Source: a virus (lineage: Duplodnaviria > Caudoviricetes). Taken from it: 64,000 bases of DNA. The stretch spans positions 2,574-66,573 of IMG/VR virus record IMGVR_UViG_3300004481_001142. The stretch is one strand, 5' to 3'. Shown piece after piece: positions 1-64,000 of the stretch. How positions within the stretch are numbered: position 1 is the stretch's first letter; every line of letters begins with the position of its first letter. The notes under the pieces were generated by a model. It was not told the DNA's origin and searched no databases. It saw only the letters and a program-made list of their open reading frames with translations. The position numbers and the translations under genes were made by a program.

Positions 1-2502
1 CGTAGAACCATTTAACGTGTAATGCACAGATGCCACAGTTGTGTATACATAATCAACACGAACTTCATGTGCAACAGGAATAGCAGCAGTTAAATAAATT
101 GTATCTTTTGTAAAATAACTGTATGCTAAATCCACTGATGCTGTAACATCATGAATTCTAGAAATAGTTTTAATATAACTATTAGCAATTGTCAATTGAT
201 CACTTGTCCCGACACCTATAACTGTAGCTTGTTCATTAATTATTGTATATTGTCTGTCATCAACCGGATAGAGATAAAATGACAAAGGAGTATAAGAAAT
301 AATTTCAGGAATTTGTGGCAATATGGAGCAACCAAATCCTGTAGTAGTAAAAATGATTGCAGTCCCAAATAAAGCATTTTCATACGTGTCTGCAAACTTT
401 AACTCAGTTCCAGATATTCTTATTACGTAATAATATCTATCATTTGTCAACGGTTCTGGCAGTGATGACGTCGACGACACCATAATTACATCACCAGTTA
501 CGCAAGGACTAGACGTAACAGTGATGATATCTGGAAGAGTTGCAGTAAAAGGTATGGGCGTTACATCTCTGGCAACATTAGTTAAATGAGTGTCAACATC
601 AGACCAGTCAGTAAATGTTTTAAGATTATCTGCGTTCAATAATGAATCAGTTAGCAGATTAAAATTAAATTGATGCGTTATAGGATCTTGTTCAATAACA
701 TGAGCTATTGAAAAAATGACATCAACGTCATTTGCTTGATTGATTGAATTTTCATCGACTACTGTAACCGGCGCATTAAAATCGTAGTTAAAAAGATGTT
801 CTTGTGGAGCTTCAATATTTCCGGCTTTATCAATGCAAAGATATACTAACCTTATGATCTGTGATCTAAGCGGTAGATGTATCGGTCCGTCCTCAGAATG
901 ATACTCAAACATTGGATCATCGTCAAATTGATATACAATTATATAAGGACTCGAAACATTATCTACAGCTGTAAATGTAATATCAGGCGACGCAGTATAA
1001 TAGCCATGCTCATTTGGCGGATCTACATGTATTGTAGTAACTGGATCTGTACTATCAATCTTATATATTTTTGTTGTGATCGCAGTTTCGCCAAGTGACG
1101 TTGTAGCAATTGCATCAACCTTCCACATACCATCACTAGAAATCACAAATGGGTCTGTATAATCAGTATAGAGATATGTCTCTGTAAATGTGTGTGGATA
1201 ACTATCTATATCTAACCCAAAAACAACATATGTTGCATCATATGTGCCAGGATTGACAAACTTGACTTCTGACGTCGGCGAACCTATGCCTGCTGTAGGT
1301 GAAGTAACAGTAACATAACCTGTACCTGATAAACCATCAACGCCTGTTTCAAAAGCTATAATAGTTTCAGCAACAGTTGTACCATAAGTATTATTAATTG
1401 CGTTAATTATGTCTGTAATTGATGTCTTTGTAACGTCCACACCGCGAACATTTATCATTAATGGATTGCCTGATTGATCGATTTCAAGACCAATAATCGA
1501 TCCGGCAGAAAGATCTAATAAATCAGTAATGTGAACTGTGCTTGTATATGTAGCAGTGGTCGGTTTATTCTGCGGCGCAATTTTATATTGCACACTCGCA
1601 ACTAAATCAGGCTTAGAAATGATAATACCAATTTCTGGAGATGATCTGTACCAGCCATTGTCACCATTTATCGGGAAGCTCTCGACGAAATGAATTTCAA
1701 GCAATTCACTTTCTTTATTTTCAATTCTAAACGGTATAGACTCTTTTACAGCTTCAAGATTTCCCGCATTGTCAATAGAACGATATTTCACAATATATGA
1801 CCCTGAATCTTTAATCTCAAAAGATAAACCGTTCTTTGAACTTACAGTCGGTGTAGATCCATCTGTAGTGTAATATGTTTTTTGATGACCTGAAGCGTCA
1901 TCTGTTGGATCAAATATTACAGTAACTGGTGTCTTAGAGACGTCTAATGGGACTTCAACAGCAGTTGTCGGAGGAATATTGTCAAACTTAAAAATTATTG
2001 TCTGAACTTTTTCTTTATTGCTAGCTTCATCAATAGCATACACTCTCAAATAATGAACGCCACTGCCAATGATTGTGATTGGAACACTATATTCTTGGAA
2101 ATCATCATCGTCCCAAGCATAAAATATTTTATCTACACCTGAAATAGCATCAATAGATGACAAAGTCATCGTCGGTATTGTTATATACCAACTATTTTCG
2201 CCATCAGGTTGTATGTTGGGCGTTACAGTCGTAACAGGTGCTACACTGTCAATTTTGACATCTTGCGTTTGAACAATTTCATCTGGATCAATGCCATTAG
2301 TAGAATAAAATTTAACAGTAGTTGTTCCTTCATCATTAATTATAAAAGCATCAGTATATAAATGTCGAGTTGGCGATGTTGTCGGATCACTTCCGTCAAC
2401 TGTATAATAAGTGTCACAAAGTTGGTCCGGTGTGAGTATTACAGCAAATAAATTTGTCGACCATTGTGTCGATATATTGCTGGTAGTTACTGGAGTTGCC
2501 AA
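1..2502 (-). CDS. Ig-like/Fn3-associated repeat structural protein, probably baseplate-associated (partial; runs off the left edge, absent from ORF track)
   Basis: TTG start at 2502 preceded by AAGGA 7 nt upstream. Reads LATPVTTSNISTQWSTNLFAVILTPDQLCDTYYTVDGSDPTTSP..., with YYTxDGSxP and DSVAPVTT...SGVDKIFY...YAIDEASNKE Ig-like motifs. Frame spot-checked open at both ends, finishing ...VHYTLNGST at base 1; the middle was not checked codon by codon. Confidence 0.8.
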   Translation of the reverse strand, partial: MATPVTTSNISTQWSTNLFAVILTPDQLCDTYYTVDGSDPTTSPTRHLYTDAFIINDEGTTTVKFYSTNGIDPDEIVQTQDVKIDSVAPVTTVTPNIQPDGENSWYITIPTMTLSSIDAISGVDKIFYAWDDDDFQEYSVPITIIGSGVHYLRVYAIDEASNKEKVQTIIFKFDNIPPTTAVEVPLDVSKTPVTVIFDPTDDASGHQKTYYTTDGSTPTVSSKNGLSFEIKDSGSYIVKYRSIDNAGNLEAVKESIPFRIENKESELLEIHFVESFPINGDNGWYRSSPEIGIIISKPDLVASVQYKIAPQNKPTTATYTSTVHITDLLDLSAGSIIGLEIDQSGNPLMINVRGVDVTKTSITDIINAINNTYGTTVAETIIAFETGVDGLSGTGYVTVTSPTAGIGSPTSEVKFVNPGTYDATYVVFGLDIDSYPHTFTETYLYTDYTDPFVISSDGMWKVDAIATTSLGETAITTKIYKIDSTDPVTTIHVDPPNEHGYYTASPDITFTAVDNVSSPYIIVYQFDDDPMFEYHSEDGPIHLPLRSQIIRLVYLCIDKAGNIEAPQEHLFNYDFNAPVTVVDENSINQANDVDVIFSIAHVIEQDPITHQFNFNLLTDSLLNADNLKTFTDWSDVDTHLTNVARDVTPIPFTATLPDIITVTSSPCVTGDVIMVSSTSSLPEPLTNDRYYYVIRISGTELKFADTYENALFGTAIIFTTTGFGCSILPQIPEIISYTPLSFYLYPVDDRQYTIINEQATVIGVGTSDQLTIANSYIKTISRIHDVTASVDLAYSYFTKDTIYLTAAIPVAHEVRVDYVYTTVASVHYTLNGST

Positions 2503-2515
2503 TGTTAGATCCTTT

Positions 2516-5500
2516 TTAAATTGTATGAATGATTAATGACTTTAGATTCAAATAATCTAAATCTGTTGTAATTATATCATTAGCTCCTGTTTCTCCTGAT
2601 ACATTGTAAGCAACAGTTATTAAATAGCTTGATGGATCATCATTATCAAATGTTGAAAGATAAACGGTACTATCATTACTTATGCACGCACGCCCTGCAC
2701 CCTGCGAAACTTCAGCAATAGTATCAACCATTTGTAATTCCATATCATTTTGACTAACTCTCCAGAATATTGTAGCGTCACTAGCACTTCCCAACGTTTT
2801 ATATCGTAGAACGTGTGTTGGACTTGTATAAGCTGTTACGACATCTGTATGATACACAGTCCATACTGTCGTCTTCGGTATACTTTCATATGCAATATGT
2901 GTGTCGTCAGAAACAGCCATTTTTGTCAACGGCAATATGACGTAATCAACATTAGTATTTTCATCAATAATTCTTATAACATCACTCTGATTAATACGAT
3001 TGCCTAATTTCTTTTGATCAAATATTGCATATAAACTTGTCGATAATTGATCTTTTGTCATTGGAACATTTGCGTTACTTATAAGTTTTACTGTGAATTC
3101 AAGATCGACATCAAATTTATTAGCTGACTTGACAATTACGTCTGCTGTTACATGCCTTTTTACATCAACTTTTGTCTGTATAGTCTTAATTAAAGAATTA
3201 ACATTATATGCCACTGTTATTTGTTCACCATATTCATAATTGACATTAACATACTGTCCATCAACTATTGTTGATGCTGTCGTACGCTGTATTGTCATAT
3301 ATTCAAATGGACTCGATGGCTCAGTTAATACATAATCAATATCTTTAGTATATGTCAGACAAATTATTGACCAACTATTATGTGAACCAGAACCAACAAA
3401 TGATGTCACATTAACGACTAATACACCAGTGATAGAGTCATACGAAACCGTCGTCCCTTGCATATAATTCGCTGAGTCAAATAAAATCTTTACTAATTGA
3501 CCGGTGTATAAAGACAATCCCACATGTACAGTAAATGTCTTAGATCCACTGCCAATTAATACATTAGAAGACGACGTCGTTAATATGCTTGATGAATTCG
3601 TCACAATGACAGTATTTATATCAATACCTTTTTTACTAAATGATTTTGCTTCTGTGCCAGCTAGACTAATTACGTCTTCATTCTCAAACAAGCGACCCAA
3701 TGGTAATTGTGACGTGCTATCATATATTAATTTAATACTCCTTGTAGCATAAATTGAATTTCCTTTAAGCAATATATCATCAGCTTTATTAAAAATGTAT
3801 TGTGTATGCTCAACTAATTGTATGTCATCCTGCGTTGTAACAGAGACAATTGTGTCTACAGGTTGATTAGTTAACACAACATCACTTGCTTTCCTATATT
3901 TATATGTTATACGAATAGTATCTGTCGGTAACATTCCGATACTATGGTTTATAACATTCCTGTCATTAATATTTATTGTTAATCCATCAGATTCAATAAC
4001 AATTGCCTCAACAACACGAGTGTGCGCAAGACTAGCAGTTGTTTCACCACCTGTTGCACTAGAAATGACAGTTTCATACCCAGAATCAATTACATAATCG
4101 TAATCTGCACTTATTATATCATTAGTTAACAATCCTGTCGGAAATGACGTCATCAAATTAAAATTAACACGAGAACTTGTAACAAAATCTCCATAACTAA
4201 TAGTATAATCAGTGTTTTCAATAAGTTTAATTTTTGTCGATGGAAAAATTGTTTGAATACCGACGCCTGAATCAAGAATATCAATAGCAATACCTACAAT
4301 AGCATCATTATACGTTCTTGCTAATTTCAAAGTAGTATTTGAAATTTTTATAGCATAATAATCTTGACTAACCATAAGTGGTCCAGGCAATGTATTAGTG
4401 CTAGACACTCGTACAACATCACCAGTATGACAAATAAATATGCCTGTAGTAGTTATAATATCATCAAGTGGATTTGCTACAAAAGTACAAGTGCGATAAA
4501 GATAAATACTTTCACTAAATAAATCAACAGGATGATTTATAAGATCAACGTATATTTCACCGCCGATAGCACTTGCCAATACACTTTCATTTATAATAGC
4601 AGCTTTATATTCATATTGCGCATATAAGCCATCGCCGCTACTTAATGCATTATCCAGCGTAATTTCACCGGTCTCTAAATCAAGAGTGTATTTAGATTTT
4701 AACAATTCAGTAGTTGTAAATCCCTGTCTTATATAAACTGTAAAATTTCCTGTCAAATCATACATAGATTGCGGCATTTTAATAATTTCTTGAATTAAAT
4801 ATGCAGGATAATCTATTGTTACGTCAGGATTAACAATTGAAATTCTCATATCACTTGCATCAACTATATTTGCTAATTCTCTATAATTGCCGTTAAACAA
4901 AAATCCAAATGTTTCAGTGTACGTCGTTTCAACTTCACCTTCAAAATAAATGTCTACTTTACCGAACACATGCATCTTTCTAACATAATCCATATCTCTC
5001 ATCATCAACGGGTGTCCTGCATCAACAACAAGCGTGTCTATAACATATTGCGTACCTATTGCAGTGCGCAGATACCCGTCTTTTGTACCAACATCAAGAT
5101 CAGTAAATGCCAATATGGCTCTATCAGCTAAATGTCTATTACTTTCCTCATCACTACCACCTTGCGCAGGTTTTATATTAGTCACTTGAAGCTCTGATAT
5201 TGTTGAATTAATAATTGTTCCTGCGCCGACATTAGTTTGTTCGCCCACATCTATCGACTGGACAGCAACAGTCAATTCATATCGTTGTGTAGCATCATTA
5301 TAATAAGAGTCTATAGAACTAATTAACATTTGTGCTTCAACCATTGTTTCAAAATTAAGTGCAACCTTAGTGGACGTTGCACTTGTAGAAACAACTGTTG
5401 CAACTGGAACAGTAATTGTTGCAAGCGGCCGAACAGTAGTATAAAATACAGCCTCACACACAGATGATGTTGCTGTATCTCTAAAAACATTAACGTTACC

Positions 5501-6256
5501 CGCGAGCTTATCAAATGCTAAATCAATAATGCTTTGCACATCAGCATCTGTTGTCGACCATGTAGCAGTTTTTAATTGCTGCTTATAAGTTGAATCTGAC
5601 ACAGCTATAGATTCACCAGTATTGTTTGGATCGTCTATTTGTAAAAGCGTTAAAAATGACTGTGATCTTGACAAAAAGTCAATATAGACATATGCATACC
5701 CAAATTCGTATGCATGAGGATCAATATGAATATCACGTGTCATTGTACCAGGTTTGACATCAATCTCTGGATGACGTGCAAATATTCTATCAATCATTGT
5801 CAACGTGACATCACTCGCAGATCTAATAGGCAACGTTGTCAAATTCGTCGTAAGAATTAATGGCGTGTCAAATACTTCAATTGAATATAAACTCTCTTCG
5901 TCACTATTATTAACTGCTGTTATCACATAATATTGCGGCTTAGATTCAAATAAATCTATATGCGTGTAAGTATAAGCTAAAACTTGCTCAACATTTTCAA
6001 CAGTGGTCGTGGTTCGTACACCGCCAATAGTCTGTACAGTAGTCACAGTATTTGACACTATATCATCTATCTCACTATAAATAGTTATTAAATCATTATT
6101 GAGTTTTACATAACCACTTGTTCCACCGCCCGAAGTAGTCGAGTTATAGATGTTGTAACCTTTAATGTCAGGCTCTGGATTTTGCAGCCATTTGACAGTT
6201 ATTTGGTTACCCGAAGCCTCAGTTGTTATGCCTGTAGGCTGTGTGGGTCTTGCCAT
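2516..6256 (-). CDS. Baseplate J-like wedge protein with N-terminal Fn3 domain and inserted accessory modules
   Basis: N-terminal PTGI...ITVKW...GYNIY...YYVITAVN (Fn3); DVKPGTMTRDIHIDP and GGSDEESNRHLADRAILA (baseplate J motifs); C-terminal LGNRINQSDVI. Confidence 0.85.
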   Translation of the reverse strand: MARPTQPTGITTEASGNQITVKWLQNPEPDIKGYNIYNSTTSGGGTSGYVKLNNDLITIYSEIDDIVSNTVTTVQTIGGVRTTTTVENVEQVLAYTYTHIDLFESKPQYYVITAVNNSDEESLYSIEVFDTPLILTTNLTTLPIRSASDVTLTMIDRIFARHPEIDVKPGTMTRDIHIDPHAYEFGYAYVYIDFLSRSQSFLTLLQIDDPNNTGESIAVSDSTYKQQLKTATWSTTDADVQSIIDLAFDKLAGNVNVFRDTATSSVCEAVFYTTVRPLATITVPVATVVSTSATSTKVALNFETMVEAQMLISSIDSYYNDATQRYELTVAVQSIDVGEQTNVGAGTIINSTISELQVTNIKPAQGGSDEESNRHLADRAILAFTDLDVGTKDGYLRTAIGTQYVIDTLVVDAGHPLMMRDMDYVRKMHVFGKVDIYFEGEVETTYTETFGFLFNGNYRELANIVDASDMRISIVNPDVTIDYPAYLIQEIIKMPQSMYDLTGNFTVYIRQGFTTTELLKSKYTLDLETGEITLDNALSSGDGLYAQYEYKAAIINESVLASAIGGEIYVDLINHPVDLFSESIYLYRTCTFVANPLDDIITTTGIFICHTGDVVRVSSTNTLPGPLMVSQDYYAIKISNTTLKLARTYNDAIVGIAIDILDSGVGIQTIFPSTKIKLIENTDYTISYGDFVTSSRVNFNLMTSFPTGLLTNDIISADYDYVIDSGYETVISSATGGETTASLAHTRVVEAIVIESDGLTININDRNVINHSIGMLPTDTIRITYKYRKASDVVLTNQPVDTIVSVTTQDDIQLVEHTQYIFNKADDILLKGNSIYATRSIKLIYDSTSQLPLGRLFENEDVISLAGTEAKSFSKKGIDINTVIVTNSSSILTTSSSNVLIGSGSKTFTVHVGLSLYTGQLVKILFDSANYMQGTTVSYDSITGVLVVNVTSFVGSGSHNSWSIICLTYTKDIDYVLTEPSSPFEYMTIQRTTASTIVDGQYVNVNYEYGEQITVAYNVNSLIKTIQTKVDVKRHVTADVIVKSANKFDVDLEFTVKLISNANVPMTKDQLSTSLYAIFDQKKLGNRINQSDVIRIIDENTNVDYVILPLTKMAVSDDTHIAYESIPKTTVWTVYHTDVVTAYTSPTHVLRYKTLGSASDATIFWRVSQNDMELQMVDTIAEVSQGAGRACISNDSTVYLSTFDNDDPSSYLITVAYNVSGETGANDIITTDLDYLNLKSLIIHTI

Positions 6257-6259
6257 AAA

Positions 6260-7768
6260 TTATTCCTTTGTAAGTAACGGTTTATTAAATTGTAATGATG
6301 TGTCTAAAGGTATAGCCGTATTTGCCTGTGACACCACTGTAGCTGTAATTTCATAAAAATCAGGATCATAATCGCTTTGTTCAACATTCACATCATCAAG
6401 AAAACTAAGTAATTCTTCATTATCTACTTTTTGATATACCGATTGTTGCGTCTGTAAGTCTCTCATTTTTTCACCAACAGTAATCAATTCACCCTTAAAT
6501 TTTGTCTCATAATAATCTGCAGGTCTAGCAGTGCCAACAAATGATATTAAAGATGTGCCATACCAAGGATTTGCTGTATTAGATCCTTTAATAGCAGTCG
6601 TGATTTTAAGTAAATCTTGCAACATTTTTTGTTCTTTTTGTACAACAATCACCTCACCAAGCTTGTCGTAATCATAATCATTAACTTGACCTGTGCGTCT
6701 ACATTTTCGACAGTTATTTACTTGAACAGAATAATCTATAGAAATTATATCAGCTGGTGCAGTCGATCGATATGTATATGAGCACAAAATTACATCACTA
6801 ATTTTTGGCACAAATCCAAGATCAACCCTACCAGTCGTAGCATTAAAATTTTGTGGTGTTATACGTTCACTGTTTACTAATACTGCAAAATCAAGTGGCA
6901 TCGTTTGAACAGGTTGCGTACTAATTTTAGCTCGCGGCGGAATCAATGGTTTATATTTTGTATAAAACCACATTTTATTAGGCACGTTAAATTGACTTGA
7001 TTCGTTTTCATTCTGTATCAATATCTGATTTGTTTGTTTAGGTAAATCAAAAATAACTTTGCTTGCTCTAATTGTACTATCATATACTATAGACCACCCG
7101 TCATTGGCTAAATAATAATGTGAAATAAACACTTGTTGTCCTACCTGTGGAGCCTCTCTCAACTCAATTGCTCCAGAGTCAGCATTAAATGATATTATCC
7201 TTGATCTATAACTATATGACACAGTGACAAGAGACCCAAAAACCGGAGCATCTTTTAAAAATATTTTGCCAAGTGCTGATTCAATATGATCAATTTCAGC
7301 AACAACAATAGGTTGCCATGGCGGTTTAACATGTACTACAACATCGGCTGACGTCAATTGTGTTGCAAAAATGCTGTCTTTAGAAATCAATGGTCTATGT
7401 TGTGTCACTAATAATGTATCTAAACCTGTAAATTGTGCAGTTGCGTCTTCATCAGTGACATCAACTCTAGCAACAATATCAATAGTTCTTTGCACTAAAC
7501 GACGTTTATTTGCACCATCATATATAGGAATTCTACCGACAACAAATCTTTTATTAGCACCAGTAATCTGTGACGTCACATCTTCAGTCACAAGTATTTC
7601 AGACTCATTATATTTGTCCCATTTAATACCATTAACTTTTACAATGGGATTCTCGATGTTACTAGCAGGCACATCCAAATAAAATGTGACAAGATCAGAT
7701 TCTACAACATGATCTTCTTCAATGACTCTATGGTCACAATATCTTAATAATTTTGTGTCAAACGACAT
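6260..7768 (-). CDS. Baseplate wedge protein with C-terminal gp25-like (sheath initiator) domain
   Basis: CRKC motif followed by KMLQDLLKITTAIKGSNTANPWYGTSLISFVG (gp25-like); position directly upstream of J; three EDV-type modules. Confidence 0.65.
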   Translation of the reverse strand: MSFDTKLLRYCDHRVIEEDHVVESDLVTFYLDVPASNIENPIVKVNGIKWDKYNESEILVTEDVTSQITGANKRFVVGRIPIYDGANKRRLVQRTIDIVARVDVTDEDATAQFTGLDTLLVTQHRPLISKDSIFATQLTSADVVVHVKPPWQPIVVAEIDHIESALGKIFLKDAPVFGSLVTVSYSYRSRIISFNADSGAIELREAPQVGQQVFISHYYLANDGWSIVYDSTIRASKVIFDLPKQTNQILIQNENESSQFNVPNKMWFYTKYKPLIPPRAKISTQPVQTMPLDFAVLVNSERITPQNFNATTGRVDLGFVPKISDVILCSYTYRSTAPADIISIDYSVQVNNCRKCRRTGQVNDYDYDKLGEVIVVQKEQKMLQDLLKITTAIKGSNTANPWYGTSLISFVGTARPADYYETKFKGELITVGEKMRDLQTQQSVYQKVDNEELLSFLDDVNVEQSDYDPDFYEITATVVSQANTAIPLDTSLQFNKPLLTKE

Positions 7769-8231
7769 TCCTTACCTCTTGTTCAACAGTAAGCTGCGAA
7801 TGATACAAATCAAACTTAGAATTAACTATCTCGAAATTAGATCTAAATTCAGATTTTGAGATTCTTAATAAATGAATACGCTCTTGCGCCTGCTCAATTC
7901 TATCAATTGTCTTTCTTATTCTATGTTCAATATCATCACGAAACTTAATATTAGGATAATATGGTTCTTTTATTTTCTGAACTAATCTTGCAACATCAGC
8001 ATCGTTAACTTGCGAATTAGTCTGTCGTACAAGCATCGCACCAAAAGTCTTAAATTTAATACCGCGACTATCGGCAAGAGTCATAAGTTTAGTCAACATT
8101 TTTTGTAATTTTGCTGACTCTAATACCGTATGATTAATTTGCGCATCAATGCTATCTAACTGAGATTGCAAATATGACTGCAAATTAGTTATGTCTTGTT
8201 TTGTGAATACTCCTAAAAAATCAAAAGCCAT
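7758..8231 (-). CDS. Hypothetical coiled-coil protein (baseplate region)
   Basis: GGAGG RBS 9 nt before ATG at 8231 (ORF-track start 8240 is an upstream GTG); helical heptad character. Confidence 0.7.
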   Translation of the reverse strand: MAFDFLGVFTKQDITNLQSYLQSQLDSIDAQINHTVLESAKLQKMLTKLMTLADSRGIKFKTFGAMLVRQTNSQVNDADVARLVQKIKEPYYPNIKFRDDIEHRIRKTIDRIEQAQERIHLLRISKSEFRSNFEIVNSKFDLYHSQLTVEQEVRNVV

Positions 8232-8295
8232 TTTTAACACCCTCCAATAATATGTATCGATAAATTTATTATTACATTATGCGCGCATAACGTCA

Positions 8296-11200
8296 TTAAA
8301 ACAATAATTTTAAAAACTGCCATGTTGCACTAATATTCGGTCCACCAACTAAGATTACAATGCCTGCTGTAAATCCTGTTTGACCCGAATCAGGCCCACC
8401 CTTAGCTGTTTGTACCATCTGTTTGATTCTATCAACTCCGCCAGTCTTAAGATCAATAGACAAAATATGAAAACCTGCATTTGTTGAAAAAATTTCTTTC
8501 ATAACGTCAATTATCTGCTGTAATGTGTCTATAAAATCTTCCAAAGCCTCAATCTTTTTTGTCAATAAATCAATAAATTGAGTCACACTTTCAGTACCCT
8601 TTTGTATTGCGTCTATTTCAGAATTAACCCATTTATTTAGATGTTCAATAAAATCCTCAATTGGTTTTACTAGCGATTTTACAGAATAGCTATACCAATC
8701 GGGATACATTCCTGTAACATGCTCATTTATTGAAGTATAACCTGTGCATGTGCCACCTGTGCCGCTGTCATTAACTATAAAAGAACAAGGATCATTACGA
8801 TATGGCTTATCAGCTACGCTTACACTAGCTCCCATTGACCCGTTTTGACAACGCGGAGCACCGAGAGGTTGTTCATTAAAAAATTCTACATTAGCTTTGC
8901 ACTTACCATTTACTTTTGTAAAACCTCTATTGGAACATGATGTGCCTGTATGATATATACATGTTAGATTTTTATACTTATCACAACTTTTTATTTTATC
9001 AAATACAATACTTCCATTATTACATTCAACTGCATCAAATCTATCATCTACAGTGCCGTCACCTGTATGTCTTTGTATGAATCCTTGATCACATATAGGT
9101 AAATTTTCAACAGTTACATATTCAACAACTATTTCATCGTTTTGTGTGTACCCAATTCTAGATACATCAGTAATTATCACAGTTGATTTATTTTTATCAT
9201 GAACAACAGTAAAATCATTAGGCAATGAAAGCTTTGTCAAATCAAGTGTTGTAAAAAATATTATTTTATCTCTATCATTATTTTGTGCATTATCATCCCA
9301 GTCCACAATAGTGTTGTTAACAGTATTGTAAAATTTAGATATATCAACTCCTGCCTGCTCTTCACCATTCAAAGGTGTTGTTGCTAGATTTAATCCATTT
9401 TTATTAATATAACGAATAGCAGCTGATACATTTCTAATTTTAATACTATTTATATTAACACCCTTGTGATTTAAAACAAAACTAAACACATTAACTTGTT
9501 GATTGCCACTTGCAATTTTATTTGACTCTGTCTTATTAGTCGACTGCTGTGATTGACCTGTCAAATCCATTACTTTAATAGCTAATAAATTAATTTTTAC
9601 AACATCTCTAAAAGATGTCTGATTTTCTTTACATATAAAATATGTACACCTATTAAGAAATGACAAACTTGTAATAGCAGTTGCTGCTTTAGGCGTTGCA
9701 ACTGCCTCATTCGACAATGGACTGGCTGGCGTGCCTGACTTATCCATAATCGTTCTAACAACATAATAATAATTCTTGCCATTTTCAAGACTTGTGCTAT
9801 TATCAGTACACGAAAACCCTAGATTTCTAGCTGTATTATTGTCAAGATTATTCCATCCCACTTCGAAATTTTTAAACAAATATTTAAAAAACTCTGAAGC
9901 CTTAATTGTTTTGCTCACTGTTTTACCGTCAGATAAAGTCACATCAATCGGTCCGACTTTTGTGTTAGTGACAACATCATATACATCACCTTCATTATAT
10001 GTGTCTTTTACACTCTGCGTAGCAATTGCCAATTCACCTTGACCCGGAGCTCTATAAACTTGAAATCCGTATATTAAATCAATCATTTTGTATTGATTAA
10101 ATAAGCCTGAAAGATTAAAAGTTATAAGTTCAGGCAATTCCCAGCTTAATTTTATACATTTATCACCCGGTACTGCTTGAAGACTCATTGGTGGATGTAC
10201 GTCAGGTTTCCACTCAATAGATGTAAAAATTTTCTTTAACGATAATACACCAGCAACAACATCTTGTATATTGCCCGAATCAATCGCAACAATAATAGCT
10301 CCAACACTGCCAGTTGTAGAAAATTGCGGTCTATTACTATCATATATGTCATCAAATGAATCAATCACTTTCTTCTTAAATGCTTGTGAACCTCCTCCGA
10401 CACTTGCAAGAAATTTTTCAAATCCTTGTTTTGCATTAGTATTAGGATCGAAATAATTTGATCGCGGAAACACTGGTAAAACATATAAACCCGTAGACGC
10501 CATGTCTTTGACATAATTGTCAATAGCTGCCGCAATTGCTTGCAATATTGGTTTTAGCAAACTACTAGTATCAATTAATAAAACCTTAACAAGATTAAGA
10601 ACTGATTTTATCAATCCTAATATTGTTTTCATCGGCGATATAATATTATCTACACCATTAGCAACAGCTAAAATTGGATCAGGTAGCATGTCTTGCAAAT
10701 TAAAATCTTGCCACGCACCTAACGGCTGAACACTTTTACCTTTAAGAACAACATCATGATGCGGATCGTCAACATCGTTACTAATAATTCTTAACTTGCC
10801 TATAATTGCACTTGATTCATATGTCGGTGAAAATGTCACTGTATATGATCTTGATGAATTAGGCAATATTGATGCTGTCGCAAATGCTATTTTAAATTCT
10901 TGGTTTTTCTCTGTAACAGATATGTCAGTAACTGATAGTGTTGCAGATCCTGCATTAGTAACTACTAATTCCATTTGACTTTTTTCACGCACATTTGTCT
11001 GTTGAAATTCAATTTTTGACGTTGCTTGAATTACAGGTTTTATCACTCCAACACCTGTAACAGACAAATTAAACTCAAGATGATCAGGATCGTCAGTTAA
11101 TATTTTAATTGTTCCTGAATAAGATTGCGCGACTATCGGCGTAAATGAAACAGTTACATCATAAGTACTCTCTGCCATTACAGTTGTTACTGTTGGTGAT

Positions 11201-14040
11201 ACTAAAAATGTTCCAGAACCAATACTTAAACTAACATTCATTTCTGCTTTACCACTATTACTAATAGTTAACGTTAAATTCTTTTTAAAATTTAAACCCA
11301 CATTACCAAAATTCAACGATGCCGGCACTGACAATATCGGCATTGCACCCTGACCAACTAATGGTATTGATAAATTAGGCGCGTTACTATGTATTATTAT
11401 TGTCTGATTAACTAACGTAGTGTCTGTTGCGACAAATGAAATTATTAAATCATATGTCTCATTTGGATCAATATCAAAAGATGTTTTTGACGGCGAAAAT
11501 GGTGCGCTTATTGTTATATTAGTAATAAATAATTTTACTGTTCCTGTGTTTTTCAACACAATAGTTTGTGAAATCGTCTGACCAACTTTGCTTTCAAATT
11601 TGACCAATGTATTATTTTGAGCAATTGATGTAACTGCAGCAACACCGCTTCCTAACACGTTAATATTAATTGTTGGCTGTGTAATATCATTTGATGAAAT
11701 TGTAATAATGCCTGTCTCGCTACTTATTTGTCTCGGCGAAAAACAAACATCAAAATTTATAGCAGATTGTTCATTGACTGTAAGTGTAATAGATGTTTGT
11801 TTATAGTCATAATTAATCCTAAATGATCGACCCTCTAACGACGAATTAACAGAAATTTGTCCTGTAGTAGTATTAACTGAAAATTGATTTGGATTACTAG
11901 GATCACCTAAATTAAGTGCAATATCAGTCAAACTATCGATCACAGTCACCGATTGTAAAATTAAATTAACATCAGGAACAATCAATTTTGACCCACTAAC
12001 ACTTACTGTTACTTCTGATGTGTCTTTAAAATGAAATAAATCATTACTAGTAGTCAACGTCACAAAAAGATTTGCTTTACTGCCACTATTTGCAACAGTC
12101 ACAGTGTGATAAGCTGTAGTACCAATCGCAACATTTCCAAAATCAATTGGATCTGTCGACACAGATATTGTCGGAGAAAACGATTCACCTGTATAATCAA
12201 CAACCAATGATGTATCAAATTGTAAACTATCGCCTACTTTAGTATCAAATTTTAAAAATCCGCCTATTGTTCCAATATCAGTGGCTTTAATTTTTATAGA
12301 CAATGTAATTGATCCACCTGCAACTAATGTTATAGGCAAACCATCAACTGTTACTGTATGAGGCGTCGTCACAGTTGGTAAGATAGTAACAGTCATACCA
12401 CTAATAACCGAAGCAAATAAACCTCTATTTATAAATGTCAAATCGATAGATTCTTCAATGTCTTTGGACAAATAATTTGCTTGAATTGATTCCGGTATGA
12501 CACTAAATAAATGATCAATACTGGCTGATCCTGTCACATCAATAAGTAATACAGGATTTGTAATGTCGTTAGAATTGACAATCAATTGCTCACTAACATC
12601 GCCCGGCACGTCAAGAGAAAATGTTACAGTTACAATAGATGAAGAATTACTAGAAACGACAAAGTCATTTTCAGACACTGTAAAATGAGCAGAGTTAACA
12701 ATGTTCACTATTAAATCAACATCTTTATCGTTCTTAATAGTTAATTGTAACTGTTTAATGTCGCCAATTAAAATAGTGCCAAAATCCAATTGCTGAGTAC
12801 TAAGAATAATATGTGGTGACTGCGCATTACCGCTTATTGCTAATGTATGTGGCGCATTAAAAGAATTACTGTTTATCGTTATATTATCTGAAAAAATGAC
12901 TTCTGCTGTAGAATTTACAGTGATTACAATGATTGCGGCTTCACCAAATGGAATAACAAATGGAAATGTTACTGATGTTAAAAATGTTGTATCACTAATT
13001 GTCGGAAACACAATGCCAGTAATTTCAAGATCAACAGCCCCAACATTGCTTATTTGCAGATTACTCGTGACATCGTCACTTAATGTATAAATGTCAAAAT
13101 CAATCGGTCCTGATTCAATTTTTAATGACGGCACAGCCAAACCAGTGCCTGAGTAATTAACAGTTATACTTCCTGCGTTACTATTACTAGTTAATATATC
13201 TGAGACAACTCTTGATGTTGTCGGTGAGAATGTCACAGTGAACACTTTTGATTGCAGCGGTAATATTTCAGTCGCACTAACGTTAATTGTTATTTCACTA
13301 TCAGGTATTGTAGTACCACTTATAATTAAATTAGCACTAATGTGCGTATTAGTTATTGTAAATGTCAAAGATTTATTATCATTTACAGGTACAGACCCAA
13401 AATTTAATGTCGATGGTATAACAGTATACGTTGGTGCTACACCATTACCGATGACTGAAAATGAATAACTGCCTGTGATATCATTTGTCACCAAATTAAT
13501 AGTACTGCTATAAGAAACTATAGCTGTAGGATTAAATGCGATGCTAACATTTGCTGATTCTCCACTATTAATTAGTAAAGTTGCAGGATCAATAGTGAAA
13601 TTCGGATCAGTAGATGAAATCGATACTGTTAAAATTGAACCATCAATTGCCGTATTACTAATTTGTCTTGTTAATATCACTACATCATCAATTCCAACAT
13701 TGCCAAAATCAAAAACTGATGTATCAACATCAGCAATCGGCGTTAAAACTATAGCAGTCACATCTATTATAACATCAGGACCGGCAGTATTTGATACAAT
13801 TATTTGACTATTAGCACTCGCCTGAATTGTTGCTATGTATTCAATTGCTATTTGAAACGAATCATATGCAGCAATTATAAATGATAATGGCGCAGGAATA
13901 TAATCTGCACTTGGATTACTAACAATATTAGTTATTGTGACACTACTAGAGTCGTCATTGTAAATCGTAACCTGTTTAGTTACAGATTGACCTCGAGATA
14001 CTGATCCAAAATTAAGCGTTGATGACGACAAAATAATCAT
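8296..14040 (-). CDS. Large baseplate-region protein with about 10 ASH (ASPM-SPD2-Hydin / choice-of-anchor D-like) Ig domains, an Fn3 domain, a Cys-rich segment and helical blocks
   Basis: Repeated ~100-aa units of type LNFGSV...LTISNSGxAxLxI...F...I.SND; PPMSLQAVPGDKCIKLSW...YYYVVRT (Fn3); ATGA overlap with the upstream gene. Confidence 0.75.
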   Translation of the reverse strand: MIILSSSTLNFGSVSRGQSVTKQVTIYNDDSSSVTITNIVSNPSADYIPAPLSFIIAAYDSFQIAIEYIATIQASANSQIIVSNTAGPDVIIDVTAIVLTPIADVDTSVFDFGNVGIDDVVILTRQISNTAIDGSILTVSISSTDPNFTIDPATLLINSGESANVSIAFNPTAIVSYSSTINLVTNDITGSYSFSVIGNGVAPTYTVIPSTLNFGSVPVNDNKSLTFTITNTHISANLIISGTTIPDSEITINVSATEILPLQSKVFTVTFSPTTSRVVSDILTSNSNAGSITVNYSGTGLAVPSLKIESGPIDFDIYTLSDDVTSNLQISNVGAVDLEITGIVFPTISDTTFLTSVTFPFVIPFGEAAIIVITVNSTAEVIFSDNITINSNSFNAPHTLAISGNAQSPHIILSTQQLDFGTILIGDIKQLQLTIKNDKDVDLIVNIVNSAHFTVSENDFVVSSNSSSIVTVTFSLDVPGDVSEQLIVNSNDITNPVLLIDVTGSASIDHLFSVIPESIQANYLSKDIEESIDLTFINRGLFASVISGMTVTILPTVTTPHTVTVDGLPITLVAGGSITLSIKIKATDIGTIGGFLKFDTKVGDSLQFDTSLVVDYTGESFSPTISVSTDPIDFGNVAIGTTAYHTVTVANSGSKANLFVTLTTSNDLFHFKDTSEVTVSVSGSKLIVPDVNLILQSVTVIDSLTDIALNLGDPSNPNQFSVNTTTGQISVNSSLEGRSFRINYDYKQTSITLTVNEQSAINFDVCFSPRQISSETGIITISSNDITQPTININVLGSGVAAVTSIAQNNTLVKFESKVGQTISQTIVLKNTGTVKLFITNITISAPFSPSKTSFDIDPNETYDLIISFVATDTTLVNQTIIIHSNAPNLSIPLVGQGAMPILSVPASLNFGNVGLNFKKNLTLTISNSGKAEMNVSLSIGSGTFLVSPTVTTVMAESTYDVTVSFTPIVAQSYSGTIKILTDDPDHLEFNLSVTGVGVIKPVIQATSKIEFQQTNVREKSQMELVVTNAGSATLSVTDISVTEKNQEFKIAFATASILPNSSRSYTVTFSPTYESSAIIGKLRIISNDVDDPHHDVVLKGKSVQPLGAWQDFNLQDMLPDPILAVANGVDNIISPMKTILGLIKSVLNLVKVLLIDTSSLLKPILQAIAAAIDNYVKDMASTGLYVLPVFPRSNYFDPNTNAKQGFEKFLASVGGGSQAFKKKVIDSFDDIYDSNRPQFSTTGSVGAIIVAIDSGNIQDVVAGVLSLKKIFTSIEWKPDVHPPMSLQAVPGDKCIKLSWELPELITFNLSGLFNQYKMIDLIYGFQVYRAPGQGELAIATQSVKDTYNEGDVYDVVTNTKVGPIDVTLSDGKTVSKTIKASEFFKYLFKNFEVGWNNLDNNTARNLGFSCTDNSTSLENGKNYYYVVRTIMDKSGTPASPLSNEAVATPKAATAITSLSFLNRCTYFICKENQTSFRDVVKINLLAIKVMDLTGQSQQSTNKTESNKIASGNQQVNVFSFVLNHKGVNINSIKIRNVSAAIRYINKNGLNLATTPLNGEEQAGVDISKFYNTVNNTIVDWDDNAQNNDRDKIIFFTTLDLTKLSLPNDFTVVHDKNKSTVIITDVSRIGYTQNDEIVVEYVTVENLPICDQGFIQRHTGDGTVDDRFDAVECNNGSIVFDKIKSCDKYKNLTCIYHTGTSCSNRGFTKVNGKCKANVEFFNEQPLGAPRCQNGSMGASVSVADKPYRNDPCSFIVNDSGTGGTCTGYTSINEHVTGMYPDWYSYSVKSLVKPIEDFIEHLNKWVNSEIDAIQKGTESVTQFIDLLTKKIEALEDFIDTLQQIIDVMKEIFSTNAGFHILSIDLKTGGVDRIKQMVQTAKGGPDSGQTGFTAGIVILVGGPNISATWQFLKLLF

Positions 14041-14249
14041 TTAAATTTCATCTCCTCAAGTTTTTTGTTAACTTCTGCTGTATTCATTTGTATCACACCA
14101 AGTCGCTTCAAATTATTTAACTTACGCTGTAGTTCTTCTTTTTCATGCATCAATACTTGTTTTAGCGCGTCAAGTAAAGGTTCTGCAATATTTTTATGTA
14201 CGCCCAAAGTATTTGTTTTTTTCCATTGAATGTTTTCTGAATCTGACAT
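14037..14249 (-). CDS. Small hypothetical coiled-coil protein
   Basis: 70 aa, tiles exactly between neighbours (1-nt gap and ATGA overlap). Confidence 0.7.
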   Translation of the reverse strand: MSDSENIQWKKTNTLGVHKNIAEPLLDALKQVLMHEKEELQRKLNNLKRLGVIQMNTAEVNKKLEEMKFK

Positions 14250-14250
14250 A

Positions 14251-16998
14251 TTATGCTCCTAACATAGCTTGTATCTGTGCGATTTTAACATTATTTTCAA
14301 TTATTGTTTGTTGACTACTTATAATGCCTAATTCTTTTTCACCCACTTTAAAATATGAACCACTTTTTTTATTGAGTCTATTAACAACTTTTGACCATCT
14401 ACTACTGTATAATGATGACAATTGTAATTGTATTATCAAAGATCTTGATGTTATTTGAGAACTTCTAGTACTTAAGAAAGATAATCTAGCTGTTATATCA
14501 GATTGTCGTGCTAATTTATCAGTATCACAAGAAACTTGCCAACTAGCGTGCGTTCCCGATCCATTTGTCAATGTAACATTCACAATTAATTGACCCGTAA
14601 TAGAATTATACGACGTTATTGTTCCTTGCATCCAATTAGATGAGTCATACATTATAGTCACTGCTTCACCGACCAAAAAAGATGACAATCCTGTGCCAAT
14701 TGTTAATGTTCTAGAACCTGTTCCAATTATTAACGACGTTGATGACGTTGTAGCTCGAGATAAGAATAAAATTAAACTATTAATATTTACAATTGCATCA
14801 TTTTTTGCTGCAACTAAATTTAAATAATTGGCATCAGTTGTGCTTGTTATGCTATAATTTATAATCTCTTGATTTATTACAGATAATTCATAATTGACGA
14901 CTACTAATTCTGCTGCAGCTATCATTAACCAATCTGAAGTATTTTCACTATTTAATGATACTATTTCTTGTTCAACAAAACCTGACTCTACTAAGTTATT
15001 AACATGCCAACTAGTATATGTCCCTGATCCTATAACAGACGTAACATTAACTACTAGTGTTGACCCAGTATACGATGTTACCAATCCCGTCATTTTGTTA
15101 GAAGAATCATGAACAATTACAGCCGGTTGTCCAGTACTAAAAGGTATTATAGCACTTACTGTTAAAGTTTTAGAACCTGTACCTATTGTTAATGACGTTG
15201 TAGATGTCGCAGCATATGCATAATAAAAAGGCGGTTGGTTATTAAACCATGACATCATATATAATTGCGGAATATATGCCATACTAAAAAAATCAACGCC
15301 TGAAAACGACACAGGGTTACTAGTAAAAGACGTGCCGGTAACATCACTAGTATTTAAAAAGCCCATGTATGTAGCAATAGATGTTGCTATATTGCTACCA
15401 GTATTAAAATACATTGTCACTGAAGTCGTTTTTGTTATAACAAATGTCTGCGATGATTTTTTATACTGTACAGTATAAGTACTGCCTAACACGTCCTGCA
15501 TTGCATTGCAAAGCTCACCCTCTGAATAATCACCTGATGCTATTGTGTAAGTTCCAGCACTAGTGTCTAATTTATTATTTAAACTGTCAACTCGCAACTT
15601 TCCACTATAAAGTCTAGGTTGATTTATATGAGCTCTATCATATTCTGACGTTGTTTGTAAAATAAGATTACTATTTGTCACCGGCGCGCCGTCAAGAATT
15701 GACAACAAAGAATACGTTTTGTATGTAGGATTATGTAAATTAGAACAAGAAATAATAGTCCTACTATTCAAATAAGTATATAATGCTTGTAATGTTGTAT
15801 ATGACGTCTCTCTGCTCTTTTGGTCAGTCGGATTATTAAATGTCAAATAAACCATTAAGTCTCTATTAATGTCACTAGATTGCTTAATTTCCACAATTGA
15901 ATTTGCACCAAATGTGCCAGAATAAATAATAAACTTACAGCTATCAGAATAATAAGAACATTCAGCGTTTGTATAACCACCAGTACCAACATCACGTATT
16001 GCAGATTGTATCAATGACGCAATCTTGCTTCCATTAAATCGTTCAGCTGGAAACATTGGCCCTGCACTAAAATCTTGTCGCCAATCAGCACTATAATCAT
16101 CTAAAGCATACCCAAGACTTGAGCTCACCGGCACTCGCACATCAATTGCTAATTCCAGATTTTTTTGTACGCCGTCAATTGCTATTGTAAATTTATTATT
16201 AGCATATCTTCCCGGTATATTAACTTGACTACTAAATTTCATTTGTCGTGCGATATTATCCGTGCTTGTGGATTCTACTACAACGTATGCAGTTGAACTG
16301 GGCCCAGCAGTACCCGATGCAATTGTAAAGGTCTGAATAGCAATATTATACAGACATTTTGCATCAGTAAATCCAGCACTCTCCAAAGCAATTGCAATAT
16401 TTCCAGCTAATGTTTGAGCATCATTAACAACAGCACCACCTTGCGCGCTTAATGTTTCAGGATCGACAATATTAAAAGATTTTGTCACACTATCAATAGT
16501 CATTGTAAATTTGTTATTACCACTGTGAATTCTATATGATTGCGGCACATTTTTTGCCGATGTAGCTGATCCGTGACGATCTCGTGTCCAAATGTCAAAT
16601 CCTGCTATTACACCGGCGTACGAAGCAGTTGACACAATATATGCTCTTGAATCAATCAACGGCACATCAACAATTGTAACAGTGCTTTTTTTGACAATAA
16701 ACCTGGCATCTGCAATTATGACTTTGACATCAGATTCTGTGGTGTTTATAGTAAATGCCGGCTCTTGTACAGGTCCTATAATATTTTTACCCAATAACAA
16801 TCTAGCTTCTTCTTCTAACAAAAATATCTGAAAATGTTTTTCATCAAGATATTTTTTAAACGGTATGTCATATAATGTCAAATTATTAATTTGGCGTATA
16901 TCAGAGACAATACCGTCCTGTAATGACTTATTATCATTTGTAAGTTTGTCAATATCATTTTTCAATAAATTGCGATCTCTCTCAGTCAGTTGTGCCAT
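14251..16998 (-). CDS. Hypothetical virion structural protein with coiled-coil termini and repeated beta domains
   Basis: 915 aa; two NNKFT...IA..I..A....F.I.SGT.G..S repeats; two copies of the TSTTS module; AGGAG RBS. Confidence 0.7.
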   Translation of the reverse strand: MAQLTERDRNLLKNDIDKLTNDNKSLQDGIVSDIRQINNLTLYDIPFKKYLDEKHFQIFLLEEEARLLLGKNIIGPVQEPAFTINTTESDVKVIIADARFIVKKSTVTIVDVPLIDSRAYIVSTASYAGVIAGFDIWTRDRHGSATSAKNVPQSYRIHSGNNKFTMTIDSVTKSFNIVDPETLSAQGGAVVNDAQTLAGNIAIALESAGFTDAKCLYNIAIQTFTIASGTAGPSSTAYVVVESTSTDNIARQMKFSSQVNIPGRYANNKFTIAIDGVQKNLELAIDVRVPVSSSLGYALDDYSADWRQDFSAGPMFPAERFNGSKIASLIQSAIRDVGTGGYTNAECSYYSDSCKFIIYSGTFGANSIVEIKQSSDINRDLMVYLTFNNPTDQKSRETSYTTLQALYTYLNSRTIISCSNLHNPTYKTYSLLSILDGAPVTNSNLILQTTSEYDRAHINQPRLYSGKLRVDSLNNKLDTSAGTYTIASGDYSEGELCNAMQDVLGSTYTVQYKKSSQTFVITKTTSVTMYFNTGSNIATSIATYMGFLNTSDVTGTSFTSNPVSFSGVDFFSMAYIPQLYMMSWFNNQPPFYYAYAATSTTSLTIGTGSKTLTVSAIIPFSTGQPAVIVHDSSNKMTGLVTSYTGSTLVVNVTSVIGSGTYTSWHVNNLVESGFVEQEIVSLNSENTSDWLMIAAAELVVVNYELSVINQEIINYSITSTTDANYLNLVAAKNDAIVNINSLILFLSRATTSSTSLIIGTGSRTLTIGTGLSSFLVGEAVTIMYDSSNWMQGTITSYNSITGQLIVNVTLTNGSGTHASWQVSCDTDKLARQSDITARLSFLSTRSSQITSRSLIIQLQLSSLYSSRWSKVVNRLNKKSGSYFKVGEKELGIISSQQTIIENNVKIAQIQAMLGA

Positions 16999-17006
16999 TT
17001 TTTCTC

Positions 17007-17624
17007 CTACAAAATTTTTCCTATGTCTGTACCTGTGCTTGGAATTGGAGGAAATGCCGGCGGAACAACACCGATAGCTACACCTGTTATCGTTGTAGTA
17101 ACTATTGATGCTGATATCGCAGCAGCTACACCATTGCCAATAGCATTTGTTAATTTTTGAACATATTGACCAATAATACCTTGAGACGCCATCATCGCAA
17201 GTATTTGTGATCCAACAGCCGCACCAACAACGCCAACAATAGTTCCTGTACCTGTGCCAATACCTACCACTGTAGATGTTCCCATAACAATCGCTGACGT
17301 CATGTGATTAGCTATACCTGATCCTACAGCGTTAGCAAATGCCCTCGATTTTTCTCCCACAATACCTACCGACGTCATTTGCAAAAAGATTAAATTGCCC
17401 AAACTTGCACCAATAACAATTGGACCAGCTATTGTTCCTGTTGACACTCCTGTACCGATTCCCAATCCTGTAGAAACACCATTGTATATAGCTGTTGCTA
17501 AAATCGAGTTTACTACTCCATTACCAATAGCCATTGCAATCTTAACTGAATACTGACCTCCTAATCCGGCAGATATCATTTGCTGCTGTATCATAGACCC
17601 GCAAATTGCACCTACTATTGGCAT
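17007..17624 (-). CDS. Gly/Ala-rich three-repeat protein directly downstream of the spike (candidate spike tip)
   Basis: GGAGG RBS; three internal repeats of type VGA..G..I...M.S.G..GQ......AIGNG. Confidence 0.7.
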   Translation of the reverse strand: MPIVGAICGSMIQQQMISAGLGGQYSVKIAMAIGNGVVNSILATAIYNGVSTGLGIGTGVSTGTIAGPIVIGASLGNLIFLQMTSVGIVGEKSRAFANAVGSGIANHMTSAIVMGTSTVVGIGTGTGTIVGVVGAAVGSQILAMMASQGIIGQYVQKLTNAIGNGVAAAISASIVTTTITGVAIGVVPPAFPPIPSTGTDIGKIL

Positions 17625-17665
17625 TCATCCTCCTATTAATTCTTTGCATCGACATAAGATTTATT

Positions 17666-19765
17666 TTACACAGTTGCTTTTACAGTCGTACTACCTTTTA
17701 ACGGAATTCCAACAATATAATCGAGATGACTCGGAACTCCTGGTAATCCCGTAACAACACCGCCCATAGCTGGCGTCCCGCCAATATTAACCATTGGAGC
17801 ATTAATAGTAATTTTTGTAGCACTTTTTATATCAACACCAGCAAGACCAGTTATTGTTGCCTTTTGCGTTGCAGCCGTTATATCGACTTTGCCCGTTGCA
17901 GTTTTGACTGTAACATTTCCAGATGTGATATTAACTTCAAAATTACCGACTTTAATAGTAATTTTTTTGTTACCCGATGTAATATCTTCTTTACTATCAC
18001 CGAGACTAATACTTTCTGTTATATTGCCAGTTGTAACATTGACTTTATGATCTCCTAATACGATACTAGTTTCTTTATTTCCTTTTAGCAATGACTCTTT
18101 ATCGTCGCCAGCAATTAAACTTGTCGACTTGCTTCCTAATAATAATGTTTCTTTACTGTCACCTGCAACTAGCTTAACATCCTTATTACCAAGTGTAAGT
18201 GTTTCTTTTAAATCACCTTGCAAAATTCTAAGCTGGCTACCTTTTGTGGCGATATCAGTCACTTGCCCTTCGCCATATTTGCTTTGACGCTGTTTTACAA
18301 CTATTTCTTGATAATCACCACCATAATTCGTCATTTTGTCGTTAACATAATTTTCAACTTTAACACCTAATATCTCTTCTTGTATTTTTCCTCTAACAGT
18401 TATTTTATACGTTCCATCAATATCAACTGTTTTATTGCCTCTAATTTTTTCATAAACATGACCATAATAATCATCTTTTCTTGCAAAACCATCTTTGTCT
18501 GCAGCCTTGACAGTTGTATACATCGCTCTATCTAAAACCCATTCTAAACTACTTAACGAATTAGAATCACAACCAAAATGCAATTTAACTTTTCCTGAAG
18601 TATCAAGTTCAATTGATCGTTCACCGACAGAAGTTTTACCAATTAAAAATTTCATGCTTCCATTACATGCAAATTCGACTGACCGTCCGCCGCCCAAAGG
18701 ATGAGCAGCAGATGATGACGGCAAATAAATAAATGTATGTCCTTCTTTATCTACATCAAATTTAGCACCACTAGCAAATTTTAATTGATATGCTGATGCT
18801 AAATTGAATAATTCAGTCGGTTTGCAAGCTATATCACTAACTAATAATGACCCATCATTTGCAGAAAATACTTGTGGCCGTAAAACCTTACCATATTTAT
18901 CAATGTCACTCTTATCGTTACCAACCAACGTGCCAAAAATTTGAGTCACTAATAGACGACCAATACCGGTATTACTAGCAAAGTCTTCAAAATCATAATT
19001 TTCAATAACATCTAACACAGCATTCGCTACTTCTTTAACTTCAGTTCTAACTTCAGTAAATGCCTGGCCGTTTTCATCAACACTAGGTCCATCAGTTACT
19101 ACATATAACTTTTCACCATTTTCTAATATGATCGGCCGAACTGTTGGTGCGCCTGGTCGAACGATTAAGCCATTCAATGTTCTTGATGCATTTGTATATA
19201 AATAATTACTGATCGAATTTGTGTACATTATCTTGTCATAACTTGACATCTTTATCCCGTTAAGCTTCGAATCCAGTAATAAGAATCCATCATCAAGAAC
19301 AAGTTCTGATCCTTGAGTTGATTCAAGTCCTACATCGCCAGGATAAAGCTTGCGCTTTTTAAGTCGTTTAATGCCCCAACCAAGTTTATCGTGGATACTT
19401 GCAAGTTCTTTAATATCATCACCCGTTTTGCCATTTGCATAAATATATGACAATGATTTGAAATACTCATTATCTAAATATGCAAGAATAATTGGTGCAC
19501 CAATTTTGTTTGTTAATTTAATATAACCACAAATAACCAATGATCCTTCTTCAGGCATGCCGCCCATAAAAGCACGACCTGTAAAAAATGGATGAGTTAT
19601 AGGAACGTTATATGAATAGACGGGATTGCTACTAAATTGTATATCAACTACATTTCTTTCATTATCTACTCTCGCTATTCTTCCCACTTGCAAGAACTTA
19701 TAAAAGTCTACCTGCTGTTTAAACGACGCATCTTCACCTTTTAATACTCGTGCTTTTGACGGCAT
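17666..19765 (-). CDS. Baseplate central spike (gp5/VgrG-like OB fold plus beta-helix)
   Basis: LQVGRIARVDNERNVVDI...GGMPEEGSLVICGY (OB fold); long C-terminal Gly-spaced beta-helix repeats (GNK, GDS, GNF). Start moved to MPSKARV at 19765 (GGAG RBS, right after the hub stop). Confidence 0.8.
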   Translation of the reverse strand: MPSKARVLKGEDASFKQQVDFYKFLQVGRIARVDNERNVVDIQFSSNPVYSYNVPITHPFFTGRAFMGGMPEEGSLVICGYIKLTNKIGAPIILAYLDNEYFKSLSYIYANGKTGDDIKELASIHDKLGWGIKRLKKRKLYPGDVGLESTQGSELVLDDGFLLLDSKLNGIKMSSYDKIMYTNSISNYLYTNASRTLNGLIVRPGAPTVRPIILENGEKLYVVTDGPSVDENGQAFTEVRTEVKEVANAVLDVIENYDFEDFASNTGIGRLLVTQIFGTLVGNDKSDIDKYGKVLRPQVFSANDGSLLVSDIACKPTELFNLASAYQLKFASGAKFDVDKEGHTFIYLPSSSAAHPLGGGRSVEFACNGSMKFLIGKTSVGERSIELDTSGKVKLHFGCDSNSLSSLEWVLDRAMYTTVKAADKDGFARKDDYYGHVYEKIRGNKTVDIDGTYKITVRGKIQEEILGVKVENYVNDKMTNYGGDYQEIVVKQRQSKYGEGQVTDIATKGSQLRILQGDLKETLTLGNKDVKLVAGDSKETLLLGSKSTSLIAGDDKESLLKGNKETSIVLGDHKVNVTTGNITESISLGDSKEDITSGNKKITIKVGNFEVNITSGNVTVKTATGKVDITAATQKATITGLAGVDIKSATKITINAPMVNIGGTPAMGGVVTGLPGVPSHLDYIVGIPLKGSTTVKATV

Positions 19766-19766
19766 A

Positions 19767-21956
19767 TTATTTTGTCTCCGTTGAATTAGAAACAGTAGGA
19801 CCAGGAACAGTGTAAAAAAACTTAGGATCAACCTGGTCAGGAGTTACTTCTGCTGTTGAAGGTTTTACAGACATTGCCAATGATGATTTTGATTTCTGTA
19901 AATGCGTTTCAACATCTTGTATTTGATCTAATGTTAACGGTTGTTGATATCTTAACGTCGGCTGCTCACCGCCAGCTGTTGTTAATTTCATTGACGATGC
20001 TATCTCAGAGCCTTTATTATTTCTATTAGATTTTGAAACAATTTTAAGATCTTCTGTTAATAGTAAATCTTTTCCAAAAGGATAACCATTGCCAAGTAAT
20101 TCAAAACCGTCATCATCTGACACTTGTTGATATATTCTCGGATCATAAGACGTTTTCTTCTCATTCTGCATGTATCTAAATGTTCCTTGATATTTCAATA
20201 TGTTGTCTAACGATTCCGATCGATAATCTGGTCTTTTAACAGTAAATGACAGTATTGATTCAGGATCACATAATTCAGGCATGCTATTGTAAGGATTGTC
20301 TAAGTCATGCGTTGTGTCTTGCCCAGGTATTGATGTCTGTACTGACGGCGAACCATCAGTTTGTACTAATAAATTCTTTAACAGTTCTCCAAATTTATCT
20401 TTTTTAAGAGCTCTTCTTGCTGTTAATGTCAAACTAGTCTCAAACGACCCACCAAAAGTAAACGAATGATCGATGCCTGTCACATAATAAAATTCATCAC
20501 GACTTGGAACAAAAATAGGATAACCCAATTTTATTTCAGGACGACCTTGAATCGTCATCGATGCATTATAAACTAAACTATTTCGTCTAGCTAACTCTCT
20601 TTGAGCATAAAGAAATGCTTGATCTGCAGTGCGTAAAAAATTAGTTTCAACAACTTCTGTCCGCAAACCATATTTTTGCAATTTGTCAAAATCAATAGCA
20701 AATCCATAAATTGGATTAATTTCAGTAAAAATATTACCACTAACAGGCTGGCCTGTAACGTCAATTCTAGTAAGTACTACACTCTCGTCTTCAATAACGT
20801 TAAAATTTATGATGTCAATATCCTCAATGATATACACACGATTTTGCCGCGTATCCATATTATAAAATTGTGGTTTTAATATGATACATCCATCTACATC
20901 TTGATAAAATTCAAAATGCATTTGATTTTTGGCTTCTATTGCTACATCAAGCCGATTTTGAAAGTTTGAAGCGAATATCGGCGGCGCTTCAGTCTGCCAT
21001 GGCCCTGCACCTTTTGCAAAAACTGTTGCAGGATCGACTAACGGTACTACTGTATTATCTTTAACTGTAGATCCATAAATATAAATATAAGCATTTGGAT
21101 CAAGCTCAACATCATATGTTTTTAACAATTCATCTGTGGGAACAGATTTCATTTTTGAAAATCCATAAATGAACAATGCAGACGCTAATGCTGAAAATTT
21201 TTGTTGCCAAGTTTTCATTAACAAGTCATTATAAGTTTTAAAATCTTTAGGATCTGTAATTATATCTAGTTTGCCCTGCACAAATACGTCTGCCCTACCA
21301 GTAGTTATATTTATAGGTTCAAAAAAGTTCACACTAGTTGATAATGTCACCAAATCTTTAATTATTCCCGGTGTGCTAAGTCCAACATAAAGCGATGAAT
21401 ATATATGTATGTTCGACTGCGCATACGTTGATTGACAAGAGGGATCATAAGGAGCAGACGCATTATATACTGATGGTTGAATATTTATTTTTGTTATAGC
21501 CAACCACCGCATCATGTCTTGACATGTTATTGTAACAGTCACTAGATCACCGGCAGGCACACTCTCAGATAAATTGCTAATAACACCCCAAAATACAGGA
21601 TAATATTGAGGTTGATCTTCACCTTCAAGTACAAATCTGCCTTTCATATAAATTTCAATCTCTAACATTGTACACAGCGTGCTTCTTATACTTCCATATA
21701 TACCGTCCATCATATGTTTTGGTGCTTTAACAATAATTGTTGCATCACCTGGCACTTTTTCAATTCCCTTTGACACTGTAATACTACTAACATAATTCAT
21801 AAAATCAATATCAAATTCTGTAAATTTATTATTTTCAAATTTTTGAAGAGTAATTGTTCTCTTCATAGCCCCTTTATTATCTAAAAACACAACAGCATCA
21901 GGTGCCACTGTGTCAACAGACGGTTGCTGATACCAATTGCCCTTTGCAGTCATCAT
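19767..21956 (-). CDS. Baseplate hub protein (T4 gp27-like)
   Basis: VSSITVSKGIEKVPGDATI, FEFYQDVDGCIILKP, ASMTIQGRPEIKLGYPI...YYVTGIDHSF motifs; located between tube-like proteins and spike. Confidence 0.8.
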   Translation of the reverse strand: MMTAKGNWYQQPSVDTVAPDAVVFLDNKGAMKRTITLQKFENNKFTEFDIDFMNYVSSITVSKGIEKVPGDATIIVKAPKHMMDGIYGSIRSTLCTMLEIEIYMKGRFVLEGEDQPQYYPVFWGVISNLSESVPAGDLVTVTITCQDMMRWLAITKINIQPSVYNASAPYDPSCQSTYAQSNIHIYSSLYVGLSTPGIIKDLVTLSTSVNFFEPINITTGRADVFVQGKLDIITDPKDFKTYNDLLMKTWQQKFSALASALFIYGFSKMKSVPTDELLKTYDVELDPNAYIYIYGSTVKDNTVVPLVDPATVFAKGAGPWQTEAPPIFASNFQNRLDVAIEAKNQMHFEFYQDVDGCIILKPQFYNMDTRQNRVYIIEDIDIINFNVIEDESVVLTRIDVTGQPVSGNIFTEINPIYGFAIDFDKLQKYGLRTEVVETNFLRTADQAFLYAQRELARRNSLVYNASMTIQGRPEIKLGYPIFVPSRDEFYYVTGIDHSFTFGGSFETSLTLTARRALKKDKFGELLKNLLVQTDGSPSVQTSIPGQDTTHDLDNPYNSMPELCDPESILSFTVKRPDYRSESLDNILKYQGTFRYMQNEKKTSYDPRIYQQVSDDDGFELLGNGYPFGKDLLLTEDLKIVSKSNRNNKGSEIASSMKLTTAGGEQPTLRYQQPLTLDQIQDVETHLQKSKSSLAMSVKPSTAEVTPDQVDPKFFYTVPGPTVSNSTETK

Positions 21957-22504
21957 GGGTTTCTCACATCTATTGTTCTACTAACAACAAATTGAAAATT
22001 AAACGATAAATTAAACGGCTTTTGATCATTTTCACTTACAGAAAATGAATCAAATGACCCTCGATAAATAAAATCATCATAAGCAATTATTACTCTTCCA
22101 ACAGTCTTTATCAAACCCGTGCCTCCAGTAACTAGCGGCGCATCTTGTCTAACAGTAAGATTGTAATTCCTTCCATTATTACGATATACTTCAATTAAAC
22201 TTTTTAAATTTCTATATCCTAAAGAAGATATTCGACCAGTTGTTGTTAGTCCGTTTTGACTATAAAACATAGCTGACGTGCCTGAACAATTCATCATATC
22301 TAAGTCATCAAAATCAAAATTATGCATATACGCGCCTGAATTGCGCGAGCTAGGTCTGTTCCTACTCTCAGTTACTTTTTTAGTAAATGTCTTGTTAAAA
22401 TCGTTAGGATTTATTGCCAGCATTAGCACAGGTGGTGGATCCGTTATATCTAATTCAAAATACATCGGTTTAACAGGTGTTTTACATCCTAGAATGTTTA
22501 TCAT
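21953..22504 (-). CDS. Tube-like baseplate/tube initiator protein (gp48/gp54-like)
   Basis: LAINPNDF...YRGSFDSFSVSENDQKPFNLSFNFQF; paralog of the upstream gene; ATGA overlaps. Confidence 0.65.
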   Translation of the reverse strand: MINILGCKTPVKPMYFELDITDPPPVLMLAINPNDFNKTFTKKVTESRNRPSSRNSGAYMHNFDFDDLDMMNCSGTSAMFYSQNGLTTTGRISSLGYRNLKSLIEVYRNNGRNYNLTVRQDAPLVTGGTGLIKTVGRVIIAYDDFIYRGSFDSFSVSENDQKPFNLSFNFQFVVSRTIDVRNP

Positions 22505-23247
22505 GGTATATCTGTCCCTGTCGGAATGTTAACTATATCAAGAGTCACTCTGTCATTCCTTTGAACATCAAGTGCAGGAACAACAGTCACAGATTTAAAT
22601 GATTTCATGCGACCCGGAAATACTTCTCGTAATACTTTAAATGAAAAATCATAAGCTAAATCAAATTGTTTATCTGATACTTCATTTATTGCAAAACTTT
22701 CAAAGTAACCATTATAAATTGACGAATCATAATTCATTACTACAGAACCCTGAGCCATTATTTTACCTGTTTGTTCATCATATAATGTCCCGTTATTACG
22801 ATAAATAGCAATTAATCTTTCAAACTGCTGAAAATTATCTGTAGTCCTTCGATCTTTATTTGTCAATCCAACAGCACCAAAGAATCCGCCTGTTCTACCC
22901 GACGCTGAAAGTGTATCTAATTGTTCTCCCCAATGCTCTTCAATAAATCCGCCTAGCGTGCGCTTACGATTTATTAATTGCGTATATGTAGAATTTAAAT
23001 TTTGCGGATTAATTTTCATAACAAAATCTGGTATCTTAAATCTATCTGGCAAGCCATTAATTTGCCAAATAATACTTTTTCTATTTCTAACAGTGCCCTG
23101 AGACACTTTTGATGACCACGGCCAATCTGTACCTGTTACTTTATTGGCTGAAAATATTTGTTCACTATACGTGCGAACTCGTTTATCAGCATCAGTTAAC
23201 TTGTCTATTGTATTTTGAAGGCCTAAAATAGTATCATCAATTGCCAT
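22501..23247 (-). CDS. Tube-like baseplate/tube initiator protein (gp48/gp54-like)
   Basis: MKINPQNL...GGFIEEHWGEQLDTLSASG...YNGYFESFAINEVSDKQFDLAYDFSF; follows tape measure. Confidence 0.65.
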   Translation of the reverse strand: MAIDDTILGLQNTIDKLTDADKRVRTYSEQIFSANKVTGTDWPWSSKVSQGTVRNRKSIIWQINGLPDRFKIPDFVMKINPQNLNSTYTQLINRKRTLGGFIEEHWGEQLDTLSASGRTGGFFGAVGLTNKDRRTTDNFQQFERLIAIYRNNGTLYDEQTGKIMAQGSVVMNYDSSIYNGYFESFAINEVSDKQFDLAYDFSFKVLREVFPGRMKSFKSVTVVPALDVQRNDRVTLDIVNIPTGTDIP

Positions 23248-23254
23248 ATAACTC

Positions 23255-26200
23255 CTAACCTGTTATTCCAGAACCTGTTTGATCATATAATACTTTGTAA
23301 ACTATTTGTTCAATTTCTTGTCTATCACGTTGATTAATATTAATCGTCACATTATTATTCATTTTTGTTCTACCGGCTGCAGTCGCTGTCGACATTCTTG
23401 TAGATAATCTATCCATAGCACTTACAAGACTTTTAGCACTATAAGCAAACGCATCACTAATTTGATTAGTTTGCATTTTATCTAAAACGCCTGATGTATT
23501 TGTGCGAATTGCATCAAAATTAGACATGGGTCTGTCTAACTGATTAGCCTTAATTGCAGTCATTAATCGTTGTAAGTTTGACGGCCCTGCTTTCTGTGTA
23601 GACTCACTATCAAATACAAATTCTCTACCATGCACAACACCTGCAGTTTGTGCTAATGGAAGATTGCCTGTATAACCACCCTTTTGATAATTCTCTGCAA
23701 CTGATTCTGGTTTCTCTAAAACATCCTTTACTATTTTAGCAACAGCTTGCCAATCAGCTGTCGGGAATGGCGCACGATATGTTGCTTGTCCTGGACTTTC
23801 TGGATCAGATATCGACTGATGCTTAAGATAATCTACAAATTTCATATCCTCGCCTTTACCTATTCTAGCAGCGAGGTCTGGTCGCGAATAAAACCGTATC
23901 ATTTCATTAGCTAATGCTTTCGTATCATCATTTGCAAAACCTGCTTCATTAAATGCGTTTTGCAAATTCATTAGTTTAACTTGACCTCTAGGAGCATTGG
24001 CCATTTCTGCTTGTCTCTCAGTAGTAGTCTTCACACCAAATAGAGTACCGGCAGCTTTCTCTAAAAGACCTCTGCCAACGCCAACTTGCGGACCTTTTTC
24101 AAGATACTCTTGCCCACCTTTTAACATTTGAATTTGAACATTTCGTCGAGCAACATTGCCACCTAATGTCTGATACTGTTTTTCTTCTTTAGCCGTTCTT
24201 TTCTTTTTTGCTAACTCTTGTAATGCTGCATTATCTGCCGCTTGATCTTGTTCCAATTTTTGTATATCTTTACGTAAGCCCGCAGCTGCTGCTGCTTTTT
24301 CAGCATCACCTTTGAACATCCATTTCCAAGCAGCTGCTATAAATGGACCAAGTGTGCTTTCAAGAAACTCATAAATTTCATTAATTATTACAGCAATTTT
24401 TTGCCCTAAAATATCCGATATTGACTTTGTTCCTTGTGCAATAATATTCGCTTGTTGTGTCGCTTGTGATTTACGTTGTTTTTCTTGAGCCATAGTCAAT
24501 TTGCTTGCTAATTCAGCAGGCAAATTAGCCACACTCTTACCTGCCTTAGCCATTTCTTCTATTGCTCTAATATCCTCTTCAGTAAAACCTACACTTTGCG
24601 CTAATTCAATTATTTTTTGTCTATTTTTATCTAAAGCTTGTGCTAAATCTCCAGCCTTAGCGATGTCAAGACCTTTAAAAAACGGAGACGCTGCTTTTGC
24701 TAACGCCTTCATACGCACTTCAACTTGTTTTCCAGGATCTAGCGCTTCAAAATACCTCACGCCTGCTTCTAGTGAATCAGGATATTCTGTAGATAAAACT
24801 TTATTTAGACTCTCTAATCTCTTTTTCTGATCATCAGTAAGTTTAACATTTTTAGCTAAAACATCTCGTTCAGCAGTCAATGCGTCTTTCGCTCCACCAA
24901 GCTGAGTAATTACAACTTTTTGTTGTGCTGTTAACGTCTTATTTGAATTTATTAATGATTCTGCTATACTTAACGCTTGTTTTTGCCCTATACGTGTGCC
25001 TTTCATAAAATTAACTAACTTGCCAACTGCTCCTGAGACATCTTCTAATCGCGTACCATAAATTGCTAGTCCTTGAGCAGCATTCATCACCGATGAGAAA
25101 AATCTTGACGTCATAACAGATGCATCAACTGCATCTTTTTTCATCGTCGTGAGTAAACCAAAAACTGCATTGTCTGCTGCTTTAAATTCAGTCCTCAATT
25201 CACCTGCTTGACCTGCAACTTGATCAAATGATTCCCCTAATACAAAAGTTGCTCGTTGCGCATCTGCCATTAAACCAAGAAAACTTTTTCTAGTGGCTGC
25301 TGTTCTAAGATCTAGATCCAAGCCTGCTGCCGCCAGAGCCTCAGCACCCTTTTGTGCTTCATCGTATGTCATGCCGACTGCATCATACAAACCGTATAAA
25401 CCATCTCGAAATGCATTAACTTTACCTAGTGTTACTTCTTGGTCTGTGCCCATTGCTTTAAACGTTGCAGAACCCACTGCGCCGAGTTTATAAATATTCT
25501 TTCTAGCTTCAACAACTTGTTTATTTGTCTTTATCATAAGCATTATAAAAGTCGCAAGTCCAGCTAAAGCAAGTAAAGGACCAGCCAAACCTTTCATAAC
25601 AGCCATAAGTTCACCGCCAACAGCTGCCGGTGCCCCTGCAACTGCGCCTGCTGCCCCGCCTGCCCCTCCCTTTTTACCTTTTTTACCAAATCCGGCATCA
25701 GATATAGCTTGTCTTTTTTGTTCACGAGCTATCTTCATTCTCTCAAAAAAACCAACACCTTGCTGTTTTAAAAAAGTTTTATTTAATTGAATTTCTCTTA
25801 ATTTGCGTGCTAATTCGTCTTTCCGAATTTTCTTTGTTTTGCCTAACAATTCAAACGATTTCTTCTCAAATGCCGATTGCTTTTTCGAAAAAGGTAATAA
25901 TTTTTTAGCTTGGTCAAGAGCAGCCCTGTGACTCATCTCCGGATTTTGCTTCATTAATGTTTGAGCAATAGCTTCTTGAGTTGCGAGCCTGTCATCCTGA
26001 ATCTTTAACATTTCACGTTCAGCATTTTTTTGTGAAGCAGTAATTGACGCAATTTCGCTTGATTTAGTTTTTTCATCAGCTTTTAATTTGCTGCGTTCTT
26101 CCAATATTCTAGTTTCTTCAGTTGCAAATTTATTGCTTTTGTTGTTTAAATCAACTAATTGTTGACTAATTTTATCTCTAGCCTTTTCCTGTTTTTCTTG

Positions 26201-26518
26201 CTTTCCTGTTATTCCCTCTCTTTTCATCTCTAATTTATTTATTTTTGCTAAATGTGCTTGAGCATCATTATAATTTTTTGTCCGTCTTTCATCAAGCGAT
26301 GCAACTTTTTGTTCAATTGCTGATCTTTCTTGTACTAATTTCTTTTTTTGCGTCTCCAAATTCACAATTTTCTTCTGTGTTTCAGTCCATTTAGGATCAG
26401 CTTCAATCGACCGAAATTGACTTGCCAAGTCTTGTTTTATTTTTTTGACTTGTTCGGGATTGATATCATTAAGCTCAACGTCTAATGATATACTATTTTG
26501 CGACTTTGTCCGTGCCAT
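23255..26518 (-). CDS. Tail tape measure protein
   Basis: 1087 aa; long Lys/Glu coiled coil, hydrophobic Gly/Ala segment (GPLLALAGLATFIMLMI), C-terminal GGYTG...AGVVHGREFV motif; canonical position after chaperones. Confidence 0.88.
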   Translation of the reverse strand: MARTKSQNSISLDVELNDINPEQVKKIKQDLASQFRSIEADPKWTETQKKIVNLETQKKKLVQERSAIEQKVASLDERRTKNYNDAQAHLAKINKLEMKREGITGKQEKQEKARDKISQQLVDLNNKSNKFATEETRILEERSKLKADEKTKSSEIASITASQKNAEREMLKIQDDRLATQEAIAQTLMKQNPEMSHRAALDQAKKLLPFSKKQSAFEKKSFELLGKTKKIRKDELARKLREIQLNKTFLKQQGVGFFERMKIAREQKRQAISDAGFGKKGKKGGAGGAAGAVAGAPAAVGGELMAVMKGLAGPLLALAGLATFIMLMIKTNKQVVEARKNIYKLGAVGSATFKAMGTDQEVTLGKVNAFRDGLYGLYDAVGMTYDEAQKGAEALAAAGLDLDLRTAATRKSFLGLMADAQRATFVLGESFDQVAGQAGELRTEFKAADNAVFGLLTTMKKDAVDASVMTSRFFSSVMNAAQGLAIYGTRLEDVSGAVGKLVNFMKGTRIGQKQALSIAESLINSNKTLTAQQKVVITQLGGAKDALTAERDVLAKNVKLTDDQKKRLESLNKVLSTEYPDSLEAGVRYFEALDPGKQVEVRMKALAKAASPFFKGLDIAKAGDLAQALDKNRQKIIELAQSVGFTEEDIRAIEEMAKAGKSVANLPAELASKLTMAQEKQRKSQATQQANIIAQGTKSISDILGQKIAVIINEIYEFLESTLGPFIAAAWKWMFKGDAEKAAAAAGLRKDIQKLEQDQAADNAALQELAKKKRTAKEEKQYQTLGGNVARRNVQIQMLKGGQEYLEKGPQVGVGRGLLEKAAGTLFGVKTTTERQAEMANAPRGQVKLMNLQNAFNEAGFANDDTKALANEMIRFYSRPDLAARIGKGEDMKFVDYLKHQSISDPESPGQATYRAPFPTADWQAVAKIVKDVLEKPESVAENYQKGGYTGNLPLAQTAGVVHGREFVFDSESTQKAGPSNLQRLMTAIKANQLDRPMSNFDAIRTNTSGVLDKMQTNQISDAFAYSAKSLVSAMDRLSTRMSTATAAGRTKMNNNVTININQRDRQEIEQIVYKVLYDQTGSGITG

Positions 26519-26927
26519 TTTCTAGCTTTTCCTCCGGTTTTGTTTCAAGCGTACTAGTTATAACTGACTCTTTATCTTCTATACTATTAGCAATAGTCAT
26601 ATCTAATTGACAATATTCACTAAACAATACATCAATCATTTCGTTGCCAAATGCCAATATTATTTCGCGTTTTTGATCAATAAATTTCTTTGGATCAAAT
26701 CGTTTACCATCAACAGCAACAATTGACCGCGATAACGTTTCTACTTTTAATGAACTTGACGCAGCATCCGCGTCTTCAAATTTATTACTAGCTTCAAACA
26801 CTTGCATCGTCTCACCTGCAGTCAATGGTGCTAAAATGATTTTCAAACTACCAAAAGTAATCTCTTTTTCATGATAACCGTACGTCTCTAATGATTTTAG
26901 AAGTTCTAATGCTTCATCATTTGACAT
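26493..26927 (-). CDS. Tail assembly chaperone-like protein (paralog 3)
   Basis: Start reassigned to MSNDE at 26927 (AAGGAG 6 nt upstream); I.L.PL...E...KVETLSRSIVAVDG shared with neighbours. Confidence 0.6.
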   Translation of the reverse strand: MSNDEALELLKSLETYGYHEKEITFGSLKIILAPLTAGETMQVFEASNKFEDADAASSSLKVETLSRSIVAVDGKRFDPKKFIDQKREIILAFGNEMIDVLFSEYCQLDMTIANSIEDKESVITSTLETKPEEKLENGTDKVAK

Positions 26928-27396
26928 TTGCATCTCCTTTTGTTTCATTTTCTGTTTTATTTGCATCGGATTCAATCTTTTGTTTTTCCAAAACTTCTTT
27001 TGCACCTATAACATTAGTCTCAGCTGTTAACTTGATCTTATCAAAAAATTCATCAACAACTCCAACTAATTTTGCATATGCTATATACAAATCATCAACA
27101 AGATTTTGACTCCATGATTCAATAATTGACCGCTTATCTACGTCATTAACATTGTCTAAAGACAATCCATTAATTTGTGTTATAGCACTAATTAATGTTT
27201 CAATCTTGTGCTTATAAAGAAATGCCTGACCCCACAAATTCATACAATTAACAAAAGTATCTGTCTCAGATTTTGTACCTAACGTTCGTAATGTTATTAC
27301 AATACCGTCTTCAACTGGAACATCTACAGTTCTACGACGCAACTCTGACACCGCTTTCATTGCAGTTACTGGATCATCAAATTTTTTAACAGCCAT
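26917..27396 (-). CDS. Tail assembly chaperone-like protein (paralog 2)
   Basis: ITLRTLGTKSE...KIETLISAITQING...IIESW...VDDLY; AAGGAG RBS. Confidence 0.6.
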   Translation of the reverse strand: MAVKKFDDPVTAMKAVSELRRRTVDVPVEDGIVITLRTLGTKSETDTFVNCMNLWGQAFLYKHKIETLISAITQINGLSLDNVNDVDKRSIIESWSQNLVDDLYIAYAKLVGVVDEFFDKIKLTAETNVIGAKEVLEKQKIESDANKTENETKGDANVK

Positions 27397-27428
27397 ATAA
27401 TACTCCTTCTATATAAATTTGTTTAATA

Positions 27429-28808
27429 TTATGATTGTAAATACATTTCATCTGAATCGTTTTTATTTTCTTTTTGAATGTCAGATATCATTTCACTTTG
27501 TTGTTCTTCAAATCTATTTTTTCCTGTCAATACTTTTTCTCTTCTATTAAGCATCGCATCAACTCCTGATGCGCTTCCAGTTGCAGCATTTTTAGAAATT
27601 TCATTTAGTTTCGCAACAATATCTGATTTTTCATTTTCTTCTTTAACATATATGTCTATCCACCTCATAGTTTCGTCATCACTCTCATTTGCGATCTCAT
27701 GAAGTATTTTATCACGATTTTTCAACATAATAAATGATGTTATAGCAACGATTTCTGAATAATCGACGCCATTTAAATAATATGAATTTGTTTTTACTTC
27801 TTCTTTAATCATTGCATCAATCTGTTCATCATCACCTAACGTCGTCATTTGATGAAAACCAACATCAAGATTTGTCTTAGGTAAATCTATAACGATAACA
27901 TTAGATTTTCTCTTTTCATGTAATGTTTTTGCTCGTCGTGCATTTTCTTTCTGTATCCTAAGTTGCTTCGCAAACTCATATTCTTCATACTCTCTAATGA
28001 TTCGATCATGTTCATCTTCTTGAAATGCTTTTACTAATGACTTACTAAACCGATCTCTATATTCTGTCATTGATTCACCATTCTTGCGTCCAAATGAATC
28101 AAATAACTCATCAGCAGTATTTTTGATCATAATCTTTTCCTTTGATTGACTTTGAATCTCTTTAATCTCAGTTCTTTGTTCTTTTAACATCTGCTCTTCT
28201 TGCTGTAACTGCTTTCTACCCTGAATTTGTCGCATGGCTTTCGGATTAATGAATGAACAAATACTATCTGTCATGTACTCAATCTGTGACCATGCTTGCT
28301 TGTTCTTCGACAACGTATCATCTTGCTGATTTAAATAAACCCATGCCTGTTGTATGTAAGATAATCCTCTATTTTCAAATTCTTGATTACCAGTTATTAT
28401 CGCGCTATTAAGACTTGTTTTAGTAGCTCTTATTATAGACCACCGCAATTTCGATTCATCTGTCTTAATAAACTCATCTATCTGCTTTGTTGCTTCACGG
28501 GCTCGACTTGTTAATGAAAGATATGAACTAAAGAGTTTGATAATAAGCTGCTTTGGCCAGTCTTTAACAATTTCTTTACTATTATCAGTTATTTTGCAAC
28601 CATTAATAGAATATATTGACCGTTGTAATGTCTCTACAGCAGCTAGCAGATTATATGTATCAGGCAGGTTTTCATACGTCTCGACGACAAAGTTCTCTTC
28701 TGCGAGACTTAAAGTTCGAATCACTATCACCATATCTTCAAACTTTACTGTCTCTTTAAGATATCCGTCAAATATTAAGGCTTTGATATCTTGGAATTTA
28801 GTATCCAT
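27429..28808 (-). CDS. Tail assembly chaperone-like protein with long acidic C-terminal extension (paralog 1)
   Basis: VIRTLSLAEE...VETLQRSIYSING...IVKDW...IIKLF N-terminal domain; lies between tube and tape measure. Confidence 0.55.
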   Translation of the reverse strand: MDTKFQDIKALIFDGYLKETVKFEDMVIVIRTLSLAEENFVVETYENLPDTYNLLAAVETLQRSIYSINGCKITDNSKEIVKDWPKQLIIKLFSSYLSLTSRAREATKQIDEFIKTDESKLRWSIIRATKTSLNSAIITGNQEFENRGLSYIQQAWVYLNQQDDTLSKNKQAWSQIEYMTDSICSFINPKAMRQIQGRKQLQQEEQMLKEQRTEIKEIQSQSKEKIMIKNTADELFDSFGRKNGESMTEYRDRFSKSLVKAFQEDEHDRIIREYEEYEFAKQLRIQKENARRAKTLHEKRKSNVIVIDLPKTNLDVGFHQMTTLGDDEQIDAMIKEEVKTNSYYLNGVDYSEIVAITSFIMLKNRDKILHEIANESDDETMRWIDIYVKEENEKSDIVAKLNEISKNAATGSASGVDAMLNRREKVLTGKNRFEEQQSEMISDIQKENKNDSDEMYLQS

Positions 28809-28889
28809 ATATGCATATCCATTTCGTTAATCTCTAAAAATCTACAGTCCTACGGAAATAAAAGAAAAGTGACGTGAAATTTTAATAGA

Positions 28890-28932
28890 GGAGAAGAAAG
28901 GCGCTCTCCCGATGTCGGTCAATGAGCGCCTT
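28890..28932 (-). terminator. Putative intrinsic terminator after the tail tube gene
   Basis: 9-bp GC-rich stem AAGGCGCTC / GAGCGCCTT (28898-28932) with inner CCGA/TCGG pairing, followed on the minus strand by a pyrimidine run TCTTCT; U-tract imperfect. Confidence 0.6.
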
Positions 28933-28957
28933 GAGGATATTTGGAGTATGCGGTTTC

Positions 28958-29596
28958 TTAAGCAAGAGAAATAAGCTTACTGATAGTTGTACGGTCTCTA
29001 TCAACAAGCGCTTCATCATATGCACCACGACCAGCAGCAGGATCATATACATCAGTAATATTAAGTGTGCAATCCTGCATAACTGTTGATGCGCCGATTT
29101 CAAATGTAATATTGTAATCCTGCATCCAACAACCTTCATAATATGTTTGGATGATATTACCATTTGATACACCGGCAGTCTTATTTATACCTTGCTGATA
29201 AGTCAAATTTGCCTGAACAAAATCAGGAACTATAATTTGTTCTTTAATGTCAAACGGCCATCTGTGATGTTTTAATGATCGTATAATTCCAGAAGCACCA
29301 GCATTGTAACCAAGAACCTGCATTATATTGACTAGATACATGACAGCGATGCTTAGTGTACCAGTCAGATCTGTTACACCTACTGACTGTTCAGCGATTC
29401 TGTCACCATGACCAATGCCTCTTACAAATTCTGTCGGTCTTGACTGCGCCGGTGCCCACGATTGTAGAAGACCAATTTGATAGGCAGTCGGATCAGCACC
29501 ACCGGGATGCGCCGAAAATACTTTTACTTTCTGGCTGTTAAGTAAACTAGTATTTGGTGTCGTCCCTTTTTGATAGATGTAACTGTTAGAAGCCAT
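28958..29596 (-). CDS. Tail tube protein
   Basis: IGLLQSWAPAQSRPTEFVRGIG...YYEGCWMQDYNITF; follows sheath; GGAGG RBS; followed by terminator. Confidence 0.85.
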   Translation of the reverse strand: MASNSYIYQKGTTPNTSLLNSQKVKVFSAHPGGADPTAYQIGLLQSWAPAQSRPTEFVRGIGHGDRIAEQSVGVTDLTGTLSIAVMYLVNIMQVLGYNAGASGIIRSLKHHRWPFDIKEQIIVPDFVQANLTYQQGINKTAGVSNGNIIQTYYEGCWMQDYNITFEIGASTVMQDCTLNITDVYDPAAGRGAYDEALVDRDRTTISKLISLA

Positions 29597-29961
29597 TATT
29601 TACCTCCATTGTTCTTTTTGATATCGTCAATTATCTGTTCTTCATTATTAAATGTAGTTATCAAATTATCCACAAACACCTTTTCAGCATCATCTGCTGT
29701 CGTATCTGACTCAAACCTTGATACTGGTCCCGTCGTTACTTTTGGATCAACACCTCGTGGTTGACCGTGTCTCTCTCCTAAGTCGCGCGGGGCATTGAAT
29801 CTATCTACATTTTCATCTGTATATAAATAATTGTTGTCTAAACGAATCGGCTTTTCTTCAAACCTGTCTGATAAAGCAGGGACATCCGAAGACCAAAAAG
29901 TATCTTCGTCTACAAGATGTCCCTGATCTTTATATCGTTCATTATTAAAAGCTCGTTTCAT
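29596..29961 (-). CDS. Hypothetical acidic protein between sheath and tube
   Basis: 121 aa, tiles between sheath stop and tube start (TAATG overlap). Confidence 0.7.
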   Translation of the reverse strand: MKRAFNNERYKDQGHLVDEDTFWSSDVPALSDRFEEKPIRLDNNYLYTDENVDRFNAPRDLGERHGQPRGVDPKVTTGPVSRFESDTTADDAEKVFVDNLITTFNNEEQIIDDIKKNNGGK

Positions 29962-29964
29962 TTA

Positions 29965-32730
29965 TTACAGCTTTGCTCTAATATTGAATGTCACCCTAAT
30001 GTATGATAATTCAAATACCGGCTTATAGAAAGCTTCTGCAATTAAATAGTTAGGATCGAAATCCGACGGCGTTGCAGAAACACCAGTATATTCAGCAATA
30101 ATCTCCGACTCTTTCAGCGCTGACAATGTAGCAGCAAGTGTAGCAGCGACATTACCAGCTGTCGTCGGCATGAATTTCTTACCGATATACTGATCAAGCG
30201 TCATTCTAGCTTGTTTCTGAACCTCATCGATAATCGTGACGATATTCGGTGCTTTGTTGAACGGGTTACTCATATCCGTTGTCAATGCATGACGTACTTT
30301 TATTATGCCTGCATCATCAAAGACAATAGTAACACCTTTTGCTGCAACTTCATCTTGCTCAACTTCGTCCATGTCCCTAATAAGCCGTTTGAAACCACTA
30401 ATTGACTTACGAGTCATAGGTTCAGCAACATCGTATGCCGTGCTGACGTTAAGTCCTGCAAGAGCAGCTGCTATGTAGCTACCATCAAGTATGTATTCAG
30501 ATTCAGCACCTTGCTCATCTGTCAATCCAATTACAGCTCCGTCAGGATAAACTGCGACGATACGAGAATAACCAATAGCTGCAGCTGCATTCGCTGCATC
30601 CGTAGGATCCGTACCTACAGCAAATCCGACAAAAGCTGTACGTTCTGACCTGCGACGTTCTGACGACATTGTAGCAACATGTGTTTTTAATACACTAATA
30701 ACAGTCATTGATGTCGTGCAAATATGAACGACGCTCGGCTTAATACCACTAATAGGCTTTTCAATTGTCTTTAGTGCTGCTATAAAACTAGCATCAGCTG
30801 CAGTATCTTTACCAGCTTCTTTCATCACCTGCATGCACATTACAGCAACTGCGCCGTTCGTCATCATTAAGAACGATGACAATGTAAGCTGGTTAGTAAT
30901 CGTAAGAGCACCATATTCATTTGTAATATCTTTAAATCTTGTAAATACTTTTGGCGAATAATCAGTCTTTTCATAATAATAAGTAATGTAAAACGTAGAT
31001 CCAACTGCAGGCTCATTACCCATTTTATTAAAAGTCTGAATATTTGTTGTATCATCAACTGCTGTATTAGCAGTGTCAGTCACAACAAGCTTTATACCTG
31101 GAACAGTATAAACTAATTTTGTCGTTCCAGTCTCAAACGGTCCAGCAGTACCTGTTCCGGGGCCGCCTGATCGTGTACCAGGAATGTCATCATTGTGACA
31201 CATAATAGTGATTGTTTCTGCAGCAACATATAAAGGATCAGGTGTAATAGTAAACTGAAGACCTGTCACTATGTCTGCATATGTTTGACCTGTTTTACCT
31301 GCATTTGTTAATCCACTTCCGGTTCCTGAAGGATTTGACGATGCAACAGTAAAAGCAGTCGCACTTGTGAATGTAATAGTAACAACTTCATCAACAGCTT
31401 TATTCTTACTTGCCTTTAAATGTGCACCAGATGAATCCATCATCGTCGGTGTCGGCGTTGTTGTATAACTTGTCATTTTAGCATTATACAAACTGCCTTG
31501 CACTTCTGTGGTAACCTTATATGTACCCGTTCCTGCAACACCAGCAGTCACAACGTGCAATGTATAAGATTCATCAATCAACTCATTGCGATAATAAGAA
31601 ACTTCAACTACAGCACCTACTGGAGGAACTGCTTTCAGATAAACTGTTCCAGTTATACCATCAACTCTTGTTACAATAACTTCAACAGTATTGACATAAG
31701 CTTTAACTTTATTGGGATCATAAGTTACCATGTCACGGCCATTACCGTCAACAATCGGCTTGTAAGTCACAACACAAGTATTTTCAACACCCGTAAACTG
31801 ACTTGAAACATCTTCCTTTATAATATGATCGTCAACTAACAACGATGATATTTGAACATCATCAAAATATACTGACCCTGAAGTATGTGTCACAACATTA
31901 ATTTTGTAACCTGCGCCCCACTGGATCTCATTACCGTCTAGAATAACAAAATCTACACCTTCAGTATAATTGTTAAGATCGGGAGAATCACCGCAAGAAA
32001 CAACTGTCGTGCAACCACTCTGCGGTAAAAGATCAAAAGTATCTGCATATTGGTTAAACCAATAAGATATTGTAACTGTATCAGTTCCTGCCGGCGTACT
32101 TACAAGTTCAACCGTTCCTTCAGTTCCATGAACTGCTGATACTGAAACAATTAAACTATTGACTTTTGCAACAACGTCTGTAATTGTCGTTGTCGGTGTG
32201 CCACTTCCGCGACCATCAACTATTGGCCGATTAGCAGTATAAAAAACTTTATTCAATCCGTCAGCTTGAGCAGAAACATCTTCACTATCAACATGAGTAT
32301 CTGTCAATTTAAAATAATAAGTAGCTGTGACAGTGTCAGTTGACTTTGGTGGTAACTGAAGTGTTATTTGACCAGTGAGACCGTTCACTCTTGTTACTGG
32401 CATTGGCTCATTGTTAACTTTCATGACAACATCAGATACTCTATTTGTTACAGTGCCGCTACCTTCACCTGTAACAATCGGAAAATATCTGACTTGGAAG
32501 ACAGTGTTAGTGCCGTTAGCTTGAGATGAAACGTCTTCATTTGAAGCCTTATTGTCAACAGAAGCTGACGAACCACGAATCATGTCTTGGTTGAGGAGTA
32601 ATTTCTCTTCTTGGCCCGTTCCAATGATTATCGGAATTCTAATTCCGCCGAGAAGACTTGCAACGTTTGGATCAAGCAACGTTCTGTCATAGACGCCTGG
32701 GGCTAAATAGCCTGATACGAATGCAGCCAT
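29965..32730 (-). CDS. Contractile tail sheath protein with inserted decorative domains
   Basis: GYLAPGVYDRT N-terminus; HVATMSSERRRSERTAFVG, AAALAG...EPMTRKSI, IIDEVQKQARMTLDQYIG...PVFELSYIRVTF sheath C-terminal motifs. Confidence 0.92.
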   Translation of the reverse strand: MAAFVSGYLAPGVYDRTLLDPNVASLLGGIRIPIIIGTGQEEKLLLNQDMIRGSSASVDNKASNEDVSSQANGTNTVFQVRYFPIVTGEGSGTVTNRVSDVVMKVNNEPMPVTRVNGLTGQITLQLPPKSTDTVTATYYFKLTDTHVDSEDVSAQADGLNKVFYTANRPIVDGRGSGTPTTTITDVVAKVNSLIVSVSAVHGTEGTVELVSTPAGTDTVTISYWFNQYADTFDLLPQSGCTTVVSCGDSPDLNNYTEGVDFVILDGNEIQWGAGYKINVVTHTSGSVYFDDVQISSLLVDDHIIKEDVSSQFTGVENTCVVTYKPIVDGNGRDMVTYDPNKVKAYVNTVEVIVTRVDGITGTVYLKAVPPVGAVVEVSYYRNELIDESYTLHVVTAGVAGTGTYKVTTEVQGSLYNAKMTSYTTTPTPTMMDSSGAHLKASKNKAVDEVVTITFTSATAFTVASSNPSGTGSGLTNAGKTGQTYADIVTGLQFTITPDPLYVAAETITIMCHNDDIPGTRSGGPGTGTAGPFETGTTKLVYTVPGIKLVVTDTANTAVDDTTNIQTFNKMGNEPAVGSTFYITYYYEKTDYSPKVFTRFKDITNEYGALTITNQLTLSSFLMMTNGAVAVMCMQVMKEAGKDTAADASFIAALKTIEKPISGIKPSVVHICTTSMTVISVLKTHVATMSSERRRSERTAFVGFAVGTDPTDAANAAAAIGYSRIVAVYPDGAVIGLTDEQGAESEYILDGSYIAAALAGLNVSTAYDVAEPMTRKSISGFKRLIRDMDEVEQDEVAAKGVTIVFDDAGIIKVRHALTTDMSNPFNKAPNIVTIIDEVQKQARMTLDQYIGKKFMPTTAGNVAATLAATLSALKESEIIAEYTGVSATPSDFDPNYLIAEAFYKPVFELSYIRVTFNIRAKL

Positions 32731-32807
32731 AGTTTAACGTCCTTTCATTTATAGTTTTAACTCTTAACAAATGTTTTCAAAATTAATTTAAATCGGATGT
32801 TAATCTA

Positions 32808-33077
32808 TTAGCCGTACTTAATTACTTTTTGACCGCATATACAATTCACGTCACTTGGAGGAATATCACTAATTTCCGTAAATATAAAGTCTCTATTACA
32901 CCCGCATCGGACATACATCACTGTATCCATGTCTGGTTGAGGGTCTATTTTATTAAGATAAGACACAAGCTCATCTCTATTATTAAAGTTCCTTGTTGTC
33001 TGATCTTGTCTTAATTGGACAATAGAAACTTTTTTTAATAATGTTGTTTGTCTAATAAATGACACTTTTGGTTTCAT
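32808..33077 (-). CDS. Small putative zinc-binding protein upstream of sheath
   Basis: CGC and CICG Cys pairs; tiles between fibre and sheath. Confidence 0.7.
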   Translation of the reverse strand: MKPKVSFIRQTTLLKKVSIVQLRQDQTTRNFNNRDELVSYLNKIDPQPDMDTVMYVRCGCNRDFIFTEISDIPPSDVNCICGQKVIKYG

Positions 33078-33085
33078 TTTAATTC

Positions 33086-36000
33086 CTAATTACGATAAAG
33101 AACTGCAGCTTCAGTTGACGGTGTCACATTAGTAAAGACAACATCATATGTAGCATTATTTGATGCTCCGACTGAAAAGTCACTCGCGACACCGCCATTT
33201 GTCATTGACGCGCTTGCGACAATTGCAATACCGTTAATACCTGAAAGATTTTTAACTGTCAATTTGATGCTCGTCCCGACAACTGCGTTAGGTATTAATG
33301 CTAGTAAACTAGCCGCCGTAGGAAGCGTATAATTCCTGACAACGGTCGGCGTCCCTATCACAATTCCACCTAACACCTGCGCCGCTGTCAATGTCGGAGC
33401 TGTATCAACTGCATCAAAGACAGATTTATATGGACCCACCTGAGTGCTGGCAGCTAAAAATCCTGCTATATTTACATTACCAATAGTACTACTGTCTGCA
33501 TATGATGTATATATTTTATTACCATAATCACAAGCTGCTCGTATTTTTCCATCACTTGATATAGCTATGCCTCGCCAACCTCCTGCAGTAGTAGTAGCAG
33601 ATATCACAGTCCAACTAGCACCATAATCTGTTGATATATATATATATCCGGCCGCGCCAGGAAATGTACCAGCTATCTGTGTTTTACCATCTGATGACAT
33701 TGCTACACTTGTCCATTCACGAGCAGAATCTCTTTGCGTCCACGTCACACCATAATCAGTAGATGTATAAATATAACCACTATTATTCACAGTGGCTGTT
33801 TGTATTTTACCATCAGATGACATTGCTACACTTGTCCATCTACGAGAAGAATCTCTTTGTATCCATGTGATACCATAATCCACTGACGTATATATATAAC
33901 CAACAAACGCACATGCAGTTTGTATCCTTCCATCACTAGACATCGCAATGCTTCTAAAATCTCCAGTAGGACTATTGCTATTTACCCATGTAACACCATA
34001 ATCAAACGACACATTAATGGGTGTAAAACCTGTATATCCGATAGTTTGTATTCTGCCGTCGCCTGACATTGCAATACCCCACAAAGATCCTCCAGAAATA
34101 ATTAGCGACCACGTCGTGCCATAATTCGACGACCTGTACATTGCACTTGTGAGTAGTTCTGTTGCCGATTGATATTTACCGTCGCTTGACATAGCTATAT
34201 TAACCCAATAAGCCTGAGTGCCAACTTGCGTCCATGTCACACCATAATCTGATGATATATAAATATAATCATTAGACACCCCGCCAGCAACAGCTGATTG
34301 ATATTTACCATTACTTGACATAGCAATATCCATCCAATTACGGTTACTATCTCGTGCAGTCCACACAGCGGTGTCAAAGTGACTTACATACCATTGATTT
34401 TCTGTAATGCCTACGTGACCAAAATGAGCACCGCCTTCAAGCTGTGACAATTGCATTTGGTCTGTAGAGAATAACGATTCATTATCCAGTATTGATCTCT
34501 TAGGAATACTCAAACTGCTGTTTATCTGGCTAATATTATATGATGTATAAATAGTGTCATTAAAACCAACAGCTGATAACATCTTTCCGTCACTTGACAT
34601 CGCAACATCATACCAACTATGAGCACCACCACCAATTGCCTTCCATGTATTGCCATAATCTACTGATGCATACAATTGAGCAGTAGTATCAGCAGTTGGC
34701 GGTATCACTCTGGTCGCAGCAATCTGCAACCGTCCGCTAGATGACATTGCAACAGCAATCCAGTTTCTATTACTGTCTTTACCTGTCCATGTAGCTCCGT
34801 AATCAGTTGATATATAAATTTTATCGCCACTATTTGCTGCTGCTGTTTGTATTCTACCATCTGATGACATTGCTACATCACACCATTGACGAGTAGAGTC
34901 TCTCCAAGTCCATGTCACTCCATAATCGCTTGATGTATAAATATAATCACCCAACGCTACAGCTGTCTGCATCTTACCATCAGATGACATTGCAATACTT
35001 GTCCAATATGTAGACGCAGCTGATCTAACAGTCCATGTCACACCGTAATCTGTTGATGTATAAATATCACCACCATAAAGACCAGCTGTCTGTATCTTAC
35101 CATCAGCAGACATCGCTATTGCGTTCCAGCTACGACTGCTGTCTCTACCGGTCCATGTCACACCATAATCAAAAGAAGTATAAATTTGGCTACTACCACG
35201 AGCAGCTGTTTGTATCTTACCATCAGCAGACATCGCTACTCCATACCAACTACCAGCACTGCCTCTTTGTGTCCAAGTAGCACCATAATCTGTTGATGTA
35301 AAAATATAGCCACTAACAGTAGCAACAGCTGTCTGTATCCGACCATCTGACGACATTGCTATACCTTGCCAATAATAAGCACTGTCACGACTTGTCCACA
35401 TTAAAGAACCAAATACACTCGTAGCTAGATCTAACTGATTTTCTGTTATACCGACACGACCAAAATAAGCGCCACCTTCAAGTTGCGACAATTGCATTTG
35501 ATCTACAGACAATAATGATTGTTTATACGTCGTCGCTAATTTCGTAATCGTCTCAGTGCCGCTCGCAATGTCAACGTCACCAGTGACGACATCAATCGCA
35601 TAGCCGGCACCTGACTTATTGACAACAATTGCACGACCCGTATTACTCTTTGTTATCGTCACTGCATCTGCTACATCTGCGTTTGCCACAGTAACGACAC
35701 CACTTGCAACATTAACATCACCATCAATCACATCAATCGCATAACCAGTACCTGACGACTTAGTAACTTGAATACCATGACCATCGTTAGTCTTATTAAC
35801 AACAATTCCCTGACCTGTATTACTCTTTGTTATTGTCACTGCGTCTGCTGACGCATCTGTGTTTGTGACAGTGACTACACCACTTCCGACATTGACATCG
35901 CCATCAATTACATCTATTGCATATCCTGTGCCTGATGACTTAGTAACTTGAATGCCGTCACCATCATTTGTTTTATTAACTGTAAATGCGTCACCAGTAC

Positions 36001-39000
36001 CACTCTTCGTTACAGTTACAGTGTCTGTAGCAGCCCTACTATCACTAATATTTACTGCACCATAAATATTAGCACTAGCATATGATATATATATACCGCC
36101 AAGAGGAGTGCCTGTCCAAGACACTGTTGCAATTATCTTGCCATCACTAGACATCGCAATACCATTATTATTTAGACTGGCACCGCACTGAGTCCATGTC
36201 ACACCATAATCTTCCGACACATATGTATATCCAGGGTAATCAACTGCAGCCTGAATTCTACCGTCACTTGACATTGCAACATTTACCCAGTTACGAGAAC
36301 TATCTCGCGCGGTCCATATCGTACCATAATCAGCAGATGTGTAAATATTAGCAGAGGCAGCAACCGCTGTCTGATGTTTACCATCACTTGACATTGCGAC
36401 CTTTATCCACGATTGACTTGAACCTCTTTGTGTCCATGTAACACCGTAATCTAATGAAACATAAATATAAGTTGATGTTACAATAGTCTGTATTTTTGCA
36501 TCGCTTGATATAGCTAAACCATAACGGTTTCCGGTACTATTAAATGAAGTCCATGTAACACCATAATCATAAGATATATACATATAGTCGGTTGTTGCAG
36601 TAACAGTAACTTGTATTCGTCCATCACTAGACACCCTCACGCATTGCCAGTCTCTAGCACTATCTCTCGCTATCCAAGTAGCACCATAATCTGTAGATGT
36701 CCAAATTTGACCGTTGCGCACAATAGCTGTTTGTATTTTACCATCGTTAGACATCGCGATGCCCAACCAATTTAAACTAGTGGCAACTTGTGTCCATGTT
36801 ATACCATAATTTGACGATATGTGTATAAAACCACCATAAACTATTGCTGTAAGATATTTACCATTACTTGAAACAGCAATGTCCTGATGATCACTTGTAT
36901 TTGCACGTAACCAAGTCAAACCAAAATCATCCAAAAACCACTGATTTTCTGTGATGCCTACATGGCCAAAATAAGCACCGCCTTCCAATTCTGATAATTG
37001 CATCTGGTCGACTGACAATAACGACCGTTTATTATTGTCAGTTAGGTCAGAAATTGCAACTTCACCATTAATACTACTTTTAGCATATGATACATAAATC
37101 TTACCAGCTGAACCCACAGTTGCTGTCAATACTCTACCATCAGACGACATTGCAATACCGGTCCATGCTGCACTCGGCCCCTTTGCCGTCCAAGTTACTC
37201 CATAGTCAATAGAAACATAAACGTTTCCTGAACTTGAAATGGCAGCCTGAATTCTGCCATTTGAAGATATAGTTGCATTAGCCCAAGCTCCAGTGTCTCT
37301 TCCTGTCCATGTTACGCCATAGTTGTATGATGTATAAAGTCTTGCAGGAGCAACTACAAGTTGAATCTTACCATCGCTTGACATTACGATACTACTAAGC
37401 GCTCCAGCAGCAGCACCTTGAGTCCACGTTGTACCATAATCATAAGAATTATAATAATGACCTGAAGTACTCATAATAGCTGTTTGAATTTTTCCATCAC
37501 TAGACATTGCTATATCTATCCATGCTCTGCTTGACTCTTTTGATGCCCAAGTCATACCATAATCACTTGAGACATAAATAGTATCACTATCAGCAACAGT
37601 TGTTTGAATTCTACCATCAGACGACATTGCAACTGCTCGCCAACTTGCACTTGAGCCTTTTGTAGTCCATGTCAATCCATAATCATAAGAAACATAAATT
37701 GTACCACTATTAACAACAGCTGTTTGTATTTTGCCGTCATTTGACATTGCGACATCGCGCCAGTCTCTATTACTATCTCTAGCTGTCCATGTCGCACCAT
37801 AATCTGACGACGTATATATTTTTTCTGATCCTACAACTGCTGTTTGATACTTACCGTTGCTTGACATTGCTACACTTTGCCAGTTAAGACTAGTAGCTCT
37901 TGCTGTCCATATATTACCAATATTATCTACATACCATTGATTTTCTGTAAGACCTACACGACCAAAATAAGCATCACCTTCTAATTGTGACAATTGCATC
38001 TGGTCGACTGATAACAATGATCGTTTTTTATCATCACTAAATTCCGAAATTACCACACTACCATTAATGTCACTATCCGCATAAGATACATATAAGTATC
38101 CAGAAGAGACACCCGCAATTAGAACTTTACCATCGCTAGACATAGCCAAGGCACTCCAAGCTTGCAACGTTGCCCGTTGTTGCCATGTCGTACCATAATC
38201 TTGTGACACATAGATATAACCAGTAGGACCTGCGACAAAAGCGACTTGAATCTGCCCATTAGAAGATATTGCAACATCACTCCATGACAAACTACTACCT
38301 TTTGCAGTCCATGTCATACCATAATCAAATGACACATAAATTTGACCGCCTAAAACACACGCAGTTTGTATTCTTCCATCACTTGACATTGCCACACATG
38401 ACCATAATCTGCTACTATCTCTTGCTGTCCATGTTAAACCGTAGTCATCAGATGTATAAATGTAACTAACCGCGATGTTAGAAATAGTTGCTGTCTGTAT
38501 TCTTCCATCAGACGATATTGCTATACCTGTCCAGTTCTGAGCCGCACTAGTCGTCTGTGTCCATGTTACACCGTAATCAGACGACGTGTATATATAACCG
38601 ATACCCACAATTGCAGCTTGAATTTTTCCGTCACTTGACATTGATAAGCCGCACCAACTGTTAACGCTAGCCCTTTGAATCCAGCTTGCACCATAATTAC
38701 TTGATGTGTATATGTATCCACCGCTTACAGCTGCAGTTTGAATTTTTCCATCACTTGACATTGTAATGTTTATCCAGTCGCGAGAACTGTCTCGTACAGT
38801 CCATGTTATACCATAATCAGAAGATGTATAAATATAACCTGCACCAGCTACAACAGCTGTTTGATATCTACCATCACTTGACGCGGCAGCATCAGCCCAA
38901 TTTTTTGAGCTCGCACGTTGTATCCACGAACTACCCACGTTGTTTACATATAATTGATTTTCTGCAACCTTCACTTTGCCAAAATAAGCACCACCCTCTA

Positions 39001-41725
39001 ATTGATCGAAAGCATTACTTATTTTTTCAATTGCCTGTTGAACATTATTATCTGTAGACAGTCCATTAAAGTGTGTAGTATTTAAAGAAACAGCATAAGC
39101 GGGATGAACTTCGTAAACTTCTCGCAAATCAAGATAATCAACAACTTTAGCCTTAATAGTATTTGTAAAATTATTACTAGTCTGATATATCACTCTCCAT
39201 AAAATCTTAATTTCACTATATGGTACATTACTTAAATCTAAATCATCGAAATTGTCTTGTTTAGCAGCATCTAATGTAGAATACTGACTTTGACCCATTA
39301 TAGCAATTATTGGATCATTAATATCATTTGTCGCAAAAATAAATGTCGATGTATACCAACCGCTAGTAACAGCAGCAACAGGATGATTATCATAACCAAT
39401 TCTGCCTGATCCTCCTGCATTTTCGTACACAGGATATGTTGTAGCTGTCTTCTTCGTCCACACACCGACACTACTTCGATAAAAAACAGGCATGATAGCT
39501 GCGGGACTTAACGTCTGATAATATGGATATGATGTAGCAGAATCAACAATATTTACTTTAATGTCATCATCAATAACAGCTCCTGCACTTACCAATACTT
39601 GAGCATCTGTATCAGCAGTACCGTCACCTATTGTAAATGTTGCATCTAAACCACTATAATAACGAAGACCGTGAGTTTGATCTAAATAAAGACGCGTCTG
39701 ACCGTCCATTATTGTGCTATGACGCTCGTCCACTAAACTTATATGCGTTGCTGCGCCAACACTCCAGTAAACAGATGCAACAGGCGCGTGTATTGTATCA
39801 TCCCAGATTGTTTGACTGCGATTTAATGTCCCAGTTATATCATAATAAAAATACCAAATACCCTCAAGATTATCTATTGTAATAGTATCAGGACTTGCAC
39901 TACTTTTATCAAAAAGTTTGTTATTGACGTAAAAAATAGGTCCTTCAGATCCTATAGGACCTGAAACTGCAAACGTTCTAGCGGGACTTGAATCTGTAAA
40001 TGAAATTTCATATACTGTTGCACTTCTGCTAATAAATCCTGTCGGTGCATGAAGTGCATATTGATTTGTCACATGTTCTACAAGAGAATCATATCCTGCC
40101 GGTGAAATAGCAGGTGAAAATGTTAAATCTGCACCATTAGTAATGTTAAGAAAGATATCACCTCGTTCAATATCAATCGCATGACCACCACCTGAATTAG
40201 TCACTACTATCGCACTACCAGCTGAAGCATTTGTAACCTCAACTGCATTGCCAGCAACACTATCGTCAGCCTTATTTATTACTAATGCCTTACCTGTGTC
40301 TGATTTATTAATTGTGGCAGCATCTGTGCCCGGAGCAGTATTGTTTATAATCAGTTTTCCAACATTATGTTCTGAAGTGTTAATAATTTCAACAGTTCCA
40401 TGAACTGTCAAATTGTTTTCTACTGTGGCATTATAAACATCAAGTTCGCCTTTTCCATTTGACAGATTTAATAATGAATTTGTATATGTACGCTTATCAA
40501 CTATATCTGCGGCATAAATTTCATTTTGGCCCGCAGTACGATTAATTTCAGCTAACTTATAATATCTATGGTAAACATCATTTGCGTCTAATCCATCAGC
40601 AGGAATGTCAACTGTACCCTCGGCTACAAGAATGTCTTGCACTATTCTAAATCTATTAGCAGTTTGTATATCAAGATCTCCGTCTTTTAATGTCACATCT
40701 TGATATTCAGAATCTATATCACAACTAACTTCTGCAAGATATGTGTCTACATAAACAGTATCAACCCGTGTACCTCCTAATGGAGGTGCTAATACAGGTA
40801 TTGTTGTATTTGTATAATCGTCGTCTTCAAGAGAACCAGTATTATTTTGCTGATTATATTCGATATCATTAAAAAGTAAAAGAGCATATCCTTTTACAAC
40901 TAATATAGCAGGCTTGTCAACTCCGTAGTTGATCGTCCAGCTAGCATACGTTCCTGAACCTACTACAGATGTGACATTTATATCTAATGCACCAGTATCA
41001 CGATTGTATGCTGTTATTGTGCCTTCCATATAATTTGATGAATCATATGACACAATAACTCTTTGTGCTCTATAATTATACCATGCTGGAGCTATATCAC
41101 CTTTATTAATGTCCAACGACAATCCAAATTCAACTGTAAACGTCTTACTGCCAGCACCAATTAGCCACGATGTCGTTGATTTTGTAACAGTGTCACTTTT
41201 AACAACAAAATTATTTACATTACTTACAGTACTTTCTTCGATCCTCCATGAGCGGCCCGGGCAAGTTTCATCACAAGTAACATCCCAAACAATATACGTA
41301 CCCGAACCGATAATTGATGTAATATTTGCAACTAATTGACCAGTGCCCGGATTATATGATGTTATTGTTCCTTGCATGTAATTGGACGAATCATGCATTA
41401 TTATAACAGTTTTACTAGCTGAAAAAGCTAATCCTATGCCAATTGTCAATGTCTGAGCGCCTGTTGCAATTGTCAATGATGTAGTCGACGTAGATGACGT
41501 AATGTATGACGTCGCAGTTCTGTCACCGTCAAGTATTCCATCACCGACATTTCTTTCTAAGTACCTTCTTAGAAAATCAAGTTGACGGTAATCAATTTCT
41601 GTTAATTCCTTGTCAAGCACGGGTTTGCCGCGCTGAACAGCCATGACATACCTTTTTTTAGCATTACTTGTAAGGTCGTCAAGAGAGAACGAATAATCGC
41701 CGACGTATGCTGTAGCTGGGTTCAC
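33086..41725 (-). CDS. Giant tail fibre / receptor-binding protein: DUF6519-like anchor, beta-helical shaft and five 7-bladed Asp-box (BNR) beta-propellers
   Basis: GTG start with AAGGAG RBS; QRGKPVLDKELTE and RVDTVYVDTY...QTANRFRI anchor motifs; 35 MSSDG-type blades with SxDYGxTW Asp boxes. Confidence 0.88.
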   Translation of the reverse strand: MNPATAYVGDYSFSLDDLTSNAKKRYVMAVQRGKPVLDKELTEIDYRQLDFLRRYLERNVGDGILDGDRTATSYITSSTSTTSLTIATGAQTLTIGIGLAFSASKTVIIMHDSSNYMQGTITSYNPGTGQLVANITSIIGSGTYIVWDVTCDETCPGRSWRIEESTVSNVNNFVVKSDTVTKSTTSWLIGAGSKTFTVEFGLSLDINKGDIAPAWYNYRAQRVIVSYDSSNYMEGTITAYNRDTGALDINVTSVVGSGTYASWTINYGVDKPAILVVKGYALLLFNDIEYNQQNNTGSLEDDDYTNTTIPVLAPPLGGTRVDTVYVDTYLAEVSCDIDSEYQDVTLKDGDLDIQTANRFRIVQDILVAEGTVDIPADGLDANDVYHRYYKLAEINRTAGQNEIYAADIVDKRTYTNSLLNLSNGKGELDVYNATVENNLTVHGTVEIINTSEHNVGKLIINNTAPGTDAATINKSDTGKALVINKADDSVAGNAVEVTNASAGSAIVVTNSGGGHAIDIERGDIFLNITNGADLTFSPAISPAGYDSLVEHVTNQYALHAPTGFISRSATVYEISFTDSSPARTFAVSGPIGSEGPIFYVNNKLFDKSSASPDTITIDNLEGIWYFYYDITGTLNRSQTIWDDTIHAPVASVYWSVGAATHISLVDERHSTIMDGQTRLYLDQTHGLRYYSGLDATFTIGDGTADTDAQVLVSAGAVIDDDIKVNIVDSATSYPYYQTLSPAAIMPVFYRSSVGVWTKKTATTYPVYENAGGSGRIGYDNHPVAAVTSGWYTSTFIFATNDINDPIIAIMGQSQYSTLDAAKQDNFDDLDLSNVPYSEIKILWRVIYQTSNNFTNTIKAKVVDYLDLREVYEVHPAYAVSLNTTHFNGLSTDNNVQQAIEKISNAFDQLEGGAYFGKVKVAENQLYVNNVGSSWIQRASSKNWADAAASSDGRYQTAVVAGAGYIYTSSDYGITWTVRDSSRDWINITMSSDGKIQTAAVSGGYIYTSSNYGASWIQRASVNSWCGLSMSSDGKIQAAIVGIGYIYTSSDYGVTWTQTTSAAQNWTGIAISSDGRIQTATISNIAVSYIYTSDDYGLTWTARDSSRLWSCVAMSSDGRIQTACVLGGQIYVSFDYGMTWTAKGSSLSWSDVAISSNGQIQVAFVAGPTGYIYVSQDYGTTWQQRATLQAWSALAMSSDGKVLIAGVSSGYLYVSYADSDINGSVVISEFSDDKKRSLLSVDQMQLSQLEGDAYFGRVGLTENQWYVDNIGNIWTARATSLNWQSVAMSSNGKYQTAVVGSEKIYTSSDYGATWTARDSNRDWRDVAMSNDGKIQTAVVNSGTIYVSYDYGLTWTTKGSSASWRAVAMSSDGRIQTTVADSDTIYVSSDYGMTWASKESSRAWIDIAMSSDGKIQTAIMSTSGHYYNSYDYGTTWTQGAAAGALSSIVMSSDGKIQLVVAPARLYTSYNYGVTWTGRDTGAWANATISSNGRIQAAISSSGNVYVSIDYGVTWTAKGPSAAWTGIAMSSDGRVLTATVGSAGKIYVSYAKSSINGEVAISDLTDNNKRSLLSVDQMQLSELEGGAYFGHVGITENQWFLDDFGLTWLRANTSDHQDIAVSSNGKYLTAIVYGGFIHISSNYGITWTQVATSLNWLGIAMSNDGKIQTAIVRNGQIWTSTDYGATWIARDSARDWQCVRVSSDGRIQVTVTATTDYMYISYDYGVTWTSFNSTGNRYGLAISSDAKIQTIVTSTYIYVSLDYGVTWTQRGSSQSWIKVAMSSDGKHQTAVAASANIYTSADYGTIWTARDSSRNWVNVAMSSDGRIQAAVDYPGYTYVSEDYGVTWTQCGASLNNNGIAMSSDGKIIATVSWTGTPLGGIYISYASANIYGAVNISDSRAATDTVTVTKSGTGDAFTVNKTNDGDGIQVTKSSGTGYAIDVIDGDVNVGSGVVTVTNTDASADAVTITKSNTGQGIVVNKTNDGHGIQVTKSSGTGYAIDVIDGDVNVASGVVTVANADVADAVTITKSNTGRAIVVNKSGAGYAIDVVTGDVDIASGTETITKLATTYKQSLLSVDQMQLSQLEGGAYFGRVGITENQLDLATSVFGSLMWTSRDSAYYWQGIAMSSDGRIQTAVATVSGYIFTSTDYGATWTQRGSAGSWYGVAMSADGKIQTAARGSSQIYTSFDYGVTWTGRDSSRSWNAIAMSADGKIQTAGLYGGDIYTSTDYGVTWTVRSAASTYWTSIAMSSDGKMQTAVALGDYIYTSSDYGVTWTWRDSTRQWCDVAMSSDGRIQTAAANSGDKIYISTDYGATWTGKDSNRNWIAVAMSSSGRLQIAATRVIPPTADTTAQLYASVDYGNTWKAIGGGAHSWYDVAMSSDGKMLSAVGFNDTIYTSYNISQINSSLSIPKRSILDNESLFSTDQMQLSQLEGGAHFGHVGITENQWYVSHFDTAVWTARDSNRNWMDIAMSSNGKYQSAVAGGVSNDYIYISSDYGVTWTQVGTQAYWVNIAMSSDGKYQSATELLTSAMYRSSNYGTTWSLIISGGSLWGIAMSGDGRIQTIGYTGFTPINVSFDYGVTWVNSNSPTGDFRSIAMSSDGRIQTACAFVGYIYTSVDYGITWIQRDSSRRWTSVAMSSDGKIQTATVNNSGYIYTSTDYGVTWTQRDSAREWTSVAMSSDGKTQIAGTFPGAAGYIYISTDYGASWTVISATTTAGGWRGIAISSDGKIRAACDYGNKIYTSYADSSTIGNVNIAGFLAASTQVGPYKSVFDAVDTAPTLTAAQVLGGIVIGTPTVVRNYTLPTAASLLALIPNAVVGTSIKLTVKNLSGINGIAIVASASMTNGGVASDFSVGASNNATYDVVFTNVTPSTEAAVLYRN
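33490..39003 (-). repeat. Five tandem propeller modules of 7 blades each, each preceded by a conserved LEGGAYFG..ENQ linker
   Basis: Linkers near 38954-39003, 37931-38028, 36937-37028, 35433-35525 and 34391-34480; seven [MIVA]S[SNAG][DNS]G-type motifs counted per module. Confidence 0.9.
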
Positions 41726-41798
41726 TTGACCTGCTCCTTTTATAATGATAACTTTAGTAACAAAATTATTAGAAAGATAAACACATGATAAAAAGCTA

Positions 41799-41957
41799 TT
41801 ATTGTTCGCGCTGTTTCATCGGATCAGTATACTTCGGCCAATTTTTGATTTCTTGCCGATAAGTATCAGCGTACGCATTTTCAGTTATGTCGTCACGGTC
41901 TATCGGATGAGTCTTCATTTCATCCAAAGCTTCGTTAAGTAATTTTTCATCATCCAT
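41799..41957 (-). CDS. Small hypothetical protein (52 aa; below the ORF-track cutoff)
   Basis: MDDEKLLNEALDEMKTHPIDRDDITENAYADTYRQEIKNWPKYTDPMKQREQ; ATG 1 nt after the upstream TAA, GAGG upstream, tandem TAA-TAG stops. Confidence 0.6.
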   Translation of the reverse strand: MDDEKLLNEALDEMKTHPIDRDDITENAYADTYRQEIKNWPKYTDPMKQREQ

Positions 41958-41958
41958 T

Positions 41959-43161
41959 TTAGACCTCTGTGCTAGACCTGATTAAATACTTTTGCACAGG
42001 TCGCACGACATACGGTGTTAGATCTTCAACTGGTTGTAAACCGAGTTTGTAATCCACACCCCTCTGAGTTGCATCTACTCGCCGCATACTTCTTACTTCA
42101 TTTTCCGCGTCATCGTATTGACCAAAGTCTTCAATACGATTTAAAAACACGCGCTTAATAACACCGAGGATAGGTTGGCAGGCTTCCCAATCAACGTTGA
42201 CATCAAATGAGACATCAGCATTGAATGATAATTCATTAGCTGTTTTTACTTCTTCTTCTTCAGACTCTCCTGAGATATTAAATTGTTCAATATAAATGCC
42301 TTCATCAACTAACTTATCTTGTAATACTGACCAAAGATACATGACTGCAAGATCTGCTAACTGTTCTTGAGTATTTGTGTCTTGAGCAACAGTCGACAAA
42401 TTTATTGTTATCTTCCACTTACCTGCATATGATTTTGCCACTTCCTCACGTTGTGGATAAACAACAACTACTTGTATGCCTCCCTTATTAAGAAAATTGC
42501 CAAAAGCCAAAATCACACCGGGAATCACATTATTATAAGCCATCTCAAAATCAGCATCAAATGGACCTGTTTGTACACCAATGTACTGGTAGTCTGCTGT
42601 TAACTGTCCAAAATCATCTATTGACTTCAAAAATGTAATTTCACCTGTGACGTTGTCAATTGTATAATGCTCGTTCCTCTGCAACAATCTTGCAGTTTCA
42701 GAAATTATTTGTTCGCTGTTAGGATTGATCTTTTGATGCTTTAAATACGCGTGCTTAAAAGCATCAGTTTCAATTTCCAAGATTTCATCTGCCACAGTTA
42801 AATATGGCTCAACAATAAACTTTTTATCATCAACCATTTGTACAACATAAAATCCAGGTTTAACTAAATTTTTTACATTTGCTATATCTTCTCTGACCCA
42901 CTCTATCATACGTCCTGGAGTATTTTTAAGATTTGCCAACGTAGTATAAGATGAAATAATACCCTTGTAATTATCTAATGACAATTTCACAGAATCAGCA
43001 CTTGCAGCCTTAACGACAATAGCATATTTTGGCCGCTCTTCGAATTGAAACTTATTAGTGATGACTAATTGGCCATTCCCAAACACTGGATGATCGTTAA
43101 ATAGTGTTTGTAATTCTTCAATAATTCTCTTTTTTATAACATTAGTGATGCGGTAGTACAT
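41959..43161 (-). CDS. Tail terminator / tail completion protein
   Basis: MYYRITNVIKKRIIEELQTLF...; W.I.I.LSTVAQDTNTQEQLADL terminator-like C-terminal half; inserted YTIDNVTGEITF domain. Confidence 0.6.
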   Translation of the reverse strand: MYYRITNVIKKRIIEELQTLFNDHPVFGNGQLVITNKFQFEERPKYAIVVKAASADSVKLSLDNYKGIISSYTTLANLKNTPGRMIEWVREDIANVKNLVKPGFYVVQMVDDKKFIVEPYLTVADEILEIETDAFKHAYLKHQKINPNSEQIISETARLLQRNEHYTIDNVTGEITFLKSIDDFGQLTADYQYIGVQTGPFDADFEMAYNNVIPGVILAFGNFLNKGGIQVVVVYPQREEVAKSYAGKWKITINLSTVAQDTNTQEQLADLAVMYLWSVLQDKLVDEGIYIEQFNISGESEEEEVKTANELSFNADVSFDVNVDWEACQPILGVIKRVFLNRIEDFGQYDDAENEVRSMRRVDATQRGVDYKLGLQPVEDLTPYVVRPVQKYLIRSSTEV

Positions 43162-43271
43162 GCTAGATCTTCCTGTTCAATCATTAATGGTATATTATTT
43201 CCGTCTTGAATCAATTTTAATATTCATATCTTCTTCAAATCATCGCGTTTATCATGTTTATTCATAATTAC

Positions 43272-43682
43272 TTAATATTCATTGTTCCATTTAACAAATC
43301 TGTCAACAGAAAAATCACCAATAGGTGTCAATGTTTTTCTTTCTGGTTCTGACGGATCAAACGACGCAATAGTAATATAGCCGGGCTTTGGAGCATTATT
43401 TATAACTCTATAAATAGATCCCTTATTTAGCCCTTGTACTTGATCCACCATCACAACAAGATCATCAACATCAAACATTTTTGCTTGTTTGTCAATGCCT
43501 GTCATGCCTGCTTCTTTTAACACACGATTAACAATTTTTTCATTATTTGTTATTTGTTCGTCACATAAACGTCGTCCTCTACCTCGACCTAATCCTCTAC
43601 CATGAGGTCCTGTTCCATCCATTAAACCTCGACCCGTTAATAGTCCTTGACCCATCGGTCCTGTTCCGTCTCCTCGTGGCAT
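43272..43682 (-). CDS. DUF5320-like Gly/Arg-rich N-terminus fused to a small C-terminal beta domain
   Basis: MPRGDGTGPMGQG...GRGLGRGRGRR signature; AGGAGG RBS. Confidence 0.65.
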   Translation of the reverse strand: MPRGDGTGPMGQGLLTGRGLMDGTGPHGRGLGRGRGRRLCDEQITNNEKIVNRVLKEAGMTGIDKQAKMFDVDDLVVMVDQVQGLNKGSIYRVINNAPKPGYITIASFDPSEPERKTLTPIGDFSVDRFVKWNNEY

Positions 43683-43706
43683 AATAACCTCCTAATGTTA
43701 GATTTT

Positions 43707-44774
43707 TTATTCTTCTTCATATTCAGCCAATGACGCGAATAGACAACCTTTAGCTACTGCAAACATTTGATCTTCAGCTAATTTAATCTGTTTTACTTTA
43801 AACGGCAATTTAATTTTTTCAATCTCCTGTTTGAAAACTTTATCAAAAGATTTTGCAAGTGAAGTTCCTCCTGCAAGAATAATTGAAATAGGTTCAGGAA
43901 ATTCAGGAACACTTGATGTTTCAACTAATTTCTTTTCAAAACACTTGACAACATACGCAATAAAATTACGATAAAAAATACCAATTGATTCTTCATGTCT
44001 ATCTTTTGGCGCTAATAAATCCATACCAACTTCTTTTATTGCAGTCATTCTTGTTGTTCGTTCACCAATAGCCTTTGCGGCATTTTCATCAATCCAATCA
44101 CCGCCTCGTGAAATACTAAATTCCACAGACCCTGCGCCCATATATGAAAGTGAAACATTCACCATACCTGCACCAAAACTTATTGCTAAACCAGTAAATT
44201 TTTCATCATCTAGTTCAGAATAGCAAATCGCCTGCGCCTCATTCACAGACTGTGCTTTAAAACCAAAAGATTCAATAAAAGATTTTAAAACATTTTCATG
44301 ATAAATCACATTATGGTCTGCATCAATTGGTGCTGCCGGAACTGAAAATTTGCAAATTTCATTCTCACAATGAGGCTTGCCAAGAATACTCTTAAGAATA
44401 GTTTTTATCATTAAAAGTGCTTCAGGCTCTCTCGTACTTATGACACCTTTTTGTAACGGCCTACGAATTTCTCTTTTAAAAACATTTGCAAAATTAACAG
44501 CTTCTTGACCAACAACATATAATAATTTACCGTCATCAGACTCAATGTAATTTGCATCATTAGCTTTTAGCATGTTACGAGCGAATTTATCATTCTCAAT
44601 ATCAAAAAACGCATCACGCTGCGAATGAATTTTAATTTCATCTGCTGCATCAATCGTAGCAGTATTAATAAATGCAGTGCCGACGTCTAATCCGATGCCT
44701 GATTTACGATTAACTTCATCTTTCTTTGTCGGCTTTTTTTCCACCGGTTTTGCTTCTACAGGTTTTGTTTCCAT
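43707..44774 (-). CDS. Actin-fold ATPase (MreB/MamK/ParM superfamily)
   Basis: Phosphate-1 GLDVGTAFI, IRRPLQKGVI, NEAQA catalytic Glu, phosphate-2 SFGAGMVN, GGDWID, adenosine LAGGTS; AAGGAG RBS. Confidence 0.88.
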   Translation of the reverse strand: METKPVEAKPVEKKPTKKDEVNRKSGIGLDVGTAFINTATIDAADEIKIHSQRDAFFDIENDKFARNMLKANDANYIESDDGKLLYVVGQEAVNFANVFKREIRRPLQKGVISTREPEALLMIKTILKSILGKPHCENEICKFSVPAAPIDADHNVIYHENVLKSFIESFGFKAQSVNEAQAICYSELDDEKFTGLAISFGAGMVNVSLSYMGAGSVEFSISRGGDWIDENAAKAIGERTTRMTAIKEVGMDLLAPKDRHEESIGIFYRNFIAYVVKCFEKKLVETSSVPEFPEPISIILAGGTSLAKSFDKVFKQEIEKIKLPFKVKQIKLAEDQMFAVAKGCLFASLAEYEEE

Positions 44775-44777
44775 AAC

Positions 44778-45449
44778 TTAATCTCCTTTTTTTGTTTGAA
44801 TATTTTTTAATTTTGATACAACGTTTCTTGCTTTTTTACCTTCCATCGTTGTCACAGCGCCCAACTTACCTTCCTCAATATTAGTGCGCAAATCTTTATC
44901 TTCATTCAAATTGATAAACACATTTTGCGATTCTTCAATTTTCTTCTCCGATTTGTTTGTCGGCAAATTATCAATTATCTGTTGTGCTATAGTTTGTACT
45001 GAATCTTTATCTATATTAACGTTTGTAACATTCGTTGGCTGTAATCGTTTAACTTCTGTTAAAACCTGTGCAATGGCTGTCATAGTCTTTTGCATCTCTG
45101 TCGAAACATAATTCTTTATGTCTGTCATATCTGGCTGTTGTTGTTGCACTATCACTTGCGGCATCTGTTGTTGATAGTCACTGCCGTCAATCGGTCTAAC
45201 AGACACTTTGCCGTGCAAATATTCTTTACCATAAACTACATCAACCCATTTATTGTGTATCGAATTCAATAAATCTTTTGATACCCTTGCTTCACTCGCA
45301 GGTATGTCGACAACAGTGTTATATGCCACTGTACGATTAATGTCTTTTATGAACACTTGGCCTACGACGCGACCTATGACACGGATATATTCCGGTATTA
45401 ATGCTCTTGTGTTATCAAACCATATTTTTTCACAAAGTGACACATTCAT
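44778..45449 (-). CDS. Hypothetical protein with Gln-rich linker and coiled coil, directly upstream of the actin-like gene
   Basis: 223 aa; ATGA overlap; QQQMPQVIVQQQQP linker. Confidence 0.7.
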   Translation of the reverse strand: MNVSLCEKIWFDNTRALIPEYIRVIGRVVGQVFIKDINRTVAYNTVVDIPASEARVSKDLLNSIHNKWVDVVYGKEYLHGKVSVRPIDGSDYQQQMPQVIVQQQQPDMTDIKNYVSTEMQKTMTAIAQVLTEVKRLQPTNVTNVNIDKDSVQTIAQQIIDNLPTNKSEKKIEESQNVFINLNEDKDLRTNIEEGKLGAVTTMEGKKARNVVSKLKNIQTKKGD

Positions 45450-45892
45450 GTTAAACTCTCGCTAATTAATTCGCGACTAAATTCTTTAATTTTAGTTGCT
45501 CCGTCATCAAAAAATGCTTTACCTCGTTTAAATCCTGGGTGCATCCATTTACCTGATTGCAACATACTTTTGCTAGTAGCAATACGAAATATTGTCTTTC
45601 CTCTAGTTATAATGGGTATTGGACCTTTATTAGTCAAATATCGCATTTTATGCTTTTTGACGCCCTTATTTAATATTCCTGCATAATCAGCGTCAATGTC
45701 AAATCTTACACCGTTTTTTTGAATTGTTGCACCGACACTTCTTATTAAATTTCCTCTGTTAATCAGTCGTCTCTTTTTTATTTCTTGTCTAAAAATCTTT
45801 ACCCCTTTACGTGCAATTTTACCAAATATTACTTTCTTCTTCTTTTTTAATTCCTCTGCGTTAAACTTTACTGAATGAACTTTTAATCGCAT
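45446..45892 (-). CDS. Basic neck/tail-completion protein (HK97 gp10 / virion morphogenesis-like)
   Basis: GNLIRSV...ADYAGILNKG...KWMHPG...FF pattern typical of neck morphogenesis proteins. Confidence 0.55.
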   Translation of the reverse strand: MRLKVHSVKFNAEELKKKKKVIFGKIARKGVKIFRQEIKKRRLINRGNLIRSVGATIQKNGVRFDIDADYAGILNKGVKKHKMRYLTNKGPIPIITRGKTIFRIATSKSMLQSGKWMHPGFKRGKAFFDDGATKIKEFSRELISESLT

Positions 45893-46143
45893 TTGATAAT
45901 CCTCAAATTAAATTTATTTTTAATCACTGACGACAAGTTCAAAAGTATGACATTATTAGTCTTTAATAATTTAACACCGCGTTTTATAGCACAATACAAA
46001 TCTTGCACAATCTTGTCATCAATAGGTAATTTCATCATTCTTACAACGTTATAAAAAACTTTTCTATCATTCTCTTTTATGCGATGCCGATTTAGTCTTA
46101 TAATATCCGGCTTTAATAATAATCTACGGACTCGCAATATCAT
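45883..46143 (-). CDS. Small basic hypothetical protein
   Basis: 86 aa, ATGA overlap with upstream gene. Confidence 0.55.
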   Translation of the reverse strand: MILRVRRLLLKPDIIRLNRHRIKENDRKVFYNVVRMMKLPIDDKIVQDLYCAIKRGVKLLKTNNVILLNLSSVIKNKFNLRIIKCD

Positions 46144-46544
46144 TGTGGTATTACAAATTTGTCAGGTGTAGTAAAAGGCAATGACATCAAATTATAATGA
46201 GATTCCTTTTCAACTCTCATTTCCTGCTCAGTCGTTCTTTGAGCATTCTTATCATTATATTTTCTCATAGCACTTAAATCAAAATCTTCTGTCGCAACTA
46301 CATCTGATTTTTTTCCTACTAATGTGCGAGTCTCAATAATCTGCTGTTGCTCCCTAAAATTGTCATCCCTAGCATGCGCATCTTTAATATAAGGCCCTTT
46401 ATATTCAGTCGCTTGCACATCATCGTTAAATGCCCTAGTTACATGAGCCACACTGGGACCCAAAGGCAAATGAGGTATATCGTTAATAGATGTGCTTCTA
46501 TTAACGCCTAGTCTGCGACAAGGAGCGATTACAACTTCTGTCAT
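46140..46544 (-). CDS. Hypothetical protein
   Basis: 134 aa, tiles between neighbours. Confidence 0.65.
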   Translation of the reverse strand: MTEVVIAPCRRLGVNRSTSINDIPHLPLGPSVAHVTRAFNDDVQATEYKGPYIKDAHARDDNFREQQQIIETRTLVGKKSDVVATEDFDLSAMRKYNDKNAQRTTEQEMRVEKESHYNLMSLPFTTPDKFVIPQ

Positions 46545-46545
46545 G

Positions 46546-46989
46546 TTATGCCACCGTTATGGTTATTCTTGCTGTTTCAAAATCTCCGACTTTAGCATAA
46601 ACATCTACTGTCCCTGCTACTAATCCAGTTACTAAACCTTGCAATACAGAAAGTACTAACGTGGGCGTTGGATTAGTCTTCCACAAAGCATAGCCAGTAG
46701 CATCTTGTGCCAAATTATCTGGCGTATAATTAAAACCTGTAATCTTTCCTCTATATAATAGTGCTGACAATTGAATAGTATCAGCTACAGCCATTGTTAT
46801 TGCTGTTTTGACAGGATAAATCATTAATGCTTGAGGATTGTTATTAAAAGTACCTTCAATTATGGCTCTAGATTGAGCCAACGTCAGTTTACTAGTCTCA
46901 TGAAAAGTGTCAACATTAGATAATAATCTAATGCCGTCTTCATATGCTTGCTGTCTAATCTTTGCTTCAGCTGTCTGAACGTATGACAT
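46546..46989 (-). CDS. Virion protein with C-terminal Ig-like (Big_2-type) domain
   Basis: WKTNPTP...GLVTGLVAGTVDVYA...ARITITV; AAGGAG RBS. Confidence 0.6.
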   Translation of the reverse strand: MSYVQTAEAKIRQQAYEDGIRLLSNVDTFHETSKLTLAQSRAIIEGTFNNNPQALMIYPVKTAITMAVADTIQLSALLYRGKITGFNYTPDNLAQDATGYALWKTNPTPTLVLSVLQGLVTGLVAGTVDVYAKVGDFETARITITVA

Positions 46990-47040
46990 AAGTCACTCCT
47001 TTTTTAATAAGCAAGATTATCAATCTCTGATTACCTATTT

Positions 47041-49848
47041 TTAAAATTCTATATTTTCAAACGTAATCGTTCGTCCTTTCGGATCATCATAATCCGGAGC
47101 TTTATCAGTCCGCAATCTATCATGCTCAGTAATCTCACCGTTTTGTATGAACTTACCCTGATCTTCAGTATAATGTTCGAATGGCGGTCGCAAACCAACT
47201 CGTTGAGCATACTTAAACAAATTCAAAGACTGAACAAATTCATATCGTATGTCTGTCGTATCGACGTGCTCTATTGGAAAATGCTGTTGTACTGCCACGC
47301 CTCTAACTTCAGGATATCTGACAGGACCAACTGCGTATATCATCATTTTAGACCTATGTAATAAAAAGTCACGCTGAGTTAAAGTCGGCGTAATATTTGT
47401 CCATGTATTCTCTACAGCATCTAATTTCATTCCTCGATCTGTCATATTAATTTTCTGTTCTACTTCACATGGCGCAATTTTCATTTCATAAGGACCCTCA
47501 TACCCTCCAACAAAACCTGTGCCCCAACACTTCTTGCAAGGACCAATCTGTGGCTGTTTATGCGTTCTTTCATTTTGCACATAACATGTGCATTTTTGTC
47601 CAGTCGTCTTACGAATAAACAACATCACTCTTTCACCTGCTTGATCTAACAACCATGCATTTCTGCGTATAGCTTCAATATACATATAGTCGAGCTTATC
47701 AGGTTCGACTGTAGCAGATGCGCACCATTCAAGTCTAGTCTCACTACCGTCACTTAAGACGCAAGTAACTTTATAAAACGGTGACCTGGCTAAATTCATC
47801 CTAAATGAATTGATGATATACTTATATGTAACGGTCACAATCGACTCAGTTGTCGGTATAATCGGTTCAATCCATCGCATTAACACGTCATCATGTTTTC
47901 TTTCAGTATCTAAAATGATTACACCTTTTATGCCGTCAACAGATTTTACAAAAGCCTTTTTACCATCAACTAATACTTCTACATCATCTGTATTGTCAGT
48001 ATATATATTATATTCTCTATTTTCAACATTGTCATTAACAATTGGTGTATGTTGTACTTGTATGCAGTATTGAGCATTAGGATCAGTTATTAATGGCAAG
48101 TAAGCTTGACCTGATGATAATGTGAAATCTGCAAATCTGACAGTTACAACAGTATTAGAACTTTTAGCATAATATTTAACTTGCAAATCAGATTTTGAAA
48201 AGCTTAAATATGATTCCATTAATATCCAATTAATGCCATCATAATAAAATGTCGTGACGTCAGATCCTGATCTGCTAATCATAAATTTGCCACTTAAATC
48301 TGTAGTACCAACATGTCGTTCACTAATCACTTGAGAATTAACAACTAATTGACTCACATATTCATCAAATGATTCATGCCGTATTCTTGAAATTTTAATA
48401 TGAGTAAAATCATCATAAGCTACTATAAAAGCTGCTTCTGATATGTAAAGAGCATCAGTTACAGGCCACACTAATAGTTCATAACTTGATTCAATATTAA
48501 AATCATTTTTAAGTCTAAATTTTGATTGAAATGTTGCTTCACGATTGTTACCGTAAACATCAACAAAATTTAAACCGCCTGATTGATTGAATATCCTATC
48601 AGTATCAATCAATTCCCATTGATTAGCATTAACAATTTGACCTTCAAAATTTGTTGACGCATCTACTGGCGATTTAAATCTAAATTGATCTGACACATCT
48701 TCTTGCACTACAATACGATTAATCCATTTATCTCGATAAAATGTAGTAGTGACTATTTGCTGATTTATTCTTAAAAATGTGTGACTTTCTCTTGTATATA
48801 CTTGATCAGTCGTTATTATTTCATGTGATGTTATATTTTTAAGTATATCACGCGGTCCAACTTGAGAACGATAAACATTATAACCTATAATTCCAGATTC
48901 AATTGGCATCATATCGTCCCAACAAACATCCAAAGTATTCTTAATATAAGGAATTGACACAAATACATTCCTTACTACAACATTATTTTCTTTTTGTTGT
49001 ATGCTGTATGTAGCAACTTTCAACGCTTCAACATTATTAAACTGATCAACTGCAAAAAATCTCAACGCATTAATTCCTGTTTGCAAATTAACTACAACAG
49101 GCGACGTATCTTTATTTTGATAACTAGTGACTGTAGGATTGGCACCGTTTAATGACCAATAAATCGTTGCAGGTTTATTTGATGTTAATGTAACAGACGA
49201 TAGAATATCATACGTACCTTCTACTACGCTAGGAATGGTTATAGGCGCAGTTGTATCGCTCGTTATAGCAGTAAATCTATAAACTTCTATGTAATATGAG
49301 CTTTTATTTCCATCTTCATCAATACCAAAAAACTTTAATGTTGTAGTCGTAGCAATATGAACCGGCGTAGAATATAAAAAAGAACTTGTGTCAGGCATCG
49401 AGCCGTCAATGGTATAATAAACATTTGTATTTGGTTTGCTACTTATTAGCGACACATCCTGCGCAGATGCATACAATTTACCTTTTGGATTTGCAATAAC
49501 AGCAGGCGAAACTGTATCATCAACAATAATTGTAAAAGAATAATCATCTTTATATTCAATATCATTGCTGTCTTTAACACTAATCGCCACTGGTATGATA
49601 GCGCCTCTATTAAAGATAGCAGTGTGCGTTATATAGACATCATATCCTCTGGGCGCATCAAGTATTGAACCTGAAAAATTTATCTGAAATAACCCATTAA
49701 CTATGGCATTGCTGCCATTAATTATCACATTAATGCTATTTTTATTAGCAATAGATCCTTCATTAGCCCAAATTTCAAAATAAATTGGGGTTGTTCTTTG
49801 AATGTCAATAGCACCTGTTACTGGTGCATGTCCGTCAAAATATAACAT
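47041..49848 (-). CDS. Head-closure / neck protein with long N-terminal Ig/Fn3/lectin-like decoration
   Basis: C-terminal GERVMLFIRKTTGQKCTC...QP..GPCKKCWGTGFVGGY (CxC...CxxC neck domain as in SPO1/Twort-like phages); N-terminal YYTIDGSMP Fn3-associated repeats. Confidence 0.7.
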   Translation of the reverse strand: MLYFDGHAPVTGAIDIQRTTPIYFEIWANEGSIANKNSINVIINGSNAIVNGLFQINFSGSILDAPRGYDVYITHTAIFNRGAIIPVAISVKDSNDIEYKDDYSFTIIVDDTVSPAVIANPKGKLYASAQDVSLISSKPNTNVYYTIDGSMPDTSSFLYSTPVHIATTTTLKFFGIDEDGNKSSYYIEVYRFTAITSDTTAPITIPSVVEGTYDILSSVTLTSNKPATIYWSLNGANPTVTSYQNKDTSPVVVNLQTGINALRFFAVDQFNNVEALKVATYSIQQKENNVVVRNVFVSIPYIKNTLDVCWDDMMPIESGIIGYNVYRSQVGPRDILKNITSHEIITTDQVYTRESHTFLRINQQIVTTTFYRDKWINRIVVQEDVSDQFRFKSPVDASTNFEGQIVNANQWELIDTDRIFNQSGGLNFVDVYGNNREATFQSKFRLKNDFNIESSYELLVWPVTDALYISEAAFIVAYDDFTHIKISRIRHESFDEYVSQLVVNSQVISERHVGTTDLSGKFMISRSGSDVTTFYYDGINWILMESYLSFSKSDLQVKYYAKSSNTVVTVRFADFTLSSGQAYLPLITDPNAQYCIQVQHTPIVNDNVENREYNIYTDNTDDVEVLVDGKKAFVKSVDGIKGVIILDTERKHDDVLMRWIEPIIPTTESIVTVTYKYIINSFRMNLARSPFYKVTCVLSDGSETRLEWCASATVEPDKLDYMYIEAIRRNAWLLDQAGERVMLFIRKTTGQKCTCYVQNERTHKQPQIGPCKKCWGTGFVGGYEGPYEMKIAPCEVEQKINMTDRGMKLDAVENTWTNITPTLTQRDFLLHRSKMMIYAVGPVRYPEVRGVAVQQHFPIEHVDTTDIRYEFVQSLNLFKYAQRVGLRPPFEHYTEDQGKFIQNGEITEHDRLRTDKAPDYDDPKGRTITFENIEF

Positions 49849-50245
49849 TATCTGACCTCAAAATATTGTTTATAATGGCTTCAGTAGGATCTAAAAATTT
49901 CATTTGTAAAAAATCTCTTATTTGCAACCAATTTACTACTTTGCATCTATCATCAACACAATAATCGAAATATATTTTTTTTGACGTCTGAAAATCTAAA
50001 AACGGCGCATTTTCATTTACTGAATGTAATTTAATAGCATTTCTTTCAAGAAATCGCAAAGCATTCTGCAATGGCTGCCCGCAACGGCATGTCCATAAAA
50101 TCGTATAAAAATTTTCATACATCCATGCTATAGTTTCTTTTGCATAAGGAAGGAGGACGAACTCCTCCAATAGGTGTGCGTCCTCCTCATACTTCACAAT
50201 CGTTCCGTCAAAATCAACTGCAATAATTTTGCATCTCTCAACCAT
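49835..50245 (-). CDS. HAD-superfamily hydrolase (small capless type)
   Basis: IIAVDFDGTIV motif I, LWTCR motif II, KKIYFDYCVDDR motifs III/IV. Confidence 0.85.
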   Translation of the reverse strand: MVERCKIIAVDFDGTIVKYEEDAHLLEEFVLLPYAKETIAWMYENFYTILWTCRCGQPLQNALRFLERNAIKLHSVNENAPFLDFQTSKKIYFDYCVDDRCKVVNWLQIRDFLQMKFLDPTEAIINNILRSDNVIF

Positions 50246-50775
50246 TATGCATTCTTTCCTCTAACCGACTTCCATGTTTCGTGTATTCCAGTCGCACCGA
50301 AACCAGCAGTCAAACCAGCTATTATACTAGTAACTACAGGCTGTCCAAGCGACGCACTTGCAGCAAAGCCTGACAAGATACCAATTGCTAATGCAATATA
50401 CGGCTTTAACGGCTTCACTTTAGGCGTGTCAAATGCTTTTGCTAATGCCGGAAATTTCAAAACTGATACCAGCAATTTAATTAATGCTGCAATCAACAGA
50501 ATCAATGTAACTGCACCTGTCTTCATGCCCTTGACAGCATTAACAACTGCACTAGCATTGTTCATTAATGTGTCAGCAGTTATTGATGAATCAGGAATTT
50601 TAACATTAACTTCTGCTTTTGCAGCAGCATCCTTGACTGTCGCAACAGCAGTCGCAACAACTGCCTTCACTACCGGCTGAACAGTAGTTACAGCTGGCTT
50701 TACGATAGCAACCGAATCAGCTGACACCGCAACAGCAAATACAACAACCATCAAACAAGCAAGCAAACGTCTCAT
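50245..50775 (-). CDS. Holin-like membrane protein with N-terminal signal-peptide-like extension
   Basis: MRRLLACLMVVVFAVAVSA signal-like start; 2-3 hydrophobic helices; GLTAGFGATGIHE..K holin-type ending; AAGGAGG RBS. Confidence 0.55.
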   Translation of the reverse strand: MRRLLACLMVVVFAVAVSADSVAIVKPAVTTVQPVVKAVVATAVATVKDAAAKAEVNVKIPDSSITADTLMNNASAVVNAVKGMKTGAVTLILLIAALIKLLVSVLKFPALAKAFDTPKVKPLKPYIALAIGILSGFAASASLGQPVVTSIIAGLTAGFGATGIHETWKSVRGKNA

Positions 50776-51191
50776 AGCACTACCTCCTTTTGGTGTAGTT
50801 TGTTAATTGCATCATACTCGTCCTTTAACTGAGTTATGACTCTTAAATACTTCTTAAGATCTGTTAGATTGTCAAATGACTTGAAATTCTTACTAATGTT
50901 TGTCAAAAAATCTTTTTCATTTTTTGTCAAATCACCGCCTTTATAAAAAATAACATATCGAGATAATAATAAACCTGTACATTCGTCATATATGTTTTCT
51001 GTATCCCAATGCTTATCGTATGGATCAATAAAATGAATCTTATCAAATTCTTTTTTTATTTCTTCACGCCACTTATTATTAGTACAGTCACCACCCAAAA
51101 ATATCGACAGCTCGCCCTTTGCTCGTTTAACATCTTTAAGCACACTAGCTATTTTAAAAACTTCAGTCTGTATTTTTATTAAATGCTTCAT
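50772..51191 (-). CDS. Leader-bearing nucleoside 2-deoxyribosyltransferase-like protein (Nuc_deoxyri_tr2-type)
   Basis: IFLGGDC...WRE...IHFIDPY...W...YDEC.GL...YVIFY pattern after the 15-aa shared leader. Confidence 0.65.
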   Translation of the reverse strand: MKHLIKIQTEVFKIASVLKDVKRAKGELSIFLGGDCTNNKWREEIKKEFDKIHFIDPYDKHWDTENIYDECTGLLLSRYVIFYKGGDLTKNEKDFLTNISKNFKSFDNLTDLKKYLRVITQLKDEYDAINKLHQKEVVL

Positions 51192-51967
51192 GGATGTTTA
51201 GGATTCCCCTTTTCTACTATCAGCTTTTCTACAAATTCTTTAGCATCTTTAACTGTTAGAAAATGGACACTGTCACCATAACTTCCTGGAGTATAACGAC
51301 TTACATTAACCAAATGTCCTTGCTTGTTTATATAACTCCAATATACCCAGAACATTTTTTTATCACCCATTGACACGTCTCTTATTTTCCATATTACATC
51401 TCCGCTCTGACCAACAAAACCACCAGTGGCAGTCTTTTTCCATTCTATATCACTATCAATTTTATCATCAAACACATTCACTTCTGATGCATATCCTGTA
51501 TAATCTTCACCCATATCGTTTGTAATATCAAAAATCACACCATTACAACCCATTCGTTTTAATTTTTCTTCATTTTTTTCAGTCCCAAAACCAGACTTTT
51601 GATTATATAATACTAAATCCACTTTTCGTTTAGTTATTTTACCCTCAGAAAACATTTTAGCAACAGCAAGTTCAGGCGTCCATGATTGCCCCCTTAAGAC
51701 GCCTGTAATAGATTCATTAGGCGAATGACCACGAAAAATAAAACCTTTCAATCTTAAAATATCTGGCAAATCATCTAACCCATTTTCTTTTGTTAATTTG
51801 CCGTCAATAACTTTCACATCATTATTGCTATCAGATTGCTTTGCTGTCAATCTTTTCTTACTTTTAGGATGCTTTTTTAAATATATCCTTTGCTCATCTA
51901 CTGTTAAATCATCCCATTTTCGAGCACATTTTAAAAATTCAGCCTGAATCACTGCTAAATGTTTCAT
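51188..51967 (-). CDS. Leader-bearing putative ADP-ribosyltransferase-fold protein
   Basis: Start reassigned to 51967 (ATGA overlap, begins at leader); IFRGH, GQSWTPELAVAKMFS and ASEVNVF match the R-S-E ART pattern. Confidence 0.55.
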   Translation of the reverse strand: MKHLAVIQAEFLKCARKWDDLTVDEQRIYLKKHPKSKKRLTAKQSDSNNDVKVIDGKLTKENGLDDLPDILRLKGFIFRGHSPNESITGVLRGQSWTPELAVAKMFSEGKITKRKVDLVLYNQKSGFGTEKNEEKLKRMGCNGVIFDITNDMGEDYTGYASEVNVFDDKIDSDIEWKKTATGGFVGQSGDVIWKIRDVSMGDKKMFWVYWSYINKQGHLVNVSRYTPGSYGDSVHFLTVKDAKEFVEKLIVEKGNPKHP

Positions 51968-52437
51968 ACAACTTTCCAATGAGACGGCACTTCAACATCC
52001 TCATCTTTACCGTGCTCATATTCTGCATAAATACCACCATCATCTACTATGTCAACATCCCAACCATTAGACAATGAATATCTTTTTTTCTCTTGTGGCT
52101 TATCTAAATTATCAGGATAAAAACAATCAAACATTTGTTTTGATATTTCAGTCTCTGCTTCTTGTTGCAACGGTAAATTTTTAACGCCCAAACTGTATGC
52201 AGGCTCTTTACCGTATTCTTGCTTCATTCTAATTCTAGAATAAGCAATTGATTTGTCTTTTACATCATCACGAACTTCTCTTAACATGCCTTGCTTAATA
52301 ATCGTCGGCTGCACGTCTTTAATTTCAGGCGGCGCTTCTGACAATTCAACTCTCTTTTCACGTTCTTTATGAACTTCACCACTCATATCATCTGCGAATC
52401 TTAAAAACTCTGTCTGAATTTTAGCTAGATGTTTCAT
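51964..52437 (-). CDS. Leader-bearing CYTH (triphosphate tunnel metalloenzyme) domain protein
   Basis: EREKR, IKQGML, SRIRMK, LGVK, EAETEIS, EKKRY, WDVDI, YAEYE and P..W occur in CYTH order. Confidence 0.7.
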   Translation of the reverse strand: MKHLAKIQTEFLRFADDMSGEVHKEREKRVELSEAPPEIKDVQPTIIKQGMLREVRDDVKDKSIAYSRIRMKQEYGKEPAYSLGVKNLPLQQEAETEISKQMFDCFYPDNLDKPQEKKRYSLSNGWDVDIVDDGGIYAEYEHGKDEDVEVPSHWKVV

Positions 52438-52718
52438 CTTTCATGCCTCAAAAAAGATGTTATTCTTGTTCGTTCCTCTTCTAATTCTTTTCGACCCTCA
52501 TCATCTTGGTCAAAATAAACCCAGCCTCTGTCGGGCGTTAAAATGCTCGACTGACCTAATGTGTGCCGTTCAGTACCAATTGTTTCATGCCTTTGAATAG
52601 AATGTCTACTCATATCTGCTTTTGGATGTTCTTTACGATATTCATCATAAGCACGTTGTGACGGAAAAACAACAGCAAATTTTAAAAACTCAGATTGAAT
52701 TGTAGCTAAATACTTCAT
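52434..52718 (-). CDS. Leader-bearing small hypothetical protein with YRKEHPK motif
   Basis: MKYLATIQSEFLKFA leader; 94 aa; starts 3 nt after the adaptor stop. Confidence 0.75.
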   Translation of the reverse strand: MKYLATIQSEFLKFAVVFPSQRAYDEYRKEHPKADMSRHSIQRHETIGTERHTLGQSSILTPDRGWVYFDQDDEGRKELEEERTRITSFLRHER

Positions 52719-52721
52719 ATT

Positions 52722-53615
52722 TTACCCGATCATTATCCTATTGAATCTTGAACCTGTCCACCTCTTAATGTTCTGTCCAGCTGTCCAGGGTCCAAGTGCA
52801 GCACCTCTTGAGTAAGTATATCTATCTTGTCTCAAACCAACAATACATTTAATCCTCTTTTTTGCCATTTCCAATTGCTTATCAACCATACTTTGAATTT
52901 GATTAGCAAATCCAGAATATTTATCTGATCGTCTAATATCTAATGATATACCCGACAGACTGTAATTAAATTCTTCGCCTGCCCAAAGTATCGCTAAATC
53001 ATAAAGTGCATATACTTGAGCCTCTAATAACATTAATGGCTCCCATGCAGAGGGATATGACAACAAGTCATATTCAGTTGCGGGCGGATATAAATTCACA
53101 TAATTTGATGCATCTTCTAAATGATTGACCAATTGATCGTCAGGCCATTTATATCCTCTAGTCTCAGTAAAACCTGCAATTTCTTGTTCACTACTTGGCG
53201 GTGCAAAATGATAATCTCTGTCAGGATTAACATCTCTCAATTTGCATCTTAACTTATGAATTAACCGTTTGACAGTCTCAGGAAATTCTTCAGATACAAC
53301 TGTTAATTTAGAAACAACCTCAAATTCTTCAGAATTAGTTAATTCACTGCTAGTAGCTGTCTCTTTTAATTTCCAAACAATCTTATGAAGTCCCATGTTT
53401 TCATTATCAGGTATTTGCCATGGAGCAAAATAACTGCCTACGCCAAACTTTATAGGTGTTCTATTAGGACCACCAATCAAAACAGCACTACCAGATGATA
53501 AATCGTACAAATCAAAAGCTATACTATAAGGATCTTTTAACCTGTTCAATTTGTCATAAATAAAAATGTTCAAATTGTCACGTGTTGTAGTGTCACCACG
53601 TCTTAAAGCGTTCAT
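52722..53615 (-). CDS. Head-tail adaptor (neck) protein
   Basis: LIHKLRCKLRD...DDQLVNHLEDA...LMLLEAQVYAL...FNYSLSGISLD...KY adaptor-like helical domain; AAGGAG RBS. Confidence 0.7.
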   Translation of the reverse strand: MNALRRGDTTTRDNLNIFIYDKLNRLKDPYSIAFDLYDLSSGSAVLIGGPNRTPIKFGVGSYFAPWQIPDNENMGLHKIVWKLKETATSSELTNSEEFEVVSKLTVVSEEFPETVKRLIHKLRCKLRDVNPDRDYHFAPPSSEQEIAGFTETRGYKWPDDQLVNHLEDASNYVNLYPPATEYDLLSYPSAWEPLMLLEAQVYALYDLAILWAGEEFNYSLSGISLDIRRSDKYSGFANQIQSMVDKQLEMAKKRIKCIVGLRQDRYTYSRGAALGPWTAGQNIKRWTGSRFNRIMIG

Positions 53616-53624
53616 ATTTGCTCC

Positions 53625-55028
53625 TTACGGCCGCCAAGATAATGATTGCATCGCGCCTGTGAATTGATTACATGTACCACTAGAATTACAGTCACCACCA
53701 GCACCCGGAGAATTACAAGTACCAGTTTGCTGATTCAATGGATTGTAACCCGTAGCTACTGATGCCGCTGCACATGCTTCACTCCGTGCTGCTATTACTG
53801 AAATATCATCAGCTTTTGATATCAATTGTGAATATAATGTTTGCTGAACTACCCATATAACTTTGTACGTTCCAACTTTAATGCCAGATATATTCATCCA
53901 AGCAAAATCTGCATAATAATGACCTGGGCCATTTCTCATGGCCACACGATCCACTTGACCACTAACTGTATTTCCTTTAGGATCATAAATTGTATACTTG
54001 ACTGAATAAGGATCAAATGGTTGACTGTTAACTGAAAAGTAGATCGGTATCAAGAAACTAAATTCATATGAGCATTCATCAAAAGCTTCAATTTCCGATC
54101 CACTATAAATTAATATGCAAGAACCTTCACCGATCTTATAACCAGAAGCTATAATTTGTGATCCACCATAAATTAATACATTAGACTTGCCCTTAACTGA
54201 TGACATCGTCGATCCTGGATAGGTCAACGAACCTTCACCAATACCAATTTTAACACCTGTCGATTCAATCTCGCTGCCGGGATAATATAAAACTTGTGCT
54301 TGGAAATAACTATCAAACAAAGCCCACATTACAACTTTATTATCAAAAATTGCATTAGGATCTGAATGTAAATATCTAAAATCAGATTTCTCTAATTGTC
54401 TATTCCACAAATAAATAAATGATATTGCGCCTTGAAAATTGTTAAACGGTGCAATCGATCGTCCACCAATTATTGAAGGATTAAAGATTGCTGACTGTAA
54501 CTTATTATCAAATGTGCTTATAGCATCTTCAAATCCATTTCTAAATCCCCGTAATACTTTATTTGAAAAATCCCATGTCAGACCTATATCTGCCCATTCA
54601 TCTTTAGTTGATATCTGTGAAAATGCAAGATCTTCAACATTAATGCCATCACCTAATGATACATGAAATATGTCTGTAATATCTCTATAAAGTAAACTAT
54701 GTCTATCAGTTAATGTATTTTCAGCTGACCAAATAGCTTCTGCAGCTCCAGTCCGAGACGGCAGCACTTTTACTAATATAGAAAAACCATCTGTCGGAAG
54801 ATCTATAGAATCTGCAGTTATCTCTAACTGTGTGCTTCCGTCTAAATAAAGTGCATTACCCTCTGTTGTCGCTATCCATGACGGACTACCATTAATAATT
54901 GCGTCACTTTGATTGTCTGTACTGTCGTATATAACAGACCCTGTCAGTTCATCGCAGACCCATACTCCAATCAATCCGCGAGAAAAATGATTGAATCTTC
55001 TTAATGACGCACCACGCAATCTAAGCAT
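53625..55028 (-). CDS. LamG/concanavalin-A-like domain virion protein with adaptor-like beta domain and Cys-rich tail
   Basis: GLIGVW...G..IYD...ALYLDGS...FSILVKV...W.DIGLTWD...NG...IIGGR...FQGAISFIYLWNRQL (LamG-type). Confidence 0.75.
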   Translation of the reverse strand: MLRLRGASLRRFNHFSRGLIGVWVCDELTGSVIYDSTDNQSDAIINGSPSWIATTEGNALYLDGSTQLEITADSIDLPTDGFSILVKVLPSRTGAAEAIWSAENTLTDRHSLLYRDITDIFHVSLGDGINVEDLAFSQISTKDEWADIGLTWDFSNKVLRGFRNGFEDAISTFDNKLQSAIFNPSIIGGRSIAPFNNFQGAISFIYLWNRQLEKSDFRYLHSDPNAIFDNKVVMWALFDSYFQAQVLYYPGSEIESTGVKIGIGEGSLTYPGSTMSSVKGKSNVLIYGGSQIIASGYKIGEGSCILIYSGSEIEAFDECSYEFSFLIPIYFSVNSQPFDPYSVKYTIYDPKGNTVSGQVDRVAMRNGPGHYYADFAWMNISGIKVGTYKVIWVVQQTLYSQLISKADDISVIAARSEACAAASVATGYNPLNQQTGTCNSPGAGGDCNSSGTCNQFTGAMQSLSWRP

Positions 55029-55036
55029 TTTTACTC

Positions 55037-55426
55037 CTAATTGTTAGCAGCAATAGCAGACACCCAAACCCAGATAACTTGTGTGCTGTTCTCATTAACT
55101 ACTTCTACCTTTATATTATCAAGAGCCATCACGTCTAAATTCGGTATTGTTATTATTTTTTCAGTAAGCGACTGTCTATTCACTCGTTGCGAATACATCG
55201 GAATAGTATCAGGTTTGTTTGCTCCACCACTCTGGTCTATATCATATAAATTGATTATAGTATCACCATCAGGCACATCATCAAATGTGACAGACACTCT
55301 TACTGAAATTTTTATATATGATGGTAAAGTACAATCAATTCTTCCCGCCGCAACGCCACCTGCTGCAATAGTCACTCTTGCAATGTCAGTGCCTATTACG
55401 TCAAACCAATTTGTTTTATTCCACAT
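55037..55426 (-). CDS. Hypothetical beta-rich protein
   Basis: Likely start MWNKTNW at 55426 (GGACGG upstream); ORF-track start 55462 is a TTG. Confidence 0.65.
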   Translation of the reverse strand: MWNKTNWFDVIGTDIARVTIAAGGVAAGRIDCTLPSYIKISVRVSVTFDDVPDGDTIINLYDIDQSGGANKPDTIPMYSQRVNRQSLTEKIITIPNLDVMALDNIKVEVVNENSTQVIWVWVSAIAANN

Positions 55427-55571
55427 TTTATACCGTCCATTTAAAATTAGATTACGCCACAAACCCTTGTAAATAAATACGATTTATAAAAGAAGATGAA
55501 TTGATGATTTGTGGGAATGCAGTAAGCAAGTATTATTATTTTTTATGACACAAATAACATTGACATTCCTA

Positions 55572-57485
55572 TTATTTGCAAGCTTCTATAGCTAAAAATA
55601 AACCAGCAGGCTGCTCTAATGCACGACGAGATGTCGGCGCAATTCTTGCGCATTGTCTAAACCCTGCCCATTGTAATTCTATCATTAATTGTGTTTCAGT
55701 AAATAAAAACTTATGAGTTTGACCTACAACCCATGGAAGTTCAAAGAAATTATTATACAAATTAAGTCTAGAGACCTCATCTGACTCTACAAAAGCTTTA
55801 CACGTCATTAAAAAATCATGCGTCTCGATTATTAATTTGCCATCAGGCTTTAACACGCGACACCATTCTTTCAACACCTTTTGTCCCTCATGAAAATCAA
55901 AATGTTCTATGATGTAAAATGCTCTTATAGTGTCTACAGTATTGTCATCATACGGAATTTTTCTAACATCAAAAATTGTATCAACTTTTGCTGCTTGCGA
56001 CGGATAAAGATCACAATTAATATAAGCTTGCTGATAATCTTCTCCGCAAGCAATATTTAAGTTAATTTGTTGGAGACTAAATCCATGTTTCGTTCGTAAT
56101 TTATCTAATTTTTCATTTGACTTTGCAGCTGCGCCACTTGCGCTGACTAGATATTTAAATGTGATATCATCTATAAATGTGAATTTGCATCCTTTTTTAT
56201 ATAATCTATACCACATGTCCCAGTCTTCTAAACCATCAAGATTGCTATCAAATTCTTCAGCACCGTTTTCAAAACATTGTGATTTAACAATCATTCCAGA
56301 TATCCAGATAAAATTGTTATGCTCTAGCTGCTTACCTATAAATTGATGAGGTGCAACTATTCCAAATGGAAACACCTGAATTTCTCCATCGTGACAATAC
56401 GGCCGACTATAACAACCATCACTGTCATTTCCTAAAAGAGTCACATTATCCAAATGATTATAATGCCATTCATCATCAGCATCAAGAAATGCTATCCAAA
56501 AAGGACCATCAGTTGTTTTAAATGCTTCTTTTATTAATGCATTTCTTGCATGACTTTGACCTTCTCGCTTATTAGATTTTAAAAATACTATTCTAATGTC
56601 ATGATTATTCAAAATATAATCATCAACTATCTGTTGTGATTTATCAGTACTGCCGTCATTGTAAATATAATGAGTTATTTGTGTCCCAATCTGCACATTC
56701 TGATTTTTAACAGATTCAATAGCATTTATAATCTGATTCTCATTATTATATAAAGGCGTTATCACAGCAACTTTCATATATTTGACTTTATATCTCTCAA
56801 ACACTGTTTTCATATTTTTGTTAAACGTCTCTTGCCAATTAGGCAAATCATTAACAGTCAATTCTCCAGTATGATAAATGGGAAATTCACCTATCATTTT
56901 ATCACCTACATTTTTAATTTCTTTATTTTGCGGAACTTGAATTATTTTAAATCCTTTTTGCATCGCCCTAATACAGTAATCTACATCCTCTCCGCTACCA
57001 GATAAAAAACTTTCATCTAAACAACCGATCGAGTCTAATACTTTTCTTGAAATCATCACACAGAAAAATATTAGAAAATAATTACTCATTTCAGCCACAT
57101 ATTGTTTGATTGGTCCTGTTATCCCGCAATTACTATCTGTCAAAAACGGTTCTAACAATATATTTATCCATACATTTTTAATAGAATTGTCAAGTAACAT
57201 GGTGTCATTGTTAAGTAGAATAATATAGTCACCTGTAGCAACTGCCAGCGCTTTATTAACTGCTTGTGAAAAACCTAACGCTTGTGGATAAGAAAGAAGT
57301 ATAAAAGGAGTACCAAGAGAGAGCACGTAATCTTCTGTCTTGTCTGTGCAACCATTAGCAACAACTATTACTTCAATTGTATAATCTTTAAAATCTGTAT
57401 TGCGAACAATGCTGTCACAACATAATTTAAGACCATCATTAAGATGATTATACGTAGGAATGATGATTGATAATTTAATTTGCAT
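55572..57485 (-). CDS. Tandem GT2-GT2 glycosyltransferase fused to a class I SAM methyltransferase
   Basis: SIIIPTYN...ANGCTD...LLNND; VITPLYN...NDGSTD...ARN...FLDADD; LNIACG...INCD...IIEHF...EWCRVLKPDGKL. Confidence 0.9.
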   Translation of the reverse strand: MQIKLSIIIPTYNHLNDGLKLCCDSIVRNTDFKDYTIEVIVVANGCTDKTEDYVLSLGTPFILLSYPQALGFSQAVNKALAVATGDYIILLNNDTMLLDNSIKNVWINILLEPFLTDSNCGITGPIKQYVAEMSNYFLIFFCVMISRKVLDSIGCLDESFLSGSGEDVDYCIRAMQKGFKIIQVPQNKEIKNVGDKMIGEFPIYHTGELTVNDLPNWQETFNKNMKTVFERYKVKYMKVAVITPLYNNENQIINAIESVKNQNVQIGTQITHYIYNDGSTDKSQQIVDDYILNNHDIRIVFLKSNKREGQSHARNALIKEAFKTTDGPFWIAFLDADDEWHYNHLDNVTLLGNDSDGCYSRPYCHDGEIQVFPFGIVAPHQFIGKQLEHNNFIWISGMIVKSQCFENGAEEFDSNLDGLEDWDMWYRLYKKGCKFTFIDDITFKYLVSASGAAAKSNEKLDKLRTKHGFSLQQINLNIACGEDYQQAYINCDLYPSQAAKVDTIFDVRKIPYDDNTVDTIRAFYIIEHFDFHEGQKVLKEWCRVLKPDGKLIIETHDFLMTCKAFVESDEVSRLNLYNNFFELPWVVGQTHKFLFTETQLMIELQWAGFRQCARIAPTSRRALEQPAGLFLAIEACK

Positions 57486-57552
57486 ATAAATTTATATACT
57501 TCTCTACATTAACAATTTATGATTTTAAAAATTACATCTTAGCATTACCTTT

Positions 57553-59334
57553 TTAGAAATTACAACCAAGTTCAAAAAATCCATGTCTCGCAAGCTTACT
57601 ATAAAAAGGACTAACTGATACTATATCTGTCGCCCCCGCTGTAGCAACAGTATGAGTCCATCCATTATATACTGTTCCTTGCGTATCAACTTTTCTTGTA
57701 CTTGCAGCTCCTTGCATAGTGGCACCACCTGCAACATCCCATCTTGAAATTTGTCCAGCATCAGGTGTTAAAGACGAATTATTACCCTGTGTCATTACAT
57801 CTATTACCCAATCTCCATCCTTAACAGTATCAAAAGCTGTTTGGAGATATGTGCCGCTTGTTGTAGAATTTCTGGCAAAACTAAAAGGTACAATTTGTTC
57901 CACATTTGCCAGAGATATACCTCCAGCAACAATGCCTCTATCAAGTGCGGCGTCTATCGTAACTACAATGTCATACGTTCCTGCCACAGGTAAATTCGCT
58001 TCAGGCATATACCATATCGTTGCTAATACATCTACTGCTGTGCCTGCCCAACGGTAATCAAGGTAAGTGCAAGCCACTCCATTATAGGTTACATTTGTTA
58101 TAGTTCTTTCTACCGTATTTTCCAAAGAAATAAGCACAAAAAGCATCCTATTAGTTCCGCCACCTATTGTATGCGCCCATGTTAAGGAGCTGACGGCTCC
58201 TCCATTGGAATTTGATGAACTGTCAAAAACTATTCCTGGATAAGTAGGTTGATTCCATAAGTGAGAAAAAACGTGACTTCCTACCACTAAAACGGGTGAA
58301 GACTTATCTGTTGCTGTATAGTCACCTATTTGTCCATATCCATTGTACCCCCAAACCCATACCTGACCATTTGATTTCAAACCGTGCACAGTTGACCGTT
58401 CTATTGCAACCTCAACAAATGTATGACCCCCCACAACAAGAACAGGAGAAGATTTACTCACAATGGTTTGGTCACCTAGCTGTCCTACACTATTATTACC
58501 CCAACACCAAATTTCGCCATTATCCTTAAGTCCAGCACATAAAGCGTATCCTGCATATATCTGAGTAAATGAATGACTACCAACCACCAGAACAGGAGAA
58601 GAGCGACTTGTACGAGAATTATCTCCTAATTGTCCGATAGTATTATCACCCCATGCCCAAACCTCTCCGTTACTTTTTAATCCGATGGTAAATCGCAAAC
58701 CACAATAAATTTGAATGAAAGAATGATTGCCTGCCACAAAAACAGGTGAAGAGCGACTTGTACGAGATTGGTCTCCTAACTGCCCGTAATCATTCCAACC
58801 CCAGCAAAATGCTCGTCCTTCAGCATCGAGTGCAGCGCAATGAGATTGTCCAGCAGTTCCACCTGCTCCAACTGACATTGCAACAAAGAAATATCCGCCT
58901 ACCACAAGAACAGGAGAAGATTTGCTCGCAGTAGTTTGATCACCTAGTTGACCTCCATTGTTGAGCCCCCACGTCCATAGTTGTCCGTTATCCTTCAAGG
59001 CAGCACACATATATTCACCCATTATTACATGAATGAACGAATGACTTCCTACTACAAGAACAGGAGAAGACCTACTCGTTGTAGATTGATCACCTAACTG
59101 GCCTGCTATGTTATATCCCCACGTCCACACTTGTCCATTAGATTTTAAACCTGCGCTATTAGCAAGAGTGATACCGCCGCCTATAGAAATCTTTGTAAAA
59201 ACATGACTTCCTACAACGAGTATAGGTGAAGATTTGCTAGCTACTGTTTGGTCACCTAATTGACCGGCAGTATTACAACCCCATGACCAAGGGACTCCCG
59301 TTGGCTTTATTGCTAGGGCATGATAAGTATTCAT
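57553..59334 (-). CDS. RCC1-repeat beta-propeller protein with C-terminal beta-sandwich (putative fibre head / adhesin)
   Basis: Seven W.WG.N..GQLGD....S.SSPVLVVG.H.F repeats (~51 aa, ~153 bp period); TAATG overlap with upstream gene. Confidence 0.88.
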   Translation of the reverse strand: MNTYHALAIKPTGVPWSWGCNTAGQLGDQTVASKSSPILVVGSHVFTKISIGGGITLANSAGLKSNGQVWTWGYNIAGQLGDQSTTSRSSPVLVVGSHSFIHVIMGEYMCAALKDNGQLWTWGLNNGGQLGDQTTASKSSPVLVVGGYFFVAMSVGAGGTAGQSHCAALDAEGRAFCWGWNDYGQLGDQSRTSRSSPVFVAGNHSFIQIYCGLRFTIGLKSNGEVWAWGDNTIGQLGDNSRTSRSSPVLVVGSHSFTQIYAGYALCAGLKDNGEIWCWGNNSVGQLGDQTIVSKSSPVLVVGGHTFVEVAIERSTVHGLKSNGQVWVWGYNGYGQIGDYTATDKSSPVLVVGSHVFSHLWNQPTYPGIVFDSSSNSNGGAVSSLTWAHTIGGGTNRMLFVLISLENTVERTITNVTYNGVACTYLDYRWAGTAVDVLATIWYMPEANLPVAGTYDIVVTIDAALDRGIVAGGISLANVEQIVPFSFARNSTTSGTYLQTAFDTVKDGDWVIDVMTQGNNSSLTPDAGQISRWDVAGGATMQGAASTRKVDTQGTVYNGWTHTVATAGATDIVSVSPFYSKLARHGFFELGCNF

Positions 59335-60935
59335 TACAGAATTCCTCTGATTTTTTCTACAACATCATCAGGAGCCAATAAATATTCATTCCAGTCCGAT
59401 AATGTAAATTCAGCACTCGCACTATGCACACATGAAGGTTGAGAATTAAACTCATCACAAGGTAGCTTTTTATAGAGTGCCATAGCTTTATAATATAAAT
59501 TTCCATTTCTGTAAGGCAAAACATGGTCTGGATGCTTACAAGTAGGAATTAAAACAATCCAATTATCAAAAGCACCTGCAATATGAATTGGTGCTGAATC
59601 ATTCGATAAAAGAACTTTTGCCTTAGCTATTAGCGCAGTAAGTGTTCCAAGATCAGTAAGGTTTCTCAAATCAATTGCACCTTCTGGACACGTAACGTCT
59701 ACTGCTCCTCTTGTTTTATCATCCTTTCCAACAATACAAACTTTGCCAATTTTTGAAAGTCCGTCAATAATTTCTTGCCAATATGTTGTAGGAAGAGTTT
59801 TGCTTTGCCAATGTCTTCCTGGATGAACAACTATCAAATCTTTTGCATCTCCGACCAATTCAGCTAAATTTTTAACATCTTCCTCGTTAACTTCCATTTT
59901 TACTTGTCTATCAGCCATAGGCAATGTTCTTTTCAATAAGGCCATTGAACAAAAATCAACGGTATGACACATCAAGTTTGATACCACTCTCCAAGTTATT
60001 GATTCTGGTGGAGGCAAACTCTGTGTCTGATAATACGGAACGTCTACAGCTCCTGGAAACTTTCCTTGCATCCATACTTGAACGTCCAAATGTTTGAATA
60101 GTATAGGATAATGTGTCATCACAATAACTTCATCTTCAAGGTAAAGCCTATTTTTCATAAATCTGATTGCAGGTTCTGCATTAATTTGATCACCAAGTCC
60201 ACCCGCTACACTAATTAAAATATGTTTTTTGTACTTATAATTTCCCTTATCACGTTTCCATATATCTAAGTCCTTATTAATCAATTCCAAAACTTTTTCT
60301 ACTGGATTTGGTAAGAACATAAATCCAGCATAATGTATTATATACGATGCCTGTCTATCTTCCCCACTAACAATATCCAGACAATTCATTCGATTAAATC
60401 TGTATTCGAGATCAAAGACTTCGACATCGCCTGCTAAAACTGTTTGTGCTATTTTTACATTCAAGTAACTTTGCTCATAAAAATTTTTATTATATTCGAT
60501 TTCAGGCTTCTTAAATAGATATTTATGCACTCTTGATATAACCATTACACCACTATTATAATATTTTCCGTTCCAAGCTTCGAGAGACATTTTGTAAGCA
60601 TTACAGGTATCAATCATTAATTCTTTACTTCGATCAGCAAAAGGTGCTTCGTTAAATAGACCCAATTTATCTTTCGGTACTAACTCAAAAAGATTCGGAC
60701 AATCCTCACGAACAAGAACATCCGTGTCAACATAGATTATCCTTTCGTACTTATTTAGCAAATCAAAAATCTGGAACTTTTCCCAATGAGAAGTTGAGGT
60801 GGATAGCTTCTTTTCTGATATAACTAGAAAATCAGCCCCAATTTTTTCTGCGTAAGCTTTAATAGTAGGATGTGTAAACTCTGCTAACTTTGAATATACT
60901 CCCCCTTGACAAATCGTCAGCACTAAATTCTTCAC
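59334..60935 (-). CDS. GT8-like (GT-A) plus GT9 heptosyltransferase-like (GT-B) fusion glycosyltransferase
   Basis: YVDTDVLV DxD...YYNSGVMV...EQSYLN...IIHYAG; GGLGDQI...VVHPG...KT...DLRNLTDLGTLTALIAKAKVLLSNDSAPIHIAGA; GTG start with AAGGAG RBS. Confidence 0.85.
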   Translation of the reverse strand: MKNLVLTICQGGVYSKLAEFTHPTIKAYAEKIGADFLVISEKKLSTSTSHWEKFQIFDLLNKYERIIYVDTDVLVREDCPNLFELVPKDKLGLFNEAPFADRSKELMIDTCNAYKMSLEAWNGKYYNSGVMVISRVHKYLFKKPEIEYNKNFYEQSYLNVKIAQTVLAGDVEVFDLEYRFNRMNCLDIVSGEDRQASYIIHYAGFMFLPNPVEKVLELINKDLDIWKRDKGNYKYKKHILISVAGGLGDQINAEPAIRFMKNRLYLEDEVIVMTHYPILFKHLDVQVWMQGKFPGAVDVPYYQTQSLPPPESITWRVVSNLMCHTVDFCSMALLKRTLPMADRQVKMEVNEEDVKNLAELVGDAKDLIVVHPGRHWQSKTLPTTYWQEIIDGLSKIGKVCIVGKDDKTRGAVDVTCPEGAIDLRNLTDLGTLTALIAKAKVLLSNDSAPIHIAGAFDNWIVLIPTCKHPDHVLPYRNGNLYYKAMALYKKLPCDEFNSQPSCVHSASAEFTLSDWNEYLLAPDDVVEKIRGIL

Positions 60936-60958
60936 AATTCTGCTCCTTTAATTGGTTG

Positions 60959-61660
60959 TTAATCGGTAAATCCATACATGTCACAAATGTTACTTATCAT
61001 GTATGCAAGCCAAGCCATATCGTCATCAGTTGCTGTAACGCCTTTTGACCTAACTGCTGGATCCTGTGATATATACATCATGACTGTCTTTAGATAATCT
61101 TCGGGTAATTTGAAACAGGCCGTTGCCCATTTGTTCTTTTTGGTCCATACACCTCCATCCACCCAGATTGAACCATTCCATTTATATTTGTGTGCAGCAG
61201 TCCATCCATTAGCTGTAACCTTAGCCACATATTGGTCATTTAATGTAGGAGTTGAAGGCAAAGCCGATGTATTATCATATACAGCTATAAGAGTAGTACC
61301 TGCTGTTTTAATAAGCCATCCCAATAGCCTATTTCTTAATGTTGTGTTACTGTATATTGTTGCATAGCTTAAAAAACTACCGTTAGGAGTCGATATGTCC
61401 TTCAAAGACGTATTGACTGGCTCATCTCCTTCATATCTCGCCCATTCATCACCTTGACCTCTATGATAGACAAGATAAGTTATAGATTTTCTGATTGCAA
61501 GCGGTTTTTGATTCTTTTCAGATAGGCCCCCTTCAACAACTTCAACAGACACTAAGGTAATTCCTTTTCCATCTTCGGAAGAAAGTGCCTGTCCCGTAGG
61601 GTCAACCAAAAGAAATCCATAATTTGCTATTAGGTCTGCTAACAACTGCGCCTCTGTCAT
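60959..61660 (-). CDS. Hypothetical virion-associated protein
   Basis: 233 aa; GGAGG RBS; internal LPSTP..NDQY...YKWNGSIWVDGG fibre-type insert. Confidence 0.65.
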   Translation of the reverse strand: MTEAQLLADLIANYGFLLVDPTGQALSSEDGKGITLVSVEVVEGGLSEKNQKPLAIRKSITYLVYHRGQGDEWARYEGDEPVNTSLKDISTPNGSFLSYATIYSNTTLRNRLLGWLIKTAGTTLIAVYDNTSALPSTPTLNDQYVAKVTANGWTAAHKYKWNGSIWVDGGVWTKKNKWATACFKLPEDYLKTVMMYISQDPAVRSKGVTATDDDMAWLAYMISNICDMYGFTD

Positions 61661-61681
61661 ACAAAACCTCCCTTTGAATTG

Positions 61682-64000
61682 TTATACCGCGAAAGCCTTT
61701 GAAATCGAAGCGTAGTAATTTGTACCATTATAATAAATAACAACTACATCGATAGAATTAGCTGCAGTACTAAGCACTAACCCACTTGCTTTTCCACCCG
61801 GCGCGTACACTGTTGCCGGCCATGTCGCAACCCATCCTCCCGTCCCGTCTTGGATACATCTTAACACAAAGTTGCCCGGACCTAGAGGTGCTGTAAATGT
61901 GAAAGTACAAGCTGCTGTCATAGTAACAGATTGTTTCTGACCGTTATTCCAATCTATTGTTTTTGTACCAGTACTATTTCCATTGCTATATTCTGCATCA
62001 TAAGTTGCAGTATGCAACGAGCTCATCTTATTTGAATCATCAAGAATAACTCCACTGTTTTGAATTACTTTGCCTGTTTCCAAGTGAAAACGAACTACAG
62101 CATTATCTGTTGACGAACCCGGACCTGTTACATCTCCGCCTCCGCCACCGCCAGAATAGCCAGAAATTCCAGAGCCACTATAACCTGAGATACCACTGTA
62201 ACCTGAAATTCCGCTATATCCGCTATAACCAGACCTACCACTATAACCTGAAATTCCGCTGTAACCTGAAATTCCACTGTAACCTGAAATTCCACTGTAA
62301 CCGCTGTAACCGCTGTAACCTGAAACTCCACTATAACCGCTGTAACCTGAAATTCCGCTGTAACCTGAAATTCCGCTGTAACCTGAAATTCCACTGTAAC
62401 CGCTGTAACCGCTATAACCTGAAACTCCGCTGTAACCTGAAATGCCCGAATAACCACTATAGCCAGATATTCCCGAATATCCGCTATACCCTGAAATTCC
62501 TGAATACCCAGAATAACCACTTATTCCAGAATATCCAGACATTCCAGAATATCCACTATAGCCAGAAACACCACTATAACCAGAAATGCCTGAATATCCA
62601 CTATAGCCCGAATAGCCCGAAATACCGCTATAACCACTGTAGCCAGAAATTCCGCTGTAACCACTTATACCACTATAACCACTGTAGCCACTTACACCAC
62701 TATAACCTGAAATTCCACTATAACCACTGTAACCACTTATTCCACTATAACCGCTATAACCGCTATAACCTGAAATGCCTGAGTATCCTGACATTCCAGA
62801 ATATCCGCTCACTCCACTATAACCACTCACGCCTAACACAGCAAATGTTGTATCAACATAAGACATTCTTGCTGTATCTGCATACGTCCATGTAACTGTT
62901 CTTGCAGTTCCAGTACTATTAAACGCAAGAACTCTAACAACTATTCTATCAGTAGCTAATATCGATATATCAGAATTTATTGTCCATTCTGTTAAAAACT
63001 TTGTAACTGTCCCAGGTATACTTGACGGACCATTTGTCGTTGTAAAAAGAACAGTTGTCGTAAGACCGTCAGCTGATCTTGAACATACTTCATATTGAGC
63101 ACTACATGATGCATTTGTCGCAGAGAACCAACCAGTAAATTTCCATATACCAGCAGGAAGTAAACTATCTCCAGGAACTCCAACTACAGTCACATAGTTA
63201 TCAAACGGGATGCCTGATGAATCAGCATTCGTAACACCAACTAATGTTTCAGTATATCCACCGACAATACTTACAGGCAGTCGAGTAAGTTTTTCCGTGT
63301 CTATTGTTAATGTGGCATTAATTACATTATTTTCCTGTGTCAATGTACTTGTAACACATAATGTAATAGTAAGAGCAACAACTGACCTTATTTCAACAGT
63401 TTTATTATTTAATGATGTATTTGATATTGCAATTTTTTGATGAGCTACCCAACCGTCAATAACAAAACTTCCAGAAGCTCTTGTGATAGTTGCCGGAACA
63501 GCATTATTAAAAGTTAATGTGTCAGTTGTTGTCGGAATAGTAGTATCGCCACTAGTATGATCGTAATACAATCTCATGTACGACGACGTACCTGGAGAAC
63601 CACTATATCCTGAATAACCACTATACCCAGAAACGCCACTATAGCCGCTGTAGCCCGAAATACCACTGTAACCGCTATAGCCTGAAATACCGCTGTAACC
63701 ACTATAGCCCGAAACACCACTGTAACCACTATATCCTGAAATGCCACTCCCGCTATATCCTGAAACGCCTGAATAGCCGCTATAACCACTTTCACCACTA
63801 TATCCTGAATAGCCACTGTAACCGCTATAACCTGAAATACCACTGTAACCGCTATAACCTGAAATTCCGCTGTAACCGCTATAACCTGAAATTCCGCTGT
63901 AACCGCTATAACCTGAAATACCGCTATAACCACTATAGCCCGAAACACCACTCCCGCTATATCCCGAAATGCCTGAATAGCCGCTATAACCACTTTCACC
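61682..64000 (-). CDS. Collagen-like (Gly-X-Ser) tail fibre protein, 5'-partial
   Basis: The Met at 63577 is internal: the same frame stays open to 64000 as SGY repeats (...GYSGSPGTSSYMRLYY...). C-terminal GDVTGP.SSTDNAVVRF and IDWNNGQKQ...DGTGG...WP...LST.AN.ID.V...Y fibre motifs. Confidence 0.85.
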   Translation of the reverse strand, partial: GESGYSGYSGISGYSGSGVSGYSGYSGISGYSGYSGISGYSGYSGISGYSGYSGISGYSGYSGYSGYSGESGYSGYSGVSGYSGSGISGYSGYSGVSGYSGYSGISGYSGYSGISGYSGYSGVSGYSGYSGYSGSPGTSSYMRLYYDHTSGDTTIPTTTDTLTFNNAVPATITRASGSFVIDGWVAHQKIAISNTSLNNKTVEIRSVVALTITLCVTSTLTQENNVINATLTIDTEKLTRLPVSIVGGYTETLVGVTNADSSGIPFDNYVTVVGVPGDSLLPAGIWKFTGWFSATNASCSAQYEVCSRSADGLTTTVLFTTTNGPSSIPGTVTKFLTEWTINSDISILATDRIVVRVLAFNSTGTARTVTWTYADTARMSYVDTTFAVLGVSGYSGVSGYSGMSGYSGISGYSGYSGYSGISGYSGYSGISGYSGVSGYSGYSGISGYSGISGYSGYSGISGYSGYSGYSGISGYSGVSGYSGYSGMSGYSGISGYSGYSGISGYSGYSGISGYSGYSGISGYSGVSGYSGYSGYSGISGYSGISGYSGISGYSGYSGVSGYSGYSGYSGISGYSGISGYSGISGYSGRSGYSGYSGISGYSGISGYSGSGISGYSGGGGGGDVTGPGSSTDNAVVRFHLETGKVIQNSGVILDDSNKMSSLHTATYDAEYSNGNSTGTKTIDWNNGQKQSVTMTAACTFTFTAPLGPGNFVLRCIQDGTGGWVATWPATVYAPGGKASGLVLSTAANSIDVVVIYYNGTNYYASISKAFAV
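62140..62833 (-). repeat. Gly-[Tyr/Ile/Val]-Ser triplet repeat, block 2 (roughly 75 triplets)
   Basis: 9-bp-period coding repeat, e.g. ccactataa/cctgaaatt on the plus strand. Confidence 0.95.
63599..64000 (-). repeat. Gly-[Tyr/Ile/Val]-Ser triplet repeat, block 1 (continues beyond the window)
   Basis: Same 9-bp period; includes a duplicated GESGYSGYSG..GYSGSG unit near 63730-63796 and 63935-64000. Confidence 0.95.

Follow-up and report, generated by a model that had tools for sequence, protein, structure and literature searches.

What protein does a huge phage encode in a 157-codon reading frame that the standard family libraries do not recognize, and why does this frame begin with the same residues as the genes around it? 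The locus lies in a 64,000-nucleotide stretch of viral DNA, referred to here as the window, and its source is an uncultured phage of ~0.5 Mb. A sequence-only reading had proposed a CYTH triphosphate-tunnel enzyme behind a leader peptide. CYTH enzymes are ancient and widespread, and the physiological substrates of most of them are unknown; to our knowledge, their occurrence in jumbo phages has so far been noted only in passing. The features considered below are as follows:

52434..52718, minus strand: leader-bearing 94-aa protein, upstream of the CYTH gene and translationally coupled to it
51964..52437, minus strand: predicted CYTH/TTM-family ORF, ATG start, 157 aa plus stop
52393..52437, minus strand: leader of this ORF, residues 1–15, common to four tandem genes and to ORFs of related contigs
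51967..52374, minus strand: predicted CYTH catalytic core, residues 22–157, delimited from DSSP of the model, the aligned model range (19–157) and the catalytic columns
51188..51967, minus strand: leader-bearing 259-aa protein with an extended basic N-terminal module, identified by its leader match
50772..51191, minus strand: leader-bearing NDT-like (nucleoside-deoxyribosyltransferase-like) protein (PF15891), a putative N-glycosidase/transferase, 139 aa, Pfam E 3.9e-5
50245..50775, minus strand: 176-aa membrane protein weakly similar to holin families (phrog_1129/1299, E 7e-6 to 2e-5)
49835..50245, minus strand: 136-aa capless HAD-type phosphatase (BT0820-like), the last enzyme of the block (NF046079, phrog_1238)

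Searches with the 157-aa protein returned no match in Pfam, PHROGs, NCBIfam or PADLOC, and none when 50,697 deposited phage genomes were searched by tblastn. A Pfam scan of 45 close homologues gave no CYTH match, and PF01928 found nothing in the whole record at E ≤ 10. Metagenomic data yielded homologues (n = 64, 50–74% identity). All nine CYTH-like motifs that the sequence-only reading had listed are present in the translation, in the order it gave—EREKR (residues 25–29), IKQGML (47–52), SRIRMK (67–72), YSLGVK (81–86) and EAETEIS (93–99), followed in the C-terminal half by QEKKRY (115–120), WDVDI (126–130), YAEYE (137–141) and VPSHW (150–154)—and the residues that are invariant in the close-homologue alignment are exactly those in these motifs. 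Given the 64 homologues, the invariant motif residues and the reach of the family profile to CYTH proteins, the motif set is far beyond chance. The leader (residues 1–15) does precede the CYTH core (22–157), as had been claimed. The ATG of the gene overlaps the stop codon of the upstream gene (ATGA), and the next gene in turn begins with an ATG that overlaps the stop of this one.

CYTH membership is transitive, running through profile and fold, since PF01928 has no direct match to the protein; a miss by one HMM is compatible with membership. A profile of the close family (termed A1; 45 homologues) found 82 representatives and reached CYTH proteins at a library-wide E < 1e-3; of 53 aligned sequences from this search, 13 match PF01928 and four match CHAD. 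On its own, the close-family profile reached no PDB sequence. It was a widened profile, not A1 alone, that matched NeuTTM at 1e-32, and aligning A1 to a NeuTTM-type CYTH profile (A8) with hhalign gave a probability of 99.5% (E 7.4e-23).

Structure prediction led to the same family. The AlphaFold (AF2) model of the ORF has a pLDDT of 91.8 (core >90) and describes a beta-barrel with CYTH topology, matching the eight-stranded tunnel that had been expected. DSSP places the main strands at residues 27–32, 45–57, 62–73, 80–87, 92–97, 112–121, 126–131 and 136–141, with an additional short strand at 22–24; the model lacks a C-terminal plug helix. In a VIA search, the seven best matches were all CYTH/TTM structures (Z 9.4–11.3), headed by 2gfg (Z 11.3, rmsd 2.7 Å over 129 residues); 3typ (NeuTTM) scored Z 10.0, and RNA triphosphatases and VTC polymerases ranked below CYTH, with Cet1-type and viral RNA triphosphatases at Z 6–7. 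Foldseek matched NE1496 at E 6.8e-6 and assigned a probability of 1.00 to ~25 CYTH entries, and the best BFVD matches were phage CYTH proteins (top TM 0.74, rmsd 2.6 Å, 24% identity). Fold, profile and residue evidence thus support the triphosphate-tunnel enzyme behind the leader: by profile comparison and modelling, the ORF is a small, very divergent member of the CYTH/TTM superfamily, on the NeuTTM (NE1496) branch, and we are highly confident that it encodes a CYTH hydrolase.

Inspection of the alignment revealed E25, E27, R68, K86, E93, K117, R119, D129, E139 and E141 to be invariant in all 53 sequences, R70 to be nearly so, and E95 to be kept in 46. The triad E25-x-E27-x-R29, invariant across the 45 homologues, aligns to E4-x-E6-x-K8 of NeuTTM; the Lys of the canonical ExExK is conservatively replaced by Arg (R29), and remoter relatives show both. 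The family retains a basic tunnel set, made up of RxR (R68/R70), the strand-4 Lys (K86) and KxR (K117/R119), as well as an acidic patch formed by the mid ExE (E93/E95) and the C-terminal ExE (E139/E141). These charged residues sit at positions i and i+2 (i+4) of predicted strands and map one-to-one onto the tunnel residues of NeuTTM. Neither of the outcomes named beforehand as fatal to the CYTH reading, a model without tunnel fold or charged residues pointing away from the tunnel, was encountered, the latter judged by strand position and by the NeuTTM alignment. The metal-holding roles of the CYTH acidic patch have been described (PMC4641920, PMC8233210), and the former study provides a template for the two-metal mechanism. 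Following this template, the ORF would most likely be a two-metal (Mg/Mn) phosphohydrolase in which E139 would hold the substrate–metal complex, E25, E27, E93 and E141 would be available for a second, water-activating metal site, and the triphosphate would be bound by R29, R68, R70, K86, K117 and R119.

Hydrolases and cyclases of this superfamily differ at published positions: cyclases carry HFxxxxExExK, a small residue in place of the first Arg of RxR, and Ala in place of the second Glu of the C-terminal ExE (PMC8233210). In the phage protein, there is no HF six residues ahead of the first Glu (residues 19–20 are S-G), and R68 and E141—the first Arg of RxR and the second C-terminal Glu—are both present and invariant. 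With both RxR arginines and both C-terminal ExE glutamates kept and no HF, the published determinants predict a hydrolase and not an adenylate cyclase, thereby disfavouring one of the CYTH activities that had initially been listed for this locus.

The genes around the ORF bear on what such a hydrolase might act on. The 94-aa protein has a homologue directly upstream of a CYTH–NDT fusion in contig L003. The 259-aa protein matched no family in Pfam, PHROGs or NCBIfam, and its ESM Atlas scores, at most 0.83, were uninformative. For the NDT-like protein, an AF2 model (pLDDT 78) has 2'-deoxyribosyltransferases as top VIA matches (Z 9.0–9.7), and Foldseek matched YtoQ and 4mcj. The HAD-type phosphatase matches NCBIfam NF046079 at E 3.5e-15, which is under the curated cut-off, and phrog_1238 at E 2.6e-24. 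Judged by gene order and size rather than by sequence, its position has counterparts in contigs L043 and L048, and L043 also holds a similar-sized gene at the position of the 176-aa membrane protein.

In eight of ten readable contexts, an NDT-like (PF15891) gene lies near or next to the CYTH gene or is fused to it. The two are separated by one gene in the window and are adjacent in L043 and L048, and in L046 an NDT-like gene is found two genes from a CYTH of only 31% identity. The relatives P0008, P0019 and P0042 are CYTH–NDT fusions. A further relative, P0065, is an NDT–CYTH–2H-phosphoesterase fusion that matches PF13563 at 3.3e-10 and contains both HxT motifs; this arrangement is a single sequence on a 3.5-kb contig, and the match of its 2H domain to Acb1 is sub-threshold (20 bits, below the Pfam cut-off). 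A 416-kb relative has the CYTH gene and no NDT-like gene in its genome—the 143-aa gene following CYTH is not NDT-like—and no NDT-like gene is found near CYTH in L045. The NDT linkage is hence recurrent, not obligatory.

With respect to the substrate, every close homologue carries Y66-x-R68-x-R70 unchanged; in remoter relatives, position 66 is D or E. W/YxRxR is the ring-stacking signature of thiamine triphosphatases (ThTPases; PMC8233210), and by analogy the invariant Y66-x-R-x-R hints at an organic triphosphate; this argument uses a rule derived for ThTPases. From the Y66 motif, the lack of the dyad Tyr and of the plug helix, and the NDT, 2H and HAD links, we infer that the substrate would be a ring-bearing (nucleotide-type) triphosphate, not bare PPPi, and that the CYTH protein would perform one step of a phage module dismantling a nucleotide, or a nucleotide-derived signal, early in infection. 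A nucleotide-type substrate handled by the CYTH protein together with the NDT-like enzyme is a proposition on which we see the balance as even. Bare PPPi stays a strong candidate substrate, as the nearest characterised relative, NeuTTM, is specific for inorganic triphosphate (PMC3440374).

That relative also underlies the reading of the ORF as a specific inorganic tri- or short-polyphosphatase of the NeuTTM/YgiF kind, which would clear short polyP or PPPi (for example, the product of a dNTP triphosphohydrolase). NeuTTM is the closest characterised branch, it and YgiF are specific PPPases (PMC3440374), and the tunnel retains its full set of basic and acidic residues. However, the proposed dyad Tyr-28 of NeuTTM corresponds to the variable M51 and R65 of A8 to the variable position 91, an invariant aromatic occupies the ThTPase stacking position, the model has no plug helix, and a scavenger of PPPi would give little reason for repeated fusion to NDT-like and 2H nucleotide enzymes. 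We regard this reading as unlikely.

A metabolic role in place of counter-defence strikes us as rather improbable, too. Here, the CYTH, NDT-like and HAD-type enzymes would clear canonical (d)NTPs, serving modified-DNA replication or host starvation, much as the degradation of endogenous NTPs has been proposed for CYTH proteins and MazG triphosphatases of jumbo phages (Iyer et al. 2021, PMC7824862). An analogous pairing exists in dZ phages, in which the dATP triphosphohydrolase DatZ accompanies a dA-depleting NDT (10.1101/2025.10.22.683976), and the HAD phosphatase, for which the HAD dNMP phosphatase Dmp of T5 sets a precedent, belongs to the same conserved block. Yet the CYTH gene resides among virion and tail-fibre genes, not replication genes, and dNTP clearance accounts less well for the 2H fusion than would the cutting of phosphodiester or cyclic linkages.

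We consider it decidedly improbable that the protein is an RNA or oligonucleotide 5'-triphosphatase, whose tunnel, open at both ends, would thread the 5'-ppp of host or phage transcripts or of linear oligoadenylate-type signals and take off the triphosphate while a 2H enzyme cuts the linkages. The missing C-terminal helix of the model, the fold shared with Cet1-type and viral RNA triphosphatases (albeit at the lower Z of 6–7) and the 2H fusion, 2H enzymes being active on 2',3'-cyclic and 2'-5' linkages, would fit; the sequence, by contrast, belongs to the CYTH and not the Cet1 branch, no gene for capping or RNA ligase was noticed among the neighbours, and the NDT-like partner would be left unexplained. 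That the protein produces a cyclic nucleotide during infection, as an adenylate or nucleotidyl cyclase of class IV (CyaB type), is rejected as very improbable, for despite the common fold, the CyaB structure 2fjt among the VIA matches (Z 9.4) and the annotation of many CYTH proteins as class IV adenylate cyclases, the protein fails all three published determinants, having S-G and not H-F at 19–20, keeping R68, and keeping E141 where a cyclase has Ala.

The leader poses a question of its own. Its separable unit comprises residues 1–10 and ends at E10, which is invariant in 54 of 54 leaders. Four tandem genes of the window carry it (94-aa, CYTH, 259-aa and NDT-like), as do 53 distinct ORFs in related contigs, and at least 25 genes of the 416-kb relative start with it, against none in a reversed control. 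The proteins behind it come from at least six unrelated Pfam families and include an M17 peptidase, a topoisomerase IB, FtsK, a rhodanese and the NDT-like protein; the two that we modelled are likewise unrelated, the CYTH protein being a predicted beta-barrel and the NDT-like protein a flavodoxin-like alpha/beta fold. In fusions, the junction comes directly after residue 10. Orthologues that lack the leader start at this residue or close to it, those of CYTH being ~7 residues shorter. The leader is missing from 35 of the 64 CYTH homologues. Most leader-bearing proteins also have a further basic module of ~30 residues.

The idea that the four leader genes are paralogues was rejected, as their similarity ends at residue 15 and the two modelled proteins differ in fold. 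The leader codons show synonymous variation at third positions, in a set chosen by amino-acid pattern; a role as an RNA-level element (an operator or translation signal) is unlikely, third codon positions being far less informative than first and second ones. Upstream of the leader genes, nothing is conserved except a weak purine-rich patch.

Most likely, the leader directs dozens of unrelated proteins to a common destination. The leading candidate for this role, which we advance tentatively and at somewhat less than even chances, is virion packaging followed by cleavage after E10, in analogy to the capsid-targeting CTS of phage T4. Searches of the window's record (11% complete) and of the 416-kb relative (77% complete) for a prohead protease of the T4 type (PF03420) and for a capsid protein of the gp23 type (PF07068) gave no match; divergent proteases would escape such a search. 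FtsK, topoisomerase IB and M17 aminopeptidase would be unusual capsid contents, which counts against virion delivery.

Together, these observations lean modestly towards an explanation in which a CYTH hydrolase with a nucleotide-type substrate belongs to an NDT-linked module and carries a leader that tags it along with dozens of other proteins, possibly for packaging and for cleavage after E10 as in T4. The sequence-only reading had added that a virion-delivered enzyme could blunt nucleotide-signalling defences or reset the host nucleotide pool; the recurrent NDT adjacency or fusion, the one 2H fusion and the CTS-like behaviour of the leader lend this suggestion indirect support. A bolder version of the explanation is doubtful: the leader would be a virion-targeting propeptide operating at proteome scale, on at least 25 diverse enzymes per genome in phages of ~0.5 Mb, and the CYTH and NDT-like enzymes, with or without the 2H domain, would be injected as a set and, as infection begins, destroy either a nucleotide immune signal that bears a triphosphate or the precursor of this signal. 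Were that the case, this would be the first CYTH-family anti-defence enzyme; were the protein no more than a PPPase of the ordinary kind whose N-terminus is lineage-specific, what remains would be an improved annotation for a family of hypothetical proteins. In between, a compact and well-modelled CYTH protein with genomic partners—NDT-like protein, 2H phosphoesterase and HAD phosphatase—provides a testable hypothesis on substrate class, and its predicted active-site entrance, combining YxRxR with the lack of a plug helix, is unusual. The leader may matter more than the enzyme. If it is a packaging signal, it would define the injected proteome of an uncultured huge-phage lineage from sequence alone and would constitute a natural cargo-loading tag.

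How does the locus compare with known systems? Phage CYTH proteins are already known, and the present family is a divergent variant. It shares the CYTH fold with annotated representatives (UniProt A0A8D9PE24; Ralstonia phages RSL2, RSF1 and RP12; Aeromonas phage D3) but is missed by PF01928 and by every PHROG, and it is marked by the common leader and the NDT link or fusion, traits that were read in the present family's own contigs.

NeuTTM (NE1496, PDB 2FBL/3TYP), the inorganic triphosphatase of Nitrosomonas europaea, is similar in size and has the same fold, with 19–22% identity in structural alignments. E4/E6 correspond to E25/E27, R39/R41 to R68/R70, K52 to K86, the mid ExE to E93/E95, K85/R87 to K117/R119 and the C-terminal ExE to E139/E141. 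The differences are that Lys-8 is Arg in the phage protein, that the dyad Tyr-28 and the Arg before the mid ExE (R65 of A8) fall on variable positions (M51 and 91), and that the C-terminal helix segment is missing from the phage model. Conversely, the phage family has an extra N-terminal helix and the leader, as well as invariant H23, Y66, Y81 and W126. NeuTTM is a cellular protein with high specificity for inorganic triphosphate (PMC3440374), whereas the present family is encoded by phages. The mammalian 25-kDa ThTPase (W/YxRxR) resembles the phage protein in having an aromatic residue two positions before RxR (Y66) and, as in hydrolases, both C-terminal ExE glutamates; yet its structure, 3bhd, is a weaker match (VIA Z 6.1), the two are not linked at the sequence level and the likeness comes down to one motif, and YxRxR alone does not make the phage protein a ThTPase.

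Acb1, an anti-CBASS 2H phosphoesterase, and T5 Dmp, a HAD dNMP phosphatase directed against Kongming, are, like the predicted CYTH hydrolase, small phage enzymes, in their case nucleotide phosphoesterases, but fold and chemistry differ. The links between them are the one CYTH relative fused to a 2H domain (P0065) and the HAD phosphatase of the same block. We know of no CYTH enzyme shown to counter a defence system. As for the leader, the CTS of the T4 internal proteins IPI, IPII and IPIII is likewise a short N-terminal peptide on unrelated, tandem-encoded proteins; it is 10 residues long, is enough by itself for packaging and is cleaved behind Glu-10, the position at which the leader has its invariant Glu. 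Between the CTS of IPII and IPIII (NC_000866) and the leader there is a loose likeness, M-K ... Q-(x)-E-F-(I/L), confined to few residues. In contrast to the T4 CTS, the leader is found on at least 25 genes per genome, large enzymes included, and is mostly followed by a basic module of ~30 residues.

The CYTH gene lies in a window whose genes all run on the minus strand (G+C 36%), part of a 66.6-kb IMG/VR virus rated 11% complete by CheckV. A syntenic relative, a 416-kb contig, is rated 77% complete, so genomes of this lineage should measure roughly half a megabase. At both ends of the CYTH gene there is an ATGA overlap, its start with the upstream gene's stop and its stop with the next gene's start, which makes it one of four consecutive genes coupled translationally. 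The sequence-only reading had put the CYTH domain behind a leader; all four tandem genes open with the same ~15 residues. The genes concerned are:

51964-52437, minus strand: CYTH ORF with an ATG start, 157 aa, at exactly the coordinates of the sequence-only reading
50772-52718, minus strand: four tandem genes with the leader M-K-H-L-A-x-I-Q-x-E-F-L-K-x-A
50772-51191, minus strand: nucleoside 2-deoxyribosyltransferase-like (NDT-like) protein, 139 aa, two genes downstream of CYTH, partial PF15891 match (E 3.9e-5)
49835-50245, minus strand: capless HAD phosphatase of the BT0820 type, 136 aa, DxDxT at residues 11-15

Direct library scans of the CYTH protein returned no match in Pfam, PHROG, NCBIfam or PADLOC, the CYTH model PF01928 found nothing in the whole virus record even at E ≤ 10, and tblastn gave no match among deposited phage genomes. 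Metagenomes yielded 64 homologues with 50-74% identity, on contigs of up to 416 kb. All nine motif strings quoted in the sequence-only reading are present, at residues 25-29, 47-52, 67-72, 81-86, 93-99, 115-120, 126-130, 137-141 and 150-154, and the columns invariant across a 45-homologue alignment are the positions it had singled out (H23, E25, E27, R29, L32, P36, I47, Q49, Y66, R68, R70, Y81, G84, K86, E93, E95, F103, Q115, K117, R119, W126, D129, A138, E139, E141 and P151).

With this alignment as input, AlphaFold2 modelled the protein at a pLDDT of 91.8 (>90 from residue 21 on) as an N-terminal helix (residues 2-16) ahead of a β barrel with eight main strands, the topology expected of a CYTH tunnel. 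The seven top VIA-align matches in the PDB were all CYTH or triphosphate tunnel metalloenzyme (TTM) proteins: 2gfg (Z 11.3, rmsd 2.7 Å over 129 residues), 8h92, 2een, 2dc4, YgiF (5a61), the Nitrosomonas europaea enzyme NeuTTM (3typ, Z 10.0) and CyaB (2fjt, Z 9.4); Mediator Med18/20, RNA triphosphatases and VTC polymerases followed at lower Z. Foldseek matched NeuTTM (NE1496) with E 6.8e-6 and gave probability 1.00 to ~25 CYTH entries. Among predicted viral structures, the best matches were phage proteins already named CYTH (top TM 0.74, rmsd 2.6 Å).

Searching 1.84 billion representatives with the 45-homologue profile retrieved 82 proteins at E ≤ 1e-3, 52 of which were aligned with the query. 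In this 53-sequence alignment, 13 members independently matched PF01928 (best 1.9e-9), four carried CHAD, a domain typical of YgiF-like CYTH proteins, and E25, E27, R68, K86, E93, K117, R119, D129, E139 and E141 did not vary. The widened profile matched NeuTTM (NE1496; 3TYP/2FBL) at E 1e-32. A second alignment, of 13 proteins opening with the canonical E-I-E-R-K-F, matched NeuTTM at 1.8e-44, and hhalign joined it to the close phage family over 128 columns (99.5% probability, E 7.4e-23). The residues correspond as follows:

Equivalent residues of NeuTTM and the CYTH protein
NeuTTM E4 / E6: E25 / E27
NeuTTM R39 / R41: R68 / R70
NeuTTM K52: K86
NeuTTM K85 / R87: K117 / R119
NeuTTM C-terminal ExE: E139 / E141

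Profile matches, hhalign and invariant residues thus provide good support for placing the protein in the CYTH superfamily, on its NeuTTM branch, although the curated Pfam model misses it, and the data support a divergent, previously unrecognised family on that branch. The proposed identity as a CYTH triphosphate-tunnel enzyme is therefore supported by predicted fold, profile link and conserved residues alike.

Martinez et al. (PMC4641920) describe a two-metal CYTH mechanism in which the substrate-metal site depends on a single invariant Glu for completion, another three Glu coordinate the metal that activates water, and the triphosphate is gripped by basic residues. The phage protein has all of these residues. 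According to the discriminating motifs compiled by Vogt et al. (PMC8233210, section 10), class IV cyclases require HFxxxxExExK, a small residue replacing the first Arg of RxR and Ala replacing the second Glu of the C-terminal ExE. The phage protein has S19-G20 in place of HF and retains both R68 and E141, which speaks against a class IV cyclase, and it is therefore predicted from these signatures to be a hydrolase. In the same scheme, thiamine triphosphatases are recognised by a W or Y that precedes RxR by two residues and stacks on the thiazole ring, while other CYTH clusters are described with a small residue there. Y66-x-R68-x-R70 is invariant in the close phage family, and remoter relatives have D or E at 66. 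Compared with NeuTTM, for which a Tyr-28/Lys-52 dyad has been proposed (PMC3440374), the phage family has a variable residue (M51) at the Tyr-28 equivalent, a variable position (91) in place of the conserved Arg before the mid ExE, and Arg instead of Lys-8; the phage model stops shortly past the last strand, without a C-terminal plug helix, and NeuTTM extends ~20 residues further in the alignment. Combined, the Y66-x-R-x-R motif and these four differences hint at, but do not prove, a tunnel entrance shaped for a triphosphate that carries a ring (nucleotide-like) or is attached to a polymer, in preference to bare PPPi.

The model of the NDT-like protein (pLDDT 78) is closest to 2'-deoxyribosyltransferases (7o62, Z 9.7; 6qai, Z 9.6; 7m5h, Z 9.0), followed by YtoQ, MilB, Rcl, LOG and TIR domains. 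Its gene adjoins CYTH in two related contigs (L043 and L048), and in a third (L046) lies two genes from a CYTH with just 31% identity to the window protein. Three homologues (P0008, P0019 and P0042) are CYTH-NDT fusions with the NDT-like part C-terminal. In a fourth, P0065, it is N-terminal to CYTH and a 2H phosphoesterase forms the C-terminus (PF13563, E 3.3e-10; sub-threshold Acb1 match, 5.6e-4; both H-x-T motifs visible):

L047:135-1529, plus strand: P0065, NDT-CYTH-2H fusion, 464 aa, on a single 3.5-kb contig

Adjacency, near neighbourhood or fusion links the two in 8 of 10 readable contexts; the 416-kb relative has one CYTH gene and no NDT-like gene genome-wide, and the readable neighbourhood of CYTH in L045 has none either. 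That fusions occur with either domain first speaks for a common pathway. Beyond the NDT-like gene, the window encodes a small membrane protein, then the HAD phosphatase (BT0820 type, E 3.5e-15), possibly a third nucleotide-processing step; L043 repeats the gene order and sizes up to this point, with a gene of the same 136-aa size two genes past its NDT-like gene. In the window, a 935-aa fibre-like protein comes next.

The CYTH/NDT-like block sits amid tail-fibre and giant structural-looking genes. Giant ORFs lie at 33086-41725 (2879 aa), 8296-14040 (1914 aa) and 2516-6256 (1246 aa), all on the minus strand; a PHROG scan of the latter two gave no match, and phage family profiles fail to recognise the majority of the window's large ORFs. 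An RCC1-repeat protein (regulator of chromosome condensation-like, 593 aa; 57553-59334, minus) and a collagen-like tail-fibre protein (61682-63577, minus) mark their region as a virion/fibre module. Flanked by structural-looking genes, a 637-aa protein (55572-57485, minus) combines two glycosyltransferase family-2-like regions with a C-terminal SAM-methyltransferase-like region; the 416-kb relative (L001) has a 1019-aa version. That relative also encodes a full DnaJ-type co-chaperone with J, zinc-finger and C-terminal domains (L001:5334-6320, plus), ~4 kb upstream of its CYTH gene.

Likeness among the four tandem leader genes is confined to residues 1-15, and their leaders differ at synonymous positions. 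Further relatives carry the leader (L003, L005, L008, L010-L013 and L015-L041), a degenerate DNA pattern for it hit 14 stretches in IMG/VR, and with two mismatches allowed the 416-kb relative has at least 25 leader gene starts, against 0 for a reversed control, scattered genome-wide as singles and small clusters. The fetched loci yielded 53 distinct leader-bearing ORFs. In the 54 leader starts compared, M1 and E10 never vary, K2, H3, I7, Q8 and F11 hardly do, and nothing upstream is conserved beyond a weak purine-rich patch; codon positions 1 and 2 carry 1.6-2.0 bits and most third positions 0.5-1.2 bits, values that are indicative only, as the set was chosen by amino-acid pattern. Most leader proteins continue into a ~30-residue basic module with W-D-D-L-S and H-P-K-S-K-R, which the short form on the CYTH gene lacks. 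Besides the CYTH protein (left out of the Pfam scan of cargos), the cargos comprise two M17 aminopeptidases, a type IB topoisomerase, an FtsK-like ATPase, a rhodanese and the NDT-like protein; many others had no Pfam match.

Residue 10 emerges as a boundary from three natural comparisons. About 29 of the 64 CYTH homologues have the leader, and most others have an N-terminus ~7 residues shorter. In the CYTH-NDT fusions, the NDT part starts exactly at its own residue 11. Finally, P0006 joins CYTH to a domain that elsewhere forms a separate leader-bearing gene (51% identity), the added ~85 aa starting from residue 25, directly past that gene's leader, which suggests that the leader is the point at which such genes are shuffled or fused:

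L048:1211-1960, plus strand: P0006, CYTH fusion
L012:207-536, plus strand: the free-standing leader gene compared with it

The closest known counterpart, which the leader loosely resembles in sequence, is the T4 capsid-targeting sequence (CTS), a 10-residue N-terminal peptide common to otherwise unrelated internal proteins that suffices for packaging and that the prohead protease cuts off after Glu-10; CTS-bearing proteins counter host restriction. Like the leader, the IPII and IPIII CTS (from the T4 genome) read M-K, then Q-(x)-E-F-(I/L), a suggestive likeness too short to test statistically. Against simple equivalence count the failure to detect a T4-type protease or capsid gene in the 416-kb relative, a number of tagged proteins far above that in T4, and cargos some of which are unusual for capsids. 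Alternatively, the leader might dock its proteins to another assembly or compartment, or act as a degron that they share.

As for the enzymes, CYTH, the NDT-like protein and their associates would, on the best reading, form a nucleotide-demolition module serving counter-defence or pool clearing, the sequence fitting either. The earlier suggestions that the CYTH enzyme may be delivered with the virion and could interfere with nucleotide signalling are plausible, and partly supported by context. Iyer et al. (PMC7824862) suggested breakdown of endogenous NTPs as the role of CYTH and MazG triphosphatases in jumbo phages, and catalogued counter-nucleotide phosphodiesterases, 2H enzymes included; the HAD-type dNMP phosphatase Dmp of T5 blocks Kongming signalling, and in dZ phages DatZ co-occurs with an NDT. 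Phages were already known to encode CYTH proteins, and the present family is a variant of these; the genome-wide leader is the more unusual feature.
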